Virus genome (UHGV): UHGV-0248979
From: a virus
Direction: 5' to 3' (one strand)
Length of the DNA stretch: 64,000 bases
A program made the position numbers and the translations under genes. Below, piece by piece: positions 1-64,000 of this stretch (positions are counted from its first letter, which is position 1; every line of letters begins with the position of its first letter). The notes under the pieces were generated by a model. That model made no database searches. It was not told the origin of the DNA and was given only the letters and a program-made list of their open reading frames with translations.

Positions 1-1597
1 CCTGCCATTCTTTTTCCGCTTTCACTAACCGTTGTCGGGTTTCATGGTACTCAATAGCAGAGTACAACTCACCGTCAAACGCTGCGCATAGACTCCCGAA
101 CTGCTCGCGAGACTCTGTGAAAACGTTACGTTCTTGCAAACGCTTAAAGAACATACTCAATACAGGGTCCTTTGAATACGTCAGTACAATCTCACGAACC
201 TGCCGCATATAAGTTACATCAGATTCTAATTCAACACGATCGCGTAATAAGGTCTCTAGCTGTGTTTGAAGTTCCGTCCGTTGCTGCTGTTGACCACGAA
301 TCGATGACTCGAGTTCAGGTAAAGAACGCGTAACACCTGGCCGAAACTTAAACCGACACTGCGGACAATCCACTTCTGCTGTTTCTAAGTAGTGGTTACG
401 TTCGTGATTTAAATTCTGTAAAACGTTCTCCACTCGCTGGAGTCTATCCCGTAATCCTGCGGTTTTTTGATCCATCACCAGAAGGCGTTCTTCCAAAACA
501 TTGAGTTTCTCGGTTGAATGAATAGCGTCCAGTGTTGTTCCCAACCGTTGTCCCCAAACACGCGCATCGGTAGCCGCACGAAGTTGGTCTAAACTGACGT
601 TATCGTTAAATAAACCCGGAAAGAGATGCTCGGTGTCCCATTTGGTAAGTAACTCACGTAAACGTGCCAGTGTATTCTTGAGACCTTCGTGGTTCCGCAT
701 CAGGTAGTCTTGTCGTGTTGACTCATCCATCAATAACGACAAGTCTTTATTCAACATCGATACCTCTGTTTCGGTAGAAACGACGGCTTCGCGGGCTGTC
801 GCTTCATTTTGTCGGGCGGCCAGTATCTGTTCATCAGTAGGCAACCCACCACGATGTTGTAATATTGCGTCGATGGTTGGACCCAAGCCGTTTAATAAGG
901 CTTGGATTGTTTCGATCGTGACGGCACGATTTAATCCTGGCAACTGTTCGATTTCTCGGTTCAGTTCACGTAAATCCGATTCCAAACCTTTTAATCTCGT
1001 TGCTAATTGTTGTCGTTCTTCCTCGTTCTCAATAACGCGCGTCCGTAATTCGGCAATCTTACGACTGGTGATTTCAATACCCCCATTTAAGGCGGTAAGG
1101 TTTTTACGCAAACGTTGATAAAACCCTAACGCGTATGTAAGATCAGAGGTACTTAAACGGTAAAACCATTTACGGCGTAATTCGGTTCCCGCATCGGTTA
1201 ACAAAACCTCACCATTTAATAGTTCTTTAATTTCTTTCGTAATACCCGTGATTTCTTCAACACGGGAGTTGTAGACCTTCGCATTACCTTGCTCGACGAT
1301 CTTTGCTCCCGTGGTCAGATTTTCAATATCGCAAACCAAAGAGTTACCTTTACGGGCAACTTTGAATCGATACCGTTGATCACCAACTAAACAGTAGTTC
1401 GTGTAAGAACCGCCGTCTCTGAATTCAGTTTTAGCCGGTGCTAAGGGTAAGAATACAGACAGTAGACTGGTTTTCCCGCAACCGTTCCCACCCAGGATAA
1501 TTGTTGTTGGAGACTGGATAGTGAAATCGAAAGTTTCAATTTCATGTAATCCCATCCCCGTAAAACCTTTGAGTATAATGCGTTCAACTTTTAGCAT
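1..1597 (-). CDS. SbcC/Rad50-like recombination ATPase, N-terminal portion (3' end lies beyond window start)
   Basis: Minus-strand ORF open from ATG at 1597 to window edge; GGAGGTG RBS upstream; hand translation gives Walker A GGNGCGKT near N-terminus, long coiled-coil-like region and a CPQC zinc-hook-like motif. Confidence 0.65.
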   Translation of the reverse strand, partial: MLKVERIILKGFTGMGLHEIETFDFTIQSPTTIILGGNGCGKTSLLSVFLPLAPAKTEFRDGGSYTNYCLVGDQRYRFKVARKGNSLVCDIENLTTGAKIVEQGNAKVYNSRVEEITGITKEIKELLNGEVLLTDAGTELRRKWFYRLSTSDLTYALGFYQRLRKNLTALNGGIEITSRKIAELRTRVIENEEERQQLATRLKGLESDLRELNREIEQLPGLNRAVTIETIQALLNGLGPTIDAILQHRGGLPTDEQILAARQNEATAREAVVSTETEVSMLNKDLSLLMDESTRQDYLMRNHEGLKNTLARLRELLTKWDTEHLFPGLFNDNVSLDQLRAATDARVWGQRLGTTLDAIHSTEKLNVLEERLLVMDQKTAGLRDRLQRVENVLQNLNHERNHYLETAEVDCPQCRFKFRPGVTRSLPELESSIRGQQQQRTELQTQLETLLRDRVELESDVTYMRQVREIVLTYSKDPVLSMFFKRLQERNVFTESREQFGSLCAAFDGELYSAIEYHETRQRLVKAEKEWQ

Positions 1598-1628
1598 ACC
1601 CACCTCCATAAAGACGGAGTGTGGTGTA

Positions 1629-1673
1629 AAAAGAAAAAAAAAACAGAGAAAGGGAGAACCCGAAGGTTCTCCC
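1629..1673 (-). terminator. rho-independent terminator
   Basis: GGGAGAACC-CGAA-GGTTCTCCC hairpin followed on minus strand by T10 tract, downstream of gene 1679..2287. Confidence 0.6.
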
Positions 1674-1678
1674 AAACG

Positions 1679-2287
1679 TTATTTGGTATACGGCTGATAA
1701 CCCATTGAAGTCCAATAATCGATATTCTTCGCGTTTTCTACCCAAACCTGTCCCGCCTTTGTGGCTAAGACTTCCATTGTCAGTGCACAGATCAGGTTTG
1801 TTACCGGAATGCAATTTCCTGGCGTAACGTCGTCCAGATAAACCGGGTATAAAAACGGTGATTTAATGGATTGGTACGGATAAGAATAGTGATTGCCGAC
1901 CTTCCACCCTTCCTCTACAGGACAGAGATTAAACGTACGTGTTTCTGGAACTGCGTTTTCAGAGATCCAGTTAACAACATCGGCTTTAATTCGGTCGTGG
2001 TCGATATAGTAGAACACGACACGTTGTGGGATACTTGTGGTACCAGCCGGGTCTAAAGCCTCCAACGCCTTGAAAGGCGTCGTTAACAATGTTGAACTGT
2101 TCTCAAGTGCGTAAACCAATTTTTCGTAAGCAGTCGGCGTTTTACGTTTAAAATACTCCCGTAAGCGTGGATACGCCAGGAAGCCCTCTACTTCCTCTTC
2201 CATTAAGTCGATGAATAAAGGCGTATGCGAATAACGCTCTGCATTTTGCATCGCTTCAAGAAAACGAACTAATGTAATTTCGTTCAT
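1679..2287 (-). CDS. hypothetical protein (202 aa)
   Basis: ORF track; compact spacing, terminator downstream. Confidence 0.55.
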   Translation of the reverse strand: MNEITLVRFLEAMQNAERYSHTPLFIDLMEEEVEGFLAYPRLREYFKRKTPTAYEKLVYALENSSTLLTTPFKALEALDPAGTTSIPQRVVFYYIDHDRIKADVVNWISENAVPETRTFNLCPVEEGWKVGNHYSYPYQSIKSPFLYPVYLDDVTPGNCIPVTNLICALTMEVLATKAGQVWVENAKNIDYWTSMGYQPYTK

Positions 2288-2304
2288 CTGGTCTTTCCTT
2301 TTAG

Positions 2305-2336
2305 ATCAAAAAAAGAAGCCCCGAATAAACGGGGCC
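2305..2336 (-). terminator. rho-independent terminator
   Basis: GCCCCG-AATAAA-CGGGGC hairpin plus T-tract on minus strand after gene 2344..2820. Confidence 0.55.
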
Positions 2337-2343
2337 GGGCTAA

Positions 2344-2820
2344 TTATAGCCCTAAGTGCGTGAGTGATAAAATAGGCTGTGTTTCACCTTTAATCGTCGC
2401 GAAGGAACGATACATTTCTGCGTTACTTGAAAAAACTTCGTTAGCAACGATACATTCACCCGTCTCTAAAGAAAGGAGATAAATGTAGTCGCTCCATACG
2501 CTTTGTACCAATACCCATTCGAGCGCGGTGTCATTTTCGCGTGTTGTCCGCAGGTGGTGAAAGTAAGGCCGGATTGCGTCGACCGCTGCATTAAAACGGC
2601 GATGATAAATTCGGGTTAAATCAAATGTCCAGATTGTTTCCAGGTCAACTGGGTGTAATGTGCGCACAGTGTCGATAATCGTCGACTGATCGTTAAGGCG
2701 TGCGGCTTCAGCGATGCGCAGCAGTTTCCAGGCCACCGTTAAGTTGTGACGAATTTGTTCAGGTTTAGCCGACAGGTCATGATGAAATTGCGCAGCTTGA
2801 TAGACGTTAGATAATTGCAT
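2344..2820 (-). CDS. hypothetical protein (158 aa)
   Basis: ORF track; flanked by terminators. Confidence 0.55.
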   Translation of the reverse strand: MQLSNVYQAAQFHHDLSAKPEQIRHNLTVAWKLLRIAEAARLNDQSTIIDTVRTLHPVDLETIWTFDLTRIYHRRFNAAVDAIRPYFHHLRTTRENDTALEWVLVQSVWSDYIYLLSLETGECIVANEVFSSNAEMYRSFATIKGETQPILSLTHLGL

Positions 2821-2849
2821 TTTAATACTCCTTTAGGTAAAACATGTCG

Positions 2850-2878
2850 TAAAAAAGGACCCCGGACATTCCGGGGTC
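2850..2878 (-). terminator. rho-independent terminator
   Basis: GACCCCGG-ACATT-CCGGGGTC hairpin plus T6 on minus strand after gene 2889..3278. Confidence 0.6.
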
Positions 2879-2888
2879 AAGACTACAC

Positions 2889-3278
2889 TCAATGATCTAA
2901 TTCGATAGCGCCAGCCATCTTGCCCCGTTCTTCGATAACGATCAGATAACGGTCGCGAGATTTGCTTTTAGCGAGAGTTAAGACAACAGTAGGGTCGCAC
3001 GTTTTCGTGGTGATAGGAAGAACCTCTCTTGCAACGGAATCGAGTAGAAAGTAATAACCTGCGGGACACATTGTGCCACCATCAGCTTTTACCAGAATAT
3101 AGCGCCCGTCTGCGCCGACTTCTTGGCAGATTGTTTCACCGACTTCACAAACTTCAAACCCCGGGGGATTATACTGATAATCGGTATTGTTGTTTGAGGT
3201 TAGCAGTAAATCATTAACCTGGGTAGATGCCGCTACACTCAGGGAGAAGAAGAATGCTAAAGCGCAGATGAGACGCAT
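2889..3278 (-). CDS. small secreted protein (N-terminal signal peptide, Cys-containing)
   Basis: N-terminus MRLICALAFFFSLSVAAS hydrophobic signal-like; 129 aa. Confidence 0.5.
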   Translation of the reverse strand: MRLICALAFFFSLSVAASTQVNDLLLTSNNNTDYQYNPPGFEVCEVGETICQEVGADGRYILVKADGGTMCPAGYYFLLDSVAREVLPITTKTCDPTVVLTLAKSKSRDRYLIVIEERGKMAGAIELDH

Positions 3279-3288
3279 GAGTTACTCC

Positions 3289-3699
3289 TTAAATTTTAAG
3301 TTTATCCATAGCTACAACGATAGGTTTTTCCGAAGTGTCTAATATCCCTACCATCGGTACACCATTTTTGATTTCGAAGAACGGTTTGTTATTGCCAGAG
3401 CACAAACGTTTGTCGTTGTATTCGAGACGTTGTGCCTTCCACGTTTCGAGGTTGAGTACGGACATAGGGCTGTCGTAGCACCAGGCCCCACCCTGCTCAA
3501 CGATGAACACGTATCTGCTACCTTTGTATTTAAACAGGCTCTTCGCCTGACAGTACAGGCCGTCAATTTCTGTACAGTAGAAATCGTCGGCACTATTGAC
3601 GTACTTAATTCCAGCTGGCAACTGTGTTATTTTTGCTGATACGTTAACAGAGAACAGAATAGCAATTGCAATGAGAAGAGTGTTGATGATAGTTTTCAT
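3289..3699 (-). CDS. small secreted protein (signal peptide)
   Basis: N-terminus MKTIINTLLIAIAILFSVNVSA; 136 aa. Confidence 0.5.
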   Translation of the reverse strand: MKTIINTLLIAIAILFSVNVSAKITQLPAGIKYVNSADDFYCTEIDGLYCQAKSLFKYKGSRYVFIVEQGGAWCYDSPMSVLNLETWKAQRLEYNDKRLCSGNNKPFFEIKNGVPMVGILDTSEKPIVVAMDKLKI

Positions 3700-3709
3700 G
3701 ATAAACTCC

Positions 3710-4195
3710 TTAGTATTTAGATTGTTCTACGTACTTCTTAACCAGATAACCGAATTCAGCAACGCCGATTTCGCCGAACCAAACCAGATAACCGGGGTCG
3801 ATGTTGTAGTAATAACCGACGAGTTTCTTGGTGTGTGGGTTGTATAGCGTTACGATATATTCCCAGCCACAAGCGTTAGCTTTACAACCACCACTTTCAA
3901 TCCAGATTTTGTTGTTGATATTTACCGGATACATGTTACCGCCAGGGCCATCCATGTAACCTTTAGAGCCGAACATTCCATCCAGTCCCACCGGATCTAG
4001 TGTTTTATCAACAACACCTTTAAATGACTTATCGGTATCGTACAAGTCGTTGATGTTTGGACACGCATTTGGCTGACCTTCCCGAGCGTTCCCATCGCAG
4101 GTAAGCAATTCGTCTACGGAGGCCGCATCTACAGTAGGTGTGGCACCGATAAACAAGAAAACCAGAAAGAACATCAGTGTATGTAAACGTTTCAT
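3710..4195 (-). CDS. small secreted protein (signal peptide)
   Basis: N-terminus MKRLHTLMFFLVFLFIGATPTVDAAS; 161 aa. Confidence 0.5.
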   Translation of the reverse strand: MKRLHTLMFFLVFLFIGATPTVDAASVDELLTCDGNAREGQPNACPNINDLYDTDKSFKGVVDKTLDPVGLDGMFGSKGYMDGPGGNMYPVNINNKIWIESGGCKANACGWEYIVTLYNPHTKKLVGYYYNIDPGYLVWFGEIGVAEFGYLVKKYVEQSKY

Positions 4196-4213
4196 TGTGA
4201 CTACTCCTTTAGA

Positions 4214-4606
4214 TTATTCAGCAGGACGATTTAAAGTAACACGGCCAATTAATTCGGCGTTATGAAAGAAGTCCACAGCGGTATAGTTACCAACTGATAA
4301 CGGATGTATGCTAACCGACATGACTTTTGGTTGTTCACAGGCGATATCGGTCAAACGTTGGTAGACTTGTGCACGGGTGTCAGCAATGAGTAATCCTGTA
4401 CATGTTTCACCACGTACTAAACGATAAACTTGCAGTTTACCGAAACTGCGCATTAACGTAGGTGTCTCATCCGGGTTGATAATCGGTGAGTCAGGAGCGG
4501 GTTCGTAATGGTTGACATCCGAACCGCCGAAAGCGTAAGTGCCAGTAATGCCGATTGCACAGAAAACAATGATAGTATAAAGTATAGTTCTAATATTCAT
4601 TTTCAC
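4214..4606 (-). CDS. small secreted or membrane-anchored protein
   Basis: N-terminus MKMNIRTILYTIIVFCAIGITGTYAFGG hydrophobic; 130 aa. Confidence 0.5.
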   Translation of the reverse strand: MKMNIRTILYTIIVFCAIGITGTYAFGGSDVNHYEPAPDSPIINPDETPTLMRSFGKLQVYRLVRGETCTGLLIADTRAQVYQRLTDIACEQPKVMSVSIHPLSVGNYTAVDFFHNAELIGRVTLNRPAE

Positions 4607-4628
4607 GCACTCTAAAAAAGATTAATAC

Positions 4629-5090
4629 TTATTTGTTAGGACGGGTGTGTCCACAGTTCTGGAAGAAAGTTTCAGATAGACGTTCGCCTTCTACGGTAAA
4701 GTTAGCGGCGTCATTACCATTGATACTCACGCTGAAATTTTTGGCATTACCGATAGCATTAACGAAAGCAACCCAAGCGAGTTCTGCTTTGTCACTACCA
4801 TCCACGGTAGGGATGTTATAGGTTTTGCCGTTTACGACAATATCCATCGTGTTATCTTCAGCGTTAGTTGCACCTACAGGTTCCCCGTAATACCAAACCA
4901 TGCGACCGTAAAATTTGCGATTCGCGGTTTCAGTGTCACAGTTGATAGACAGTCCGTTTCCGGTGGTGTCTTCGATTTCGTAAACTGCCTGACCAGGGTT
5001 CTGTATTTGTTCCCAGCTGTTGATAGCGGCGTGTGCAGTATTGAATCCGAAAGTTAAAATGGTTACTAAGAACGCGATAAAAGTTTTCAT
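4629..5090 (-). CDS. small secreted protein (signal peptide)
   Basis: Start moved to internal ATG at 5090 (AAGGAG RBS 6 nt upstream); N-terminus MKTFIAFLVTILTFGFNTAHA. Confidence 0.5.
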   Translation of the reverse strand: MKTFIAFLVTILTFGFNTAHAAINSWEQIQNPGQAVYEIEDTTGNGLSINCDTETANRKFYGRMVWYYGEPVGATNAEDNTMDIVVNGKTYNIPTVDGSDKAELAWVAFVNAIGNAKNFSVSINGNDAANFTVEGERLSETFFQNCGHTRPNK

Positions 5091-5136
5091 TGAAATGCTC
5101 CTTCGGGTTATGGGAAAGTTCCCACAAATCATGAAA

Positions 5137-5508
5137 TTAAATGAGAAAGTGGGCAACTCTTTTAATCTGTCTATAACTATCATCGATACCTCTTATTATT
5201 TCCAGACGTTCTTCTGAAGAAAGGCATTGGTTAATGTCTTTGTCAAGATTGAACAATGTCATGAGTTTTGCAATCGAAACTGCCAGGTTGTCCGATAGCT
5301 CGTTGTTTTTACGCCATTCTTCGTTACGGAAAATACAGATAAGGTCTTTCACCTGGTTTTCAGCGAGCGGTTTGGCTAACTGTGCGTCGCGCTGTTCGAG
5401 AAGGTATGCTTCGTTGGTAAGTAATTGTTTCAGGTCTTCTGGGTAAAGGGCAGCGCGAGTAACGATCAGTAATACAACAAACGGGTCTTTGAACAATTCG
5501 TTTTTCAT
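5137..5508 (-). CDS. hypothetical protein (124 aa)
   Basis: Start moved to ATG at 5508 preceded by AGGAGA RBS; the longer ORF-track N-terminus is read-through of the conserved leader hairpin. Confidence 0.5.
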   Translation of the reverse strand: MKNELFKDPFVVLLIVTRAALYPEDLKQLLTNEAYLLEQRDAQLAKPLAENQVKDLICIFRNEEWRKNNELSDNLAVSIAKLMTLFNLDKDINQCLSSEERLEIIRGIDDSYRQIKRVAHFLI

Positions 5509-5513
5509 CTTTA

Positions 5514-5580
5514 GTTCTCCTAAAATGGTTTCGTTAAGTGAGAGTAACTGAACTCTCACCTAAGTAATATATATCTGAAA
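5514..5580 (-). promoter_or_regulatory. conserved AT-rich box plus 5' leader hairpin cassette (putative phage promoter/leader)
   Basis: TCAGATATATATTAC box followed by GTGAGAGT-loop-ACTCTCAC hairpin then RBS; about 65 bp near-identical to 43040..43107. Confidence 0.4.
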
Positions 5581-5600
5581 TTATTTTTAATGTTGACGAA

Positions 5601-5632
5601 CAAAAAATAAAAGGTGGGGGTAAACCCCCACC
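5601..5632 (-). terminator. rho-independent terminator
   Basis: GGTGGGGG-TAAA-CCCCCACC hairpin plus T-tract on minus strand after gene 5637..6215. Confidence 0.6.
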
Positions 5633-5636
5633 GACG

Positions 5637-6215
5637 TTATACATCGAACCGATACTGCCGGGAGTTAATGAGGAACTCAGTATTCAGCTCAATCCATTCG
5701 AGTAAATCCCCCAACGGTAATCGGTTTGGGTTTTCTAACTCGATAGATGCAACCGGATAAGAGTTTACTAATTCCGTAATCGCCTCAATGCCCTCTTGCG
5801 TTCCATCGTCTTCTAAGGTGATTGTAAACGGCATATCGGTACGTTCCGCATTAGGATTGTACAAACTGACTTTCGTTGCTTGCACAAACGCAGTCAGGTC
5901 GTCTCGCATAATGCGAATATCTGGCGCTAGAACTACCCAGAGATGTTGCCCTGGCTGGAGTTTACGTTTTGCGTAGTTTACGAAAGGACTTGCCGTCAAG
6001 TTATCTAAACCACAACAGATGTTACGTAAACGAATTCCGCGCGGATCTTTGTAATCCACGTCGAAAATCCCCACAGGTTCATTCGCTGCCCGCTTTATCA
6101 GAAAGGCTAATACCGTGTCCGCTCTTTCTGGTAAGGAAAGCTCTATTCCCTCAAGCTCCCCATCGACGAGATTTTCTAACCAAACGTCTTTTCGCATTTC
6201 TATTAATCGGTACAC
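5637..6215 (-). CDS. hypothetical protein (192 aa)
   Basis: ORF track. Confidence 0.5.
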   Translation of the reverse strand: MYRLIEMRKDVWLENLVDGELEGIELSLPERADTVLAFLIKRAANEPVGIFDVDYKDPRGIRLRNICCGLDNLTASPFVNYAKRKLQPGQHLWVVLAPDIRIMRDDLTAFVQATKVSLYNPNAERTDMPFTITLEDDGTQEGIEAITELVNSYPVASIELENPNRLPLGDLLEWIELNTEFLINSRQYRFDV

Positions 6216-6227
6216 GGTTCCACCTCA

Positions 6228-7001
6228 CTAATAATTAAGTTTTACATCGGCAATAAACAGCAACTGTTTACCGTGTTGCTGCACTTCTTTCCAACCTAGT
6301 TTCATAGCAGCGTCAACAACATCTATCATGCTGTAACGAGACATCAACGCGGTTGATTTTGTTCCTGACATTAAGTAAAGCGGCTCGTTGGGGCAACGGT
6401 CGCGTGCATCAGGAAGTTCCCGAGAGACTGCTGAGCCTTCGGGTACGGTAACAACATGAATCACGGTAAATGGTCTTTTGTGGGTTAAATAAATACGAAA
6501 CCCAACGTGTTCAGACTCATGAAAGACTTTCTTTACAACCACATCTTTTAGTGTCGTCTGAACATCAATCCCAGGTAATATCGTGGATTCGCGAGAAACA
6601 AAACAACGACTATTTTCAACCATGGAGAAATAATTACGTATCGGTAAACTGGCGTTATGATCGCGCAGTTTTTTGCTCAGTAGATCGAAGTTCAGTTCTT
6701 TAACTTTCTCTAGCCATTCTTTGGCTTGTTGTATGTAATAACTACCAACGGTGCGATAAGTCAATACCTTGCCTGTGCTTACTTTCCAAAGTTTAACGCT
6801 TAGTGAATTCGGCTTATAGCGACGATACTCACCCCGCGTATAGTTGATGCGCTCGTAACGCTCTACATCGTCAACGGGCGCAGATTCGATCGATTGTAAT
6901 TGCAACGTACGATCTAATCTATCGGCGAATAGTAGTGATGTTAGCGGACCTTCGATCAAATACGGTTCGGTTTTAAAGATATCATCTAGATGGATTTTCA
7001 T
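6228..7001 (-). CDS. hypothetical protein, tandem paralog family (C-terminal GW...G.QLLF.AD motif)
   Basis: C-terminus LGWKEVQQHGKQLLFIADV shared with 7069, 8253 and 8839 genes; N-terminus MKIHLDDIF resembles 8839 gene. Confidence 0.55.
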   Translation of the reverse strand: MKIHLDDIFKTEPYLIEGPLTSLLFADRLDRTLQLQSIESAPVDDVERYERINYTRGEYRRYKPNSLSVKLWKVSTGKVLTYRTVGSYYIQQAKEWLEKVKELNFDLLSKKLRDHNASLPIRNYFSMVENSRCFVSRESTILPGIDVQTTLKDVVVKKVFHESEHVGFRIYLTHKRPFTVIHVVTVPEGSAVSRELPDARDRCPNEPLYLMSGTKSTALMSRYSMIDVVDAAMKLGWKEVQQHGKQLLFIADVKLNY

Positions 7002-7013
7002 TTCTATTTCCTT

Positions 7014-7042
7014 CTTAACAAAAGCCGCGACTAAAGCGCGGC
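7014..7042 (-). terminator. putative terminator
   Basis: GCCGCG-ACTAAA-GCGCGGC hairpin with weak T-tract after gene 7069..8220. Confidence 0.4.
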
Positions 7043-7068
7043 AGTTAGAGAAAGTCTATTTTTACTTA

Positions 7069-8220
7069 TTAGAGGTCAGCAACAAACAACAGCTGGCAGC
7101 CGTACTTTTGTACGTCCGCCCAACCGTAGTCTTTTCCGATTATAGGTAGATGTAAAAAATCCAGCTTCTCGTCTTTCGCTTTTAGTTTCGCCATTAACGT
7201 ATTGGACTCCTCAGCACTGAGCAGTAATGCGGGCTCTTTTTCAGTACGTCCTTCTGCGGTTGGGAAGAAATTGTAATAGCTGCGAGTAGGTAAATCGACA
7301 GAAAAACTACGATTGCCTATTCTGGCGATGAACGCAACTCCTTCACAGTTAGCATCTACACTACACGACCATCCCGCCTCCGTTAAAAGGTCTTTTAACA
7401 GACACCACACTTTAAGTTGGTTCTTAGAAACTGTACGGTAAATAGCAAGATGTTCAGGAAGTAAATGTACGCCCATAACCACGTTTTCAGATTTCTCGTC
7501 AAGCAACTCTGGATGCTGTATCGGGAACAATAATTCAGTGATACCCACGTTATCAATTTTGTTAACAAAATCAGTTAATTCATCTTTTAAGGTACACACG
7601 GATTTTTCTCCTTTGTCTTCAATAATCAGGTGGGGTTCGCCGCTAATTAAAATGTGGTAAACGAGATCGTCAGTAGAACGGTAAGTGAGCTTGATTGCTT
7701 TATCACTTAATATTTCGTAGCGGAAGAAACTTTCGTACCAACTTGAGCCGAAATCGTTTTGTGTGAGTTCCTGCTCAACTTTGATGGTTTTTGCTTCAAA
7801 GCCGATTAACTCGCTTAATAACGCGAGTTCTTGTTTAGTTAAAATAGTTACACCGTGAAAGGGCACTTGTTCAAGCTGAAAACATAACTTAGTGACTTCA
7901 CCATTTGGGAAGACCTTAAACATAATCTTCCGGTTGCTACTCTTTTCCCTAACAACAAGTTTACGGTAATTTAGTCCACAATTTGTGTAAGACGTGAACT
8001 GGTAACCTTCAATTTCTTCATCGAAAGTACAGACATCGACAGGCGCGATAATCTCATTGTATTCACTAAGTACACAGCAGCCCAATTTATAACCAAACAA
8101 CGTATGTTGTAAAAAATAGTCGAGGGTTAAGCTTGGTAGTGGCCAAGCCCGATTATAGCATCTGTCCATCAGTTCTTTTAGGTACTTGGCATGTCTTGGT
8201 TTAGAAATAATATTTCGCAT
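7069..8220 (-). CDS. hypothetical protein, tandem paralog family
   Basis: C-terminus YGWADVQKYGCQLLFVADL. Confidence 0.55.
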   Translation of the reverse strand: MRNIISKPRHAKYLKELMDRCYNRAWPLPSLTLDYFLQHTLFGYKLGCCVLSEYNEIIAPVDVCTFDEEIEGYQFTSYTNCGLNYRKLVVREKSSNRKIMFKVFPNGEVTKLCFQLEQVPFHGVTILTKQELALLSELIGFEAKTIKVEQELTQNDFGSSWYESFFRYEILSDKAIKLTYRSTDDLVYHILISGEPHLIIEDKGEKSVCTLKDELTDFVNKIDNVGITELLFPIQHPELLDEKSENVVMGVHLLPEHLAIYRTVSKNQLKVWCLLKDLLTEAGWSCSVDANCEGVAFIARIGNRSFSVDLPTRSYYNFFPTAEGRTEKEPALLLSAEESNTLMAKLKAKDEKLDFLHLPIIGKDYGWADVQKYGCQLLFVADL

Positions 8221-8252
8221 TTTTACTCTCCTTTAGGGGGTTTTTTCGTTAC

Positions 8253-8807
8253 TTAAGCAGGGCAAGCTAAGAACAACAACTGCTGACCGATTTTACGTAC
8301 GGTATACCAACCGTGGGCTTTAGCGACCGCGATCAACGTTTCCCAGTCATCAACATCACATTGCTCGTTCCGAAGTTTTGTAAAGAGTGCTTCGGCTTCG
8401 TCTTGGTTTAATAACTTACCTGGATTATCAGGGGTGGTGCCAGAAGGGGTTGGAAAGAAATCGTATTGACGCGCTAAGAGAAAATCAACCAGATACTTGG
8501 TGTTCTCTTTATAAACCAGCGTGGAAGTCTTCCCTTCGTGGAAGAAGCTGCCTGTTTTCCAAACGCTATCTTTCAGTAAGCTCTGAAGGTAATCTGTAAA
8601 GCCCGTTCTAAATGGGATATGCGTTTTACGCGTGATGTTGCGACGCAGCGGGGTTTCCTCTACAGCTTGTACACTTACCCCTACTATCATCGCACCTGGC
8701 TGGATAATGGTATTGGTCAGTACGGTATAAGGACGGACAAAGAAATGTTCGCCTACGCCTTTTTCAAGGGTTTGGATAATTTCATTTTTCAGTTCAGTTT
8801 GAAACAT
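8253..8807 (-). CDS. hypothetical protein, tandem paralog family
   Basis: C-terminus HGWYTVRKIGQQLLFLA. Confidence 0.55.
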   Translation of the reverse strand: MFQTELKNEIIQTLEKGVGEHFFVRPYTVLTNTIIQPGAMIVGVSVQAVEETPLRRNITRKTHIPFRTGFTDYLQSLLKDSVWKTGSFFHEGKTSTLVYKENTKYLVDFLLARQYDFFPTPSGTTPDNPGKLLNQDEAEALFTKLRNEQCDVDDWETLIAVAKAHGWYTVRKIGQQLLFLACPA

Positions 8808-8838
8808 GGTATATTCTCCTTTTTTTCGGTTTTCTTAA

Positions 8839-9576
8839 TTACGCGGTTTTAATTAACAGCAGATAGTCCTTCGTAATCTCAGCACAACTCCACCCTCTCA
8901 TCGTGGCGATTTTACGAAGATCAATTTTCTCGTGATATTTCAATAAGGGATCGTCTGAGTTAATCTCAACCAGGTGGGTGGCTTTAGAAATCGTTTCCAC
9001 ATCTGGGATCTGTTTTGCTAAGTCGGATGCAATCAGTTCAATAACGCGGTAACCCTTTAACACAGAAACATAGATGCGCAAACCATATAGCGTGCCCTCG
9101 TCTTCTAATGGACAAAGATCGATGCCGGGTCCAAGCAGTGATAACTCGACGTTATCGGGAAGGTTTTCTGCATTTCGGAGTAACCCTATCCCATTTCTAA
9201 ACAGAGGGAAGTAAGAGAATAGTGGTGGTAAAGCCCAACCGTTCCCAATAAGCACATCATCGATACTAGTAGGCGTGTTCGCAAGAAGACGAATGTGGTC
9301 AGCCACAACTTCAAGTTCGGCATCACTGATCAACTTATAGATTAACATGACACTGGTTTCGGTATTAATAACGAAGAAGACGCGGTTGGCGTAACTGCCT
9401 ATCACGTATTCGTCAATCATACAGTCGATAACGTCAGTGTCTGGATAATCTTCAGGTTTAATTGTTCCAGCATCGATTAACTTAGCAGGTTGCGATTGTT
9501 TTAATAGTTCGTTAACAACAGTAGAAGAAAGTTCTAAACTGGTGTTAGTAAAGATATCGTCTAATAATTCTCTCAT
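8839..9576 (-). CDS. hypothetical protein, tandem paralog family
   Basis: N-terminus MRELLDDIF and C-terminus RGWSCAEITKDYLLLI resemble neighbours. Confidence 0.5.
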   Translation of the reverse strand: MRELLDDIFTNTSLELSSTVVNELLKQSQPAKLIDAGTIKPEDYPDTDVIDCMIDEYVIGSYANRVFFVINTETSVMLIYKLISDAELEVVADHIRLLANTPTSIDDVLIGNGWALPPLFSYFPLFRNGIGLLRNAENLPDNVELSLLGPGIDLCPLEDEGTLYGLRIYVSVLKGYRVIELIASDLAKQIPDVETISKATHLVEINSDDPLLKYHEKIDLRKIATMRGWSCAEITKDYLLLIKTA

Positions 9577-9671
9577 GATTTACTCGCTAATCTCAATAAA
9601 GGGAAGTCTATTATTATGGATTGTAAAAGAGGTATAAGGAAGTCACTACGTTCCTCTGGGAAGAGTATGTC

Positions 9672-9710
9672 GGTATACTACGTATACCTCCGCTATTTAT
9701 ATCCGTATAC
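9672..9710. promoter_or_regulatory. inverted-repeat operator-like site (GGTATAC-TAC-GTATACC plus third GTATAC)
   Basis: Perfect 7-bp inverted repeat and a further CGTATAC copy 17 bp away in the 420-bp divergent intergenic region. Confidence 0.3.
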
Positions 9711-9947
9711 ATAATGCCCCCTACCCCCTACCGGTATCCCGAGTAGCAGAATAAAGGGACAGACTGTAAAATTTTAGTACCTGTTATCGGAAGGTACTAA
9801 ATGGAGTGTAGTCTTTAAGCCGTTTGTGCAGCTCATTGAGACTTTCTTTTTTTAGTAGACATGATCTGTCTCCCCAAATGGTTTAATCAATCCGTTTCGA
9901 ATGAAACGTGTCCGTAGGGGCTGAACTGGCACTTCAGTCCCTATTCA

Positions 9948-9969
9948 CTTAAGTAATATATATCTGAAA
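9948..9969. promoter_or_regulatory. AT-rich conserved box (TAAGTAATATATATCTGAAA)
   Basis: Same box as at 5561, 43089 and 47330; lies 27 bp upstream of plus-strand gene 9996 and about 370 bp upstream of minus-strand gene 8839. Confidence 0.35.
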
Positions 9970-9995
9970 TCAATTCCGATCTAAGGAACGTCCCG

Positions 9996-10961
9996 ATGGA
10001 GAAATCCAGTGTTGATTTTTTCTCAATTGGTATCGTCGCGGAAGACAAACCCCGTGGTACAGATCGGGTAAAAGTGATACCAATTGAAACTAATTTTGCT
10101 AACCCTACCGTGGTGCAATCTGTTTCTTCAGCAACTGAAAAGACACATGAAACATCTGGTGCAACAGATAACCTAACCATTAAGACGGGTAACACGATAA
10201 CAGCAAAGTGGTGGAAGTTTAACTCCAACCGAATTAATTCCCCTGACGTTAAACGAGAAGATTACGTTATCTTGTTACGTTTGGGGAAAACCGATATTTA
10301 TTTTTGGATTGATCTGAACTTCGCTAACGTTAAGCGATTAGAGGATGCGGTTTACGCGTGGTCTGCTGACCCTGAAAACCAGATGGCGGATGACCTGTCC
10401 AATGCGTATGTGTTGAATATCTCGACGATTGACAAACATATCACGCTAAGAACAAGTATGGTGAACGGTGAGAAAGCGGCGTGGTTATTTCAGTTTGATA
10501 ATGCAAATGGCACGTGGCAGTGTGTTGACCACAAAGGGAATAAGTATTACATTAACTCGGTGGAAGACGATTTAGGTTTTGAGAATGCGATGCTCTCAAA
10601 AGTGAACATCAACAAAGAAGATGCGTTCATTTATTCAAAGCGTTCTATTAACCTGGAAACGAAAACGATTAATGAAAAATGCGAAGTTCGCAATACGGAA
10701 GCAGCGAAATCCGTTACGTTTAAAACACAAACCTGGTTAACGGAAGCAGGGAGTTCGACAACATTTAAAACGCCGAACTTTAAACAAGAAGGGAATGAAG
10801 CGATGTTCACCGGTAATCTGGAAATCGCTAAGAACTTCAAATACGGTGGTACGGGCAAAGGCGTCGGTGTCTTTACGGTTAAAGATGCGGTTATTTCTGG
10901 CATTACCTTTAGCGTTCACATTCACCAAGGTAAACATGGCCCGACATCACCTCCACAGTAA
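9996..10961 (+). CDS. hypothetical protein (321 aa)
   Basis: ATG at 9996 with AAGGAA RBS 7 nt upstream. Confidence 0.5.
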   Translation: MEKSSVDFFSIGIVAEDKPRGTDRVKVIPIETNFANPTVVQSVSSATEKTHETSGATDNLTIKTGNTITAKWWKFNSNRINSPDVKREDYVILLRLGKTDIYFWIDLNFANVKRLEDAVYAWSADPENQMADDLSNAYVLNISTIDKHITLRTSMVNGEKAAWLFQFDNANGTWQCVDHKGNKYYINSVEDDLGFENAMLSKVNINKEDAFIYSKRSINLETKTINEKCEVRNTEAAKSVTFKTQTWLTEAGSSTTFKTPNFKQEGNEAMFTGNLEIAKNFKYGGTGKGVGVFTVKDAVISGITFSVHIHQGKHGPTSPPQ

Positions 10962-11079
10962 TTCCCCTTTTTCTTACGTTGTTTTTATATATTGTGACCT
11001 GACGTTGGTAAAACTTTTTATCAACACTTTTCTTAAACCCATCGTTTAGTTAAGCAGGCCACTTTTTTCGCGCACTCTA

Positions 11080-11112
11080 CTCCTCCCTACGGGGAGGAGC
11101 TATCTTATGCTT
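11080..11112 (+). terminator. putative terminator
   Basis: CTCCTCCCTACGGGGAGGAG hairpin; T-tract imperfect. Confidence 0.3.
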
Positions 11113-11167
11113 CGGTTGTAACACACGTCGGTCTTAGACCACTAACCTTTTGAAATGGAGAGCTGTT

Positions 11168-11377
11168 ATGTCTATTAAAGAGTTCTCTTCTGCTGAGCAT
11201 ATTCCAGAAGAGTTTAAGAAAATCGGTAACGTTAGCGCTTTCGGCGATACCGTTGATCATGTAACTGGTAAACTGGCTGCTGAAGCCGAAAAAATTGGCG
11301 GCGACGCATTCAAAGTTATCGGTATTTCCGGCAACAACAAACTGCACGGTAACGCGATTGTCTACAAAAAAGACTAA
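11168..11377 (+). CDS. DUF1471 (BhsA/YcfR/YdgH-like) domain protein without signal peptide
   Basis: C-terminus FKVIGISGNNKLHGNAIVYKK resembles the enterobacterial BhsA family ending (ITSVTGPNTLHGTAVIYK from memory); ATG at 11168 with GGAG RBS; flanked by terminators. Confidence 0.5.
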   Translation: MSIKEFSSAEHIPEEFKKIGNVSAFGDTVDHVTGKLAAEAEKIGGDAFKVIGISGNNKLHGNAIVYKKD

Positions 11378-11380
11378 GCG

Positions 11381-11437
11381 AAAAAAAAACGTGCTACTCC
11401 TACCCTCTAAGAGGGTAGGAGGTTACTTTATTTTTTT
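11381..11437. terminator. bidirectional rho-independent terminator
   Basis: CTCCTACCCTC-TAA-GAGGGTAGGAG hairpin with A9 upstream and T7 downstream; sits between convergent genes. Confidence 0.65.
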
Positions 11438-12690
11438 CGTGCTCTAAAGCGATGCATTTCTAAATACACTTTTTCCCAGGGACCGAATGGACCAACGATT
11501 GCTTGAGCATCGTTAATCTTCTTCTGATTATACCACCGGGCTTCACGAAAGACGTAGTTTTGACTGTCGAATTCGGTGGTGTTAAATACCCACTCACCTT
11601 CCTCCCACGTAGGCCAATAACCTACCGTCTTTCCAAATCGATTATTTAAGTACCCTAATGGTTTTTCAGAATCAGGATCGGTGGGGTCCTTGAGATAACA
11701 ACGTCCCCAAACTGCGTTATGCGAAACACCCACAACTTCTTCTTCTAAATACGGATTATCTACCGTAAAGATAAAAGAGGATTCGTGCAGTAAAAGCGCT
11801 TTCAGTGTTTCAGGGTTACGAATACGTTGAACGTTGGTAGGCGATGATAAATCCCCCACACCGATGCTATCCCAGTCGTAATAACGTCGGGTCTCCAGAA
11901 CGGTCCGTGCAAGATCAAAATTCGGTAAAGAAATCATGATCGCACGGTCAGAGAAATAACCGTCCGGTGGCAACCAACGTAGCAATCCGCCTATGACGAA
12001 ACCCACGGTTTTCCCCGTAATAGACTCAGGCAGCGATATCATTAACGTGGAGTAATAGTCGCGTGTAGTGTCGAGCTTGTTTAGCGTAAGGTTGGCGATT
12101 GGATAGGTTTTAACATTCCCTAGCTGACCAAAAACCATACAGCCAATATCTGGCGTACATGCTCTCCGTACGATTTTACCGGCCCCAGGCAATCGCACAC
12201 CTACGGTATCCGTCTGGTGTGGTACCCATTGACCGTTAATGTTGTACAGCACACTATTACGGTATTTGTCTTTCCACTTGTCCTCACAAACGACGACAAC
12301 GTCATCAGCATCGTCTAAGCTGAAATCTTGACTGTGATGGTACCCTGGTGGACACAGATATGTTTCGACAGGTACATCGGCATTAATTGATTGGTAATGT
12401 GCCCAACTGAATTCCAGTTTCGGCAATCCGGTCTTTAGAGTGGGAATGACGTTTCCGGCTTTTTCGTTTAACCAATCTTGTAAAGTGTCTGTTCGGTTTT
12501 GTAGTTCGGCAAGATGGTATTGACTGACTAACGTATAGTCTTTACCAAGTGCACTTAAACCGATCTCAAAGGTGTGGTAGTCTGAACACAACGTAGTTAA
12601 AGGTTGCGTGACATCGATGGCTCCCCAGGTACGGGACTCTCGAGAGAAGCCAAAAGCGCTGTCGGGTCGCACTTGATAAGCAGTAGTCAC
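11428..12690 (-). CDS. hypothetical protein (420 aa)
   Basis: ORF track; divergent from plus-strand structural block. Confidence 0.55.
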   Translation of the reverse strand: MTTAYQVRPDSAFGFSRESRTWGAIDVTQPLTTLCSDYHTFEIGLSALGKDYTLVSQYHLAELQNRTDTLQDWLNEKAGNVIPTLKTGLPKLEFSWAHYQSINADVPVETYLCPPGYHHSQDFSLDDADDVVVVCEDKWKDKYRNSVLYNINGQWVPHQTDTVGVRLPGAGKIVRRACTPDIGCMVFGQLGNVKTYPIANLTLNKLDTTRDYYSTLMISLPESITGKTVGFVIGGLLRWLPPDGYFSDRAIMISLPNFDLARTVLETRRYYDWDSIGVGDLSSPTNVQRIRNPETLKALLLHESSFIFTVDNPYLEEEVVGVSHNAVWGRCYLKDPTDPDSEKPLGYLNNRFGKTVGYWPTWEEGEWVFNTTEFDSQNYVFREARWYNQKKINDAQAIVGPFGPWEKVYLEMHRFRARKK

Positions 12691-12759
12691 AGCTCTTTTT
12701 CCTCTATAGATTCAAGTCATAGTATGAACTTCGACGCCCACGGACTATAGGAGTAGATA

Positions 12760-15700
12760 ATGGCTGTCGTCTTAGACCCACACTTCAAAAAACCGGGGAA
12801 TAAAATAACCGGTGAAGCGGTCGCCGTCATTGGTACGAAATACCGAATGTTGGTACCTGCCCACGCCCCTTTTTTCACCACATCCCTGGTGGTCAAGAGC
12901 GGCGGCAAAATACTGACCTTAGGCGACGATTACGTTATTACACACCCGTACGAGACTGGTATGTTGCGCACAGCCTATCTCATTCACGGGATGATTTGGA
13001 TTGTTAATGACAAATACAAATCGAACTTTACTGTAGATTACCATGCCGTTGGTTGTGGTGAAGCAACCCAAGAGCAGATTACCGCAGAGCGCGAGCTTAA
13101 TAAAGGTAAATACCCCTCCGCGTGTCAGTGGGACACCGTCATCGGAGACGTTTACTTTCCACCGGTCGATATCCAGTTCGATTGGGAGAATTGGAAAGGT
13201 GAACTGGAGCTAATGCAGGCCATTGCTGGGGTAGGCGATTCGTTAGGGGAAGTCGTGAGTCGTCTTAACCCAATCGCACGCAATACACTGGATTTGGAAT
13301 ATCGTGCTAATAGCAAGGTTATCACTTCCGAGCAGTATGCTGCGTACGATAATAAAGGCGGTTTCACCTACAACACAGCTCGCCACCGTTATAGCCTGAG
13401 TTATAAAGCGACAACCTTTAACAACTATTCCCTGTCGGTGAAACACAGAATTCCTGCTATTCTGCCGGACATGACAAAGTTGAATCCGAACGAGCAGATC
13501 GATTGGATGCTCTGTTATGCCAACGGTGGTGCAAGCATTCTACGGTTGCAGCTAAAACAGCGCAAAATCTCACTGGTCTTAACTGTCGCTATTGGAAGCG
13601 GTTCATCAAACTACGATTATACTTTAATCAACGGTTTAACTGACGATGAGTTAAAAAACGATATCGATTTTAGTGTAACCCGACAACCCGGAAACGGCGT
13701 TTACGTAATCGTAGTAAAAACAAATAAACAGACCATGGATTATACGTTCAACGTCGATACGCCACCTGATGAGTTCTCGGCAGGGTATTCGAAAACGGAT
13801 GTAGCCAAATGGTTGAAGTCTAAAACGAACATTAACCTGAACTGGTATGCGGCTGAAAACGATAATGTTCAAATTCGTTCTTTACCCGGTGCGCCGGAGC
13901 CTGACGTTGATAACGATGTTTACCAGTTAATAGTTAAGTATCATCAGTTGGTTGAGCAGCTGTATCGTAATGCGCCTGCGCACGAACACGTTACACGTAA
14001 GGACAACCCACACACAGATACGTGGGGTCCGATCCGTGCGTTAGAGTTGAACGGTATTGCGTCGGATGCAGCATTAGCTTACGGAAAAACGAAGCCGCAG
14101 TTAACGGATTATGTTAATGCTAAGTATCCAACACAAGCGACGCTGACAGCACAAAAGAAACTATTGCGCACGTCAGCTACGAAAACGGCTAACGGAACTA
14201 TTGGAACGCTGCCCGGTTTTACTTCGTTCACGACGGAAGTTGACCCGGTGTCAATGTCGAAATACGTGAGTCCTCGTTTTAGCGAAAGCTACGTTAGTAA
14301 TGGTCACAGGTATCACGGTGCGCTTCGTTACACAGGAACGAAGAGTGGATTCGCCACTTCTTTTAATGCGGTACCTGCTAACCTGCAAGATATTGACTTT
14401 ATTGTTACCGGACGTAAAACAGCGTCTGGTAATGAAGCTGTCGGTACGGTTAGCCTACGTTTCTATCAGAAACCTGGTACTAACTCTGGAAAATTTATCC
14501 AGCTTACAGGTGAAATTTCTGCGGGTAAAGTCGGCGTTAAGTTGGAACTGAACGGTTTTTCGAATCCCACACCGGAAGTTCAGTATCTTTCCCAAGCTCC
14601 TAATCCAGCAATACCGGATGGGGATTTTACGCTGCGTTTTCAACTGAAACGCACAGGGAACGTGTTTGATGTCGTTATTACCATAAACGGCAAGACATAC
14701 AGTGCACGTGTTAACTTCACTAACATGGACGCTGCACTAGAAGCATTGGAGAATAGCCACCACTTTAAATCATTGATCAGTAATGTTGCTGACAATGTCA
14801 CTATTAGCTCGGGGAATAAAGGTAACACGGTTACCATTAAGAAAGCGCCCGACGTCGTTGACGGGACCCGTTTAGGTGCCCAGTTTGTCGTTGACCCGAA
14901 ATCCATTAAGTTTATTGGACAAGGTTCAACCGAGGTTAATGCGGGGAATAACCCTGTAACGTTTCAAGCAGGTACTAACCAACTTATATTGTATCCTGAT
15001 GATCGTGGGTTACAGTGGCGTGGTAAGAAACTCTTAGACCCCACTACCGTGGCTCCGTATCTGCCAGGCAATACCGCGGGCGGTACGGGATTATTCTACG
15101 GTACATCTACAACCACGGTAGAACTTACCGGTAGCGGGATAAAAGCATCGCCGTTCGTAGCGACTTTTATTCTCCCTACCGCGACTGATACAACAGCCCT
15201 GGCAGCTTGGCAGTTGACCGATGAGTTTGGTACCGCTGAAAACCTTGCAGCAACGCCAGCACTGATTGAAAAACTCGATGCGGAGTTCACCGGTAAATTA
15301 GTTGCGGTTAAATCGTACATTAACGACATGCAACTTACCAGCTCGGTCACTATCGACAAAATTACCTTTGGTTTAGGTAACGTTGCGAATACACCCGATG
15401 TCAATTTACCGATTTCTACAGCACAACGTGCGGAGTTAGATAAATACTCGCCTAAAGTTCACCAACACCCGTTTACCGCTTTTGGTACTGGGAACGCAAC
15501 CACAGCGAAACGTGGTCTGATTAAATTTGGTCTGGATGTGGATGATGCGACTTTAGCACTCGATGGGAGTGTGGTAATGGCGCAGACTTCCCAGATTGAA
15601 AAATTGGAAAATGCTGTCGGTGGCGTTGACTCGGGTGCTCGCGTTGACATTATTCGTTTCGGCAAGTCTGGTGACGACTTAATTAACGTTACGGTTAAAG

Positions 15701-17082
15701 ACAAAATTCTGGCTATGCTCCCCGCTTCAACGTACTTTGTTGGTGGTGAGACGTATGACGTACCGTTAATGTCGGTTAACGTCACTGAACGTTTCCCGAA
15801 TCCGAAAACGTTGATCTACGCAGGAATTTTTGTTGATATTGTTGACAACAAAGCGAAGTATGTTATCCACGACAGCTACAATCAGGCTGAAACGGATACC
15901 ATGACGCGCGTGGGAAGACTCGTTGTCAATGAGCTTTCCGAAGTGGACGTAGTGGAATTGCGTAACGTGACACGATTAGGCGAATTCCACGAGCTGAAAG
16001 ACCACATCGCTAATGACAACGCACACATTCAACGTTCTGCTTCGCGTGCAGTATTGGGGTTAAGTGATTTAACAGTAGGTGCACCTTGCTGGGCTTCTGG
16101 ACTCCAGGCAGTAGTGCGTGGTGAAGCAGATTGGCGTTATGTTGTTCGTGGACAGTATAAAGCCTTAGACGGGGTGAAATACGACCAGATCGCATCAAAG
16201 TGGATTTTCGATGCGAAAGGGGTAAGTGACAACGTTCACGGGTTTATTCACAACTTATTCCCGACTTTCAAAAACGCAGGAATGCGGGTAAGTTGGGAAA
16301 CAGAAAGCAACGCAAAAACCGGAACAGTGTTAGAAACTGTTTTAGGTTGTTGGAAGAACACCGACGGCGAGTTTATGCGGTTGTCATTACTTATCACTCG
16401 CGGTTATCGTTTAACTGACAGTAACGGTGAATATTGTTACGCAGGGTTCGGTTTGAACTTCGGTAGCGGGAAATCGGTAGTGGTAGGTTTCACACCAACG
16501 AAGCGTGTTACGCCTGCACCGTGGAGTTCATTACGACCTGACGTAACGTTTACCCACACCCGTGGTGCAAACAACGCAATAACGTTTAATGCATCGCTGA
16601 CTTTAGCTGGCACTGTGTATACTATCGTGGTGTTTTTATCCGCGACAGATAAATACGTAAGCTGTACGGCGGCAGGGGGAACTACGCAGAAAATCCCATT
16701 AGCCGACCGTTTAACCGGGTTCAATATCGAACCTATCGTTAATGATCCGTATACCCCTATTTACTACGGTTTAGGGGGACTTTATGAGGATGAGGTTCGT
16801 GCCAACATCCGCTCTACAGCAGACAGCGCAACTGCGAACAAAGTCTACGGTACGTTGTTGGACTATGTTAGCAACTATTCCTCATTAAATCGAGTACGCG
16901 TCATGGAATTGTCCGGTGTCAGCTCAGACCCCGAAACGCTTAATGCGTTAGTGGCAACTGAATTTAATAACAACCTGGCAGATTACGCTGCGTTACCGAT
17001 ACCTCCTTATCTTAACAAGGAGCGCGTAATGTCGTTTATCGACACCGACAATAAAGTGCAGGCGGTAATCATTCGCGATTAA
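12760..17082 (+). CDS. large virion structural-type protein (1440 aa), possible tail fiber/baseplate component
   Basis: AGGAG RBS; shares N-terminal P..PF(F/Y)...L.V....G.DY.L motif with the next three genes; size and operon context. Confidence 0.55.
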   Translation: MAVVLDPHFKKPGNKITGEAVAVIGTKYRMLVPAHAPFFTTSLVVKSGGKILTLGDDYVITHPYETGMLRTAYLIHGMIWIVNDKYKSNFTVDYHAVGCGEATQEQITAERELNKGKYPSACQWDTVIGDVYFPPVDIQFDWENWKGELELMQAIAGVGDSLGEVVSRLNPIARNTLDLEYRANSKVITSEQYAAYDNKGGFTYNTARHRYSLSYKATTFNNYSLSVKHRIPAILPDMTKLNPNEQIDWMLCYANGGASILRLQLKQRKISLVLTVAIGSGSSNYDYTLINGLTDDELKNDIDFSVTRQPGNGVYVIVVKTNKQTMDYTFNVDTPPDEFSAGYSKTDVAKWLKSKTNINLNWYAAENDNVQIRSLPGAPEPDVDNDVYQLIVKYHQLVEQLYRNAPAHEHVTRKDNPHTDTWGPIRALELNGIASDAALAYGKTKPQLTDYVNAKYPTQATLTAQKKLLRTSATKTANGTIGTLPGFTSFTTEVDPVSMSKYVSPRFSESYVSNGHRYHGALRYTGTKSGFATSFNAVPANLQDIDFIVTGRKTASGNEAVGTVSLRFYQKPGTNSGKFIQLTGEISAGKVGVKLELNGFSNPTPEVQYLSQAPNPAIPDGDFTLRFQLKRTGNVFDVVITINGKTYSARVNFTNMDAALEALENSHHFKSLISNVADNVTISSGNKGNTVTIKKAPDVVDGTRLGAQFVVDPKSIKFIGQGSTEVNAGNNPVTFQAGTNQLILYPDDRGLQWRGKKLLDPTTVAPYLPGNTAGGTGLFYGTSTTTVELTGSGIKASPFVATFILPTATDTTALAAWQLTDEFGTAENLAATPALIEKLDAEFTGKLVAVKSYINDMQLTSSVTIDKITFGLGNVANTPDVNLPISTAQRAELDKYSPKVHQHPFTAFGTGNATTAKRGLIKFGLDVDDATLALDGSVVMAQTSQIEKLENAVGGVDSGARVDIIRFGKSGDDLINVTVKDKILAMLPASTYFVGGETYDVPLMSVNVTERFPNPKTLIYAGIFVDIVDNKAKYVIHDSYNQAETDTMTRVGRLVVNELSEVDVVELRNVTRLGEFHELKDHIANDNAHIQRSASRAVLGLSDLTVGAPCWASGLQAVVRGEADWRYVVRGQYKALDGVKYDQIASKWIFDAKGVSDNVHGFIHNLFPTFKNAGMRVSWETESNAKTGTVLETVLGCWKNTDGEFMRLSLLITRGYRLTDSNGEYCYAGFGLNFGSGKSVVVGFTPTKRVTPAPWSSLRPDVTFTHTRGANNAITFNASLTLAGTVYTIVVFLSATDKYVSCTAAGGTTQKIPLADRLTGFNIEPIVNDPYTPIYYGLGGLYEDEVRANIRSTADSATANKVYGTLLDYVSNYSSLNRVRVMELSGVSSDPETLNALVATEFNNNLADYAALPIPPYLNKERVMSFIDTDNKVQAVIIRD

Positions 17083-17095
17083 GGAGAATTTTTTG

Positions 17096-20000
17096 ATGAA
17101 AGCGTATCCTTACGATCCTCGGGGGACGAAAACCGAGAATCACTTCTTAGAGGAGCGTATCATCGGGTCAGAAAACAACAACGATCGGGTGGTGATTTTA
17201 GACCATCGCCCGTTCTTTGAAGATTTAGTCGTCAGACAACCAGGTTCAACCACCCCACTGAGTCGTGGGGTGGACTACGAACTGCAATATCAGCTGACGG
17301 AACTGGATGACTCGGTAGCAGCCAACGTGTATTGTGGGGTACACCTTATCAACCCTTCCATCAAAGGCATCGTAACCTTTGAAGGACAAATGCTCGGCGG
17401 TACGTTCTACGACCCGTTTGTTGATATTCTCGATGAGCTGGTGAAATATTTGAATAACCCAGTCAGCGCTGACTGGTTGTTATTAGAAGGCAGACCGTCG
17501 TTATACCCGGCTACGCCTGCGGCAACGTCTTGGGCGGATTTGCTAAACAAAAAATATTTAGCGTCGGCAGTCCACGATGTTGAATTGAAAACCGATGACG
17601 CTAACCAGTTAATTAAAGATAAATTAGCCGAAGTTAAAGCGTTAGTCGCCGCGCTGGGTAAAGAAATCGAGACATTTAACTACCCGGCACACATCGCGGA
17701 AACCAACCCGCACCAAACCACTTCTGCACAGATTAACGCACATCCTGTTAACTTGAAAACACCCGACACCTTTATGGCGTACGGGTTAAAGTTGAAAGCA
17801 TTGACGGATGAGCTGAAAGCGTTTCGTTTACCACAGTCAGTTATTGACACGTATATCTCCCACTGGATTTCTTCAGAAGTACGGGGTGTGTTTAACTGTA
17901 CGGTGTCAGGAAACCGTGCACAGTTCCGCTCAAAAAACGGTGAGTCAGAAATCATTTTTGCGAATGATGGCTTTACGTTAAAATCCAACGGTTCTGTAGT
18001 GTTAGCGGTAGGGCATCTGGAAGGAACGGGTGCAGGACGTTACATTAACTGGCGTGCTGGTAAAAACATCCTACGTATCGAGTCAACAGGCGATGCTTTA
18101 GGGATGAACAAACTCACCCTAAACGGTAACCCGTTACTGACCACCACAGCATTGATGGAATACCAACAAGATCCTGATGCTGGCGGGAGCGGTGGCGGTG
18201 ACCCCGACGACTCAAAGGTGTACATCGAAGGCCGTAATGGGATTAGCTTCACCGGTAAAGGCTCTCGGACCGATCCTATCGTGGGTACTATCGACCCGAC
18301 GAAAGCGACAACCACTGAAAAAGGTGTTGTTAAGCTTAAAACTGGTAAAGGTACAGAAATCGTTGGGGTTGCAGCAACTCCGGCTTCGTTAGCGCCATAT
18401 GCGACCGACCTATCGGGGTATGTGGCTAAAACGACCATGATTAACGGTAAGCCAATGAATGACGGCTCCAGGACAATCACGAAAGCTGACCTGGGGTTAG
18501 GGCAAGCGGATAATACCGCAGATCTTGACAAACCGTTGTCAACCAAGTTAACTGAGGCGGTTAGCGGTCTAGCAGATGTGGGCCATCATCACGATTGGTC
18601 GGAGTTAGGTATTTATAAAGCTTCTCAATCTGTTTACGGTATTGGTCGTTATGCAACTAACCAGAACGGTTTGGTTGAAAACCGTGCAGTGGTACCGAAC
18701 ATCCTAAAAGAGCTTTCGGCACGTTTAAGTGTGGTCGCTGCGGCAATTGCAAATGCGAAAGAAGGAACAGTCACGGATTTCGCTGCTGTAAAAGGCGCAG
18801 ACTGGCGATTTAATAGCCAGGGTACGGCAATCTCCGTTCAGGATTTGAAATATTTCTATTTGCTGGACGGCACGAAAGGTGACAGTACCGTTACCGGTGC
18901 GATTGACCTGCAAACCACTCCGATGTTTAACTGGTTCTCACCGAACAACCAACTTGAGCTGACTTGGCCTACGGGTAAGGTGAGTAAAGGTACCGGGATT
19001 AGTTGGGATGGAATTGTTGATCCCCCAACAATGGGGTTTCAGTCAGTTCCGGTAGGTAAAAGCGCCACCCAGATGGGCGTTCAGTCCGTTGTATCGGTAC
19101 TGGCTAAAACGCGCGTCAAAGCTCGTCAGAAAAGGCTGTTTGTTTATGCCGCTGGCGGTGGGACAATAACCGTTTATGTAAATGGTGTTGTAGGCGCTAC
19201 TGGTGCGTCGCCATTGTTAATGAACTATGGAACGTCTCCAGATGTTGAAAACTACACAATTGCTGTTAAAGCAGAGTGTAGTGACACGGCTAAATCTGCA
19301 GCGGTACAGTTCGAAGTTTACGATGGTGACTACCCCGTTTATTTCAGTGGTCCTGAAACGCGTGTAGAGCTTCTCCAGGAGTTTGTCACAACGCATGTAG
19401 GTATTCGTCATTATTTGTACGTTAACATGCTCACAGGCTCTCTGTATTCGCGTGCTGAACCAGTTCAAGGATTTGAGGTCGATCCAGAACGCGGATATAT
19501 CGGTTATGTTGATATCGTTCCTGGTCAGTCTTACGCGAATAAAACCGTGGGATTTGAAACCACGTTTGATTTCGGGAAAAGTGCGGAAGTTAGCGAGCAT
19601 AATAGTATTCGTAAGGCACACGGTCTCAACGCTGCGGACTGGTCACTGACGGATAACCCACGGTTGCCGTTATTAAACCGTGCTATTGCCGAACCAAGAG
19701 CGTGTATCTTTAGGAAACCGTTAGCAACCGCTACAGGGGATGTTTTCCATCTTGTCAGTCGTGGTCTTTATACTTACGCACACAACCAAAACGTGAAGTC
19801 GAGTCTTCAATACGTTGTGATACCTGAAGGTGCTACGCCGTATTGTTGGTTTACACCATTTAACCCGAAAGAAAACAACGCACCGACATTCGAAGGCTCG
19901 TTTGCGTTCGATGTTGACGATGTTGGTGGAACGCAAGCCCTTGCTGCTGCGCCGGATTTGGTTCTATGCACGTCAACGCAAGGTAGCAGCGTTAAACGTC

Positions 20001-21277
20001 GCTATCTGCGCATTGACCTAACTACCAAAACCTGTAAGTTGGGGATTGGTTCCCGTTCAGATTCTGCTGTTACGGATATTCCGTTAGTGATGGAGGAGTC
20101 TGGGGAAACGGCAGTGGCCGCAACGTTTAAGGATGTGTTGTTCAACGGTGAGGAAACCAACGCGGCGACGCTCGACTTGATAGGTTGGGGTGCCAGCCGA
20201 GATAAAATTTCTGCAAACCATGCACCTCGTGGCATGATTCGCTATCGTTACAACGTAAACAGTCGGGTATTACGTTTAGCACTGACGTTCTCACAGTTCG
20301 GAACGACAACAGTTAAACATCGACAGCTGGAGATTCAATTCCCGTTCGATTTAGTGGATTATTTCACTGGCGACGGTGTGGGATTGTCGTTTAAAGAACT
20401 GTCTGCGAAATGCCGTGTAACGATTAGTCACGCGCTGATTGATCCGGCTACGAGTAACGTCGACATTGATAAGTACCATTACTTACGTTCGTTGTTCGAA
20501 TCGTATCTGGATTCGTCCGTTGGGTATTTGGCTGATACCAAAGACGTTGATTTTAGTCAGACTGTGATTGACCCCGCGACTTATGAGATTAGTCAGAAAT
20601 ACCGCGTTACAGAAAGCATCGCGCTGCCAACCGGCCAGGGAAGTGTTGCTGTTTCACATGACGGTCAGTTGCCTGCGCAGTTCTTTGACCGTAAGCTGTC
20701 TCGTGGTGCCTTGATGGCCAAGAAAGGTGAACTCAACGCTTCCTGGAATAATGAGTGGAGCACGACTAAAGCTGCTGCGAGTCGTTATCGCCATAAACTC
20801 ATTCTACGCTTTGCACAAGGTGCTGATAAACAGCAGTATCGCGTTGCAAAAGTGGCCGGGACGGTGAAGTCTAACTGGCCGGGTAAAGTGATTATCGGTG
20901 ATGCCGGGAAGGACCCGTATGTATCGGCTATTGATAGCGTATCTTTTGCGCTTTCGACCGCCTCTGATACAGGTAAAGCGATTACTCTTACGCCAAAGGA
21001 CTTACGTGTAGGTCAGGACATTTATATTGTCTTAGAACCGCCCGGCAATAATCCGGAAGGTTATGAACTTAACTTTACCTGTTCGTTAGATGTCACTGAC
21101 GAGAAAAGTGTCCGTCAAGATCAACTCAATGCACAGAGTTTCGAACTCCGTAGCGGCGAAAGTCAGTTCTTAATGGAGAAACGCAACCCGTACCACATCA
21201 CGAGTAAAGCGTGGAAGTGGATTCTGGCTGTACTGAAACGAGAACTTAACGGGAAGCAGTTAGGGGATCGTACTTAG
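17096..21277 (+). CDS. large virion structural-type protein (1393 aa)
   Basis: ATG at 17096 after AAGGAGA RBS; shared N-terminal motif; GHHHDW and Gly-rich linker segments. Confidence 0.55.
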   Translation: MKAYPYDPRGTKTENHFLEERIIGSENNNDRVVILDHRPFFEDLVVRQPGSTTPLSRGVDYELQYQLTELDDSVAANVYCGVHLINPSIKGIVTFEGQMLGGTFYDPFVDILDELVKYLNNPVSADWLLLEGRPSLYPATPAATSWADLLNKKYLASAVHDVELKTDDANQLIKDKLAEVKALVAALGKEIETFNYPAHIAETNPHQTTSAQINAHPVNLKTPDTFMAYGLKLKALTDELKAFRLPQSVIDTYISHWISSEVRGVFNCTVSGNRAQFRSKNGESEIIFANDGFTLKSNGSVVLAVGHLEGTGAGRYINWRAGKNILRIESTGDALGMNKLTLNGNPLLTTTALMEYQQDPDAGGSGGGDPDDSKVYIEGRNGISFTGKGSRTDPIVGTIDPTKATTTEKGVVKLKTGKGTEIVGVAATPASLAPYATDLSGYVAKTTMINGKPMNDGSRTITKADLGLGQADNTADLDKPLSTKLTEAVSGLADVGHHHDWSELGIYKASQSVYGIGRYATNQNGLVENRAVVPNILKELSARLSVVAAAIANAKEGTVTDFAAVKGADWRFNSQGTAISVQDLKYFYLLDGTKGDSTVTGAIDLQTTPMFNWFSPNNQLELTWPTGKVSKGTGISWDGIVDPPTMGFQSVPVGKSATQMGVQSVVSVLAKTRVKARQKRLFVYAAGGGTITVYVNGVVGATGASPLLMNYGTSPDVENYTIAVKAECSDTAKSAAVQFEVYDGDYPVYFSGPETRVELLQEFVTTHVGIRHYLYVNMLTGSLYSRAEPVQGFEVDPERGYIGYVDIVPGQSYANKTVGFETTFDFGKSAEVSEHNSIRKAHGLNAADWSLTDNPRLPLLNRAIAEPRACIFRKPLATATGDVFHLVSRGLYTYAHNQNVKSSLQYVVIPEGATPYCWFTPFNPKENNAPTFEGSFAFDVDDVGGTQALAAAPDLVLCTSTQGSSVKRRYLRIDLTTKTCKLGIGSRSDSAVTDIPLVMEESGETAVAATFKDVLFNGEETNAATLDLIGWGASRDKISANHAPRGMIRYRYNVNSRVLRLALTFSQFGTTTVKHRQLEIQFPFDLVDYFTGDGVGLSFKELSAKCRVTISHALIDPATSNVDIDKYHYLRSLFESYLDSSVGYLADTKDVDFSQTVIDPATYEISQKYRVTESIALPTGQGSVAVSHDGQLPAQFFDRKLSRGALMAKKGELNASWNNEWSTTKAAASRYRHKLILRFAQGADKQQYRVAKVAGTVKSNWPGKVIIGDAGKDPYVSAIDSVSFALSTASDTGKAITLTPKDLRVGQDIYIVLEPPGNNPEGYELNFTCSLDVTDEKSVRQDQLNAQSFELRSGESQFLMEKRNPYHITSKAWKWILAVLKRELNGKQLGDRT

Positions 21278-21315
21278 GACAGACTGCCTGCGGGCAGTTG
21301 TGTGTCCGTAGGTAA

Positions 21316-21352
21316 CCCCTCCCTGTAATGGGGAGGGGTATCCATTTTATTT
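21316..21352 (+). terminator. rho-independent terminator
   Basis: CCCCTCCC-TGTAAT-GGGGAGGGG hairpin followed by ATCCATTTTATTT. Confidence 0.6.
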
Positions 21353-21371
21353 AAAAGTAGGAGTCTTTACG

Positions 21372-24300
21372 ATGCCGAGAGAAGACGCGGCGCAGTTTAA
21401 CGGTACGCTAAGCACAACGACGTACCCTAACCGATTTAACGTGGTCATTCCGCCTGAAGGACCTTTTTATCGTATCGGATTAAAACTCACAGTAGCCGAC
21501 GATACCGCGCCTAACGGACGTCGTACTCTGATTGAGGGGTTGGACTACTATTTAGGCTATTACTTTAAAGAACTCGCAGAAGCTGAACAAGATCAGATTT
21601 ATGGCGGGTTTATGTTGCTTACTGCAACAGAAATCGAATATGAGATTTTAGGGGTAGCACGGCAGTATCGTGTACCGCAATCTGAAATCGGGAAGTTCTT
21701 AGTTCGTACTGACCTGAAAGACCCGCGTAACGTGGACTGGTCGGAGTTAATGGCGTACGCGCCGGTTATTCAACCAATCGACCCCCCTGCTAACTTAGAA
21801 GAAGCTATTCTGAGGGACGAGGTCGTTAAAGCGTTGAACGATATCCGTAAGAAAATCGTTCAGCGTTCAACAGAGTTAGATGCGGCCTTCACCGAAGTCA
21901 CTAACCTGATTTACGAGAACGGTAAAAAGATTTTCGATGAAGAACTATACCAACACCACCTTAATCCTAACGCTCACCAGTATACGACCAATGACGTTGG
22001 GGCCCTTCCGGTTTTAGGACGTGCTGTTGACGCTACAAAAGCGTTTGGGTTGACAATTGACCAACTGGCTACGCTGATGGGTTCGGCGGGCATTGAGCAA
22101 TCAGACGTTGAACAGCTAATGGGTGAAGCCCTCGGTACCGTTTACGGTCGTTGGGGCACCACGAACGGTAACGAACTAACGTTTAAAACACCGGGTGGAC
22201 ACATCATCAGCATCCGTGGTGATAAGTGGTTAATTACCTCCCCGCAACCGTTAGTGATTAAAGCAGACCAAGACAACAACGAATCCGGTTTGGCGGTTGA
22301 GTTTAGTGCGGGACTGAATACGCTTTGGGTACACTCTGGGTCAGAACAGGATGTATTAGCACCGGTCTATAACTCTGTGTATCTCGTTACACCAGAAATG
22401 GTGAACATGTACCTGACGTCTGTAACGTTACTTGAAGCGAATGCCTATTTCAAACCGTCAGACACCGTAAAACCGTACGGTACAGCGAAGCAGTCTAACC
22501 CACTAACGTTGAACGCGAATATTCCCACAGCAACCGAGTCGGTTTATGGGGTGTTTTCGATTACGAATATCGCAACCTCTGTAGCGCTAGGCACTGCTAT
22601 TTCCCAAAAGGCTGTGACCGAGTTAAAAAACCGGTTGGACTTGTACGTTGACGACGACTACACGGTTAACGGTAAAGGGTTTGTTAAGACAGGCGACAAC
22701 ATGGTGTTAACCTTAACGAAGGCCGATTTCGGTATCGATAAGATGAATAACACCGCACCCATCGCTAAACCGGTAACAAAAGCGTTAGCGAACGTGCTGA
22801 AAAATAAAAGTTTGAAGGTACACACGCACACTACCGCTGATTTGGATAATGTCCCGATTGGTAGCGCAACAGTGGACGGTATCTTACAGCTGTGGGATGC
22901 GATTGATACCACGAATGATAAAGCCGTCACATCACGCCAAGGGTGGCTGTTCGCAAAAGAGATTAAGAAGGTCTCTGATAAACTGAATACCCTCTTGCCC
23001 GCATGGACAACGGCCGGGAGCAAATATACCAACAATTCGATATTGCCGATCTTGTCGATGGGTAATTACGAAGGTTATGGTAAAAACATGGATGCGCTCC
23101 AGATGGTTATAGGGGTACAACAAGGTAAGCTTTATGCTTTAATTAGCTCTAAATCCGCCCTTCCGGGAACTGAGGGTATTTATTACGCTGTTGCTGGGTT
23201 AAAAAACGACAAAAGTCTCGGTGAAATTTACAAAACAACTTTCCGTTATAAGCCGAAAGGGTTAGAGACGAATTATCCGGGGGTGGAACTAAAAGAAATT
23301 ACCGTTACTGGTACCGAAGCATTTATAGCGAAGGGCAGCGACGATAATTATTATTTAGTTAAACTGAACGGTTCAATGGATTACACCAAACATACCGATG
23401 TCAGGTTGGTAACTTTCTCAGAATTTGTTTCAGAAACAACATGGGAATTTGTGCCGAATATGTTCATGGATCGTGTGGTCATAGCCGATAACGGCGTCTA
23501 TGTTTTGCGTACGATGCTAATGGCCGATCTGAAAAACAATAGTCTGGTGGACTACATTAAGGATACTCCGCAACCTATGTTCCGTGTTGGGTTATTGCGA
23601 CTTAATAAAACCGATCGGTTTGAACAGGTTGATTTAAGCTCTACACGAAAAATCGGTAAGTGTGCCGATTTGGTTGAACCTGGCGCGTTCGATGTAGATA
23701 ATCCGAATACGAAGCGTCTTGCCTACTTCACTGCGGAAGGCAAAGCGTTGTGGACAGTGAATTTACAATTAACTAGAGGGGTGTCAAGATGGATAACGCC
23801 CGTTGTTAAGGACGGTCACTTGTTAACCGTCGGCGTGTCTGGCGTTTGTCTTGGTTTTTCTTCAACGAAAGGTACCACATTCGGGCCATGGAATGGTGCT
23901 TATCGTCTCGACCTATTAACCGGGGAGGTTGGGTTAGAGACAACTAACATCTTCCCAATCAAAATCGATACTACAGGTTGCTACTTAAAAGACGGAACAA
24001 AAATAGAGCTGAAATGGAAATGGGCTACTCGAAGTTCTGGCTATATGGCCGACAATAGAATCTGTGTCGGTGATATGGTTTATTCTTGCTGCTGTTCGAC
24101 AGAAAAACAACTTGCACCATCTCTCCATTACCAGAAACTCCCAGAAGGAGTTAGTTATCTGGACTATGTTAAGTTGAGTGTGGGGTATGAGGGGCAATCT
24201 ACGTTTGAAAATCGGATAAATCCTGTGGTGGGTTCGGTGTGGAAACCGTCTATGACCTTCCCATTGTTCTTCCCAGGAACAAACAAAGTATGGCTTAAAC

Positions 24301-26558
24301 ATCAAAAATCGGCTTATTTCATCGAAGCCGAATATGATAAAAATACGACCTATGGTTATCCTGGATACGCTGGTTTTGGACCAACATCCCGCCGTGTTGA
24401 AAAAACAGCGAACGAATACGGCATATTGACAAATATACCGCTGGTTGTTACGCCAGAAATACCGAAAGGTCTACTAGATGGGGCTTACTTTATCGGTGCT
24501 GAAAGTAAACCATGTAAAGTTGTTTACGGTACCACTACGGTGGCTAGTGATCGGTTGTCTATCGATGCGGCAGAATGGGCGAAGTTGACTAATATTGTTC
24601 AGTCCAGCCAGTTCTCTGGGGCATCTAACGGCAACGCCTATGAGCGGATTAGCGTAGCTAAGACCAAAAAGAACAACTACAGTTTGTCCTTTTGGGTGCT
24701 TGGTCAAACGATGTCTGGTGGTCCGCTTTGTATCGCGATAGTGAGTCTTATCTATAAAGACACTGACGGGGTAAATAAGTTTGCTTTTTACTTCTTTCAG
24801 GTAAAACCGACTATAACCAACGGGGTCATAAGGTTCGTTAGTTCGGAAGCGAGAATGATGACGTTCAGGGAAAAAGTGGCCAGTAACGCCATTAATCTCT
24901 CACCCACAGCTTTTAATGGTGAACTTAAACAACGCTCCGGTCAAGTTTTCCTTTATTCGCAAGACGGACAAAAGTTCAGATTCTCAATACATAACCTGGT
25001 TGGCGGGAATCTTGTAGGATCAGAGATTTCTTTTGCTTTTGGGATAAACTTGACTAAAAAAGGCGAATGGTTTACCGGCGAAATTCATCGGGCGTGGGGC
25101 TATACGTATACGCTGAATAATACATCTGAAGTCTATATACCCGATCTCTCGGGCATCGCGCTATTGACTTGTAACTCGGAAGATTTAAACGAGTTGTATC
25201 TCGGTGGCGAACAGTATAGAATCTCTGATTTGTTTAACAAAAAATATACTGTTATCGATAAGATTATTATTGGTGGCGTACAAACACAGAGCGGTTGGAA
25301 TTTCTATCTGACGGAGGAAACCGAGTTAAGTTTTGGAAATAAAAGATATACCGTTCCAAGATGGTCCGTTGATTTAAGCGATGAATTCCCGACCAATCAC
25401 GCTAACCAGACGTTCTACGTTTATGCTGAAGTGGTCGGTTCTACTGCCCAATACCGCATCGGTTTAGAGCAGTTAGCTGATACCTCGTCGAGACTGTTTG
25501 TTGGGACAGTAACCACTGATTCGAACCGTATTACGGATATCAGTATCGATAAAGTAAAACGGTTAGGTCGCGTAAAAGAGCTGGAAAATCATGCCTCGAT
25601 TGTTGATCAGCATGATGTGGCGCAGGCGTTCGACAGGAAAACTGGCCCACTATTAACGCTGGTTAATAAACCCGTTAAAGTCGTTACAGCATCTGCGAGC
25701 AAGGGTGCTGGGTATGTCGATGGTCAGAAATGGAATACGTTGTCCGGGATTACAACACGTTCCAGGTTGCCGGTACAGGAAACCTATTCAGGTTATAAAA
25801 GTATCAGCAGGGTGGCGTATGAGAACTGCGCTGACCAGTTCTGGCAGAAAGCGGTTGCTGCGAACGTTGCAGCGGCTACTGCTTCTGAGAACAAACAAGC
25901 AGCAACCGCGAACATGAAGTGGTTGGGCGCGTATACGAAACCGACTACTGGCGAGTATGCATATCTGGCATTGAGTCTGCGTGTTAAAGTACCTGGCGAT
26001 CCTGGTACTACTAATCGTCGACTGAAAATCAGGCTTGCGGCCCCGACAGGTATAACTCAAGTTCGTTACGGGCTAAATCAGTCTGGCGGTACGATGACTG
26101 AACAGACAGTAACGCTAACTGCTAACAGTTACCTGGAAAAAGAACACGCGGGATTTAAGCCAGCCGCCGAAGTCCGCCTTCATGCTACGTTTGTCATTCC
26201 AAAAAATGAATACGATAGTTACCGGACCAAATTTGGTGCTGTTCAGCTGATTGACGTTGAGACGAACACTGTCATTAAACAGACAGATATCGACACACCG
26301 TTTATCGTGTACACCGCCACAGAGCAAGCGGCACAATCTGGTTTGGTGTATAAAGCGGTTAAGAGTCAGTTTCGTCAACTCCCGGCTCAACCTGTCGTCA
26401 TTGTAACTGATGGACAGACAGGGACTACACCACCGGTGAAAACCGCGTTTTCTGACGGGACATTAACGGTCTACGTGGCAACCACGTACGATGCGGTTAA
26501 CCCAGCACAAACTCGCGATATCGATAAGCTCCAGTTCAATCTTATGTTTACATCTTAA
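21372..26558 (+). CDS. large virion structural-type protein (1728 aa)
   Basis: AGGAG RBS; shared N-terminal motif (EGPFYRIGLKLTV...GLDYYLGYYF). Confidence 0.55.
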   Translation: MPREDAAQFNGTLSTTTYPNRFNVVIPPEGPFYRIGLKLTVADDTAPNGRRTLIEGLDYYLGYYFKELAEAEQDQIYGGFMLLTATEIEYEILGVARQYRVPQSEIGKFLVRTDLKDPRNVDWSELMAYAPVIQPIDPPANLEEAILRDEVVKALNDIRKKIVQRSTELDAAFTEVTNLIYENGKKIFDEELYQHHLNPNAHQYTTNDVGALPVLGRAVDATKAFGLTIDQLATLMGSAGIEQSDVEQLMGEALGTVYGRWGTTNGNELTFKTPGGHIISIRGDKWLITSPQPLVIKADQDNNESGLAVEFSAGLNTLWVHSGSEQDVLAPVYNSVYLVTPEMVNMYLTSVTLLEANAYFKPSDTVKPYGTAKQSNPLTLNANIPTATESVYGVFSITNIATSVALGTAISQKAVTELKNRLDLYVDDDYTVNGKGFVKTGDNMVLTLTKADFGIDKMNNTAPIAKPVTKALANVLKNKSLKVHTHTTADLDNVPIGSATVDGILQLWDAIDTTNDKAVTSRQGWLFAKEIKKVSDKLNTLLPAWTTAGSKYTNNSILPILSMGNYEGYGKNMDALQMVIGVQQGKLYALISSKSALPGTEGIYYAVAGLKNDKSLGEIYKTTFRYKPKGLETNYPGVELKEITVTGTEAFIAKGSDDNYYLVKLNGSMDYTKHTDVRLVTFSEFVSETTWEFVPNMFMDRVVIADNGVYVLRTMLMADLKNNSLVDYIKDTPQPMFRVGLLRLNKTDRFEQVDLSSTRKIGKCADLVEPGAFDVDNPNTKRLAYFTAEGKALWTVNLQLTRGVSRWITPVVKDGHLLTVGVSGVCLGFSSTKGTTFGPWNGAYRLDLLTGEVGLETTNIFPIKIDTTGCYLKDGTKIELKWKWATRSSGYMADNRICVGDMVYSCCCSTEKQLAPSLHYQKLPEGVSYLDYVKLSVGYEGQSTFENRINPVVGSVWKPSMTFPLFFPGTNKVWLKHQKSAYFIEAEYDKNTTYGYPGYAGFGPTSRRVEKTANEYGILTNIPLVVTPEIPKGLLDGAYFIGAESKPCKVVYGTTTVASDRLSIDAAEWAKLTNIVQSSQFSGASNGNAYERISVAKTKKNNYSLSFWVLGQTMSGGPLCIAIVSLIYKDTDGVNKFAFYFFQVKPTITNGVIRFVSSEARMMTFREKVASNAINLSPTAFNGELKQRSGQVFLYSQDGQKFRFSIHNLVGGNLVGSEISFAFGINLTKKGEWFTGEIHRAWGYTYTLNNTSEVYIPDLSGIALLTCNSEDLNELYLGGEQYRISDLFNKKYTVIDKIIIGGVQTQSGWNFYLTEETELSFGNKRYTVPRWSVDLSDEFPTNHANQTFYVYAEVVGSTAQYRIGLEQLADTSSRLFVGTVTTDSNRITDISIDKVKRLGRVKELENHASIVDQHDVAQAFDRKTGPLLTLVNKPVKVVTASASKGAGYVDGQKWNTLSGITTRSRLPVQETYSGYKSISRVAYENCADQFWQKAVAANVAAATASENKQAATANMKWLGAYTKPTTGEYAYLALSLRVKVPGDPGTTNRRLKIRLAAPTGITQVRYGLNQSGGTMTEQTVTLTANSYLEKEHAGFKPAAEVRLHATFVIPKNEYDSYRTKFGAVQLIDVETNTVIKQTDIDTPFIVYTATEQAAQSGLVYKAVKSQFRQLPAQPVVIVTDGQTGTTPPVKTAFSDGTLTVYVATTYDAVNPAQTRDIDKLQFNLMFTS

Positions 26559-26598
26559 CGCCACGAGACAAGGACGTCTCGGATTAAGGAGAGTGGCC

Positions 26599-27798
26599 AT
26601 GGCCTCCATTGTATACCAATACCCTTTAGATTTAACGGGAACCCTAACCTCTAACGCCGTGGAGCGTCAGATTACGTTAGGTACAGGCAAAGTTAACCGT
26701 GCGTTTGCTTTCCCTGATGGTCCGTTTTATGCCGATACGTTCCGCTTGCGGGTTGCCAATCGACCTGGAGCGACATATGAGCGTGGAACGGACTATGAAC
26801 TGATTTTTGCACACCCGGCTTATGAGAAATTGACGAAGAACCGGGAAGTGGTAATGGCGGTTGTTGTAACGAACACCGCGATTCCGACCGATATCACGGT
26901 ATCGGCGCAAGTAGTTGGTGGTCCGCAGTCTGCAAATGTGACCGCGATTGAGCAAGCGATTGCCGAGTTGAAACTCGATAATCGAACTGTTGGCTTTAAA
27001 GACTTGCGAAATGTGCCGGACACGTTTCCTTCAGCACCAACGTATAAAGACGTCGGTGATATTTACGGCTTCGAATATATCATTACAGTGCTCGCTGGCA
27101 TTAAAGATGCGATAACTGCGGGTGATGCTGTACAGCTTGAGAACATCAAAGCGATTCTCGAAAGCCTGAAAAACGATTTCCTGGACGCGCTGAACGCGCA
27201 CATTAACTCCACTGGTAACGTCCACCATCTGGATATTCATCAGGTTAACGGGTTAACAGAAACGGAAATCCGCGCTTTAATTCGCAGTGTTCAGACAGCC
27301 ATTGATGCAACGATTGCCGATATCAATGCATTGAAGAAAGCGGACGTAGCGTTAGGAAAACGTATTGATGCCGTTGTCAAATCTCTGGAAGCGTGGAACG
27401 ACCAACTTAACGTCGTTGCACAAAACTACCAGAAAATGGCACTGGCAATGGCGAACCTAAACTCGTTAGTGTTACAGTTACAGAAAAATATCAACGATCT
27501 GAGCACCAAACTCAACCAAGCGATTCAACGTATTGCTGCGTTAGAGCAACGGGGTAATGAGACTGATCAGAAAATTGATAAACTGCAACAAAACCTGGAT
27601 GCGCTTAAACAACAGGTTGCGAATAACACGAACGCTATTAGTCAGGCGAATCAGAACCTACAAAACCACATTGCGGCGGATAATCCACACACAGGTTACC
27701 TGCACAAGAAATACGGTGGCGTGGTTCAGGCTTCAGTACACGTTAACGCTAACTTGACGTCCCGTGATGACGTTCAGGCAGAAGCAGGTACGAAATAA
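26599..27798 (+). CDS. fibrous coiled-coil protein (399 aa), fibritin/short-fiber-like
   Basis: Start moved to ATG 26599 (AAGGAGAG RBS); N-terminal shared motif DGPFYADTFRLRV...GTDYELIF; long heptad-like C-terminal half. Confidence 0.5.
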   Translation: MASIVYQYPLDLTGTLTSNAVERQITLGTGKVNRAFAFPDGPFYADTFRLRVANRPGATYERGTDYELIFAHPAYEKLTKNREVVMAVVVTNTAIPTDITVSAQVVGGPQSANVTAIEQAIAELKLDNRTVGFKDLRNVPDTFPSAPTYKDVGDIYGFEYIITVLAGIKDAITAGDAVQLENIKAILESLKNDFLDALNAHINSTGNVHHLDIHQVNGLTETEIRALIRSVQTAIDATIADINALKKADVALGKRIDAVVKSLEAWNDQLNVVAQNYQKMALAMANLNSLVLQLQKNINDLSTKLNQAIQRIAALEQRGNETDQKIDKLQQNLDALKQQVANNTNAISQANQNLQNHIAADNPHTGYLHKKYGGVVQASVHVNANLTSRDDVQAEAGTK

Positions 27799-27808
27799 TT
27801 TAATTACA

Positions 27809-27854
27809 GGAGGAACTATGTTTATGGACGTAGTCCTCCATTCTTTTTTATTTT
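27809..27854 (+). terminator. putative rho-independent terminator
   Basis: GGAGGA...TCCTCC stem followed by ATTCTTTTTTATTTT. Confidence 0.45.
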
Positions 27855-27865
27855 AAGGATACGTG

Positions 27866-28258
27866 ATGGCGATCAGTGTTAAAAATGTGCGTGACCGAAT
27901 CACCAACGTAGAGAACCAAATGGCAACTGGCCCACGTGTTGATCCGCAAGTTGCGTCGAAAGCACATAACGCTGCTGATTCATTTTCAGGTTGGACACCC
28001 GGTCGATTAGATTGTGGAGGTAGCTGTAGCTGGACATGCTCAAACGGTTGTACGCATGGTTGTACGAGTTGTTCAGGTACATGTACATCGGTGTGCGTAG
28101 GAAGCTGTTCCTCTGCGTGTGGTAATCAATGCAGTGGTTGTAGCGGAACGTGTTCGGGTGGTTGTTCAGGATGTAGTGGGACTTGTAGTGGGGGATGTGC
28201 TGGACGTTGTTCCTCGGGGTGTAGTGGTTCTTGTGCAGGTGGTTGTTCTAACCCATAA
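27866..28258 (+). CDS. Cys/Ser/Gly-rich repeat protein 1 (putative radical SAM substrate, RiPP-precursor-like)
   Basis: About 50-aa N-terminal region with KNVRDRI motif, then core starting CGGSCSWTCS with roughly 25 Cys in Cx2C/Cx3C spacing; AAGGA RBS. Confidence 0.55.
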   Translation: MAISVKNVRDRITNVENQMATGPRVDPQVASKAHNAADSFSGWTPGRLDCGGSCSWTCSNGCTHGCTSCSGTCTSVCVGSCSSACGNQCSGCSGTCSGGCSGCSGTCSGGCAGRCSSGCSGSCAGGCSNP

Positions 28259-28277
28259 AAAATAAGGATCAATTCGA

Positions 28278-29192
28278 ATGGAAGAACTTACTAGACCGAC
28301 GGTATCCGATAAGCTTTACAGTAATCCGAGAACGTTAAACGTGATTACAACATCCAAATGTAATCTGGACTGTAGCTTCTGCGGCGGAGCCTATTACATG
28401 CATAGAGAGGATACAACCGCAGAAGTACAAAAGGAAAGTATTATCGAGGCGCTGGAAAATAACCCGACTATCACAAATATCCAATGGTCAGGGGGCGAAC
28501 CATTACTTGCCACGCGTAAAATTGATACCCTTATAGAAGAGATAAGGGAGAAGTATCCTCGTTGCGAACATTACCTGTATACCAATGGTTTAAAAATGCG
28601 TAAATCGCATCTACCGTTGTTAAAGGGTTTTGATAGTATCTTTTTTAGCATGGATGGATTCAAAGAATCAGAGCGTCCGTTCATGCGGATTATCGAAGAA
28701 AAACAATACGAGGTTTTGGAGACAATTTACGAATTGAAAAATATTCGTACTTGGGCGGTTTTGACACGCGAGCGTATTGGGGATAAACGTTGGTACGAAG
28801 ATATAATTGCGTTACATAACCACATTTACCATTATGGTTTTTGTGAGATGTCGCTGGTTTTGGACAAAAACATGCCAAAACCGTTATCTCCCGATCACGT
28901 TATGAACTTTATTTACGGGTATTTTAGAATTCAGGAGAATATAGAAAGACTGAATTCGTCCAATCGAAGTGAATGTGCGTTTACGCTAAATGCGTTATTT
29001 GATGAACCCTGTAACACATGTAGTCGTTGTTTTCGCATTGAGTCTGACGGTGCCCAGAACCAAGTAAAGAACGTTGAAATCGTAACGCAACACGGCTGTA
29101 GTGACTTGGCCAGAAAGGTTGGATTAGATGCTTACGACTATATACGTCGTGTGGTAGGGGCTAAGAATAGAGTCTCAGAAAAACTACGATAA
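28278..29192 (+). CDS. radical SAM enzyme 1
   Basis: CNLDCSFC (Cx3Cx2C) radical SAM cluster motif, GGEPLL SAM-binding motif, C-terminal CNTCSRC cysteines. Confidence 0.7.
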   Translation: MEELTRPTVSDKLYSNPRTLNVITTSKCNLDCSFCGGAYYMHREDTTAEVQKESIIEALENNPTITNIQWSGGEPLLATRKIDTLIEEIREKYPRCEHYLYTNGLKMRKSHLPLLKGFDSIFFSMDGFKESERPFMRIIEEKQYEVLETIYELKNIRTWAVLTRERIGDKRWYEDIIALHNHIYHYGFCEMSLVLDKNMPKPLSPDHVMNFIYGYFRIQENIERLNSSNRSECAFTLNALFDEPCNTCSRCFRIESDGAQNQVKNVEIVTQHGCSDLARKVGLDAYDYIRRVVGAKNRVSEKLR

Positions 29193-29250
29193 TTTTACAG
29201 AAAGTGAATTATAATGTGTCCTAGGGGGCACTAAACCAGTAGGTATTAAA

Positions 29251-29649
29251 ATGGCGATTGGTTTATCTTCTTTAAAGGCCCGGCTAGATAACATAGACTC
29301 TACTGCATTAAAAAATACAGGTGCGGTGCAGAACTATATTCGTGGTAAAGCCACTAATAATAGCGATCTGTTTGGAGGACAGCCGAGAAATCACTATGAC
29401 TGTGGGGGTAGCTGTAGCTGGACGTGCTCAAGTTGTTCGGGCGGCTGTACCGGCAACGCCTCCGGCGGCTGCGGTTCTTCCTGTTCAGCGAACTGTGTTT
29501 CAGGATGTAGTACAGGTTGCACAGGTTGTAGCAGTACCTGCTCAGGAGGGTGCACAGGTAATTGCTCGGGCGGTTGTTCAAGTAGTTGCACCGGAACATG
29601 TTCAGGTTCATGTCGAGGCGGATGTCAGCAATCGTGTACTGGAAGATAA
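29251..29649 (+). CDS. Cys/Ser/Gly-rich repeat protein 2 (putative radical SAM substrate)
   Basis: Core starts DCGGSCSWTCS like protein 1; leader with LKARLDNI motif. Confidence 0.55.
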   Translation: MAIGLSSLKARLDNIDSTALKNTGAVQNYIRGKATNNSDLFGGQPRNHYDCGGSCSWTCSSCSGGCTGNASGGCGSSCSANCVSGCSTGCTGCSSTCSGGCTGNCSGGCSSSCTGTCSGSCRGGCQQSCTGR

Positions 29650-29652
29650 GAA

Positions 29653-30319
29653 ATGATAAGTCTTAAAAACATACGCGACAGATTAGTAACGGCGGAGGGA
29701 TATATCACCACCGCTAATGCAAACAACTATATTGCAAACCAAGGAACGGTTTCCTCAACCAACAATCTCGCAGGATTACCTTTAAGTCATTATAATTGTA
29801 ATGGCGGATGTAGTTGGTCGTGCAGCGGTAGCTGTAGTAAGGGGGCGGGGGGGGGTAAGTAAGCCCTCTAGCGGTGGTTCTACGCCAACCCCTTCAAGAC
29901 CAACCTACGACAACAAAGCCGTTGTTTATGTTGAGTCTAAGCTACACGCTAAAGATACTGTTCGTATCAATTTCTCTACTGGGGCTGTCTTTATTCAATG
30001 CGTAACGTTAACCGGTAGAGAGAAACCGATAAGGGTCTTTAAATCGTTACTGTCTGGAAAGTCCTACGCCTACCCTCAAGTTGCAATGGGTAATGGTATC
30101 ACTGTTAATTTTACAGACGCGGCTAGTTTTAAGATAGACTCTATCGGTAATGCATCTTCTGCTTCTATCTCATTAGAAGTATTAAGTAATTCCGGCGGAA
30201 GCATGGCGATTAAGCAGCAACCGAGTAAATCAAACGGCTTTACTGCAGAATTTGAAGTTACCGGCAGGCAATGGCGTGGCGGGTTCTATACCTTGAACGT
30301 CAGATTGACCGTAAAATAA
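29653..30319 (+). CDS. Cys-motif protein 3 with C-terminal domain, reading frame interrupted at a G9 tract
   Basis: ORF 29653..29862 (leader KNIRDRL, core NCNGGCSWSCSGSCS) stops 2 codons after G9 tract 29847..29855; the +1 frame continues to 30319 without its own plausible start; one fewer G fuses them. Confidence 0.4.
29847..29855 (+). repeat. G9 homopolymer tract (preceded by GGGGGC)
   Basis: Direct read of sequence; coincides with frame break. Confidence 0.9.
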
Positions 30320-30331
30320 TTGGAGTAATCA

Positions 30332-31219
30332 ATGAAAAACGATTTGCATTTAGCCTATAAAACAATTTTCAACCACCCACTTCATATTTCTTCCCCCGAT
30401 TCAATACGCGCTCATTTGGAAGATAAAGTTCGTTTGTTAACCCAGTTACCTGGCGAATGGCCCAAAGTGCGTGGTCGTTTTTTTACCGATCGCAATAACT
30501 ATTCAGTAGAAAACACTTTTAAAATACGCGATCTGACAGCAGAAAGCGTAGTGGTGTTTACCGGTGATTCAGATTTACGCGGTAAATTGGTTGACGGTAA
30601 ATATTTCTTTAGTGACGGTATTCTGAATAATTCTGTAGATTTGGAATTGTTCTTTACGCCATTTAAAGAGTTGAATGCGAAGCCTGTAGCACGACGTTGG
30701 TGGTCTCCAGACTATCTTGGTTCATTCCCGTACTTTTATGCCCTGGTTCCTGTAGAAACAAAAAACTATGTTGATACTGAACCGTATATTGAAATAGAAG
30801 GTTACGAGGAACTTGGCATCAACTGTTTAGCAGATCTGATGGCGTACAGTTACAAATTTATGTGGGATCGTGAACGTTCAGTATGGGTTGCCCTTACAGA
30901 TGAACATGAAATCACAAAACGTATTCGTAAACCATGGATGCAGCATTTAATTCAAACACGTATTGGTGAACATCCGTCATCGGAAGCAGATTTAGCGAAA
31001 CTTGTTAGTTTCTTAATGACGAAAGTCACGTTAACTGATGAAGAAAAAGCGGCAGTGTCGGCGGTATTGGAACGTAACGTAACGTTAGCGGATCTAGAAC
31101 GTTTAAACGTGCGTTATAAAGACCTTAATCGTATTATTGAGGCTTACAATTCACCGTTTGTATTAAAACCTGGAGTTAACGCTTACGACGATCCTTTGTT
31201 ATCCATTGGCTATATTTAA
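30332..31219 (+). CDS. hypothetical protein (295 aa) within radical SAM cluster
   Basis: GGAG RBS 7 nt upstream; no recognisable motif. Confidence 0.55.
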   Translation: MKNDLHLAYKTIFNHPLHISSPDSIRAHLEDKVRLLTQLPGEWPKVRGRFFTDRNNYSVENTFKIRDLTAESVVVFTGDSDLRGKLVDGKYFFSDGILNNSVDLELFFTPFKELNAKPVARRWWSPDYLGSFPYFYALVPVETKNYVDTEPYIEIEGYEELGINCLADLMAYSYKFMWDRERSVWVALTDEHEITKRIRKPWMQHLIQTRIGEHPSSEADLAKLVSFLMTKVTLTDEEKAAVSAVLERNVTLADLERLNVRYKDLNRIIEAYNSPFVLKPGVNAYDDPLLSIGYI

Positions 31220-31226
31220 AAAATAG

Positions 31227-32165
31227 ATGGACTCACCTGCAATGACAACCGACGTAGAGCCAAGGTTATCGAATCGTTTATACAATAAACCCACCGTATT
31301 GTCCGTAGTTGCTACATCCAAATGTAATCTGGACTGTAGCTTCTGCGGCGGAGCCTATTACATGCATCGTGAAGATTCTCCGCGAGAGTTTCAACGTGAA
31401 CGAATTTTGAAAGCGTTGGCGTCTAACCCAACCATTACTGAAATTCAGTGGACTGGCGGTGAACCGCTACTGGCAACTCGAAAGATTGAGGCGTTTGTCG
31501 ACGAATTAAAAACGATCCGTCCTGAACTCAAACACCAGATGTTCACGAACGGTTTAAAAATGCGTAAATCGCATCTACCGTTGTTAAAACAATTCGATGG
31601 TATATATGTTAGCATCGATGGGTTTAATCTTTCTGAACGGCCTTTTAAGCGCTTTATTGATGATAATTGTCATGAAGCGTTAGAAGTAATTTACAGCTTG
31701 AATAATGTTAACACCTGGGCTGTTGTTACGAGGGAGAATTTATCCAATAAAAGATGGCATGAAGATATCATTCAATTACATACTGCTATCTATCATTACG
31801 GTTTTCGTTCCATGTCCTTATTACTAGATAAAAACATGCCAAAACCGTTATCTCCCGATCACGTTATGAACTTTATTTACGGGTATTTTAGAATTCAGGA
31901 GAATATAGAAAGATTAAACGTTCTAAATTCTAGAGACTGCGGTTTTATTGTAAACAGATTCTTCGATCATGCTTGTAATGTCTGTAGCGAAAGTCTCAGG
32001 ATAGACGCGGACGGGGAAGAAAACCAACTTAAAAATGTACCAATAACTACAAAAGCAGGGTGTAACCAACTAGCCTCCTCAATAGGTGTAGAAGCTTACG
32101 AGTACATTCGTCGTGTAGTGATGGCAGAGCGTAATAGAGGGGCGGAAAATGAGTCAAGAAAATAG
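31227..32165 (+). CDS. radical SAM enzyme 2 (paralog of enzyme 1)
   Basis: CNLDCSFCGG motif; three blocks of identical nucleotide sequence shared with 28278..29192. Confidence 0.7.
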   Translation: MDSPAMTTDVEPRLSNRLYNKPTVLSVVATSKCNLDCSFCGGAYYMHREDSPREFQRERILKALASNPTITEIQWTGGEPLLATRKIEAFVDELKTIRPELKHQMFTNGLKMRKSHLPLLKQFDGIYVSIDGFNLSERPFKRFIDDNCHEALEVIYSLNNVNTWAVVTRENLSNKRWHEDIIQLHTAIYHYGFRSMSLLLDKNMPKPLSPDHVMNFIYGYFRIQENIERLNVLNSRDCGFIVNRFFDHACNVCSESLRIDADGEENQLKNVPITTKAGCNQLASSIGVEAYEYIRRVVMAERNRGAENESRK

Positions 32166-33471
32166 TTATCCTAAACAACTGACTTATCAAATTGTTACAA
32201 ATTTATCGTGTAACTTGGACTGTGAGTATTGTTACGAACGTAAGTATCCCCGTAATAACAAAGCGGCGGATATTGTTGATTTTCTACACGCTTGTTTTGA
32301 ACGAGATAAAGATCTGACAAACATCGAGGTCGTTATCGATATCATCGGTGGTGAGCCGTTTATTCAGCCTAAACTATTAAAGGCGGCATTTGAAACCGCA
32401 GAAGAGTTATGCGAAAAACATAATCGGCCGTTTATGTTTAGCATCTCTACTAACGGAACGTTGTTAGATAGACCTTTGAATAGAGAAATTATTGAACGTT
32501 GGAAAGACAGGCTGTCTATCGGCGTGTCTATTGATGGATTGCCCGAATCGCACGATAAGTACCGGATTTTTACAACAACTCGTGAAGGATCTTACGAGGC
32601 CGCTGTGCGGGGCTATAACTACTTAAAAGAAGTCGGTATTGCAGAACTTGGTGTAAAAGCGACCTTTACGTTGGAAACGTTACCGTTCTATGCTGCTGGA
32701 ATGAAATCATTAATTGATATTACTGGCGGCGGAACTATTTCTGGCAACGTAACCTTCGAAGACATTATGCCACGGAGCATGGCTACTTCAATCGCATTGC
32801 AGATGATGGACGTGGTAGATTATTGGGTTGAGAAGGGCTTACACACCAACCCACGTAACACTTTGTCGCACATCATTCCAGACGGGTTAGATTTTGATAC
32901 TATCTGGGAACCAAACTGGCGTGATCAGTTATTGTATAACGATACTGTACGTTTGAATCCAGAACGTTTACGCCCGTTCTGCGGTACGTTAACACACATG
33001 ACCTGCTTAGGATTTGATCGTAAGATCTTCGGTTGTAACCGTTTCATGTCAACCGTAACATCACGTTCTGCCGTATTTGAATTAGTTGGGCGGGAATTCG
33101 TTAGCTTAGATGACGGGAAATTGCTGGAAGAGATTCAGACGCAATACACCAACTATCCTGAAACCTGTTTAGGTTGTCCAATGAAGCACGCTTGTGGTAG
33201 TTGTGCGGCTGCATCTTACGAGAATGGAGAAGGGACGCTAGAAGATCGCAAAGCTTATCACGCTGAACGCCGTCAATGCGGCTGGACAACTGCAAAGTTG
33301 ATGGTTGCGGAATATTGGAAACAGAAAATGGGCACGACGTCAGTGAAAGATTTTCATGACAATAGCATGTGTTATTGCCCTCGTTGCGTACGTGAACGTA
33401 CCCAGAAAGAAAAACAATTGAGAGAAACCAAAGATGAAGCCAATTCTGATCCACAATATTACGAAGCGTAA
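32149..33471 (+). CDS. radical SAM enzyme 3 with C-terminal SPASM-like Cys-rich domain
   Basis: CNLDCEYC motif, GGEP motif, C-terminal CLGCPMKHACGSC and further Cys pairs resembling SPASM/twitch auxiliary cluster domain. Confidence 0.7.
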   Translation: MSQENSYPKQLTYQIVTNLSCNLDCEYCYERKYPRNNKAADIVDFLHACFERDKDLTNIEVVIDIIGGEPFIQPKLLKAAFETAEELCEKHNRPFMFSISTNGTLLDRPLNREIIERWKDRLSIGVSIDGLPESHDKYRIFTTTREGSYEAAVRGYNYLKEVGIAELGVKATFTLETLPFYAAGMKSLIDITGGGTISGNVTFEDIMPRSMATSIALQMMDVVDYWVEKGLHTNPRNTLSHIIPDGLDFDTIWEPNWRDQLLYNDTVRLNPERLRPFCGTLTHMTCLGFDRKIFGCNRFMSTVTSRSAVFELVGREFVSLDDGKLLEEIQTQYTNYPETCLGCPMKHACGSCAAASYENGEGTLEDRKAYHAERRQCGWTTAKLMVAEYWKQKMGTTSVKDFHDNSMCYCPRCVRERTQKEKQLRETKDEANSDPQYYEA

Positions 33472-34006
33472 ATTCCGTTTTCTGGAAAAATTTTTAGAAA
33501 CTACAAAATTGTTTGGTTGTTATGTGCAAATTAATGGTGAAGACTTCACTGACGATGTTAAACGATTATTAATTCGCCACGGAGTAACTGTAGTTATCCC
33601 AATGTATTGCACAGAACTCACCGATCTTTCAGTTACAGAAATTGAGAAACGGAATCCTGGGTTTGAACAACGTGTACTAGATTTTCCACGACATAAAATC
33701 GTGCTATTACGCAGGGCCTTGCAAGAACCAAGCGTCGAATCTATAACAGCATTAGGATTATCCTTTCCGGGCATCACGATTTACGCAATGCGGAATCCAG
33801 ATTCTACTATCGATGGATTTTACGAGGAACGTGAAGCGTTCCATGATTTAATTTATCCTGAACTTACCGATGAAGAACGACAAGGATTACACATCGATTG
33901 GGATTCTGGTTTTGATAACAAATTTCGCCAAATCGATTTTGAATTGTTAATTGAGCTAGGTTTAGTTAAAGGAGAAGATGAATGTCTGTTATTGACGAAG
34001 GCTTAA
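33434..34006 (+). CDS. hypothetical protein (190 aa)
   Basis: ORF track; overlaps upstream gene end. Confidence 0.5.
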   Translation: MKPILIHNITKRKFRFLEKFLETTKLFGCYVQINGEDFTDDVKRLLIRHGVTVVIPMYCTELTDLSVTEIEKRNPGFEQRVLDFPRHKIVLLRRALQEPSVESITALGLSFPGITIYAMRNPDSTIDGFYEEREAFHDLIYPELTDEERQGLHIDWDSGFDNKFRQIDFELLIELGLVKGEDECLLLTKA

Positions 34007-34656
34007 CGAAAGAGGAAATACGTCAACGTTATTTCTCACGAGGGCTTCCAATCGATCGCCACGGTAATTACATGGAACGAATTGGCAACGAGGATCGTGG
34101 TCGTGCGGGTTTTTGTGCGCTTCTACACTACAAATTAATCGATGGGTTGGAAGATAAGGCCGCAATCGAACAGATGCGTAGTTACGATATGTCGGAGATT
34201 GAGGCTAATTTCACTCTACAGAAAGCGAAAGAATTTATCGCTGATGTTCTTGAGATTGATTTAGAAGAAATACGAAACAACGTTCGATCAACTGCACGTT
34301 ATATCTATCAAGATGTTCAGAAAATCATGATAGAGATGGAACGTCTTTATGAGGAACAGCGTTATGCGCCCATTAAGTTAAATGGGTGTTATTTCCAAGC
34401 AGACGACGCATCGCGACAGATGTTAAGTCAGTATATTCAGTCTGAAACCGCCCCGGAATATTGGTTGGATACGTCGAATGCACGAATAGAACCGTTCACG
34501 TTGGAACAATGCAAAGAACTGATGGCAGCGATTGTGAAACGTGATCAGAAATTGCATGGGCAGAAAACCGAGCAGAAAAAAGAGCTTCGGCTTTTAGCCG
34601 AGCGGCGTGATTATGATACCATCCGAGCGTACGCTTTGGAAATGGGGATAAAATAA
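33982..34656 (+). CDS. hypothetical protein (224 aa)
   Basis: AAAGGAGAAG RBS; last gene before bidirectional terminator. Confidence 0.5.
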   Translation: MSVIDEGLTKEEIRQRYFSRGLPIDRHGNYMERIGNEDRGRAGFCALLHYKLIDGLEDKAAIEQMRSYDMSEIEANFTLQKAKEFIADVLEIDLEEIRNNVRSTARYIYQDVQKIMIEMERLYEEQRYAPIKLNGCYFQADDASRQMLSQYIQSETAPEYWLDTSNARIEPFTLEQCKELMAAIVKRDQKLHGQKTEQKKELRLLAERRDYDTIRAYALEMGIK

Positions 34657-34704
34657 AAAAGTACCTACCTCCGTAAAGGAGGTAGGTAAACTTATTATTT
34701 TTTG
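34650..34704. terminator. bidirectional rho-independent terminator
   Basis: TACCTACCTCC-GTAAA-GGAGGTAGGTA hairpin flanked by A-tract and T-tract; between convergent genes. Confidence 0.6.
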
Positions 34705-34725
34705 TTGTAGTAGTTGACTTAGCGA

Positions 34726-35256
34726 TTAAGCAGTAAAGCCGTCAAGTTCACCGTCGGTGGTGGCCAGGTCAATACGATTATCAACAACTTTCGGCGTAAT
34801 TACGAAAGTTGCCATTACACCCGGTTTATAACGGAGGTTCTTTTCAGTAACGGTACAAGTTACCGTACGCAGAGTGACGCTATCGTGTTCGTCTTTCTGG
34901 TCTTCGGTGGTGTACTCAACGTCACCAGGTGCGATAGAGTCGTCAGGTTTTACTTTATTGATGTAAAACTGTAATCGGTCGCGTAGTTCGTTTTCTCCAG
35001 TCCAGAGAGCCAAATCGTCCGTTACCTCAATGCGTCCGACAACGCCAGGTTCCAGACGATCGTAATGCAGTTCGATTGCGCCTTTAAAATTTTCAGACTC
35101 TGTACGTGCGGTCATGGTAACTTTGGTATTTTTATCGCCCTTTTCAAGAGCGACAGGTTGACCAAAAGTTACCTCTTTATCAGTGACCTGATGCGGTAGC
35201 TCTGTGTTAGCAGCATTATAAAGCGCAACTAACATCATCTGGTTAGTAGCTGCCAT
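34726..35256 (-). CDS. hypothetical protein, small paralog family A (C-terminal GELDGFTA)
   Basis: Shares N-terminal and C-terminal segments with 35324..35854. Confidence 0.55.
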   Translation of the reverse strand: MAATNQMMLVALYNAANTELPHQVTDKEVTFGQPVALEKGDKNTKVTMTARTESENFKGAIELHYDRLEPGVVGRIEVTDDLALWTGENELRDRLQFYINKVKPDDSIAPGDVEYTTEDQKDEHDSVTLRTVTCTVTEKNLRYKPGVMATFVITPKVVDNRIDLATTDGELDGFTA

Positions 35257-35290
35257 TATCTTAAATCCTTAAAATGAAAGTTAAAGAAAT

Positions 35291-35320
35291 ATCGGGGGAG
35301 GTTACCACCCCCCCCCGAAT
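35291..35320 (-). terminator. putative hairpin/terminator containing C9 tract
   Basis: TCGGGGG...CCCCCGA pairing around a 9-nt homopolymer, followed on minus strand by TATTTCTTT. Confidence 0.3.
35308..35316. repeat. C9 homopolymer tract (intergenic)
   Basis: Direct read. Confidence 0.9.
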
Positions 35321-35323
35321 CAA

Positions 35324-35854
35324 TTACTCTTTAGGCGCTGGTGCGGTGAAGCCATCCAGTTCACCTTCCAAACCGCTCAGTGCTACTTTCTCAATAGCCG
35401 GAGGAGTAACTTTATACGTTGCAACAGTACCTGGCAGGAACTTCAGGTGTCCAGTCACAACAGTTACTACGTAAATGGTTTTGCCTTCTTCTTCACGGGA
35501 AATAGTTTGCAGGTCGTTTTCACCGAACTCGTCATCGGTGTACCCCTTCTCAACCATGGCTGCGTTAACTTTTGCCAGGATTTTCGTTGGTGAATCGAAA
35601 TCGGTAGTAGGTGCAGTTACTTCAACTTCACCAACGATGTCGCAGGAAAGACGAGTATAGTGGAATTCTTTCTCGCCTTTGAAGTTCTGGCTTTCTGCCT
35701 TGGCGGTCAGAGTAATTTTAGTGTTGCGGCCAGCTTCTCCGGTGAAGTCAGCGACAGCACTAAAGTCAACATCAGCTACGGTGAGAGCGGAGCTCAGAGA
35801 GCTGTTTTTAGTGTTAATAAGTTCGATAAGCTGCTGTTGAAAAGTTTTAGCCAT
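35324..35854 (-). CDS. hypothetical protein, small paralog family A
   Basis: Start moved to ATG 35854 (GAGGT RBS); MAKTFQQQLIELINTKN aligns with the 34726 gene's N-terminus. Confidence 0.55.
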   Translation of the reverse strand: MAKTFQQQLIELINTKNSSLSSALTVADVDFSAVADFTGEAGRNTKITLTAKAESQNFKGEKEFHYTRLSCDIVGEVEVTAPTTDFDSPTKILAKVNAAMVEKGYTDDEFGENDLQTISREEEGKTIYVVTVVTGHLKFLPGTVATYKVTPPAIEKVALSGLEGELDGFTAPAPKE

Positions 35855-35994
35855 TGTTTTTACCTCGTAAGTAGTATGGGTGGTTTGCATAGTATTGTTC
35901 GGATTATAGAAGTGGTGTTAATAGTTATGACAGGCGGCAGAAGGGTTGCTTGTAAAATTAATTAACTTTAACTTTTTTATAAAAGGTGAAAAGT

Positions 35995-36477
35995 ATGATA
36001 AAACGTTTTCTTATTGTTATGGTTGGTGTTTTTTCATTGGCAGGATGTGCCTTACAACCGAATGGTGACGGCCAATTCTCGACTGTGCCGGTGGAGCCAC
36101 ATGATATGGTTATTTACACCTGTATGGGTGCAGAGCAAGATTTTGCAAATTACAAACCTGTCGTCAGCTCGACTAATATAATGTTAGGGTCAGTAACTGT
36201 ACTCGATACTGGTGCTAACTGGGTAGCCACTTGGCCAAACGGCAAGATTGAGTCGCCGCAACTTTATAAAGATTTATTAGGTAAAGTTAATGGGAATATT
36301 GATCCTATCACAGGACAACGTTACTATCGTGTAAATGGCTTACTTTCAAAAACGCCAACGTTTGCGTATTCTACTTTAGAATATAAAACGGGTGATGGTA
36401 AAGGCATTACTTTCTTCCACTGTAAAGAAGGTGTAGCGTCTGACACTGGAACAATGCTCCATCCTGCGGAACAATAA
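35995..36477 (+). CDS. lipoprotein (lipobox LAGC)
   Basis: MIKRFLIVMVGVFSLAGC signal with lipobox; AGGTGA RBS; lone plus-strand gene among minus-strand genes, terminator downstream. Confidence 0.6.
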   Translation: MIKRFLIVMVGVFSLAGCALQPNGDGQFSTVPVEPHDMVIYTCMGAEQDFANYKPVVSSTNIMLGSVTVLDTGANWVATWPNGKIESPQLYKDLLGKVNGNIDPITGQRYYRVNGLLSKTPTFAYSTLEYKTGDGKGITFFHCKEGVASDTGTMLHPAEQ

Positions 36478-36520
36478 AAACTACCCTACTCCTTATCGGG
36501 AGTAGGGTATATTCATTTTA
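36470..36520. terminator. bidirectional rho-independent terminator
   Basis: TACCCTACTCC-TTATC-GGGAGTAGGGTA hairpin with flanking A and T tracts. Confidence 0.6.
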
Positions 36521-36592
36521 ACCGCCAAATCGTGCGTAAAACGCATTCTGAGCGTCTTTATACAAAATAAGGTATAAACACCTTAGAAATAG

Positions 36593-37108
36593 TTAAATCT
36601 CGACTAAGGCGCTCCAATCGATTGGTTTTTGCTTAACAACTTTCACAGTACCACGATTTGGTGACCAGAAAGTAATGTTAGGCTGGTTACGAACGTCAAT
36701 GTGCAACCAACTGATGTCACATTCAATAAAGTGAATGAACGGAAACTCGTCAGGGTTAGCAGCGATATAGTCGTGAACCTGTTTTACGGTGCTATCCAAC
36801 AACGTTGCATCAATGGCGTTACCGAATTTGTGTTGACTTCCTGAATCGGCGTAAAGCTGCAACGCACGTTGTTTATAACTACCACCCTTAGGCTTTTCTT
36901 GATTAATAAAGAAATCTAAGGTTCTTAGTCCGCGCTGTTGTGCGGCAGTTGAGTTAATCACCATTCTGCCGAAACGATTACGAATCTGTTGTAGGGAGAT
37001 CATTAACAACGGATTCATAAACCGAATTGCGGAATCGCCGTATTTGGCAATATAGGACTGTGGTACTAACTCTCTGAGTTTAAAGTTACTCGGATTTGGA
37101 TGAAACAT
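36593..37108 (-). CDS. putative zinc peptidase M15-like cell-wall hydrolase
   Basis: SQHKFGNAIDA fits the S.H..G.A.D motif of M15 peptidases, plus downstream WLHIDVR; assignment from memory of motif only. Confidence 0.35.
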   Translation of the reverse strand: MFHPNPSNFKLRELVPQSYIAKYGDSAIRFMNPLLMISLQQIRNRFGRMVINSTAAQQRGLRTLDFFINQEKPKGGSYKQRALQLYADSGSQHKFGNAIDATLLDSTVKQVHDYIAANPDEFPFIHFIECDISWLHIDVRNQPNITFWSPNRGTVKVVKQKPIDWSALVEI

Positions 37109-37751
37109 CTTCCCTCCCAGACAGAAAAGCCCGTTTGATGTTCAGGTATTTGACATTAACGGGACAATCTGTGGTGATATCAATACGTTCGTGGTCAGGG
37201 ATTGCAGGTTCCTTAAACTCGCGAACGAATAAATAGTTTCGATTGTAATCTAACGTACGAAACGCGTTAGTGCTGTAGGATGGCTTTGCATTAGGATCTA
37301 CGTAGGCATCCCAGCCGAATTCAACAACGGCCTTATAAAATGTTTGGCAGATATAAGGCGAGATTTCCAACGACTGCATAATACGCAGGAAAGTTAAGTC
37401 AGAGAACTCTTTATCGATGAAACGCGAAACGTTACCACCCGGTGTCATGGGATAGCTACGCTCCGTGTTGCATTTTTGATAGAGTAAGTCGTGAATACAG
37501 GCCGCAGGTGCCCACGGTCCGTCAGGATGGAAAATTCCCTGGAGGTGATCAGGAATTGACGCTAAATCGGTAACGAACCCTTTCGGTGCTGTTAACCACA
37601 GTTGCGTGTCAGGCAATACACCCGTTAAATAAACCGCACGGTCTAAGTGTACGTGGTCGTGATAAATCTCGCGTAACGTAAACGGATAATGGTAATCCTC
37701 CGTTAATACAAACCACTTATTGTCTAAACGTTTATATTGAAGCTTCTCCAT
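37086..37751 (-). CDS. hypothetical protein, possibly DUF1353-like
   Basis: GFVTDLASIP...AAC.HDLLY resembles the DUF1353 motif; start moved to ATG 37751 after GGAAGGTG. Confidence 0.35.
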   Translation of the reverse strand: MEKLQYKRLDNKWFVLTEDYHYPFTLREIYHDHVHLDRAVYLTGVLPDTQLWLTAPKGFVTDLASIPDHLQGIFHPDGPWAPAACIHDLLYQKCNTERSYPMTPGGNVSRFIDKEFSDLTFLRIMQSLEISPYICQTFYKAVVEFGWDAYVDPNAKPSYSTNAFRTLDYNRNYLFVREFKEPAIPDHERIDITTDCPVNVKYLNIKRAFLSGREDVSSKSE

Positions 37752-37867
37752 TACCCACACCTTCCCTTATAGAAACCAGAAAAATTCGTACCCACGCTTT
37801 TCGTCTTTACGTTTCCGTCCAGACGTTAACGCTTTCCACAATAGTGCTAAGAGTTTAGCAAACCAAT

Positions 37868-38458
37868 TCATTTTACTAACCCCGCCTTCACTACATAATC
37901 CGGCATTTCCCTGTACACGCGTCCGTACCAGCCGTAAGCGAATTTTTCATTCTTCTTACGCTTTTCGGAGATTTCCGTGTAGTAGGTTACCTGATGTGAG
38001 ATTAACGCAAAGATTAAGATGCCTAATCCCTCGCCTTTACGGTAATTCAGATAAGCATTCAGAGCACCTAGTGTTTTAGGTCCCATACCACCATCGGTGT
38101 CAATATCTGCGTAAAGTTTCCCTTCGTTATTTAAAACGTTGAGAATACGTTGTAACGATTTCACACAGTTAACACGGCCAGAGTTAATACCAAAATCAAA
38201 CATCCTGTCGGCGAGTATCGGCGAGATAGCGAAAATCTCATCGAGTTTAAGTTTCTTCCACCAACCACGATCGTAAATATCAAACGCTTGCGCACGGGTC
38301 AGATCTTTCATTCTTCCTTTGTACCCGTATTCGCGTGCAGTTGTCAGTGTTACCCCGTGACAGGTTTCCCCACCTTTATCGTCAGGGTCATTGACGTACC
38401 CACCCTCTAAATCTGTTTTTGATTCAATAATACCTTCTTTAGTCCAACGTTCGGCCAT
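37868..38458 (-). CDS. GH108-family lysozyme-like endolysin with C-terminal peptidoglycan-binding region
   Basis: N-terminal LEGGYVNDPDDKGGETCHGVT and downstream GKLYADIDTDGGMGPKTLGAL...GWYGRV match the GH108 plus PG-binding architecture. Confidence 0.7.
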   Translation of the reverse strand: MAERWTKEGIIESKTDLEGGYVNDPDDKGGETCHGVTLTTAREYGYKGRMKDLTRAQAFDIYDRGWWKKLKLDEIFAISPILADRMFDFGINSGRVNCVKSLQRILNVLNNEGKLYADIDTDGGMGPKTLGALNAYLNYRKGEGLGILIFALISHQVTYYTEISEKRKKNEKFAYGWYGRVYREMPDYVVKAGLVK

Positions 38459-38482
38459 TTTCTTTAACTCCTCTTTTTACAC

Positions 38483-38516
38483 AAAAAAAGAAAAGAGGGT
38501 GGGATTACCCCACCCT
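38483..38516 (-). terminator. rho-independent terminator
   Basis: GGGTGGG-ATTAC-CCCACCC hairpin plus T-rich tract on minus strand. Confidence 0.6.
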
Positions 38517-38520
38517 GTAG

Positions 38521-38997
38521 TTATTTCTTCTTAGCGCGCGATGGCTTAGCTGGCGGTGTCTCGACAGACGGTTTACGCGCAACACGCACTGTAAAACCAC
38601 CGACCCAGGTTAGACACTCGGGGCGGAAGAAAATACCGTGCTCGATTGCACTGCCGTCTAGCGGCAACGCACCAACCTGCTCTACCCACACATCGTCTTC
38701 GGTAAGGGTTAAGCCATACTGCTCGTTAATTACAGGCAGCAAGTCCGCAGTCGTGGTTGCTGTCTCAACTAACAGTTTCGGCAATACGTTGTGGAAATAC
38801 AAACCTGCATCAATGCGGTTATACTGGAACGTTTGCTTATTAACATAACCGAGATTTTTAACCGGCACAACCGTAATTTCGGTGTTGTACGTACCGGTAC
38901 TTACGACGGGCTCACCCAATGTGACTTTGGCGGTGTCGAGCTCGGCGTCTGGGTTAGCCTTTTTAATAAGGTCGAAGATAGTTTCTTGACTGGTCAT
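38521..38997 (-). CDS. hypothetical protein, family A-like (158 aa)
   Basis: N-terminal pattern similar to 39011 and 35324 genes. Confidence 0.5.
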   Translation of the reverse strand: MTSQETIFDLIKKANPDAELDTAKVTLGEPVVSTGTYNTEITVVPVKNLGYVNKQTFQYNRIDAGLYFHNVLPKLLVETATTTADLLPVINEQYGLTLTEDDVWVEQVGALPLDGSAIEHGIFFRPECLTWVGGFTVRVARKPSVETPPAKPSRAKKK

Positions 38998-39010
38998 TAC
39001 TGTAATCCTC

Positions 39011-39859
39011 TTAATCTAAGAATCCCGGTAAGACCGAATTAGTCTTGGCTAATTCAATCTTCGACTTCGGACGATCGGTTCCGTTAAAGTGAATTAACAG
39101 TTTACCGGTCAGGTTAGAACACATACCGCTTAGGGCGAGTACCAGCACACGCGTGTACTTCGCATTTGCGCCTTCGAAACCTGCGGTAGGGCCATCGTAG
39201 ATAACCTTAGCACCGAACAAGTTATTAGCAGCGTTCTTAGGTACGCTTACCCATTTCTCATCAACAACGTTAGTCAGTTTAGTAGCTAACTCTACTAAGT
39301 CTACGGTGCCGTTGATGGTAATTGGATCAAGGTAATCTTTTTCTGCGGTGAAGTCAATTGGGTAAGAATAAACCGCAGCGTTACCTTTCTTAGTGGACGG
39401 ATACTCTACCAGGTTTTCTAATTGAGTAACAGGTAGCAATTTAGCCAGATCAATAGGATCGCGTAGCGTAAGCGTCACTTCGCCACACCACTCGTAAGAT
39501 TTCTCGTTAGCGGTAAGTTGGTGGGTTTTACCTTCAACTTTCGCATCAACGATATCCGATGGCAGAATATTTAAATCGTATTTTGCGTTGATTGCGTTAA
39601 GCAAATCTGAGGCGGTTACAACACCGTCGTTACCGAATACCAACTCACCTGTTAGGTATTCGGGCAAATTACGACGATGGTAAGTCACCGTTAAAGTAGT
39701 AGACTCATCGCCTTTGAGTTTAGAAGTCAGAACCACCTGGGTATCAACCCCAGTACCAGTAGGTTCGCCGATATCAACATCACTGAAGGTCAATGGCGGA
39801 ACAATATTGTTTTCAGTGTTGATGAGTTTTAGCAGTTTCTGTTTTGACGTAAGAGACAT
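39011..39859 (-). CDS. hypothetical protein, family A-like (282 aa)
   Basis: N-terminus KQKLLKLINTENN...FSDVDIGEP resembles family A. Confidence 0.5.
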   Translation of the reverse strand: MSLTSKQKLLKLINTENNIVPPLTFSDVDIGEPTGTGVDTQVVLTSKLKGDESTTLTVTYHRRNLPEYLTGELVFGNDGVVTASDLLNAINAKYDLNILPSDIVDAKVEGKTHQLTANEKSYEWCGEVTLTLRDPIDLAKLLPVTQLENLVEYPSTKKGNAAVYSYPIDFTAEKDYLDPITINGTVDLVELATKLTNVVDEKWVSVPKNAANNLFGAKVIYDGPTAGFEGANAKYTRVLVLALSGMCSNLTGKLLIHFNGTDRPKSKIELAKTNSVLPGFLD

Positions 39860-39963
39860 CGCGTTAACTCACAATAAGTAAAAAAGGTTTAAGAGGTCGT
39901 TTTACATCCCTCAGCCAGCATAGGAATAGTCGAGTAGAAGGTAAGTAAAGCAGCGTCAAAATA

Positions 39964-40020
39964 ACAAAAAAAGAAAAGGGAAAGAAAATTAATTCCGCTA
40001 TAGACCGAAGCCTATAGCGG
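39964..40020 (-). terminator. rho-independent terminator
   Basis: CCGCTATAG-ACCGAAG-CCTATAGCGG hairpin plus long T-rich tract on minus strand after gene 40028..40459. Confidence 0.55.
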
Positions 40021-40027
40021 AGTAAGG

Positions 40028-40459
40028 TTAGCGAACGTTGTGTGCTAAGTACATCAGCGTACGAGTGTCGATGTCACGAGAAGTTTGTGACATCTGACTC
40101 AGTAACTTGTTGGCAGTAGGGTCATTGTAAACACGACTTAACCATTCGTCAACCATTTCTGGTACAGTGTCGACAAGAAGCGGATAGTTAAGATTTTCCA
40201 GTGTGTATTCAACGAATTCGTGCATCAGATTCTGGTCACGATGCATAGTGTCACCTAACTCACCTACAGGGTACTCTTCGCGAGGACGTTTACCCCAGCT
40301 ACAGATGTGCATGTAGTTAGTATTCACAATTTCCTGATATTCTTCTAACTTAACTAAATCGAAGTCAGTATTTGGACGACAGAAACCTGCTAGAACGCCC
40401 AAAGCAATCGGATTGTTACGAATGTAGTTACGGATTTCATCATTTAATACGAAAAACAT
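40028..40459 (-). CDS. hypothetical protein (143 aa), paralog of 41320..41748
   Basis: Similar length and N-terminal ..IRNYIR.. motif to 41320 gene. Confidence 0.5.
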   Translation of the reverse strand: MFFVLNDEIRNYIRNNPIALGVLAGFCRPNTDFDLVKLEEYQEIVNTNYMHICSWGKRPREEYPVGELGDTMHRDQNLMHEFVEYTLENLNYPLLVDTVPEMVDEWLSRVYNDPTANKLLSQMSQTSRDIDTRTLMYLAHNVR

Positions 40460-40535
40460 TTTAATACTCCTTTAGGTAAATACAATAATAGAGGGGTGGT
40501 AATCCACCCCTTGGTTGAATTTAGAATGTCGTTAA

Positions 40536-41297
40536 TTAACGACGTTTTTGACAATTAGGACAATCGCAATCTTTGTTGTAAATATTAAAAAGCTTTTCGA
40601 GAACCAAGGCACGTGCTTTTTCGATATAAGAATCCGTTGAAACAATTCGCAAAAAGTTCGTTAATGATTTGAAAACCTCAACATCGTTGTCGATCAAAAC
40701 GGTGAGTGTTTCACCTTTGTAAACGGATTGACGAATTTTCTCCTTGTGTTCGTGCACAGCCACACGCATGAGTTCATCAGCGGTATCTTTTCCGATACCG
40801 TGAATCGAAATAAGTCGAACGGCATCGTTATCGATCAGCTCAGCGATAGAACTAATTTCTTCCATGAGATTACGATCGTCTTTCTTCAATCGAACGACGA
40901 TCTTATCGTTATCCGAATAAATGCCTAAATCGTCGGGATAGAGGGTCTCTAACGCTTCTTTAATTTCCTTAATCTTCTTACCTTCGTACCAGAGGACGTG
41001 TGGTTCGTCTTTCTGCTGTTCTTCTACTTTCGGTTGTTCAGTCTCGGTCGTTTCCACCCGAGTGTTCGTGGTACCTTCTGCTGAGTTGAGTAACTCACCG
41101 ATTTCTTTCGCAATAGTGTCGCAAAGATAATCGTTGCAGTGAGTCCAGTAGAATACGATGCTTTCATCGTTGACCTGCTCTACACGGAAATGTACACCTT
41201 TATCCAGGAATATGCGATAAAGTTGATCGAGTAACTGTGCTTCAGGAACCGGACGGATTTCAGTTTTAACGAGCGGGGTAATTTCGATATTAAACAT
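40536..41297 (-). CDS. hypothetical protein with helix-hairpin-helix-like motif and C-terminal CDCPNC
   Basis: LISIHGIGKDTADELM resembles an HhH DNA-binding motif; C-terminal Cys cluster. Confidence 0.45.
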   Translation of the reverse strand: MFNIEITPLVKTEIRPVPEAQLLDQLYRIFLDKGVHFRVEQVNDESIVFYWTHCNDYLCDTIAKEIGELLNSAEGTTNTRVETTETEQPKVEEQQKDEPHVLWYEGKKIKEIKEALETLYPDDLGIYSDNDKIVVRLKKDDRNLMEEISSIAELIDNDAVRLISIHGIGKDTADELMRVAVHEHKEKIRQSVYKGETLTVLIDNDVEVFKSLTNFLRIVSTDSYIEKARALVLEKLFNIYNKDCDCPNCQKRR

Positions 41298-41319
41298 GTC
41301 ATTTTTTCCTTTTGGTAAA

Positions 41320-41748
41320 TTAGCTGTAATTGTGCTTAAAGAACTCTAAAGCACGCTGGTCGTTTGTAATCGCCGTTGTGGACATTCGTTTTAACGCCTG
41401 TCGGCAGTAAGCGTCGCTCAGAATACGTTGCTGCCAAGCGTTGACTATTTCCGTCACTGTTTCCCCTTCTACAGCAGTGTTAAGTTTATCGAGGCAGTGT
41501 CGCCCTAACAGAAACGCAACCGCATAATCTGTAAACATCTCGGTGCCGAAATCCCCGTCGGGATAATCGCAACGTTTACGTACTGACGTTGCGGTAATGG
41601 AGTTATAAGCGGTTTTTATTATCTCGTGGAACTGTTCCACCGTTAAGATGTTAACGTCAGTACCTGAAAGCGTAAGCGACGCCAGTACAGGAATACTGGC
41701 TGGGTACTGACGGATGTAATCACGCAAATCTGAATTGAGCGTTTTCAT
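41320..41748 (-). CDS. hypothetical protein (142 aa)
   Basis: ORF track; paralog of 40028 gene. Confidence 0.5.
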   Translation of the reverse strand: MKTLNSDLRDYIRQYPASIPVLASLTLSGTDVNILTVEQFHEIIKTAYNSITATSVRKRCDYPDGDFGTEMFTDYAVAFLLGRHCLDKLNTAVEGETVTEIVNAWQQRILSDAYCRQALKRMSTTAITNDQRALEFFKHNYS

Positions 41749-42496
41749 TCATGAACCCTTTTGTTTTTATCCAATATAAGCAATTTGCACCAACCTGAAC
41801 TGGCTCGATCCTATCAAGTTCTTCCATCAGAGCCAGATAAGTATGCCAAACAGTTTGACGTTCGAAGAAAAATGATGTTGTGCCATTAGACCTAAGACAT
41901 GCACGTACTAAGTGCTCGGTTTGTGAAAACTGAATATTAACGTTGTTCAGGACACGTTGAATAGTATCAGAATCGTAATGCGCGAATCGATCTTTGTGTA
42001 CCAGAACCATCTCTATAGGCGAGGAATCGTCATTGACTGAAAAAGGTTCGTCAATGCGAATAAGGTTATTCCGGTGAGGTACCCCATCGTAACCGAGCGT
42101 ATAGACATCCATACCTTCCCCCGGGTTACAGTCGAAATACTCCAGAATTTTATCAGCGTTTTTCTCCGCCGAACGTTTAAAGTAAACAATATAAACGGTA
42201 TGACTAATCTTCTCAACTTCGTATACTTTTTCGGAGAACGATCTGAAAATTGCCATGACGTTTAATCTTCCTTTGTCTTTAGCAACGTAACATGCAACTA
42301 AACACGTTGCTTCACCACGAAGAACATCGTCAATGAACTCTTTTGCTCGTTTTAATTCATCCTCGTTAAAACCACCGATAGTGAGCTCATTCCCATAAAT
42401 CTGATAAGCAAGATGTGGAGTAACGTTTTTCAGGAAACTCGTAATGATGTGCGTGTATGCCCAAAGACTACTATTCTTAAACTCGATAGTTTTCAT
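41720..42496 (-). CDS. hypothetical protein (258 aa)
   Basis: ORF track. Confidence 0.5.
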   Translation of the reverse strand: MKTIEFKNSSLWAYTHIITSFLKNVTPHLAYQIYGNELTIGGFNEDELKRAKEFIDDVLRGEATCLVACYVAKDKGRLNVMAIFRSFSEKVYEVEKISHTVYIVYFKRSAEKNADKILEYFDCNPGEGMDVYTLGYDGVPHRNNLIRIDEPFSVNDDSSPIEMVLVHKDRFAHYDSDTIQRVLNNVNIQFSQTEHLVRACLRSNGTTSFFFERQTVWHTYLALMEELDRIEPVQVGANCLYWIKTKGFMNENAQFRFA

Positions 42497-42540
42497 TTTA
42501 TTTTCCTTTTGGTTTTACAAGCTGAAGCGTTAATTTACGC

Positions 42541-43035
42541 TTAGAGGTGTTTTCCGATAACTTCCGAAACTAATTCGTAAAGGTCATCGTCACTGCACAC
42601 GTCTACGCTAATTCCGATATCGATACTACGACTGCGGAACCCTACTTTGAGCGTTTTACCGAATTCGGTTTGTAGGGCTTTATAGAGTCTATTCTTATCT
42701 TCTTTAAAGAGAGGAACAGGTAGTCTAACAGTGAACTTGTAATGTTCTTTCGAAACAAGTTCGTTAGAATAATTAAAACGTTTAGCCACACGAGTTCCGA
42801 TAATCTGTGTTATCAGCTTAAACATTTCTTCGTCGCTATACGGTGTTGCACCATAACCGATATCAATAGAATTTCTACGGAATCCTGCGCAGAATAATGC
42901 ACCGAATTGCTCACGGAATTCTTTGTGTAGAATATCTTTTTCTACGTCCCACAGCCCGTAACCCAAGTCAATCGTGAATTTGTATTTTTCTTTGTCGACT
43001 AATTCGTTAGTGTAATCAAGTCTAGTGAAGTTCAT
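42541..43035 (-). CDS. hypothetical protein with internal tandem duplication
   Basis: Start moved to ATG 43035 (AGGAGA RBS); two roughly 75-aa repeats NELV.KE.YKFT...GFR.RSIDIG. Confidence 0.5.
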   Translation of the reverse strand: MNFTRLDYTNELVDKEKYKFTIDLGYGLWDVEKDILHKEFREQFGALFCAGFRRNSIDIGYGATPYSDEEMFKLITQIIGTRVAKRFNYSNELVSKEHYKFTVRLPVPLFKEDKNRLYKALQTEFGKTLKVGFRSRSIDIGISVDVCSDDDLYELVSEVIGKHL

Positions 43036-43039
43036 GGTA

Positions 43040-43107
43040 TATTCTCCTAAAATGGTTTCGTTAAGTGAGAGTAACTGAACTCTCACCTAGGTAATATATA
43101 TCTGAAA
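43040..43107 (-). promoter_or_regulatory. conserved AT-rich box plus 5' leader hairpin cassette
   Basis: Near-identical (1 mismatch) to 5514..5580. Confidence 0.4.
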
Positions 43108-43116
43108 ATATTTTTA

Positions 43117-43398
43117 TTAAAAACCCGCAATAAAACTGCCTAGCGAGACACGCTGTAGGTATTTGGGCTTACGGGCCAGGTAACAGTTCTTAGGATTACC
43201 TATTGCCATCTGCGCAACTGCACGTTCTAAACGCGGTGCTTCTAAGATGGCGCGATAGTTCCCTTCGTAATGCATTAACCACGCACACTCTTCAACGAAA
43301 CGTTTTGCTTCTCGGTATTCTAACGTACGAATACGTTTCTTACCACGATACAAAACCACATCACCATTACTACGAAATACAACCGTTTCACGCTTCAT
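43117..43398 (-). CDS. hypothetical protein
   Basis: ORF track 43117..43419; ATG at 43398 has GGGAGA RBS. Confidence 0.4.
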   Translation of the reverse strand: MKRETVVFRSNGDVVLYRGKKRIRTLEYREAKRFVEECAWLMHYEGNYRAILEAPRLERAVAQMAIGNPKNCYLARKPKYLQRVSLGSFIAGF

Positions 43399-43544
43399 TA
43401 ATGATCTCCCACATTTCACGTTTCACTTCAAGTTTATATTTTTCTACTTCAGGGCGACAGTGAATCGTTGCCTTCTTGACCAACTCTAACCCACCGTCTT
43501 TCGTTAACACACCTTCACTAATCAGTTCGGTAATAGCACAAAGT

Positions 43545-43856
43545 TTAAAAACCATTATCGCCACCGTTTGCAATCCAGGTTGCAACACGAACGTGTGCAC
43601 TGTGGAAGTTAGAGACTAAAAGTATTACGCCGCCTAACGTACGTGGAACGCGTAAAGCTTCGAAACGTCGGCAGTAAGAGCGTACACAATACTCGGAACC
43701 TAAGATAACGATTTCGCAGTATTCTGAACGAATAGGCAGTAGTTGAGAAACGAGTTTATCGCACGTTTCTTTGTTGTCTTCTAATAACCCGCCACTGAGA
43801 ATATAATTGACAATGTTCTCAGGTGCCGATGTGTTCGCGATTTTATTTTCCATCAT
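43545..43856 (-). CDS. hypothetical protein (103 aa)
   Basis: ORF track. Confidence 0.4.
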   Translation of the reverse strand: MMENKIANTSAPENIVNYILSGGLLEDNKETCDKLVSQLLPIRSEYCEIVILGSEYCVRSYCRRFEALRVPRTLGGVILLVSNFHSAHVRVATWIANGGDNGF

Positions 43857-44254
43857 TAAACTCCTATTGTGATCTCCGTAATGTGCATTCTTCGCATCTC
43901 ACGGGTCATTCTGTCCATTGCTCGTTGACACTCGAATAAATTGTCGTAGTATTTCTGGGCGGTAACATTGAATAAAACTCGACCATCTTTCAATTGTTTA
44001 GCAGCGACTCTTATAGTTTCCGATTCAAACAACCGACCGCCACCCCTACCAACCTTAACCATAACGTCACGAATAGTAACGTTTATAAGTTCACCGTTAG
44101 GGGAAGTCACAACCTCCGTATACCAGTCGCCTTCTTTAACGACATATTGTACCCTTTTACCGCACAGCCAGTTTTTAACTTTCTCGTTAACAAACAGTTG
44201 GGCTTTTAATGACAAACGCCTTTTTAAGTAAAATAAACGTATCATGTAAATCAC
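43856..44254 (-). CDS. hypothetical protein (132 aa)
   Basis: ORF track. Confidence 0.45.
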   Translation of the reverse strand: MIYMIRLFYLKRRLSLKAQLFVNEKVKNWLCGKRVQYVVKEGDWYTEVVTSPNGELINVTIRDVMVKVGRGGGRLFESETIRVAAKQLKDGRVLFNVTAQKYYDNLFECQRAMDRMTREMRRMHITEITIGV

Positions 44255-44288
44255 CTTATCTCCCTCGGTGTTCCCGAGGGAGAGCTAA

Positions 44289-44570
44289 TCACAGTTTCTC
44301 TTCTATTGTATCTAATCGAACTAACGCATCGTGACTGACTTTCCGTGCGTGTCCGATTGTTCCACCGAGGGCTTTTGTTGTTGGGTCTAAGGTATTCAGA
44401 CGGTGATACTGATAATCGATATCACGTATACAACGCGCCTGTTGTTTTACCACCCGAATTAATTGTCGTTTGGTTTGACGATTGTTACTAAGCTCCTGCC
44501 GTAATCGCGTGTTTTCTTTATAAAGCTCCTGTTGACGTGAGTTAATTAAACCCAACAACCAATCTAACAT
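44289..44570 (-). CDS. hypothetical protein (93 aa)
   Basis: ORF track. Confidence 0.45.
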   Translation of the reverse strand: MLDWLLGLINSRQQELYKENTRLRQELSNNRQTKRQLIRVVKQQARCIRDIDYQYHRLNTLDPTTKALGGTIGHARKVSHDALVRLDTIEEKL

Positions 44571-44572
44571 TT

Positions 44573-45088
44573 TTACCCCCGGTGCAAGAAAATACGGTTA
44601 GTGTTTTCGAATTTCGGTTCTGTCCACTCCAGTTCCCAGTAAGCCTGGTTAATATCGCGAGACGTGAGTTTCAAATTCGAAACGCCAGGGATTTCGATCT
44701 GCTGCAGTAAATTAATAATCGTCACCAGCTCTTTACGAGGACGGTTCCAGATAACTTCAAGATATTCTTTCAGACGCTCTGGATAAGCGACAGGTCGAAT
44801 ATAAACTAGTCCAGCGGGATACTCAATTGCTGAGGGTGTTCTAGGCACTAACCAAACCCAGTCTTTTAATAGCGGTCCTGAGTGGTAGTTAGAGAGTTGA
44901 GTAAGCGCGTTTGCGACCGAACAACAACGGAAGTAAGTGATGTCCCAATCGTGTTCATGACAATTTCGCGCAACGATAACTTTTAAACGGTCAATAGGTT
45001 TACCGTCGATAGTCGTAACACCAGGTTGATTCGCCAGAATCTGACGTTCACGTTTAGTATAAAGATTCATGTTAATATTTACTGACAT
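44573..45088 (-). CDS. hypothetical protein (171 aa)
   Basis: ORF track. Confidence 0.5.
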   Translation of the reverse strand: MSVNINMNLYTKRERQILANQPGVTTIDGKPIDRLKVIVARNCHEHDWDITYFRCCSVANALTQLSNYHSGPLLKDWVWLVPRTPSAIEYPAGLVYIRPVAYPERLKEYLEVIWNRPRKELVTIINLLQQIEIPGVSNLKLTSRDINQAYWELEWTEPKFENTNRIFLHRG

Positions 45089-45130
45089 TTAATGCTCCTT
45101 TAGGTAAATGGTGGTGTGATTAAGCCTTCG

Positions 45131-45973
45131 TTATTTGAGATTTCGAATTTCTCTCATCTCGTTACAAAACTTATCAAACAACTGGGCGTATTTGTCAATG
45201 TGATTTTCGAACTCCCCAAAAAGGTGGCGTGAAAGGCGTTCGCTGACTTCTTTCTCGTATTTCTCGAGAACGTGTTTAAAAGATTCACTGTCTCTCTTAA
45301 TTTTCTTCGCATGGGTTTCCAAAGTTTTAAGAAGTCGTGGTTCGTTTTTGATCAGGAGATGCAAGTCACCTTTAAGATATCTGCTTTGATAAATCATTAT
45401 TTCGGCGAGCTTGTATTCACCTTTCACAACACTGATAAGCTCATCAGCACCGGCTTCTGTAATGTTTTCAACGGTAAATAGCAGAATATTTTCGCCCTCT
45501 ATATCTTTCAATAGTTGATTTATAGGAGATCGATAAGCAGTATATTCATAGCTCACTTTAAGCATGTTGTCTTCAATCACATACGTGAATTTATCGCTGA
45601 AAAAATGGTATAGTATTGGTCCAATTTTATCTGCTTGTTTGGGGGTAAGTGGGAACTCCTTTGTGTAGTAAGCGTTGCCTTTCGTAGTTGGCTTGTCCTT
45701 TAGCCCACAAGTCATTTGATCGTGTAATTCTGGATCTTTAGACACCTCAACAGATCGTACTAAAATATCCGTAATCGCACTAATGAGTTTGTTAGGAAAA
45801 TCGACATCACCTTCTACCCAGAAAATGTTAAACGATTCCGATTTAACTTTATAGTAAAAGGTGTACGTTTTTTGTAACTCAGCGATTTCCTTAATTTGTT
45901 CTTCAGTGGGGATAGGGGAGATCTTAAACCTGCTGATGACTTTTTCTTCTTCGGTGAGTTCGAACCGTAACAT
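45131..45973 (-). CDS. hypothetical protein (280 aa)
   Basis: ORF track. Confidence 0.5.
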   Translation of the reverse strand: MLRFELTEEEKVISRFKISPIPTEEQIKEIAELQKTYTFYYKVKSESFNIFWVEGDVDFPNKLISAITDILVRSVEVSKDPELHDQMTCGLKDKPTTKGNAYYTKEFPLTPKQADKIGPILYHFFSDKFTYVIEDNMLKVSYEYTAYRSPINQLLKDIEGENILLFTVENITEAGADELISVVKGEYKLAEIMIYQSRYLKGDLHLLIKNEPRLLKTLETHAKKIKRDSESFKHVLEKYEKEVSERLSRHLFGEFENHIDKYAQLFDKFCNEMREIRNLK

Positions 45974-45984
45974 GTTATAGTTCC

Positions 45985-46428
45985 TTAAATCATGCCTGGG
46001 AATTCGAAATCGATTTTATCTAAAAGTTTGTAGTCGTCTTTTAGTTGAAGCATTAGTGTATTCTTAAACAGTTCAAGTGAACCGATAAAGTAAGCCGTAT
46101 AGCAGCTACCACGAACAGAAGAGGAAAGACCCAAGTCTCTTAAACACTGTTTCAAGATTTCATGTTCTTCAGCGGTACCGAAAAGTTGGAAATTGATAAC
46201 GGTAATCTGTTTATTAATGATTGCCGATAACCATTCTTTAATTCTTCTCGTGGTTATACGTTCTTTGAAATCACTAGCTTCTGGCAACCAGGTAATGTGA
46301 ACAAACGGTGCATCGTAATCCACGAGAACTTTCTGCTGCCAACGTACTTGCATCAAACCACGAATACGGTTTGCTAACGTTTCAGAATCACAAAGCAACA
46401 TAATGCCATTAGTAGTATTTGGTTTCAT
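45985..46428 (-). CDS. hypothetical protein (147 aa)
   Basis: ORF track. Confidence 0.5.
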   Translation of the reverse strand: MKPNTTNGIMLLCDSETLANRIRGLMQVRWQQKVLVDYDAPFVHITWLPEASDFKERITTRRIKEWLSAIINKQITVINFQLFGTAEEHEILKQCLRDLGLSSSVRGSCYTAYFIGSLELFKNTLMLQLKDDYKLLDKIDFEFPGMI

Positions 46429-47276
46429 AATTGCCCTTCCTTCTTAATGTAATCTTCAACCAACTTATCAAACACGATTTTTATCTTCTCGCGTTCTTCT
46501 TCACCCAATTCACCAGAACAGGTCAGCCCATTTATCTTCCCGTACCGTAATTCCAACACATATTTCAACCGATGACGTAAGGCTTGATCAAAATGCGTTG
46601 GAATATAAATTGGTTCGAAGTTGTGCAATAAAATAAAATCGTCTTCGGTGTGTTTAGGGGGTTCGAATTTTACTCTATCTAAGATAGTAAGCCAGCGTTG
46701 TCTGTCGACTAGCCGATCGTCCCAATAAACAGGTTTTGTTTTAGAGGGGGTAAGTGTATTGTAGTTACTGGAATCGGAGATACGGAAATTTGCTGTGACG
46801 TAAGTCTTCGTGAGTAACGAGAGAAGACAGATCGTTCCTTCTTCAGAGTAGCTTAAACCCTCCTCGAGTACGTCTTTAGCTTTCTTGAAGTAGTCTTCAA
46901 TATAGTCTTCAGCAATTGGTTGAATCTCTACTTCTATAGCGCTAATTTGGGGCCCGTCTATCCGCAATGGAAATTTTAGCTCAGCGATATATTGCCTATC
47001 CGATGTATAGGCGCGTGTAACAATAGGGTAAGTAACAGGCTTAGCCAAATGACGATATTCATCATCTCTAATGACTGAGTAACGTCCAAACCTACCTTTA
47101 TTCGATTTTGAAAAAGCGTAAAGGTCTTTTAGATACTCTAGATACTGGCCATCTGTCATTTCATCGGTATTAAATTCACGAATATAAAGTCGTTCAACAA
47201 ATCCCTTTGTTTGTTCGTAGTAATAACTGGGGTCCCTATTTGCTAGAATGCGCGGGAGATAATACGGGTGTGACAT
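46425..47276 (-). CDS. hypothetical protein (283 aa)
   Basis: AAGGAGGA RBS; first gene after leader cassette. Confidence 0.5.
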   Translation of the reverse strand: MSHPYYLPRILANRDPSYYYEQTKGFVERLYIREFNTDEMTDGQYLEYLKDLYAFSKSNKGRFGRYSVIRDDEYRHLAKPVTYPIVTRAYTSDRQYIAELKFPLRIDGPQISAIEVEIQPIAEDYIEDYFKKAKDVLEEGLSYSEEGTICLLSLLTKTYVTANFRISDSSNYNTLTPSKTKPVYWDDRLVDRQRWLTILDRVKFEPPKHTEDDFILLHNFEPIYIPTHFDQALRHRLKYVLELRYGKINGLTCSGELGEEEREKIKIVFDKLVEDYIKKEGQL

Positions 47277-47305
47277 CTAATCCTCCTTTTCGGCTATAAC
47301 TAATG

Positions 47306-47350
47306 GAGTGAACGTAAATTTCACTCTCTCCTAGGTAATATATATCTGAG
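47306..47350 (-). promoter_or_regulatory. AT-rich box plus leader hairpin (variant)
   Basis: CTAGGTAATATATATCTGAG box plus GAGTGAA-loop-TCACTC hairpin upstream of gene 46425..47276. Confidence 0.4.
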
Positions 47351-47393
47351 AAAAAATATAAAAACCGTAGGATGGACTTAGTCCATCCTACGG
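47351..47393 (-). terminator. rho-independent terminator
   Basis: CCGTAGGATGGACT/AGTCCATCCTACGG hairpin plus T-tract on minus strand after tail spike gene. Confidence 0.6.
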
Positions 47394-47399
47394 TTTAAA

Positions 47400-49520
47400 T
47401 TAAATAACTACCCAGCTTTTACCATCGGAACCAATCTGCATTAGCGTAATACTTTCACTGGTATCAATGGGTTTGGCAAGACCTTCTGTCCCACTCTTTG
47501 GAGTGATGAGAACGTTTGAATTTTCCGGTTTAACGGTGATCTTACCAGCCTTATTTGCCACGATCTGAATATTTCTGCCCACGCTATATTCTAGATCAGG
47601 AATAGTAAGTTGGCCGCCACGGTTGGTGGGTGGGAAATACACATAAGACGACACATCTTCCTCAGATAACACTATGCTACCAGAATCACGATTGACCGAG
47701 ATCTCAAACTTAGAAATATCGATATCATAGGCAGTAACTTTCGTAATATCCGTCAGAACCAATTCGTTCAAATCGGTCTTAGCTGGACTGTTCGCCAGAT
47801 CAAATGGAGTACCATTCGTACCGTCCAGCACAGGTGTGACTGTGGTTTTATTGGCACCAGGATAAATGATTTCAAGCGTATGCCAGTTATTATCGTACGC
47901 ACCAAAAGTTCCTAATTTCGCATTTTGCTTTTTATGATGCATCAGATTAAGATTCGTAGCGTCGGTCTGTAAGAAAAAAGACATTAGGTACGGGTTCGTC
48001 TCAGCCACACCAGCGTCAGCAAATGTAGTACCAGAAGGTAGGTCGGACGCGGAAATACGCCAATAAAGTCCTAATCCGAAACGATCTGCTGCTAAATCAC
48101 CTTTTAGTCTAAAAGTAACGGTCAGACGTCCACCGTAACGTATCATGTCCGCAGCAGATGTCATTGACTTAGTTACATTCCAAGGTTTCATCTTTACAGC
48201 CTTTCTTAATTCGACGAAATGCCCGTTTCCATCCTCAGAATCTTGCACGGTTACGTTACAATCAACGATATTGTTCCAACCTTGCCCTTTCAGGGAACCA
48301 TCCCCACGACGTCCGTTATAACCCACAGACTCTACTAATGGGGTATAGCTTCTTACCACATTCTTATTGTCTTTGGAGCTCTTAGTGTCGTTCTTCGTCA
48401 GGAACATTGCACCAATCGCTGTTCTTGATAATATCTCGGCAGCTATTCTCTCTGAGATAATACCGCGTCGTGCCCAAGAACTGAAATGGCTATTCCTTGT
48501 TTCAGACGTCCAGTTTTTAACAGTACGGGAGGCAGCACCGTAATAGGCCGCACCAGTGATATCAGGATCGTCAGTGGGATCATTAGTCGGTACACGTTGG
48601 CCATTATCGTCGTACATGAATGGAACAAAAAAGATATTTTTTTGTTCATTGTTACGATAATTACCGTATACGGTTTCATATTGGGCAGGATATTTTTCCT
48701 TCCAATAATAGGTAGTGTCCCCGCAGATCCATGGTACTTCGGCGGTGTCGTACTCGGGCATCTGAGAGAGATGGTCAGAGAGATCAGTTCGGAAACGCTC
48801 TACCATTGCGTTAAATAACGCTGGTTGTTGTGCGTATTGTACTTTAGTCAGATCATACTCTCCCTGCATCCACACTACAGCCAAGAGTTTATTTTTAGGA
48901 TTAACTTCTAGAGCTTTTTTGGTCCGGCTAACTAAATCTTTATAAAGCGGTTTCTCCACCCCCCATAGCATTGACGACTCAGTGGCTCCTGTGGCTTCAT
49001 CGAAGGTACCTTCTGCACCACCCGTGAAAGCAGAACCGCCGCGTGCGCAGGGTACTAGTAAGATACCGGCGTTCTTAGGAATATACGGGAGAAGACGCTT
49101 CGCGATATGTAGACCTTGACCCACACATCCGTATTCACCTTTGCTCAAATTGGCATTGGGATGCGAGTATTTGGACATATCTTGCACGTCGTGCAGACAG
49201 TGATCCGCTGGAATGACGTCGTTATATTTACAATCAGCCCCATTAGGCGTTACCTTCGCACGGCGCGCCATCTGTTTAATTCGCGGATCGGGAGCGTCCA
49301 ACGTCGCCGGTAGAGGCAACCCTTCACCATAACTCATCGCATTAGATTGCCCGGCTATAGGAATCACGAAGTAATACTCCGGCTCCGTCGTGCCCTGAAG
49401 TTTTGCAATATCAATTTTATATTCTTTTTCTTCCTTAGAAAGAAGAACTAACGCACCTTTGAGATCGCCAGAGAAATTGTCGAGTTCATGGATACGTTTC
49501 TTTCCAATTGGCTGACTCAT
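47400..49520 (-). CDS. tail spike/fiber protein with SASA/SGNH-type carbohydrate esterase-like domain
   Basis: N-terminal 40 aa paralogous to the 1479-aa fiber N-terminus; IAGQSNAMSYGEG motif typical of sialate O-acetylesterase-like esterases; GGAGAG RBS. Confidence 0.6.
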   Translation of the reverse strand: MSQPIGKKRIHELDNFSGDLKGALVLLSKEEKEYKIDIAKLQGTTEPEYYFVIPIAGQSNAMSYGEGLPLPATLDAPDPRIKQMARRAKVTPNGADCKYNDVIPADHCLHDVQDMSKYSHPNANLSKGEYGCVGQGLHIAKRLLPYIPKNAGILLVPCARGGSAFTGGAEGTFDEATGATESSMLWGVEKPLYKDLVSRTKKALEVNPKNKLLAVVWMQGEYDLTKVQYAQQPALFNAMVERFRTDLSDHLSQMPEYDTAEVPWICGDTTYYWKEKYPAQYETVYGNYRNNEQKNIFFVPFMYDDNGQRVPTNDPTDDPDITGAAYYGAASRTVKNWTSETRNSHFSSWARRGIISERIAAEILSRTAIGAMFLTKNDTKSSKDNKNVVRSYTPLVESVGYNGRRGDGSLKGQGWNNIVDCNVTVQDSEDGNGHFVELRKAVKMKPWNVTKSMTSAADMIRYGGRLTVTFRLKGDLAADRFGLGLYWRISASDLPSGTTFADAGVAETNPYLMSFFLQTDATNLNLMHHKKQNAKLGTFGAYDNNWHTLEIIYPGANKTTVTPVLDGTNGTPFDLANSPAKTDLNELVLTDITKVTAYDIDISKFEISVNRDSGSIVLSEEDVSSYVYFPPTNRGGQLTIPDLEYSVGRNIQIVANKAGKITVKPENSNVLITPKSGTEGLAKPIDTSESITLMQIGSDGKSWVVI

Positions 49521-49523
49521 CTA

Positions 49524-50036
49524 CTACTCTCCAAAAGTTAAGATTTTATTGTCAAACGTCAACACGACAGAATCATCACCGATGCCACACGGTGTTTCAT
49601 CTGGGCCGAAAACCACCACGGAGAACTGTCCTTTATAAGCGATGGAATTCGGAGCGATGCTAAGCGTTACCGCGTCTTTACCTACCGTGAACGACTGGTC
49701 GGTTAAATCGTCGGTTTGTAAGTTAGCACCACAAACGGCATTGACGGATTCGATAAGATCGTGTGCATTAAACCCTTCACCTCTTACTTTTACCAGAATA
49801 GGTTGTTGGTTTAACCACCGCTCTGCGGTTAAACGGTTGTAGTAGATTTGCAACGTTCTGTTTCCAGGACGTTTAATCTTTACAATGGCAGTGGAGTCAC
49901 GATCCATTTCATCACTGGTTTTTACGTCACTGACTTCAACCTCGTTCTCTTGCAAGTCAAGTTGGAGGTCATGGTTAACCAGTGAAATAACCATGTTAAG
50001 TGAAGTTAGTGATAAATCTGGTGTGAATTTTTCCAC
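49524..50036 (-). CDS. fiber-associated small protein, family B (GTG start)
   Basis: AGGAGG RBS then GTG; paralog of 56128..56688; immediately upstream of tail spike gene. Confidence 0.5.
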   Translation of the reverse strand: MEKFTPDLSLTSLNMVISLVNHDLQLDLQENEVEVSDVKTSDEMDRDSTAIVKIKRPGNRTLQIYYNRLTAERWLNQQPILVKVRGEGFNAHDLIESVNAVCGANLQTDDLTDQSFTVGKDAVTLSIAPNSIAYKGQFSVVVFGPDETPCGIGDDSVVLTFDNKILTFGE

Positions 50037-50090
50037 GTATGTTTACCTCCTACGGTTGGGGGTCATAAAATATTGACTAAAAAACATTCA

Positions 50091-50100
50091 CCCCCCCCCC
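50091..50100. repeat. C10 homopolymer tract (intergenic)
   Basis: Direct read. Confidence 0.9.
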
Positions 50101-50134
50101 ACGATTATTTTCAACCGCTTTCAGTTGAAAATAA

Positions 50135-50642
50135 TTAGCTAATTCTCAAATCACGCAGTGCGCCTGTCGATTTCATCACGTTTTGGAACGCAGCGCTGAT
50201 GTTATTAGTCCAGTAATAATGCTGTCCGTTAATAACCTGCTGATAGGCCAGCGCGCAGGTGTTACCACCTAAATTTACGGTAATGTTAGAGGCTCTGCCT
50301 CCTTGTAAGTAAACCGCTAAAGTAGGCTTTGCGTTGGCAACTATCGTCGTTAACTGTAACTCAATACCTACTAAAGTTCCCACCCCGCAGTTACCCGCGT
50401 TTTGAATGGTTCCCTGATTTTTCTGGTTTAACGGCCAGCTTGGTCCTACTGCGCCCCATTTCTTACCTAAAGAATCGCTATATGCAGCGGTTGCAATTTT
50501 ACAGCCCATAGATCGTCCCACCATTTGACTCATCATAAAAGGTCTACCCAATCCTAATTTACTACCAGCAGCGCTCATCCATTGTTCGCCCGTTTCGTTC
50601 TTGGCCGAAGAACCGACCCACGAACCGGTTACCCCCCCCCAT
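50135..50642 (-). CDS. family C small protein, N-terminus interrupted by G9 tract
   Basis: ORF track gives 50135..50578; upstream frame encodes GVTGSWVGSSAKNETGEQW matching paralog 50896..51441 N-terminus, but ATG at 50642 is out of frame across C9 tract 50632..50640. Confidence 0.45.
50632..50640. repeat. C9 homopolymer tract (G9 in gene sense) immediately after a start codon
   Basis: Direct read; paralog has G5 at the equivalent position. Confidence 0.9.
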
Positions 50643-50654
50643 CGCGATCTCCTG

Positions 50655-50885
50655 TTAAGATTTTCTACATGTTATTGAATCGAAAGCACCACGCCCAACC
50701 CAACGCCAATTATAATGATGATCAGCTTTATAAAGTGTGTATCTGCCCTGCTTTTTTACGTCGAAAATATTGATCGTAGTCTCTTCATTACCCAGCTTAG
50801 CTGTGCCGTAACATACAGGTTCGGGTAGTTGTTGACATCCACTTACTGTAAGCAATGCGAAACCCAGTAAAACTTTTCTTAACAT
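50655..50885 (-). CDS. small lipoprotein (76 aa)
   Basis: MLRKVLLGFALLTVSGC signal with lipobox-like VSGC; AAGGA RBS; embedded in receptor-binding module. Confidence 0.55.
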   Translation of the reverse strand: MLRKVLLGFALLTVSGCQQLPEPVCYGTAKLGNEETTINIFDVKKQGRYTLYKADHHYNWRWVGRGAFDSITCRKS

Positions 50886-50895
50886 CTTTCTGTCC

Positions 50896-51441
50896 TTAGA
50901 CTACACTTATTGAAATTGTTGCACCGTTCTGATTAAATAACCAGTTGGTTGCCGTCTTAGCCTCATAGCGCCGGACGCCGTTACTGTAGGAGTACGGTAG
51001 AAAAGTAATCTTCGTTCCGTTAAACGAAAGCGTAATATTCTGATTTGGTCCATTGGTTAGGGCCATGTAGATAATACCAGTATTTTGTACTTGGCTAAGA
51101 TGTGTGACGCTACAACCCAAGATCGAACCTGACACCGAACCGGCCGCATTTTGTGTTTGCACACGATTCGATACTGTAGAACCAGCACCCGTTGTTGTAG
51201 AGTTGTTCGAATACCCCCCATACGTATTTGTAATAGGAACCCACTGCGTGTTCGTAGCCTGCACCAAAACAACATAGGTTGATCGGCCTACAACGAGTTT
51301 AAGATCCTCTACGCTACGCCCGACCATCTGCGACATGTTAAATGGCGTGCTCAGTTTAAGCTTATTACCTGCCACACTCATCCACTCCTGACCGGTTACT
51401 GCCTTTGCTGAGCTTCCAACCCAGCCGGATGCTACCCCCAT
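50896..51441 (-). CDS. family C small protein (181 aa)
   Basis: GGAGGA RBS; paralog of 50135 gene. Confidence 0.55.
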   Translation of the reverse strand: MGVASGWVGSSAKAVTGQEWMSVAGNKLKLSTPFNMSQMVGRSVEDLKLVVGRSTYVVLVQATNTQWVPITNTYGGYSNNSTTTGAGSTVSNRVQTQNAAGSVSGSILGCSVTHLSQVQNTGIIYMALTNGPNQNITLSFNGTKITFLPYSYSNGVRRYEAKTATNWLFNQNGATISISVV

Positions 51442-51450
51442 AAATCCTCC

Positions 51451-51478
51451 AAACTAAAATAGGGGGATTACTCCCCCT
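51451..51478 (-). terminator. rho-independent terminator
   Basis: AGGGGGA-TTAC-TCCCCCT hairpin plus ATTTTAGTTT on minus strand right after fiber gene stop. Confidence 0.5.
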
Positions 51479-51482
51479 ATCT

Positions 51483-54400
51483 TTAATTCCCCTTGAGTTC
51501 TTTAAGCTCTTGGCGAAGAGTTTTCATGCCTTCTACTAACAACGCAATAACACCATTGTAATTTAGACGTAAACGTTTTTCGCCTGAAATGGCATCGTCG
51601 TCCTCGGACACAAGTTCAGGTAACGCTTCTAATGCGTCCTGAGCAATTAGACCTACAGAAGTCTGCCAACCGTCATCAGGATGCTGAATTTCGTACAAAT
51701 AACCGGTTAGTAACTCTAACCGATCCAAAGCTTTATCCAGCTTCACCAGATTACGTTTGTTACGACGGTCAGAACGAATCTGTACGTCGTTAAACGAACC
51801 GTTACCGTTGCCAGTAACGTTATGTCCAAAGTTTACTTGGCCGTTAGAATTATTAAAAGACAACGGGCGTAATCCGTTCCAGGAACCCGCTGCGGCTTGT
51901 CCGGCGTCGGTTACTAAGAAATAGGTATTGGCACCGTCGTTACGTAAAATAAAACCGTAGGTACCGTAAGCGATTCGAAAATCAGGGTATTTAGTGGCCA
52001 ATTTACCATTAACGGTTAAATCACCGCCTACAGTACCGCCCCCTGACGGTAACGCGCCCACTTCCGCAGCAGTTGGCTTGTTTCTCGTATTGTAAGCACG
52101 ACGCCAGCCTGGTGAGTATCCATCGCCGTTAAATACGTAGATAAACTCCGCATTAGTGAGTGCTCCGCCGACGCTCGTCGTTGTGGCGGTCGTTATACGG
52201 ATCGTGTAGTTGTTTGTGCTGTTGCCGTTACTAATGACTTCTATAACGGCCCCAGCTAACGGAATGACACCACAACCCGTCTCGCTGTGAGGTATGGACG
52301 CACTGGCGGCATAAGCCCACGCACAGCGAGCAACCCACGATCTTGTGGTAAATGCGCCGTTATTTTTCAATAACGTCACTAGCTGTGCTGTAGTTATTGC
52401 ACCGCCATTAGCGCCAGTTTCTAACCAACCACTAGGTGATGCCGGACAACCTATTTCGGCTGGCCCTAACGCTATATTTCTAGTGCCATCAAACGCAATA
52501 CCATTGATGGTTCTTGCGGTTTGCAACTTTGTTGCCGTGGCTGCGTTTCCGGTGGTCGACTGATTCCCTGTTTGGTTTACTCCAGGTAAACTGATGTCTT
52601 TAGTACCATCAAAAGCTACGCCACCTATATTTCGAGCAGTCTGTAGCTTAGTCGCTGTCGCCGCATTCCCCGTAGTCGATTGGTTACCGGTTTGGTTTAC
52701 ACCAGGAAGATTAACGTCTTTTGTCCCATCGAACACCACACCGCCGATCTTACGTGCGGTTTGTAACTTAGTAGCGGTCGCTGCATTACCTGTCGTATTC
52801 TGGTTGCCTTGCTGGTTAACGCCCGGTAAATTGATATCACCTGTACCGTCAAAGCTAACGCCTCCGATCCTGCGAGCGGTTTTCAGTTTCGTCGCGGTAG
52901 CGGCGTTGCCGGTAGTATCCTGATTACCTGTGGCATTTACACCAGGAATGCTATCACGGGCAGTATAAACTTGTGCCCAATCTGACCACGGCGCATCAGC
53001 AGTATCACGTCGACTACGAATATAAACGGGTGCGTGCGCACCGCTCGTCCCCGACCATCCGATTAACAGTTCCCCTTCGCCTAGCGCAGCAGAACCGCCC
53101 AAATGCAGTAAGTTACCATAAGCGGTTGGATAACCGTTATTGTAAACTTCGTACATCTGAATACCGGGTGTACCTTTGTTTGATCCAGTCAGTGCAGTAA
53201 CACGTCCACGTCCTACCAACGTGTTGATATTGATGTCTCTAGACCCATCAAATTTCACACCGTTGATGTTTCGAGCCGTTTGTAATTTGGTTGCGGTTCC
53301 CGCGTTCCCAGAGGTGTTTTGATTACCCTGTTGGTTTACACCAGGGAGGCTAATGTCTCCGCTACCGTCGAAACTTACACCGCCGATTAAACGGGCTGTT
53401 TTCAGTTTCGTTGCCGTAGCAGCATTGCCTGTTAACTCACCTGATAACCCTTTTGCAAAGGTCTGTTTTTCTGCCCACGTATGCGCTGCATTCAATACGG
53501 GCATCTGGCGGCTAGTAATAGTACGTTTACCCTTTTCACCAGCGACGCGAACAGCAAAGAAGCGATAGTTAGCAGTAGACACTGTACCACGCCAGACCAA
53601 CATACTCCGGCCAGTACCGGTGTCCTCCGACGCCCCTACAAGAATAGTAACCAAGTTACCGTCGATAACACCCCAATCCATTCCCGCAGGAATGTTTTTC
53701 ATGGTATTCAATGGTGTACTTATCATCTGGCCAGGAACGAAGTCGAAGGTTTGCCAGTCTAACGGATCTACCTTAGCAGCAACCCCACCGATCCCTAAAG
53801 CCAACGGGAGTGAATAGGATGTGAAAATCTCTCGCCATTCGCTCCAGGCATTTCCTGTACGAATTCGTTGGAACTTGCGACCTTTCGAAGTTGCGCCTGT
53901 ACCGTATGTGGTATAATTTTGTTCAACACCTGAACCGTCTAAGCGTAAGGTAACTTCGCAAACGCCTAGCAAGGTTGCGCCAGCAGAGTCTGTTAACGGA
54001 CCGTCTGTAGCCTCGCCGGTAACACTAAAGCGACCCGGTTTAGTTAAGTCGTTAAAGCTACCCTTATAGTAGGCACCGTCTACCTGATACCCAACCTGAA
54101 TCCAATCTTCCCACTGCGGATTAGACGAATCCCAAGTCGCAGTCAAACCACGGACATACATCGTACCACGACGAGTGGTGTAACGTTGTAAACGTCCATA
54201 AAGACCGCCTTCCATGACTTCTAATACGCCTTGCGCATTACCGCCCTCTTCAGGATAATGTCTGTCGAACACCGCTAACGAACTGGACGAGTTACGCCAG
54301 TTACCCATGTGCTCAGCGCCGCCTAAGGAGTTCAGATCGATCGATGTAGATAACGGGCGTACACCTGTAGTTACCATTCTCCACGGTGACCACGGGCCAT

Positions 54401-55922
54401 TAGTTCCGTTCCACGCGGCTGACAACATGCGGTTGTACACGTTACCATTACGGCAGGTAAAACGTTGCGCTCCACTGTAGTTGCCCGCTTTATACACTTC
54501 TAGATAACCTACCGCACCGTCTTCCGGGAAGTGTTTTGCTATTGATGCGTTTGTTGATGTCGACTTGGACCATGTTCCTGTGTAATTGGCATCTGGAGCA
54601 AATGTGTTAATATCAGCATCTGCGGGCATTTCACCACGGAAACGCAGATAGGTATCAGGAGATAGACCAATATTGCGAGCAAAGGTTTCTTTATTGGGGA
54701 TATCAGCACCGTTAGAGTTTTTCTGTAACGCAGAGTTCGCTTTATCTACAGTGGCTTTTAATCCCAAGAAATTGATGATATCCGCAGTTGTCCCTTTTGC
54801 TAACAAGGTTCTGGCGGTTTCTGTAAAGTCAGTTAACCCGACTTTATTAGTGCCAGTGAAATAAGGGAGCTTGTTTGCTGCGGTTGTGACTGCGGCAATA
54901 GCAGTAAGTAGTGGACTGATAGGTTGCTTCTGTGCAAGTTTCTCAGTAATCGTTGTTGCGAAGTTAGGGTCATTACCTAACGCCGTAGCTAATTCCGCTA
55001 AGGTATCTAACGTCTCAGGTGAAGAACCAACCAATTCCGCGATAGCAGCACGCACCCAGGCCGTTGTGGAGATGCTCGTGTCGTTCGAGTCCTTTGGGGG
55101 CGTTGGTGATGTCGGGTTACCCGTAAAATTCGGCGAATGTTTATCGGCTTTTAACTGTAATTCGTCGTTCAGCTGTTTAACCGTGGACGGTGTGGCAGCC
55201 TCCGTCACGGATTCGCTAGTCAGGGTATTGTTAAGTTTAACGATACCTTTACCGGTCGTACTAGCGTCAACTAAACCCTGTGCAGCGATTTTCTCCGCAC
55301 GCAGAGCGGCTGACTCCGAGCGTGTAGCTGCGCCTTCTGAGCTTTCTTTATCTTTCGTAACCTGCGCAGCAACCTTCTCCACCGCGCCCTTACTGGCCTC
55401 AATTGAAGCCGCAGTATTTGCGATACTGGTAGCGGTCTGTTGAACCTGTCCGGCCCGTTGCGTAACCGTTTCTGCTTTCTTAGTTACATCAGCCGCTACA
55501 GCTGTCACAGATTGTTCGCTTGCGGCGACAGCTTGAGCCTTCTCATTTACTGATTGTGAAACAGTATCTACGGCAGTTTTTGCTGCTAAAACTTCAGCGT
55601 GTTTTTTGTTAACCTCCGCAGTTTTAGTGGCGACGGTTCCCGCTTGCTCATTAACTGTGGAAGCTAAAGTGGTGGTCTGTTGCTTCGCTGTTTCTGCTAA
55701 ATCTTTAGCTTTCGTAGCTTCTGTTGCGGACTGTTGTGATTTGGCCGCAGCCGTTTGTGCATCAGCAACCGCACTTCTGACGGTGTCAATGTCCGCAACG
55801 ATCTCGCGGACTGGTAACTTATAATCTTTTTCGTCTTTCGAAAAAAGTAAAACGCCTTCACCGATATCCCCGGTGTACGGATGTAAGTCGTGTAAACGTA
55901 TTTTCTTTACCGCTTTAGCCAT
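51483..55922 (-). CDS. side tail fiber protein with C-terminal intramolecular chaperone (peptidase S74-like) domain
   Basis: Ala/Thr-rich coiled-coil N-terminal region, six 40-aa repeats GNAATATKLQTAR.IGGV.FDG, C-terminus SDRRNKRN...VGLIAQDALEALPELVSED matching the endosialidase/T5-type chaperone domain. Confidence 0.75.
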   Translation of the reverse strand: MAKAVKKIRLHDLHPYTGDIGEGVLLFSKDEKDYKLPVREIVADIDTVRSAVADAQTAAAKSQQSATEATKAKDLAETAKQQTTTLASTVNEQAGTVATKTAEVNKKHAEVLAAKTAVDTVSQSVNEKAQAVAASEQSVTAVAADVTKKAETVTQRAGQVQQTATSIANTAASIEASKGAVEKVAAQVTKDKESSEGAATRSESAALRAEKIAAQGLVDASTTGKGIVKLNNTLTSESVTEAATPSTVKQLNDELQLKADKHSPNFTGNPTSPTPPKDSNDTSISTTAWVRAAIAELVGSSPETLDTLAELATALGNDPNFATTITEKLAQKQPISPLLTAIAAVTTAANKLPYFTGTNKVGLTDFTETARTLLAKGTTADIINFLGLKATVDKANSALQKNSNGADIPNKETFARNIGLSPDTYLRFRGEMPADADINTFAPDANYTGTWSKSTSTNASIAKHFPEDGAVGYLEVYKAGNYSGAQRFTCRNGNVYNRMLSAAWNGTNGPWSPWRMVTTGVRPLSTSIDLNSLGGAEHMGNWRNSSSSLAVFDRHYPEEGGNAQGVLEVMEGGLYGRLQRYTTRRGTMYVRGLTATWDSSNPQWEDWIQVGYQVDGAYYKGSFNDLTKPGRFSVTGEATDGPLTDSAGATLLGVCEVTLRLDGSGVEQNYTTYGTGATSKGRKFQRIRTGNAWSEWREIFTSYSLPLALGIGGVAAKVDPLDWQTFDFVPGQMISTPLNTMKNIPAGMDWGVIDGNLVTILVGASEDTGTGRSMLVWRGTVSTANYRFFAVRVAGEKGKRTITSRQMPVLNAAHTWAEKQTFAKGLSGELTGNAATATKLKTARLIGGVSFDGSGDISLPGVNQQGNQNTSGNAGTATKLQTARNINGVKFDGSRDININTLVGRGRVTALTGSNKGTPGIQMYEVYNNGYPTAYGNLLHLGGSAALGEGELLIGWSGTSGAHAPVYIRSRRDTADAPWSDWAQVYTARDSIPGVNATGNQDTTGNAATATKLKTARRIGGVSFDGTGDINLPGVNQQGNQNTTGNAATATKLQTARKIGGVVFDGTKDVNLPGVNQTGNQSTTGNAATATKLQTARNIGGVAFDGTKDISLPGVNQTGNQSTTGNAATATKLQTARTINGIAFDGTRNIALGPAEIGCPASPSGWLETGANGGAITTAQLVTLLKNNGAFTTRSWVARCAWAYAASASIPHSETGCGVIPLAGAVIEVISNGNSTNNYTIRITTATTTSVGGALTNAEFIYVFNGDGYSPGWRRAYNTRNKPTAAEVGALPSGGGTVGGDLTVNGKLATKYPDFRIAYGTYGFILRNDGANTYFLVTDAGQAAAGSWNGLRPLSFNNSNGQVNFGHNVTGNGNGSFNDVQIRSDRRNKRNLVKLDKALDRLELLTGYLYEIQHPDDGWQTSVGLIAQDALEALPELVSEDDDAISGEKRLRLNYNGVIALLVEGMKTLRQELKELKGN
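52480..53450 (-). repeat. in-frame tandem repeats (about 120 nt unit, six copies in two blocks) inside the tail fiber gene
   Basis: Repeated peptide NQ.GNQ.T.GNAATATKLQTAR.I.GV.FDG..DI.LPGV; explains the spurious plus-strand ORFs here. Confidence 0.7.
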
Positions 55923-56127
55923 GATATTTAATTCTCTATCTGGAGCTAAAAGATCTGGGAAGGTAAAACACCTCCCCCAACATTTTTATAAGCGGATTAT
56001 TATACTGGTTTTAATCCATCATCTTCTAACGTGAAAGTGATGCCCAACTCCGCGTTCTCATGATCTGGGTTTACTAAGTCTTGATAAACGTTTGCTTTGG
56101 CCTCCATTACCAGAAAAACCGTCAAGT

Positions 56128-56688
56128 TCATGTAGCCGGGTTTTCTTCAGCGGAGTCTCCATCTGGAACCTCAAATGTAAGAACAGCATCGTCACCAATA
56201 CAGAAGATTGCATCTTCTTCGTTTGCTAATGCCCGTTCAGTTTTATCAAATAACGTCACCATAAACGCATTCACCCACGCTGGAGAATCGTCAGCAACGT
56301 TGACAGCAATAGGATCGTTACCTAAAGTGATATCTGAAGCATGTAAATCCTCGGGTTGTAAGTTCGTTCCGCAGAATTCATTTACAACACCTAAAATGTC
56401 ACGAAGGTTGTCTTCGGTACCATCTAACGAAATCAAAATAGGTTCGGACGCTAACACTTTGTCCGCATCCAAGCGGTCGTAATAAACAACTACAGAAGCA
56501 CCATCAGGTTTCCTGATTTTTGTAATCTCTGTCAGTGTGTTACGACGCGACGTAGTCGGGGACAGGTTTGCCATAGTGTTGCTAATACGAATTTCGCTTA
56601 GAGACAACCGTGAACCGTTATCGTGGTTGATTAAAGCGACCACCAATTCGGCTGAGGACAGACTTAAATCAGGTACGTATGTGGCCAC
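56128..56688 (-). CDS. fiber-associated small protein, family B (GTG start)
   Basis: GGGAGG RBS then GTG at 56688; ORF-track N-terminal extension is translation of the terminator T-tract; paralog of 49524 gene. Confidence 0.5.
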   Translation of the reverse strand: MATYVPDLSLSSAELVVALINHDNGSRLSLSEIRISNTMANLSPTTSRRNTLTEITKIRKPDGASVVVYYDRLDADKVLASEPILISLDGTEDNLRDILGVVNEFCGTNLQPEDLHASDITLGNDPIAVNVADDSPAWVNAFMVTLFDKTERALANEEDAIFCIGDDAVLTFEVPDGDSAEENPAT

Positions 56689-56703
56689 TATAGCCTCCCA
56701 GAT

Positions 56704-56750
56704 CAAAAAAAAAATAAAAAACATCTACCGCCCATAGAATCGGGCGGTAG
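56704..56750 (-). terminator. rho-independent terminator
   Basis: CTACCGCCC-ATAGAAT-CGGGCGGTAG hairpin plus T-tract on minus strand. Confidence 0.6.
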
Positions 56751-56777
56751 ACAGTCATTTTACAGCTAAATATCAAA

Positions 56778-57152
56778 TCAGACCGTTAGTTCTCCACATA
56801 ACTCAACATCGATACCGAACGTCATTCCCACTTCTTGAAGTTTGTTCGCCAGTAGGTGACGATGACAAAACTTACCTGCAGGACAATAACACATCAAAAC
56901 CAGGTCTTCGTGTCTGAGTAACGACACTAAAACTTCGGCATCGGCATCTAACAGTCGTTCGAGTTTGTACAAATACTTTATCGTGTATTCACGCTCAGCG
57001 GCAGCGTCTTGGGCAGAATTTTTATACGCCATTAGGAAATCCCAGTCGGGGGCGAGTTCCTTTCGCCCTGACTTCACGGTGATATCCACCGCGTGAAATC
57101 CTTTCTGCTTAGCTAACCGCCACTTAGCGAGTTGTAGCGTCCAGATACGCAT
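56778..57152 (-). CDS. DUF488-like protein
   Basis: LVLMCYCPAGKFCHRHLLANKL matches the C.C.....CHR..LA signature I recall for DUF488. Confidence 0.4.
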   Translation of the reverse strand: MRIWTLQLAKWRLAKQKGFHAVDITVKSGRKELAPDWDFLMAYKNSAQDAAAEREYTIKYLYKLERLLDADAEVLVSLLRHEDLVLMCYCPAGKFCHRHLLANKLQEVGMTFGIDVELCGELTV

Positions 57153-57349
57153 TAGGAACGAGTCTGCGTTTCAGCCATCAACGCACAGCTTCTTACAGCC
57201 TGTGCATGAAGCTCTGTACCTGGAGTATAATCCTTTATACAGTCCTGATACAACTCACGTTTCGTTTCTAAAGTACGGTTGTCTAACTCAGCACTTGCGA
57301 GTGCCCCTGCGATAAGGATAAATACTAGAATCGGTAACCAAATTTTCAT
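57152..57349 (-). CDS. small secreted protein (65 aa)
   Basis: Signal-like N-terminus; two conserved Cys; paralog of next gene. Confidence 0.45.
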   Translation of the reverse strand: MKIWLPILVFILIAGALASAELDNRTLETKRELYQDCIKDYTPGTELHAQAVRSCALMAETQTRS

Positions 57350-57558
57350 TTCCCTCCTCCCATTCGATTAGCGTATTCCGTACACGCCATTACTAATTCA
57401 GCGTAACGTGGATTATCTACAGTAGTGCCTGACATACATTCACGATAAAGGGAGTCTCTACGTGATTCGTCAGACGTCTTAACGTAGAACATCAACATCG
57501 CTACAATCAGTGTAGTCGAAACAATTGCTGATATGATATATCCGTCATTTATTTTCAT
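57346..57558 (-). CDS. small membrane-anchored protein (70 aa)
   Basis: N-terminal TM segment; LYRECM...ACTEY pattern shared with 57152 gene. Confidence 0.45.
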   Translation of the reverse strand: MKINDGYIISAIVSTTLIVAMLMFYVKTSDESRRDSLYRECMSGTTVDNPRYAELVMACTEYANRMGGGK

Positions 57559-58075
57559 CTATAAAACACCAAGGTTCTGGATAAAACTCTGTAAGTAAGT
57601 CAACGTAAAAACTATGTAAATTTGTTAGCCTTATAACACACCCTAACAAATCCTGATCAGCGCGATGATAAATCACCACAGAAGTTTTTGATAATCGTTT
57701 AACATGTATAAACCCATCATCTTTTATTCTGCGATACAGCATCTTAAAATCGATTTCACCTACCGTATCAGGTTCACCTACGACGGAAAACCGAATATGT
57801 GGCCGTTCGCTACCTTGGGTTGATAAAAATTCCTCTGTCGTCTTTGCATAAACCTGCCCTAAAAAGGATAGGTGGGGAATTACTTCTTTACGCAACTCGG
57901 TGCTCGAAATCTTAGCAAAAACCTGGCGTTCCGTTAAGTGCATTAACTCGCCTAATCTCCCCAAGTCTTTGTTATATCCCAAAAAAAGAGCCACTTTCTC
58001 GTCATGCGTAATAGGCGGCCATTCGACCGCCTTTGCACGACGTTGCTTAAACCAACTCACAAGTCGCGCTATCAC
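57545..58075 (-). CDS. hypothetical protein (176 aa)
   Basis: ORF track. Confidence 0.5.
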   Translation of the reverse strand: MIARLVSWFKQRRAKAVEWPPITHDEKVALFLGYNKDLGRLGELMHLTERQVFAKISSTELRKEVIPHLSFLGQVYAKTTEEFLSTQGSERPHIRFSVVGEPDTVGEIDFKMLYRRIKDDGFIHVKRLSKTSVVIYHRADQDLLGCVIRLTNLHSFYVDLLTEFYPEPWCFIDENK

Positions 58076-58077
58076 GT

Positions 58078-58770
58078 TTAGTAATCCTCTTCCTGATTGA
58101 CCACCGATTGAATACGGGTTGCGACTTCGTTAGTGTCCAGATCAGTTTCGTCTACCTTATCCACAAGTTTCTGCACTTTACGTACATGGGATTCGGTAAC
58201 ATCAAAACGACCACGATCGGCTAACAGCAACGTTACCATATCCTTACGCGTAACCATCAGTTCTTCTTCAGGTAGGTGTAGGGATTTGTCTAACAGCCCA
58301 GAATGCATGAAGTTTTCCAGTAAGCGTTCTTCTCCCTGGTCGAAATCATAACGTTCGTTAGGTGCAGCAACAAAAGCATAACCGAAGTAGTTTTCTTCTG
58401 TCTCACGTAGCGATTTAATGATTTTGTCACCATGTTGGCAGAAATCACTTAACGTGTAGTCGTCAAGCGTTGCAACGATGGTTTCTGCTTGTACACCGTT
58501 ATCTGTTTCGTACAGATGCGCAACCCAAAGTTTCCAGTTACGCGGTTCGTCAAACAAACCACCGATTAACATATCAGTCGCTGCCATGCGCATACGCGGT
58601 GACGTTGTAAACTGGAAACCACGGCCCGCGTACGGGCCGATAGGACGAATAGAGCTACCGACGAAAGTAATGCGGTTTAACGCATTTTCAGCAATGGTGT
58701 GCGCGGTACGGTTAGCAGCCGCTTTCGGGTTATACTTTTTGTTACGAGGTTTCTTTTGTTTGGTAGCCAT
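58078..58770 (-). CDS. hypothetical protein (230 aa)
   Basis: ORF track. Confidence 0.5.
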   Translation of the reverse strand: MATKQKKPRNKKYNPKAAANRTAHTIAENALNRITFVGSSIRPIGPYAGRGFQFTTSPRMRMAATDMLIGGLFDEPRNWKLWVAHLYETDNGVQAETIVATLDDYTLSDFCQHGDKIIKSLRETEENYFGYAFVAAPNERYDFDQGEERLLENFMHSGLLDKSLHLPEEELMVTRKDMVTLLLADRGRFDVTESHVRKVQKLVDKVDETDLDTNEVATRIQSVVNQEEDY

Positions 58771-59252
58771 TATTTATTCTCAACTAATACTGTGTGAAAT
58801 GCTTTATAAAGAGCCTGTCGTGCCTCAATTAATACTGGACGATTAATCAAGCACATGTATCCGATTTTCCAAGACCAGTAAGACGTGTCGTCGGTGTTTA
58901 GCCCGTAATCAGGTTCAAGATATACCAAATCCGTGTATGCGTCCGGTATATAAAGACGACACAAACTAAGATTCCAAAAATTAGGTAAATCCGACTTTGC
59001 AAGTTCGGACATAACCTGCATTGGAAGCTGGCTTCCGATACCATCTGTTGCAAAAACAATATGCAAGTTTCCTGGCGATTTAGAATACATACCGTGGCCT
59101 TCACAGCTCCACATTGTCGCCAGATGCGGATGGTCGTTGATTAGTTTACAGGTATCACGAACACCTTTTTCAATATAGCCGTTTTTAACTGCAAACTGAG
59201 CACGGTCTTTAAATGACGCCAATCTTTCTGCGTCAACAGAAAATTGAATCAT
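58770..59252 (-). CDS. hypothetical protein (160 aa)
   Basis: ORF track. Confidence 0.5.
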   Translation of the reverse strand: MIQFSVDAERLASFKDRAQFAVKNGYIEKGVRDTCKLINDHPHLATMWSCEGHGMYSKSPGNLHIVFATDGIGSQLPMQVMSELAKSDLPNFWNLSLCRLYIPDAYTDLVYLEPDYGLNTDDTSYWSWKIGYMCLINRPVLIEARQALYKAFHTVLVENK

Positions 59253-59713
59253 ATCGGATTCTTCCCTAAAATTATCTCACGCATCTCCAGGTAGGTGTCA
59301 AACGGCACCACGGTGTCTTTGTAACGCAACGTTACATAGGTTACGAAGTGTTGCGGTGCCAGGAAAGCACGTTTCGGCGACCCGTCGTGGTTGTAATACT
59401 GTTTCGGACGATATTTGTTGAAAATGTCTTCCCGTGGGAATAATGATTTCTGAATAACCACTTCCCAACGGTGTGGCGTTTCCAAGAGCCCAATACGGAT
59501 CAGCATAGCATCTACCCACCGGCTCATGTTTTCGGTTAATACGAAACTGACGTGGTGGTGTTGGACTTCTGCTAACGCGACTTCGGGTTCTTTATCCAGT
59601 CGCATTAATACCGCAAACAGAGGACGATAGTCAGAATCGTACAGGTCACGGAAAGCGGTTTTCTCACGCTGCTTAAACAACTCAACAATTTCTTTAGATT
59701 CAAAACATTTCAT
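59249..59713 (-). CDS. hypothetical protein (154 aa)
   Basis: ORF track. Confidence 0.5.
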   Translation of the reverse strand: MKCFESKEIVELFKQREKTAFRDLYDSDYRPLFAVLMRLDKEPEVALAEVQHHHVSFVLTENMSRWVDAMLIRIGLLETPHRWEVVIQKSLFPREDIFNKYRPKQYYNHDGSPKRAFLAPQHFVTYVTLRYKDTVVPFDTYLEMREIILGKNPI

Positions 59714-59758
59714 TTTCTTTTCTCCTAATCATTAAAATAGCCACAGTTGTAAAAAAGA

Positions 59759-60280
59759 CTACGGGTTAAAAGGTAACGGCTTGCAGTCCCGCTTTTTCAA
59801 CTCCTCTACTAGCTCAGGTAATGTACACCAACGTTTAAATTTGTTGTTGGCTTTAAAGTGACTAAGAATTTCCTCTACACGTTCAATCGACCACTTCCCT
59901 TTACCCACGTTATCTAAATCTTTACGTAGCGAGAGCGTCTCAATGGTAAACGCTAATTCAGAACTGTCCGAGTGGTCGTACAGCAGTCTTACCGGTGCGG
60001 GATGATGTAGCGTAACGCGCCAACCTGACTCCTTAGTCCAGTAGACATCTTTAATTCGGCCACTGGCGTCAATTACGGAACTGATATAAGTCCAATCGGT
60101 ATCCAATTTGTTCTTTTCGGCGGTTAATGCATCTTCTAATCGTAAAGAGTTAGGGGACGGAATCCACCAACCGTACTTACCGTAATAATCGTCTATTACG
60201 GTAATACCTTCGTAATACAAATATTGTGTTTTTGTATTAACAAATAATTCATCGCCGATTAAAACCGCATTTATCTTCAT
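59759..60280 (-). CDS. hypothetical protein (173 aa)
   Basis: ORF track. Confidence 0.5.
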   Translation of the reverse strand: MKINAVLIGDELFVNTKTQYLYYEGITVIDDYYGKYGWWIPSPNSLRLEDALTAEKNKLDTDWTYISSVIDASGRIKDVYWTKESGWRVTLHHPAPVRLLYDHSDSSELAFTIETLSLRKDLDNVGKGKWSIERVEEILSHFKANNKFKRWCTLPELVEELKKRDCKPLPFNP

Positions 60281-60768
60281 CGTAAACCCTTCCTGTAAAA
60301 CAAGTCGTAAGTGGTCGAGCTAAACGGATCAATAGAACCTACCAATGGCATAATTTTCTTTTCTGATATTCCAGTTGCCCAAGCAGCCCGCGCAAATCCT
60401 CCACCAGAACCCGTTGCCCAAACCGCATTTTTATTTATTACAAACGTTTTAAACTTATCTGCCACTAATGTCAGCCAATGTGTTTCTCTAACCGTAAAAA
60501 TGACTATTTGATCGAATATTCGCTCTTTTTCGAAAAGATCTGCAAGCAAGGGCTCAACTTTCTGACGTTTATCCTCGTCTAAATATTCTTCTATAGCAGC
60601 GGTAATCGATATTTTCCAAAATTCGGTGTCCAGTACAAGTTCTCCCGTGTAGAAAACAAACTTGTTTTTGTGTTTGTGCAGTTTGGGCAATTCTTTAACC
60701 GTGCCACCATAATCCACAAGTCGGTCAGCTAAAATGTAATCGTTTGTTACTAAAACTGTTGTCATCAT
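60277..60768 (-). CDS. HslV/proteasome-beta-like Ntn hydrolase homolog
   Basis: Start moved to ATG 60768 (GAGGTG RBS, downstream of terminator); N-terminus MMTTVLV with Thr after Met and ATGSGGGFARAA resemble HslV (TTIVSV...GSGGPYAQAA). Confidence 0.45.
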   Translation of the reverse strand: MMTTVLVTNDYILADRLVDYGGTVKELPKLHKHKNKFVFYTGELVLDTEFWKISITAAIEEYLDEDKRQKVEPLLADLFEKERIFDQIVIFTVRETHWLTLVADKFKTFVINKNAVWATGSGGGFARAAWATGISEKKIMPLVGSIDPFSSTTYDLFYRKGLR

Positions 60769-60777
60769 ACACCTCGA

Positions 60778-60817
60778 AGAAAAATAAAAGTACCCTCTCT
60801 CCGTTAGGAGAGAGGGG
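60778..60817 (-). terminator. rho-independent terminator
   Basis: CCCTCTCTCC-GTTA-GGAGAGAGGGG hairpin plus T-tract on minus strand. Confidence 0.6.
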
Positions 60818-60823
60818 CACTGC

Positions 60824-61093
60824 TTAAATCTTACGACTGCTACCGTAGCAGCCACGACCTGCTGTCGTTTTCGCAGCACTGACAGGTGCTAATGCAACCA
60901 TCGTACCATCGTCCTTAACAATCTGTAAGTTACCTGCGCGAACCAGACCTTTAAAGGTAATCTTCACGCCCTTACGTAAACTCTTCACATTGAAACCGTC
61001 GAGTTTGAGTGTTTTGATTTTCTCAGGTTTACCTTCTTCGTAATAAGAAAGTACATTACCTGCACGTTTTTCAACAATATAGATCTTAGCCAT
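60824..61093 (-). CDS. hypothetical protein (89 aa)
   Basis: GGAGTAAT RBS; first gene after leader cassette at 61117..61152. Confidence 0.45.
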   Translation of the reverse strand: MAKIYIVEKRAGNVLSYYEEGKPEKIKTLKLDGFNVKSLRKGVKITFKGLVRAGNLQIVKDDGTMVALAPVSAAKTTAGRGCYGSSRKI

Positions 61094-61116
61094 TTTAGAT
61101 TACTCCATTTAGTTAA

Positions 61117-61152
61117 GTGAGAATTCTCACATAGATGAAATATATCTTAAAT
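61117..61152 (-). promoter_or_regulatory. AT-rich box plus GTGAGA-TCTCAC leader hairpin (variant)
   Basis: AAGATATATTTCATC box and GTGAGAATTCTCAC palindrome upstream of gene 60824..61093. Confidence 0.35.
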
Positions 61153-61166
61153 TTTTTAGACAGCCA

Positions 61167-61475
61167 TTAACATAGCGCAATATTAACCGACTTACCAGGC
61201 AGCGGGAAATGCTGAAGTTCTATCGATAGAAGTTTCCTGTCAATAGTCAGTATTTCATCAACGTTGGGTGTAAGGCGGAACACAGTGCGCGGTAACGTGA
61301 AAGGCACGTTCGTTGAGCAGTTTTTTAACAGTAACTGATCCTGAGGATAGTCAATTTCTACCACCCTCCCAATTACCCAACGTTCGTGAACCTCACCACC
61401 TAGCGGTGCAGTTAGTGTCCGTTGCAAGCGCTGTAAATTCGTTTCGTCGGTATTAGTGTGGTTTTGGTTCGACAT
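61167..61475 (-). CDS. hypothetical protein
   Basis: ORF 61167..61586; start tentatively at internal ATG 61475 with GGGGAA RBS; overlaps upstream gene in another frame. Confidence 0.35.
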   Translation of the reverse strand: MSNQNHTNTDETNLQRLQRTLTAPLGGEVHERWVIGRVVEIDYPQDQLLLKNCSTNVPFTLPRTVFRLTPNVDEILTIDRKLLSIELQHFPLPGKSVNIALC

Positions 61476-61770
61476 AGATTTCCCCAAACACGTATGCGGT
61501 TCCGGCTTCATTTGTCGGTTTAGCAACACACCATTTCCATTCTTTAGTTTCAGGGATTTGCCAGGATAACAAAAGAGAACCCTCACAGATTTCAGAGGTA
61601 TCGACCTCAGGGTGGAACAACATGAATTCGTTTTCGTTGTCGTCTACTACGACGAATTGACCTTCTTCTACCCTTTCGAACTTAGCAACACCTACTACAG
61701 TTGCTGGTTCCCCAACGGTAAATACCATTTCTTGTTTTGGTAAATCACGGTGAATCGCACTTAACCACAT
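61453..61770 (-). CDS. hypothetical protein (105 aa)
   Basis: GAGGAA RBS 9 nt upstream of ATG 61770. Confidence 0.45.
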   Translation of the reverse strand: MWLSAIHRDLPKQEMVFTVGEPATVVGVAKFERVEEGQFVVVDDNENEFMLFHPEVDTSEICEGSLLLSWQIPETKEWKWCVAKPTNEAGTAYVFGEIYVEPKPH

Positions 61771-61823
61771 TTAAGCTGTTCCTCAATTAATTTGTTTACG
61801 TGTGCATAATTAGACGCGGAAGC

Positions 61824-61863
61824 GTAAAAATAAATTCTCCCTCTCTCCAAACGGAGAGAGGGG
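61824..61863 (-). terminator. rho-independent terminator
   Basis: CCCTCTCTCC-AAAC-GGAGAGAGGG hairpin (same stem as 60793..60817) plus T-tract. Confidence 0.6.
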
Positions 61864-61867
61864 AAGT

Positions 61868-62374
61868 TTACAGTACGTTTTCTTCGCGATCGTCTACTAA
61901 CACAGAAGTAATCACATAACGCGCTAAGCGATTACGTGCTTCTTCCGTTTCTTCTTCAGAAGGTAACTGTTCGCCCGCAGGCGCACACAACGTTAGCCCA
62001 GACTCACGAAGCTGTTCGGCATAGTCTTCCACGGCTGCGTCGAACGTACCACGAATACCTGCTACCGCATCCATAATTTCGTCGTTCGGAATAATGGATT
62101 CTTTTAGCACAGCGTGAGCATCTGTAGGCTCCACCATTTGCAGGTTCTGTTCTACCAGCAATGCCTGTTTCGCTAAGCTGTCTGTGATAAAGCAAGACAG
62201 AATCTTTTCGAAATCGTCTAACGAGAATTCTGTGTCTTCAGATGCCCCGGTAATCAATTGCCCGTAGCGATTAAAGAATTCTTTACAACGTGTTTCGTAG
62301 TCAGCTTCTAAGTCGCGAACACCGAGATCAAAATCGTGCTGCTCCAGCTGATTAAAATCCAGAGTCTCTTTCAT
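61868..62374 (-). CDS. acidic hypothetical protein (168 aa)
   Basis: ORF track; very Asp/Glu-rich. Confidence 0.5.
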   Translation of the reverse strand: MKETLDFNQLEQHDFDLGVRDLEADYETRCKEFFNRYGQLITGASEDTEFSLDDFEKILSCFITDSLAKQALLVEQNLQMVEPTDAHAVLKESIIPNDEIMDAVAGIRGTFDAAVEDYAEQLRESGLTLCAPAGEQLPSEEETEEARNRLARYVITSVLVDDREENVL

Positions 62375-62412
62375 CTCTAAGTCTCCAGTTAAGAGGTCAT
62401 ATTACCTGCTGG

Positions 62413-62640
62413 CTAGAGTACCAACGTTAACCCGGTATGGGTTTGTGCTGAACCAACACCATCACGCGCTTTTGCTTTGGCGATAAGTTTGTCAATCACA
62501 CGTTGATGACTGCGAGTAATATCTTTACCTGGATAACCGATAATCAGCACGTTCTCAGCATTAATAACCGCCGAGAACTCGTTATCACCTGCAACATAAG
62601 CAATCTTTTTGTCTTTGGTTACAATACGTTTGATTTCCAT
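62413..62640 (-). CDS. hypothetical protein (75 aa)
   Basis: ORF track. Confidence 0.45.
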   Translation of the reverse strand: MEIKRIVTKDKKIAYVAGDNEFSAVINAENVLIIGYPGKDITRSHQRVIDKLIAKAKARDGVGSAQTHTGLTLVL

Positions 62641-62649
62641 TCAATGTCC

Positions 62650-63423
62650 TTAAAAGATAAAATGACCAGTTAATGCTTCTGCCTCAACACCAGGCATCGA
62701 TGGAGGTGCTGAATATGGAAAAGTAAGACGCACGGTTGCGCCCTTTAAATACGCAATACGGTAGTACGTGGTCAAGAGCGCATTCCCGTAAGTACAATCG
62801 TTATAGAAGAAACCTTCGGTGGCAAACGTCTTTTCGTTGATTTTCGAATAGACTAAGATACCTTCAACTTTACCATCTTTACGGCAGCACAAACCTTCTG
62901 CTGCACCAATCGCTAACAATTCCAGGCAGCGCGTATCCAAGCTGACATTAACCACCTTAGTGATCGTAAACGTTTCTTCTAACGTTAGAGATTCAATATC
63001 ATCTACATCAGGCAAATCGGTGCGAACTTCAGGTTTTTCAGTAAACGTCAGCTCATAATCGATGAACGACGGCTGCATACGCAAGAACGCCATTAACTGA
63101 TCGCGACGTTTTAGGTCATTGGCAGGGTATGTGACATCAAACACCTCCACATCTAACAAACGTTTGAGTTGTGCGAAATTAATTTTCTTCTTCGCAAACA
63201 CAACGATTGCCGACATGTAGAAAATCTTACCATCGGCGCGACCGGAGAAGACACATTGCAGCTGATTCGTGTTCGAAAGAATGATAAAGGTCGGATCTTC
63301 AGATTCGCGAATGATGTCTTTTTCCATCAACCCTTTTCGTAGACGGGTTAGCGAAACTATTCTACCACCCACACCAATTGCTAAATGGTCATTACGATAA
63401 TCGTCAATATCCACTATACGCAT
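62650..63423 (-). CDS. hypothetical protein (257 aa)
   Basis: ORF track. Confidence 0.5.
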   Translation of the reverse strand: MRIVDIDDYRNDHLAIGVGGRIVSLTRLRKGLMEKDIIRESEDPTFIILSNTNQLQCVFSGRADGKIFYMSAIVVFAKKKINFAQLKRLLDVEVFDVTYPANDLKRRDQLMAFLRMQPSFIDYELTFTEKPEVRTDLPDVDDIESLTLEETFTITKVVNVSLDTRCLELLAIGAAEGLCCRKDGKVEGILVYSKINEKTFATEGFFYNDCTYGNALLTTYYRIAYLKGATVRLTFPYSAPPSMPGVEAEALTGHFIF

Positions 63424-64000
63424 TAGAGCACTCCCAGTAATTCAGTCACCGTTTTCCGAGTAGCGCCAGACGCACCCATATAGCGACCGACCTCAATACT
63501 ACGCCACTTAAAACCGTAATAAATTTCTCGGGTGAGCAGGGTGTCTGCATTTGACAACACGACACTGTTGCCACGTTCCACCTGCTGCTGTAGTAACTTG
63601 GCCAATTCACGATGATCCGTTTGTGAGAATTCTTTACGGTGGTATTGCGCATGTTTCGCAGTATCCGATAACGGAATATACGGAGGATCAGCATAAATCA
63701 CAGCATCCTCAGGTGTCCGTGCTAATACAGAACGAAAGTCCTCACAAACAATTTCCAGATAATCAACTTCCGCACAACGTTTAGCCCAATCCCGAATTTC
63801 TTCTAATGGATAATAAACCCCATTCGGGTAACGTCCAAACGGAACATTGAACCCACCGCTACTGTTATAGCGACACATACCGTTATAACCGTGACGCATT
63901 AAGTATAAAAACATCGCAGCACGCTCAACTTCTGACATCGATTTACCGCTATTAAACAGCTCACGACGCTCCATATACTTTACAGTGGCATTACCGTCTA
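63423..64000 (-). CDS. dam: Dam-type DNA N6-adenine methyltransferase, C-terminal portion (5' end beyond window)
   Basis: IYADPPYIPLSDTAKHAQYH (DPPY motif), LSNADTLLTREIY and GASGATRKTVTELL closely resemble E. coli Dam as recalled; ORF open to window edge. Confidence 0.7.
   Translation of the reverse strand, partial: DGNATVKYMERRELFNSGKSMSEVERAAMFLYLMRHGYNGMCRYNSSGGFNVPFGRYPNGVYYPLEEIRDWAKRCAEVDYLEIVCEDFRSVLARTPEDAVIYADPPYIPLSDTAKHAQYHRKEFSQTDHRELAKLLQQQVERGNSVVLSNADTLLTREIYYGFKWRSIEVGRYMGASGATRKTVTELLGVL

What the first reader, a model, noticed from the sequence alone, without database searches (positions are those of the whole stretch)
50655..50885. 76-aa lipoprotein embedded between receptor-binding module genes
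Similar in size and location to receptor-blocking lipoproteins encoded next to receptor-binding proteins in T5-like phages; flanked by family C paralogs, one of which has the G-tract switch.
Basis: inference. Interest (0 to 1): 0.5.

Follow-up and report, generated by a model that had tools for sequence, protein, structure and literature searches.

The report
Cor receptor-blocking lipoprotein in jumbo phage
The 76-residue ORF is a real member of the known Cor family of phage lipoproteins, which switch off the bacterial FhuA receptor; the protein is ordinary, but it sits in an unusual place, between two alternative tail-fibre tip adhesins of a ~225 kb jumbo phage.

Summary
Window 50655..50885 (-) encodes a 76-aa protein with a lipoprotein signal peptide (lipobox VSG|C17). 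It lies 10 nt after one tail-fibre tip adhesin gene and 12 nt before a second one, whose start carries a variable G-tract.

The protein is a Cor-family exclusion lipoprotein:
- NCBIfam NF047972 scores 69 bits against a cutoff of 31; PHROG_1119 gives E=1e-25.
- It is 40-44% identical to the phi80, HK022 and N15 Cor proteins and 61% identical to Stx2 phage 86 Cor.

The phage is not T5-like. It is an uncultured ~225 kb jumbo phage.

Two things are unusual:
- 73 of the 80 closest IMG/VR Cor loci have the N15 gp22/gp23-like gene pair just upstream. Here Cor instead follows a 181-aa Gp38_N adhesin, as in Stx2 phage 86.
- Among related jumbo phages, Cor is present only where that adhesin type is present.

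The target receptor (FhuA by homology) and whether the phage itself uses it are not shown. Verdict: a new member of a known kind, of modest interest.

The parts
50655..50885 (-). cor gene: 76-aa Cor-family exclusion lipoprotein precursor (stop codon 50655-50657)
   Evidence: ORF. PHROG_1119 E=1.3e-25. NCBIfam NF047972 scores 69 bits against a cutoff of 31. 40-61% identical to annotated Cor proteins.
50838..50885 (-). Signal peptide, residues 1-16. The lipobox V14-S15-G16-C17 spans 50835-50846, and Cys17 (50835-50837) would be the lipidated first residue of the mature 60-aa protein.
   Evidence: Read from the sequence. Cys17 is invariant and aligns with the lipobox Cys of phi80, N15 and HK022 Cor. 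The phi80 record annotates that Cys as the acylated N-terminus (H57).
50893..50897 (-). Shine-Dalgarno AAGGA for cor, overlapping the stop codon of adhesin 1
   Evidence: Read from the sequence. The gap between the two genes is only 10 nt.
50896..51441 (-). Adhesin 1: a 181-aa tail-fibre tip adhesin with an N-terminal Gp38_N attachment domain and a beta-sandwich C-terminal domain. It is the conserved upstream partner of this Cor subtype.
   Evidence: Pfam PF21721 E=2e-20 and PHROG_1121 E=7e-53. 69-72% identical to the adhesins that precede Cor in Stx2 phage 86 and in L021. AlphaFold model with pLDDT 83.6.
50135..50642 (-). Adhesin 2: a second Gp38_N tip adhesin, about 168 aa when in frame and 31% identical to adhesin 1. 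It is frameshifted in this window; only the 147-aa ORF 50135..50578 is open.
   Evidence: 63% identical to the tip adhesin of phage-plasmid CMS-2020a.
50632..50640 (-). Poly-G tract directly after, and including the G of, the adhesin-2 start codon. The number of G after the ATG is 8 here and 7, 8, 9 or 10 in ten other assemblies; the gene is in frame only at 7 or 10.
   Evidence: The gene calls of 168 and 169 aa in L003 and L007 confirm the in-frame states. Relatives have a plain ATGGGGGTA start.
51483..55922 (-). 1479-aa long tail fibre (Phage_fiber_2 repeats, Gp34_trimer, C-terminal Peptidase_S74 chaperone domain) whose tip the adhesins presumably cap
47362..47396 (-). Strong intrinsic terminator (16-bp stem plus a T-run) that ends the fibre operon after the 706-aa SASA esterase gene
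56722..56753 (-). Intrinsic terminator immediately upstream of the DUF7941a gene. It marks the upstream boundary of the transcription unit that contains cor.
50091..50100 (-). Second variable G-tract (9-11 G across assemblies) in the 98-nt spacer between adhesin 2 and the DUF7941b gene. This is context, not part of cor.
   Evidence: The tract is conserved in the related jumbo phage locus L108.

Best explanation
The ORF encodes a Cor-family phage exclusion lipoprotein.

Proposed mechanism, step by step:
- Export and anchoring (inferred from sequence rules): the precursor is exported, lipidated on Cys17 and cleaved by signal peptidase II. [quoted passage not shown]
- Mature protein (Cys invariance shown; the disulfide is inferred by analogy with Llp): the 60-residue small beta-barrel is clamped by a Cys25-Cys73 disulfide.
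- Receptor block (inferred from homology and predicted fold): like phi80/N15/T1 Cor and T5 Llp, it binds the periplasmic face of a TonB-dependent transporter, most likely FhuA. This locks the transporter in a state that phage receptor-binding proteins cannot use.
- Expression (inferred): the gene sits inside the tail-fibre operon of a jumbo phage, with no room for its own promoter in the 10-nt gap. It is therefore probably made together with the fibres.
- Role (inferred): it would protect the infected cell from further FhuA-dependent phages and keep progeny from being wasted on cell debris.

It travels as a two-gene cassette with the 181-aa tip adhesin just upstream. Whether that adhesin uses the receptor that Cor blocks is open.
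For: - Family membership: NCBIfam equivalog NF047972 scores 69 bits against a cutoff of 31, over residues 6-75. PHROG_1119 'Cor superinfection exclusion protein' gives E=1.3e-25. tblastn identity is 61.5% to Stx2 phage 86 and POCJ13 Cor, 54% to SSU5, 44% to N15, and 40% to phi80 and HK022.
- Conserved residues: C17, C25, I40 and C73 are invariant, and P23, G27, W60, W62 and V63 nearly so, across 71 homologues.
- Cysteine pattern: mature Cys1, Cys9 and Cys57 parallel Llp's Cys1 plus the Cys11-Cys58 disulfide (10.1101/2022.06.28.497910).
[quoted passage not shown] Cor is modelled to dock at the same face (PMC13164509). Cor of T1 and Llp of T5 disable receptors so that progeny do not adsorb to debris (PMC11990801).
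- Operon structure: 10-nt and 12-nt intergenic gaps, with terminators only at 56722-56753 and 47362-47396.
- Cassette linkage: every phage record with a full-length adhesin-1-type protein (47% identity or more) is also one of the twelve records with the closest Cor. In related jumbo phages, L021 and L022 have adhesin-1 plus Cor, while L108, L112 and L113 have neither.
Against: - No experiment: lipidation, localisation, target and exclusion are all inferred.
- This Cor is only 40% identical to the characterised proteins, so a shift to another transporter cannot be excluded. PMC13164509 reports Cor-like proteins in BtuB-dependent phages.
- The gp22/gp23-like pair precedes Cor in 73 of the 80 closest IMG/VR loci and is the part of the cassette associated with FhuA use. 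It is absent from the window.
- Podophages phi296, phi315, phi367 and phi419 carry the same adhesin-Cor cassette but still lyse a fhuA Keio mutant and use BamA (PMC12502783). FhuA is therefore not an essential receptor for them.
- In L109 and L110 the Cor gene downstream of an adhesin-1-type gene has decayed, so the adhesin can do without it.
- Co-expression with late structural genes would give little time for classical early exclusion.
Confidence: 0.85

Rival explanations
1. Self-receptor masking. Adhesin 1 binds the same outer-membrane protein that Cor inactivates (FhuA or a related TonB-dependent transporter), so the pair is a matched 'key plus lock-jammer'. Cor then works like T5 Llp in a lytic phage: it stops superinfection by siblings and loss of progeny on debris. 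The phase-variable adhesin 2 gives an alternative receptor that Cor does not cover.
For: - Adhesin 1 and Cor are adjacent (10-13 nt apart where measured: window, Stx2 phage 86, L111) in the window, L021/L022, Stx2 phage 86-type phages and L111.
- The two proteins diverge in step: 72%/70%, 69%/61% and 50-53%/54-60% identity for adhesin and Cor respectively.
- Within the jumbo lineage, Cor is present only where adhesin 1 is present.
- Adhesin-2-type genes occur without Cor in CMS-2020a and L108.
Against: - Podophages with the same cassette plate on a fhuA knockout and on 53 other OMP knockouts.
- A large receptor screen reports FhuA use only in siphoviruses (10.64898/2026.04.02.716166).
- Across the family, Cor is more tightly linked to the gp22/gp23 pair than to adhesin 1.
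- The adhesin-1 model gives only generic beta-sandwich matches, so nothing points to its receptor.
- Shared descent of a single cassette could explain the co-occurrence without any functional coupling.
Confidence: 0.35
2. Heterotypic exclusion or hitch-hiker. The fibre-adhesin-Cor block was acquired from an SSU5-like or Stx-like temperate phage, in which Cor belongs to a central-fibre FhuA module (gp22/gp23/Cor). The jumbo phage lost gp22/gp23 and does not use FhuA itself. Cor is kept because it shuts out competing FhuA-dependent phages (T1-, T5- and phi80-like) during the long jumbo infection, or it is simply carried along.
For: - The SSU5-like locus L023 has the same gene order (fibre with Gp34_trimer and S74 domains, Gp38_N adhesin, 84-aa, 202-aa, Cor, second Gp38_N adhesin). 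Deleting the two middle genes gives exactly the window's order.
- A 135-bp stretch of adhesin 2 is 96% identical to the E. coli phage-plasmid CMS-2020a, which shows recent exchange with that group.
- No gp22/gp23 homologue is present in the window.
- Podophages with the cassette do not need FhuA.
- A decayed Cor sits next to an intact adhesin in L109.
Against: - The identical Cor protein is on record in 158 blocks of public assemblies; in the ten ~225 kb contigs aligned here (each from a different sample) its 231 nt carry no substitution. These loci were selected by exact protein match, which guarantees amino-acid identity but not the absence of synonymous changes.
- Cor tracks adhesin 1 in the jumbo lineage.
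- Only 64 kb of the ~225 kb genome was searched for gp22/gp23.
Confidence: 0.4
3. Cor fold with a changed target. This subtype, shared with the Stx2 phage 86 and SSU5 groups, blocks a different outer-membrane protein than FhuA.
For: - It is only 40% identical to the FhuA-validated Cor proteins.
- Cor/Llp-like lipoproteins occur in BtuB-dependent phages, and an LptD-binding exclusion factor is known from phage Rtp.
Against: - The score is well above the cutoff of the NCBI equivalog model.
- The closest subtype, in SSU5-like loci, still sits in a gp22/gp23/Cor cassette, the arrangement reported to go with FhuA use.
Confidence: 0.15
4. It is not an exclusion protein at all, for example an Rz1-like outer-membrane spanin lipoprotein or a chance ORF.
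For: It is a small outer-membrane lipoprotein, like the o-spanins. There is no Pfam hit.
Against: - Strong, full-length matches to the Cor models.
- No overlapping or adjacent i-spanin, holin or endolysin gene.
- Llp-like beta-barrel fold.
- It lies inside a fibre operon.
Confidence: 0.02

Closest known systems
Cor of phi80, N15, HK022, mEp167 and T1 (NCBIfam NF047972 'phage exclusion lipoprotein Cor'; PHROG_1119)
   Same: - Same family by curated HMM.
- Same length (76 aa against 77-78 aa).
- Same lipobox Cys, two further invariant Cys and the W-x-W-V motif.
- Encoded just downstream of host-recognition genes.
   Different: - 40-44% identity only.
- Those phages are 37-50 kb siphoviruses in which Cor follows J, gp22 and gp23 and often has its own terminator or moron status. 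Here it follows a Gp38_N tip adhesin in a ~225 kb jumbo phage, with no gp22/gp23 in the window.
- It is embedded in the fibre operon.
Cor of Stx2-converting phage 86, Shigella phage POCJ13 and EHEC podophages phi296/315/367/419
   Same: - The closest annotated relatives (61.5% identity).
- Identical local order: tail fibre, 181-aa 'tail fiber adhesin' (69% identical), then Cor.
   Different: - They are temperate ~60 kb podoviruses that use BamA and do not need FhuA.
- They have a gp22/gp23-like pair about 3.5 kb downstream.
- There is no second adhesin and no G-tract after Cor.
Cor-like protein of Salmonella phage-plasmid SSU5 and SSU5-like elements (L023)
   Same: - 54-60% identity.
- L023 has two Gp38_N adhesins flanking the Cor region, after a fibre with Gp34_trimer and S74 domains. 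This is the same overall layout as the window.
   Different: - Two genes, distant gp22/gp23 homologues of 84 and about 190-200 aa, lie between the first adhesin and Cor.
- It is a siphovirus with a J-type central fibre, and it is temperate.
Llp, lytic conversion lipoprotein of phage T5 (PDB 8A60 chain B, 7QJF)
   Same: - Same size and the same Cys1-lipid plus terminal-clamping disulfide pattern.
   Different: - No detectable sequence similarity: the Cor profile finds nothing in PDB sequences at E<=10, and the Foldseek E-value is 0.75.
- Llp is paired with pb5 and is reported to be made early in infection. Here there is no pb5 and the gene lies among structural genes.

Membership tests
Cor exclusion lipoprotein (NF047972 / PHROG_1119) | Scores above the curated family HMM cutoff over the full length | tested here: met
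   NF047972 scores 69 bits against a cutoff of 31, covering residues 6-75 and profile positions 6-78 of 78. PHROG_1119 gives E=1.3e-25.
Cor exclusion lipoprotein (NF047972 / PHROG_1119) | Lipoprotein signal peptide, with the lipobox Cys as the first mature residue | tested here: met
   MLRKVLLGFALLTVSG|C17. C17 is invariant in 71 homologues and aligns with the annotated acylated Cys of phi80 Cor. Actual processing was not tested.
Cor exclusion lipoprotein (NF047972 / PHROG_1119) | Two further conserved cysteines near the mature N- and C-termini, and the conserved core motifs (PxC, NW-x-WV) | tested here: met
   C25 and C73 are invariant; P23, W60, W62 and V63 are at least 90% conserved.
Cor exclusion lipoprotein (NF047972 / PHROG_1119) | Blocks FhuA-dependent phage adsorption and FhuA transport functions | not testable with these tools
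   Needs expression in a host, followed by plating and uptake assays.
Extended cor cassette (N15 gp22-like, gp23-like, Cor) associated with FhuA-using phages (PMC13164509) | The two membrane-protein genes lie immediately upstream of cor | tested here: not met
   tblastn with N15, phi80, SSU5 and L023 gp22/gp23 finds nothing credible in the 64 kb window (best E 0.049). In contrast, 73 of the 80 closest IMG/VR Cor loci have the pair. The rest of the ~225 kb genome was not available.
T5 Llp (lytic conversion lipoprotein) | Sequence homology to Llp | tested here: not met
   The Cor profile A3 and the single sequence, searched against all PDB sequences (which include 8A60_B and 7QJF_A), give no hit at E<=10.
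T5 Llp (lytic conversion lipoprotein) | Llp fold (small beta-barrel with a disulfide clamping the termini) | tested here: met
   [not shown]
T5 Llp (lytic conversion lipoprotein) | Encoded next to a pb5-type receptor-binding protein of a T5-like siphovirus | tested here: not met
   The neighbours are Gp38_N adhesins and a gp34/gp37-like fibre. The genome is a ~225 kb jumbo phage.
o-spanin (Rz1-like outer-membrane lipoprotein) | Paired or embedded with an i-spanin gene in a lysis cassette | tested here: not met
   No lysis genes are adjacent, and no spanin family hit appears among the PHROG or NCBIfam matches.

The most novel reading that the evidence does not exclude
A jumbo phage recognises a TonB-dependent transporter (FhuA) through a small Gp38_N-type tip adhesin and carries the matching Cor 'receptor jammer' right behind it. 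A second tip adhesin immediately downstream, switched on and off by a hypermutable poly-G tract at its start codon, gives a fraction of progeny an alternative receptor that Cor does not mask. The locus would then be a combined self-exclusion and bet-hedging host-range module. FhuA use would be extended beyond siphoviruses, and a portable adhesin-Cor cassette would be shown to move between podo-, sipho- and jumbo phages.
Probability: 0.25. Interest if true: 0.6.

Novelty: new member of a known kind. Interest (0 to 1): 0.35.

Why it matters
- Practical use: Cor and Llp-type lipoproteins are the best understood way in which phages switch off their own receptor. A Cor gene is therefore a useful genomic pointer to receptor identity.
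- New setting: here a Cor gene appears in a large uncultured jumbo phage. None of the 83 Cor-bearing phage records listed was longer than 103 kb.
- Testable prediction: this Cor is tied to a Gp38_N tip adhesin rather than to the usual gp22/gp23 pair. That predicts a jumbo phage that either uses FhuA or disables it to shut out competing FhuA-dependent phages.
- Context for the neighbouring gene: Cor is always encoded next to a phase-variable adhesin, so the alternative adhesin may let some progeny escape Cor-masked cells.
- Limit: the protein itself would be named correctly by standard annotation pipelines. The value lies in the context, not in a new mechanism.

Tried and rejected
- Pfam gave no family for the ORF.
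- phmmer and a 71-sequence profile against all PDB sequences gave nothing at E<=10. Llp similarity is therefore at fold level only.
- The search for homologous proteins with the single sequence returned only the phage's own variant. An alignment query was needed.
- The single-protein scan of GTDB genomes found no relative. The alignment scan found only Enterobacterales prophage Cor proteins at 54% identity or less.
- Two Cor homologues on contigs longer than 200 kb (P0002, P0107) were checked as possible further jumbo phages. Both are ordinary prophages with the J-gp22-gp23-Cor order in bacterial chromosomes.
- The sigma-70 promoter scan found no more sites than in shuffled sequence (12 found against 15.6 expected). 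It is of doubtful relevance for a jumbo phage.
- GC content (cor 39%, adhesins and fibre 47-49%, window 44%) is too noisy for such short genes to date a transfer.
- The spanin and chance-ORF readings were rejected.
- Literature searches found no report of the receptor of the 181-aa adhesin type, and none of Cor in jumbo phages.

Full report
**1. The observation**

The minus strand of window 50655..50885 carries an ATG-started ORF of 76 codons, MLRKVLLGFALLTVSGCQQLPEPVCYGTAKLGNEETTINIFDVKKQGRYTLYKADHHYNWRWVGRGAFDSITCRKS.

- A Shine-Dalgarno AAGGA overlaps the stop codon of the upstream gene. Only 10 nt separate the two genes, and 12 nt separate the ORF's stop from the ATG of the next gene.
- The N-terminus has the parts of a bacterial lipoprotein signal: basic residues R3 and K4, a ten-residue hydrophobic core, lipobox V-S-G-C17, and Gln rather than Asp at +2.
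- A rule-based six-frame scan of the 64 kb window found only one other credible lipobox ORF, 35995..36477.
- The two neighbours are paralogs. Both carry the Pfam Gp38_N domain and match PHROG_1121 'tail fiber adhesin', and they are the only such genes in the window.
- The downstream paralog starts at ATG 50642, which runs straight into a G-tract. With 8 G after the ATG, the gene is out of frame in this window.

**2. What the ORF is**

By sequence it is a Cor-family protein.

- It matches PHROG_1119 'Cor superinfection exclusion protein' at E=1.3e-25.
- It matches the NCBIfam equivalog model NF047972 'phage exclusion lipoprotein Cor' at 69 bits against a curated cutoff of 31, across essentially the whole protein.
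- tblastn against 50,697 phage records finds 83 records, nearly all annotated Cor. Identity is 61.5% to Stx2-converting phage 86, Shigella phage POCJ13 and four EHEC podophages, 54% to Salmonella phage-plasmid SSU5, 44% to N15, and 40% to phi80 and HK022.
- In a six-sequence alignment, the lipobox Cys17, Cys25, Cys73, P23, G27, W60, W62, V63 and F68 are invariant. In a 71-sequence alignment of database homologues, C17, C25, I40 and C73 remain invariant.

By fold it resembles T5 Llp, but not by sequence.

- Pfam has no model for the family, and no PDB sequence is detectably similar even to a family profile.
- An AlphaFold2 model built on the 71-sequence alignment is confident (pLDDT 85, above 90 for the mature core).
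- Foldseek alone could not make this distinction.
- The mature cysteine pattern (Cys1, Cys9, Cys57) parallels Llp's lipid-anchored Cys1 and its Cys11-Cys58 disulfide (10.1101/2022.06.28.497910).

**3. The genome and the locus**

- The window has only short, weak DNA matches to ~240 kb Salmonella and Erwinia jumbo phages, and it encodes the paralogous 'virion structural protein' families typical of such phages.
- The identical Cor protein is on record in 158 blocks of public assemblies. The ten best places lie on 225-226 kb contigs, each from a different metagenome sample.
- The phage is therefore an uncultured jumbo phage, not a T5-like one.
- On the minus strand, strong intrinsic terminators at 56722-56753 and 47362-47396 bracket a unit of seven genes:
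  1. DUF7941 protein
  2. 1479-aa fibre (Phage_fiber_2, Gp34_trimer, Peptidase_S74)
  3. adhesin 1 (181 aa)
  4. Cor
  5. adhesin 2 (about 168 aa when in frame)
  6. DUF7941 protein
  7. 706-aa SASA-esterase fibre
- Cor has no intergenic room for a promoter of its own, so it is probably made together with the fibre proteins. This is inference.

**4. How this context compares with other Cor genes**

*The usual arrangement*
- IMG/VR contains 510 Cor-encoding contigs. Of the 80 closest, 73 have a gp22/gp23-type pair immediately upstream of Cor.
- This agrees with the 'extended cor cassette' that PMC13164509 associates with FhuA-using phages.
- The window has no gp22/gp23 homologue.

*The exception this locus belongs to*
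- The other seven IMG/VR loci, all of the Stx2 phage 86 type, share the window's arrangement wherever their upstream flank is present: a 181-aa Gp38_N adhesin (69% identical to adhesin 1) followed directly by Cor.
- Every phage record with a full-length adhesin-1-type protein is also one of the twelve records with the closest Cor.

*Within the jumbo lineage*
- L021 and L022, small contigs (L021 from a Salmonella Enteritidis assembly), read GP38, adhesin 1 (72% identical), Cor (70%), DUF7941.
- L108, L112 and L113 read fibre, GP38, adhesin-2-type, DUF7941. L108 is 87% identical in DNA to the window downstream of the locus. These have neither adhesin 1 nor Cor.
- Adhesin 1 and Cor therefore behave as a two-gene cassette.

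*The SSU5-like relatives*
- L023 shows the order fibre, adhesin, 84-aa, 202-aa, Cor, second adhesin. The two middle genes are distant gp22/gp23 homologues.
- Deleting them gives exactly the window's layout.
- A 135-bp stretch of adhesin 2 is 96% identical to the E. coli phage-plasmid CMS-2020a, which has that adhesin type but no Cor.
- The module was probably exchanged with that gene pool.

**5. Mechanism**

- Shown: family membership, the signal and lipobox, the conserved cysteines, the predicted Llp-like fold, and the operon position.
[quoted passage not shown] There it stabilises a state in which extracellular loops occlude the phage binding site.
- In virulent phages this is thought to stop progeny adsorbing to debris as well as to block superinfection (PMC11990801).

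Which phages are excluded is unresolved.
- For self-masking: the adhesin 1-Cor linkage described above.
- Against self-masking: podophages phi296, phi315, phi367 and phi419 carry the same cassette but still lyse a Keio fhuA mutant and 53 other OMP mutants, and they use BamA (PMC12502783). A large receptor screen reports FhuA use only in siphoviruses. In L109 and L110, Cor has decayed next to an intact adhesin.
- I therefore weigh self-masking (about 0.35) and heterotypic exclusion or hitch-hiking (about 0.4) roughly equally, with a smaller chance (about 0.15) that this subtype has moved to another transporter.
- The adhesin-1 model is a beta-sandwich with only generic matches and gives no clue to its receptor.

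**6. The neighbouring switch**

- Across the window and ten independent assemblies, the tract after the adhesin-2 ATG has 7, 8, 9 or 10 G. It is in frame only in L003 (7 G, 168 aa) and L007 (10 G, 169 aa).
- Relatives have a plain ATGGGGGTA start.
- The out-of-frame state leaves only an N-terminally truncated ORF lacking half of the Gp38_N attachment domain.
- Adhesin 2 is thus a plausible phase-variable alternative tip, while Cor and adhesin 1 are always encoded. Read-level data are needed to exclude homopolymer assembly noise.

**7. Verdict**

- The protein is a new member of a known family that standard pipelines would name correctly.
- The unusual points are its host genome, its pairing with a Gp38_N adhesin instead of gp22/gp23, and its position next to a variable adhesin gene. 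No Cor-bearing phage record listed exceeds 103 kb, and none of the 80 closest IMG/VR Cor loci lies on a contig longer than 109 kb.
- Interest is modest at 0.35.

Noticed in passing
window 50632-50642 (-): The start codon of adhesin 2 runs into a poly-G tract whose length differs among 11 assemblies (7, 8, 9 or 10 G after the ATG). The gene is in frame in only 2 of the 11. Homologous adhesins in CMS-2020a, L108, Stx2 phage 86 and L021 start with a plain ATGGGGGTA, so the tract has expanded in this phage.
   Followed up: partly
window 50091-50100 (-); L108 7548-7558 and 1417-1426: A second G-tract (9-11 G across assemblies) lies in the spacer between adhesin 2 and the DUF7941b gene, within the motif TTGAAAATAATCGT(G)nTGAATG. 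It is conserved as G11 in the related jumbo locus L108, which has a further G10 just upstream of its fibre gene. It could be a length-variable promoter or leader element.
   Followed up: partly
window 29847-29855 (+): A G9 tract lies inside ORF 29801..30319 (codons 16-18, in frame here). It is another candidate slippage site.
   Followed up: no
window 35308-35316 (-): A G9 run followed by CCCCC forms a hairpin just after the stop of ORF 35324..35890. It looks like a terminator rather than a coding switch.
   Followed up: no
window 35995-36477 (+): A second lipobox protein of 160 aa (MIKRFLIVMVGVFSLAGC...) matches PHROG_9559, a family of unknown function. It is not related to Cor.
   Followed up: partly
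window 47400-49520 and 51483-55922 (-); 49524-50036 and 56128-56724 (-): Two fibre modules share a ~36-aa N-terminal motif (39% identity), and each is preceded by a DUF7941 paralog (34% identity). This suggests a repeated 'adaptor plus fibre' unit. The second fibre carries a SASA (sialate O-acetylesterase-like) domain and a DUF6645 domain.
   Followed up: partly
L021/L022, L108, L112/L113 compared with window 50135-51441: Related jumbo phages carry different combinations of tip-adhesin genes in the same slot: T2-type GP38, adhesin 1 plus Cor, or adhesin-2-type. All share the conserved Gp38_N attachment domain. The flanking genes are 87% identical in DNA downstream of the slot and 79% in the fibre gene upstream, so the slot is a recombination hotspot.
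   Followed up: partly
L109 4547-4752 and L110: In a podophage variant, the gene after an adhesin-1-type gene (65% identical) is a decayed Cor. The signal peptide and LSGCQTLPEPVC remain, followed by unrelated sequence and stop codons.
   Followed up: yes
window 50486-50620 compared with CP054387.1 36573-36707: A 135-bp stretch of 96% nucleotide identity links the jumbo phage to the E. coli SSU5-like phage-plasmid CMS-2020a. It lies within the Gp38_N-coding part of adhesin 2 and is the only near-identical DNA match of this region in the phage collection.
   Followed up: yes

What the first reader, a model, noticed from the sequence alone, without database searches (positions are those of the whole stretch)
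60277..60768. Phage-encoded HslV/proteasome-beta-like Ntn hydrolase
N-terminal Thr-Thr after Met and a GSGG...A.AA segment at the expected spacing resemble HslV. A phage peptidase subunit could hijack host HslU or act in defence evasion.
Basis: partly seen in the sequence, partly recalled or inferred. Interest (0 to 1): 0.5.

Follow-up and report, generated by a model that had tools for sequence, protein, structure and literature searches.

The report
Jumbo-phage HslV-like threonine peptidase
This gene of an uncultured Salmonella jumbo phage encodes a small relative of the bacterial HslV protease and proteasome beta subunits with all catalytic residues intact; phage databases already label this family, and what is unusual here is that the partner ATPase gene found beside it in related phages is missing.

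Summary
Window 60277-60765 (- strand) encodes a 162-aa protein starting MTT, with a GSGG motif at residues 119-122. The true start is the second ATG (60765), because the first is not conserved in relatives.

The HslV/proteasome-beta reading is supported:
- PHROG 1040 "peptidase HslV family" matches all 21 family members tested.
- The family profile hits T. brucei HslV in the PDB (E 8e-7), and hhalign against HslV gives 95% probability.
- Invariant across the family: Thr1 (after Met removal), Asp14 (=Asp17), Lys28 (=Lys33), G-[ST]-G (=Ser129) and D146-x-x-[ST] (=Asp166/Ser169).
- dN/dS is about 0.1.

It is not a canonical HslV. Pfam and NCBIfam models do not detect it, and the HslV helix signatures are absent.

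Related phages (Derbicus, CR5, Machina) carry an HslU-like AAA+ gene 2-3 kb downstream. That gene is absent from the syntenic site here and was not found on the ~224-kb genomes of this lineage.

The ideas of hijacking host HslU or evading defence remain untested. Verdict: a new member of a known, already annotated but experimentally uncharacterised phage family, of moderate-to-low interest.

The parts
60277..60765 (-). CDS of the HslV-like protein (162 aa plus stop), starting MTTVLVTNDYILADR...
   Evidence: The start at the second ATG is supported by conservation in L002/L003 and by the 162-aa homologues. Matches PHROG 1040. AF2 model pLDDT 94. Fold hits to HslV and proteasome beta.
60760..60762 (-). 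Codon of Thr2, the predicted N-terminal nucleophile Thr1 once the initiator Met is removed
   Evidence: Invariant in all 21 diverse family members. M-T-T is the same N-terminus as in cellular hslV genes. Removal of Met by methionine aminopeptidase is inferred from the small P1' residue (established knowledge, not tested here).
60724..60726 (-). Asp14 codon, equivalent to Asp17 of HslV and proteasome beta
   Evidence: Invariant. Aligned to Asp17 by hmmsearch against 4HNZ and by hhalign.
60682..60684 (-). Lys28 codon, equivalent to Lys33
   Evidence: Invariant. Aligned to Lys33 of E. coli HslV by hhalign. Aligned to Lys33 of the T. acidophilum beta subunit in a weak alignment.
60403..60411 (-). 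Gly119-Ser120-Gly121 codons, equivalent to G123-S124-G125 of HslV and to Ser129 of the proteasome
   Evidence: G119 and G121 are invariant, and position 120 is Ser or Thr in all 21 members. Aligned to the GSGG of HslV.
60319..60330 (-). Asp146-Pro-Phe-Ser149 codons, a D-x-x-[ST] motif proposed to equal proteasome Asp166/Ser169
   Evidence: D146 is invariant and position 149 is Ser or Thr in all 21 members. It aligns with D-V-F-S of T. brucei HslV and C159...T162 of E. coli HslV. The equivalence to Asp166/Ser169 (role described in PMC4792962) is inferred from motif and position; it was not measured on coordinates.
60770..60775 (-). Shine-Dalgarno-like GAGGTG, 6 nt (counted from GAGG) upstream of the conserved ATG
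   Evidence: Read directly from the sequence. Identical in L002 and L003.
60783..60816 (-). Intrinsic-terminator-like hairpin (10 bp, 7 G-C pairs) plus T-run, between the upstream 89-aa gene and the HslV-like gene
   Evidence: pattern scan. (RNA fold -27.6 kcal/mol, z -3.9). The stem is conserved and the loop varies in L002/L003. A similar hairpin plus T-run precedes the homologous gene in EarlPhillipIV and Machina.

Best explanation
The gene encodes a subunit of a proteasome-type N-terminal-threonine (Ntn) peptidase. It belongs to the phage family that PHROGs and RefSeq call 'peptidase HslV family'.

Proposed mechanism:
1. Translation starts at the second ATG, and host methionine aminopeptidase removes Met to expose Thr1.
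2. Thr1 is the nucleophile, activated by Lys28 and Asp14, the Lys33/Asp17 triad.
3. Its amino group is tuned by Ser120 and Asp146/Ser149, the Ser129/Asp166/Ser169 network.
4. Like HslV, BPH and 20S beta subunits, the protein most likely becomes active only in a stacked-ring homo-oligomer that encloses the active sites.

In related jumbo phages the gene sits in a module with a phage HslU-like AAA+ protein. In this Salmonella-phage lineage that ATPase gene is gone, yet the peptidase gene is kept under purifying selection. Here it therefore probably works as a stand-alone peptidase, or with a partner not encoded next to it.

Shown: homology, predicted fold, residue conservation, gene context.
Inferred: Met removal, ring assembly, proteolytic activity, independence from an unfoldase.
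For: Family and homology:
- PHROG 1040 hit, E 1.8e-9, with all 21 diverse members matching.
- Homologues in Erwinia, Cronobacter and Salmonella jumbo phages are annotated 'peptidase HslV family' or 'HslV-like protease'.
- Family profile against PDB sequences: T. brucei HslV at E 8e-7 and M. jannaschii proteasome beta at 0.0056; nearly all further hits are HslV or beta subunits.
- hhalign against 7 HslV sequences: probability 95%, E 3.9e-8, 142 aligned columns, with D14=D17, K28=K33 and GSGG=GSGG.

Structure:
- AF2 with the diverse alignment gives pLDDT 94.2 and pTM 0.88, with two helix pairs flanking the strands.
- Foldseek against the PDB: the top 50 are all HslV, proteasome beta or BPH; best is 4HO7 at E 4.8e-8, TM 0.66.

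Conservation:
- Invariant T2, D14, K28, G119, G121 and D146, with S/T at positions 120 and 149, across sequences only 23-33% identical to the window protein.
- dN/dS 0.107 against a 73%-identical relative.

Gene context:
- The HslU-like gene is nearby in Derbicus, CR5, Phobos, Machina and pSal-SNUABM-04.
- It is absent from the window and from relatives L002 and L003, although flanking synteny is kept.
- No gp129-type protein was found on any ~220-226-kb contig of this lineage.
Against: - No biochemical or structural data exist for any member of this family.
- Pfam PF00227 and the NCBIfam HslV models do not detect the protein.
- TM-scores to solved HslV are only 0.6-0.66.
- Oligomeric state was not modelled.
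- The equivalence of Asp146 to Asp166 rests on alignment and motif, not on measured geometry.
- Absence of an HslU-like gene elsewhere in the ~224-kb genome rests on indirect searches. Only 64 kb of the genome was read directly.
- Even in relatives, the link between the HslV-like and HslU-like genes is only proximity, with 4-5 genes between them. The phage HslU-like proteins also lack the hydrophobic C-terminal docking tail of cellular HslU (PMC6429459).
Confidence: 0.7

Rival explanations
1. The phage peptidase docks onto the host's HslU (or another host AAA+ unfoldase such as ClpX). It forms a hybrid ATP-dependent protease that redirects host proteolysis.
For: - This lineage has lost the phage HslU-like gene yet keeps the peptidase under purifying selection.
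- HslV is the closest solved structure.
- The host, Salmonella, encodes HslU (general knowledge).
Against: - Motifs invariant in cellular HslV are not conserved in the phage family: G45-F-A-G...A-D-A...L and A75-V-E-x-A-K-x-W-R-x-D. These cover helices H1/H2, which hold HslU-tail pocket residues F54, F57, A79 and K80 according to PMC6429459.
- HslV Lys28 falls in an alignment gap.
- Sequence identity to HslV is only about 20%.
- No experiment or complex model was run.
Confidence: 0.15
2. It is an Ntn enzyme that is not a compartmentalised protease. It could be a sequence-specific processing enzyme, a transpeptidase/ligase like archaeal connectase, or an amidase, acting as a monomer or small oligomer on one phage or host target.
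For: - PMC8665760 stresses that many proteasome homologues may have quaternary structures and activities unlike the proteasome.
- There is no partner ATPase here.
Against: - The best matches are consistently HslV, beta subunits and BPH.
- Both helix pairs H1/H2 and H3/H4, which mediate ring contacts, are present, whereas connectase lacks the first pair.
- The full proteasome-type residue network is conserved.
Confidence: 0.1
3. It is a decaying remnant: a once-paired HslV-like gene left without function after the phage HslU-like gene was lost.
For: - The HslU-like gene is missing.
- One database variant, P0048, carries a 13-aa deletion that removes the GSG motif.
Against: - dN/dS is about 0.1.
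- All catalytic residues are invariant in 45 full-length homologues that diverge to 67% identity.
- The RBS and upstream terminator are conserved.
- The gene is intact on many independent ~224-kb contigs.
Confidence: 0.04

Closest known systems
Phage 'peptidase HslV family' (PHROG 1040; e.g. Erwinia phage vB_EamM_EarlPhillipIV gp123 YP_009278435.1, Cronobacter phage CR5, Erwinia phage Machina gp125, Salmonella phage pSal-SNUABM-04 ORF116)
   Same: - Same family by HMM; all 21 aligned members match PHROG 1040.
- Same length class (159-186 aa), same MTT start, and the same D-R, K, G[ST]G and D-x-x-[ST] motifs.
- Same local synteny: gp121-, gp125- and gp131-like neighbours, and a short gene directly downstream.
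- Same kind of hairpin plus T-run upstream.
   Different: - Only 25-30% identical to the cultured-phage members.
- It comes from an uncultured ~224-kb Salmonella-associated lineage whose proteins are unannotated.
- The HslU-like AAA+ gene (gp129 type) and the BCS1-like AAA gene (gp119 type) that flank the module in Derbicus-type phages are absent.
Bacterial and mitochondrial HslV (ClpQ; MEROPS T1B; PDB 1M4Y, 1G3I, 1NED, 4HNZ)
   Same: - Same compact size, without the C-terminal helix H5.
- M-T-T N-terminus with no propeptide.
- Asp17, Lys33 and GSGG aligned.
   Different: - About 20% identity.
- Not detected by the Pfam Proteasome model or the NCBIfam HslV models.
- HslV-invariant H1/H2 motifs are absent.
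- It has proteasome-like Asp at the position of E. coli Cys159.
- There is no hslU next to it.
- Hexameric-ring assembly and HslU dependence were not tested.
Other proteasome homologues without a known unfoldase: BPH (PDB 5OVS/5OVU), and the phage-borne groups PPH, AAH and CPH of Fuchs, Alva & Lupas 2021 (PMC8665760)
   Same: - Group-I-like compact Ntn subunit, found in phages.
- As with BPH, no partner ATPase is evident in this genome.
   Different: - PPH is described as ~140 residues and lacking helix H2. This protein is 162 aa, and the model has both H1 (48-62) and H2 (64-79).
- BPH has a long acidic pore loop. Here the H2-to-strand loop is short (residues 80-85).

Membership tests
Proteasome-type Ntn hydrolases (MEROPS family T1: proteasome beta, HslV, BPH, Anbu) | Alpha-beta-beta-alpha Ntn sandwich fold | tested here: met
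   [not shown]
Proteasome-type Ntn hydrolases (MEROPS family T1) | Nucleophile Thr at the mature N-terminus | tested here: met
   M-T-T start; Thr2 is invariant in 21 diverse members, and the upstream ATG is not conserved. Actual Met removal cannot be tested here.
Proteasome-type Ntn hydrolases (MEROPS family T1) | Asp/Glu17 and Lys33 completing the catalytic triad | tested here: met
   D14 and K28 are invariant and aligned to D17 and K33.
Proteasome-type Ntn hydrolases (MEROPS family T1) | Gly47 oxyanion hole; Ser129, Asp166 and Ser169 network around the Thr1 amine | tested here: inconclusive
   G-[ST]-G at 119-121 aligns with the GSGG of HslV. D146-x-x-[ST]149 is universal and aligns with D-V-F-S of T. 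brucei HslV. A Gly near position 41 is present in most members, but its alignment shifts.
Proteasome-type Ntn hydrolases (MEROPS family T1) | Recognition by the curated family model (Pfam PF00227 Proteasome) at its gathering threshold | tested here: not met
   No hit for the window protein even at E<=10. Only 1 of 21 family members gives a sub-threshold hit, E 0.13. Homology is visible only with family profiles.
HslV sensu stricto (ClpQ, partner of HslU) | Match to curated HslV models and HslV-invariant motifs (G45-F-A-G..A-D-A; A-V-E-x-A-K-x-W-R-x-D; K28) | tested here: not met
   NCBIfam gives no HslV hit. Columns invariant in alignment A4 are not conserved in the phage family. HslV K28 and residues 66-78 fall in gaps of the hhalign alignment.
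HslV sensu stricto (ClpQ, partner of HslU) | Encoded with a cognate hslU | tested here: not met
   No AAA+ or HslU-like ORF lies in the 64-kb window; the only P-loop hit of note is an SbcC-like protein. The same holds for relatives L002 and L003. None was found on this lineage's ~224-kb contigs. Related phages do have a divergent HslU-like gene 2-3 kb away.
HslV sensu stricto (ClpQ, partner of HslU) | Dodecamer of two hexameric rings, activated by HslU C-terminal tails | not testable with these tools
PHROG 1040 'peptidase HslV family' (phage proteins) | Significant match to the family HMM over most of the protein | tested here: met
   E 1.8e-9, residues 2-160. 21 of 21 aligned relatives match, best E 1.9e-22.
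[quoted passage not shown] | About 140 residues; helix H2 missing | tested here: not met
   The protein is 162 aa, and the model shows two consecutive helices, 48-62 and 64-79. The criterion is taken from the paper's text. A direct sequence comparison with PPH reference WP_042125023.1 was not possible.

The most novel reading that the evidence does not exclude
This Salmonella jumbo-phage lineage keeps a catalytically complete proteasome-like peptidase after losing the phage-encoded HslU-like unfoldase that goes with it in sister lineages. The most novel reading the evidence allows is this. The 'orphan' has been rewired, either to run as an unfoldase-independent viral mini-proteasome or to dock on a host AAA+ (HslU or ClpX). 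It would then degrade specific host proteins during infection, for example stress or defence factors. That would make it the first functionally defined viral proteasome-type protease.
Probability: 0.15. Interest if true: 0.6.

Novelty: new member of a known kind. Interest (0 to 1): 0.3.

Why it matters
Proteasome-type peptidases encoded by phages are annotated in databases and were catalogued bioinformatically in 2021. None has been characterised, so their substrates, partners and role in infection are unknown.

This gene adds a well-sampled, strongly conserved member from a Salmonella-associated jumbo-phage lineage related to SPN3US and phiEaH2. Comparison with sister phages gives a natural experiment: the same peptidase with and without a neighbouring phage HslU-like ATPase. 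That contrast could be used to ask whether viral HslV-like proteins need an unfoldase at all.

As a finding in a genome scan it is otherwise ordinary. It is a correct remote-homology call for a family that already carries this label.

Tried and rejected
- Single-sequence searches (Pfam, NCBIfam, PDB phmmer, BLASTP against E. coli HslV) gave nothing significant. Homology only emerged with PHROGs and family profiles.
- The first AF2 run, on a shallow alignment of close relatives, failed (pLDDT 40) and was discarded. The second, with 21 diverse sequences, succeeded.
- Megablast of the region against 50,697 phage genomes gave no match.
- I looked for a paralogue of the peptidase in the window and found none.
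- I looked for an HslU-like or other AAA+ partner in the window and found none. Methods were tblastn and phmmer with EarlPhillipIV gp129, and Walker-A patterns; only an SbcC-like P-loop turned up.
- I tried to find the partner elsewhere in the genome. A search of the 5.8-billion-protein database found all gp129-type proteins on Derbicus-, CR5- or Machina-type contigs and none on this lineage's contigs.
- I tested whether the translationally coupled downstream gene (59759-60280) is a second, inactive proteasome-like subunit. hhalign against the phage family and against HslV gave 0.2% probability, and there was no PDB hit. The idea is rejected on sequence; its structure was not modelled.
- A 200-aa version of the ORF starting at the upstream GTG (60879) was rejected. 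That stretch holds the terminator hairpin, T-run and RBS, and Machina has a stop codon 3 codons upstream of its ATG.
- A defence or anti-defence link found no support: no PADLOC hit for this protein or nine neighbours.
- The afdb50 fold library was unavailable.
- Literature searches for the HslV Lys28-HslU contact found nothing citable, so that point is not used as evidence.

Full report
**What is there.** An ORF lies on the minus strand at the reported coordinates. Read from the first ATG (60768) it begins MMTT. That ATG is GTG and GCG in two related IMG/VR contigs, whereas the next ATG (60765) is conserved. A GAGGTG ribosome-binding site sits 6 nt upstream of the conserved ATG. All 45 full-length database homologues are 162 aa and start MTT. 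The gene is therefore 60277-60765.

Just upstream is a 10-bp G+C-rich hairpin followed by a T-run (60816-60783), which looks like the terminator of the preceding 89-aa gene. A similar hairpin plus T-run precedes the homologous gene in Erwinia phages EarlPhillipIV and Machina. The stop codon overlaps the start of the next gene (59759-60280) by 4 nt.

**Genomic setting.** The window is phage DNA. It holds:
- a baseplate protein;
- three giant paralogous virion proteins;
- a long tail fibre with a Gp34 trimerisation domain and an S74 chaperone domain;
- a SASA-esterase/DUF6645 protein;
- a radical-SAM protein;
- a Dam methylase;
- an SbcC-like nuclease subunit.

A conserved virion protein is 52% identical at best to Erwinia phages Stratton, phiEaH2 and Asesino, and about 48% to Salmonella phage SPN3US. 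Megablast finds no sequenced phage. The window is 93-95% identical to a 220,786-bp IMG/VR contig. Close homologues of the protein sit on many contigs of about 222-226 kb, several of them in NCBI Salmonella enterica assemblies. This is an uncultured jumbo-phage lineage associated with Salmonella.

**Is it an HslV/proteasome-like Ntn hydrolase?**

*Sequence searches.* Single-sequence searches fail: no Pfam hit, only a sub-threshold unrelated NCBIfam hit, chance-level unrelated PDB hits, and BLASTP against E. coli HslV at E 0.063. PHROG 1040, "peptidase HslV family", matches residues 2-160 at E 1.8e-9. tblastn finds 25-30%-identical proteins in Erwinia, Cronobacter and Salmonella jumbo phages, several labelled "peptidase HslV family" in RefSeq.

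*Family size and conservation.* An exhaustive HMMER scan of 1.84 billion representative proteins found only 19 representatives, so the family is small. Almost all of these begin MTT, and nearly all are 159-186 aa. In an alignment of 21 members that are as little as 23% identical to the window protein:
- the invariant positions are Thr2, Asp14, Lys28, Gly119, Gly121 and Asp146;
- position 120 is always Ser or Thr;
- position 149 is always Ser or Thr.

*Profile comparisons.* A profile of this alignment hits T. brucei HslV (4HNZ) at E 8e-7 over 142 of 160 positions, and an archaeal proteasome beta subunit at 0.0056. Almost all weaker hits are HslV or beta subunits. hhalign against seven HslV sequences gives 95% probability and E 3.9e-8. 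It aligns Asp14 with Asp17, Lys28 with Lys33 and G-S-G-G with G123-S124-G125-G126.

*The second catalytic network.* The D146-x-x-[ST]149 motif aligns with D-V-F-S of T. brucei HslV and with C159...T162 of E. coli HslV. It has the spacing of proteasome Asp166/Ser169. Together with Ser129, those residues form the second catalytic network described by Huber et al. 2016 (PMC4792962). This last equivalence is inferred from alignment and was not measured.

*Structure.* AlphaFold2 on a shallow alignment failed (pLDDT 40). With the 21-sequence alignment it gave pLDDT 94.2 and pTM 0.88, with six N-terminal strands, helices 48-62 and 64-79, four strands, helices 122-130 and 135-145, and a final strand. 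Fold searches gave:
- Foldseek against the PDB: only HslV, proteasome beta and BPH in the top 50, best T. brucei HslV at E 4.8e-8, TM 0.66;
- BFVD: 40 viral proteins at E<=1e-3, many from jumbo phages, some already named proteasome subunit or ATP-dependent protease subunit.

The gene is under purifying selection, with dN/dS 0.107 against a 73%-identical relative.

**What it is not.** It fails the tests for HslV proper:
- Curated HslV and Proteasome models do not detect it.
- Motifs invariant in cellular HslV are absent or fall in gaps. These motifs cover helices H1/H2, where PMC6429459 places HslU-tail pocket residues.
- No hslU lies next to it.

It also does not fit the published description of PPH, the phage proteasome homologue of Fuchs et al. 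2021, which is about 140 residues and lacks helix H2. The model has both H1 and H2. Whether it belongs to their AAH or CPH groups could not be tested.

**Partner ATPase.**

*In sister phages.* In EarlPhillipIV/Derbicus, Phobos, CR5, Machina, pSal-SNUABM-04 and uncultured Derbicus-type contigs, an HslU-like AAA+ protein lies 2-3 kb downstream of the HslV-like gene. It is 578-689 aa, carries PF07724, and has a very large insertion between Walker A and Walker B, where HslU has its I-domain. The pSal-SNUABM-04 paper reported HslV genes but no HslU (PMC7823757). Yet tblastn places an HslU-like gene there, annotated "putative DnaA".

*In the window.* The flanking synteny is kept: gp121-like at 61868-62374, gp125-like at 58078-58770 and gp131-like at 56778-57152. 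The HslU-like gene and its 346-aa neighbour are missing, with no remnant. The same holds for the two IMG/VR relatives. No AAA+ ORF exists anywhere in the 64 kb.

*Elsewhere in the genome.* A profile search of 5.8 billion proteins found gp129-type proteins only on Derbicus-, CR5- or Machina-type contigs. It found none on the heavily sampled ~224-kb contigs of this lineage. This evidence is indirect, and the remaining ~160 kb of the genome was not read.

*Tails of the phage HslU-like proteins.* These proteins end in variable hydrophilic tails, unlike the hydrophobic [FY]-[IL]-[IL] docking tail of cellular HslU (PMC6429459). Even in sister phages, canonical HslU-HslV docking is therefore doubtful. 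The HslU-like protein of phage RAY localises to the phage nucleus (bioRxiv 10.1101/2023.02.24.529968).

**Most likely mechanism.** It is a Thr1 peptidase of the proteasome type:
1. Methionine aminopeptidase removes Met, as for cellular HslV, which has the same M-T-T start.
2. Thr1 is activated by Lys28 and Asp14.
3. The Thr1 amine is held by Ser120, Asp146 and Ser149.
4. By analogy with HslV, BPH and 20S beta subunits, activity arises in a stacked-ring homo-oligomer.

In this lineage it most likely acts without the phage unfoldase, either alone, as proposed for BPH, or with an unidentified partner.

Homology, predicted fold, residue conservation and gene context are shown. Met removal, oligomerisation, activity and substrates are inferred.

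Rivals are docking to host HslU or ClpX, a non-proteolytic Ntn activity, or a decaying remnant. Conservation argues strongly against the remnant idea. No PADLOC model matches this protein or its neighbours, so a defence-related role has no support.

**Verdict.** The family is already labelled in PHROGs and RefSeq, and phage proteasome homologues have been surveyed, so this is a new member of a known kind. The points of interest are the complete proteasome-like catalytic network, the total lack of experimental work on the family, and the loss of the neighbouring HslU-like gene in this lineage.

Noticed in passing
window 59759-60280 (-): A 173-aa gene of unknown function (PHROG 25529) overlaps the HslV-like stop codon by 4 nt (ATGA), which suggests translational coupling. 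A 175-190-aa gene occupies the same place after the HslV-like gene in EarlPhillipIV (gp124), CR5 and Machina (gp126). It shows no profile similarity to proteasome-like proteins. A weak BFVD fold hit to a 182-aa Derbicus protein of the same size as gp124 was not identified.
   Followed up: partly
L001:8596-10650, L005:4992-6728, L006:3992-5752, L008:3980-5689 (related phages): Phage HslU-like AAA+ proteins have a very large insertion between Walker A and Walker B. They end in variable hydrophilic tails (TLRKTLRG, STLRKK, LDKERIC, GTLVNN), not the hydrophobic F/Y-I/L-L docking tail of cellular HslU. In pSal-SNUABM-04 the homologous gene is annotated 'putative DnaA protein', although the paper on that phage states that no HslU is present.
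   Followed up: partly
L090:759-2204, L092:1682-3076, L001:3335-4783 (Derbicus-type loci): A BCS1_N plus AAA protein (464-481 aa) lies a few genes upstream of the HslV-like gene in Derbicus-type phages. It is absent from the window and from 10 kb upstream in relatives L002 and L003.
   Followed up: partly
window 60783-60816 (-), and upstream of the homologous genes in L001, L002, L003 and L005: A G+C-rich hairpin plus T-run sits immediately before the HslV-like gene in this lineage and in Erwinia phages. The stem is kept while the loop varies (TAAC, GTTT, TAGC).
   Followed up: partly
protein P0048 (1.9-kb contig, not in the window): A 149-aa variant of the HslV-like protein carries a 13-residue deletion that removes the GSG...ARAAW segment. 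It may be an inactive allele or an assembly artefact.
   Followed up: no
contigs carrying P0008, P0016 and P0030 (not in the window): Contigs of about 224 kb carrying close homologues occur inside NCBI assemblies of Salmonella enterica isolates (serovars Javiana, Dublin, Enteritidis). This suggests the jumbo phage travels with cultured isolates, as a carrier state, pseudolysogeny or contamination.
   Followed up: no
window 12760-27798 (+): Four consecutive paralogous virion structural proteins (1440, 1394, 1728 and 435 aa) share PHROGs 7557, 8078, 7449 and 2163, as is typical of SPN3US/phiKZ-like jumbo phages.
   Followed up: no
window 47400-49520 (-) and 51483-55922 (-): Two host-recognition genes sit among otherwise Derbicus-syntenic genes. 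One is a 706-aa protein with a sialate O-acetylesterase (SASA) domain plus DUF6645. The other is a 1479-aa long tail fibre with a Gp34 trimerisation domain and an S74 intramolecular chaperone domain.
   Followed up: no
window 32149-33471 (+); 63423-63974 (-); 2-1678 (-): A radical-SAM protein (PHROG 1802), a D12-class Dam-like adenine methyltransferase matching only the C-terminal part of the Pfam model, and an SbcC-like nuclease subunit running off the window start.
   Followed up: no
window 58770-59252 (-): A 160-aa protein (PHROG 7413) has a weak, sub-threshold Pfam match to the N-terminus of the TYW3 methyltransferase (E 0.0039). This is probably chance.
   Followed up: no
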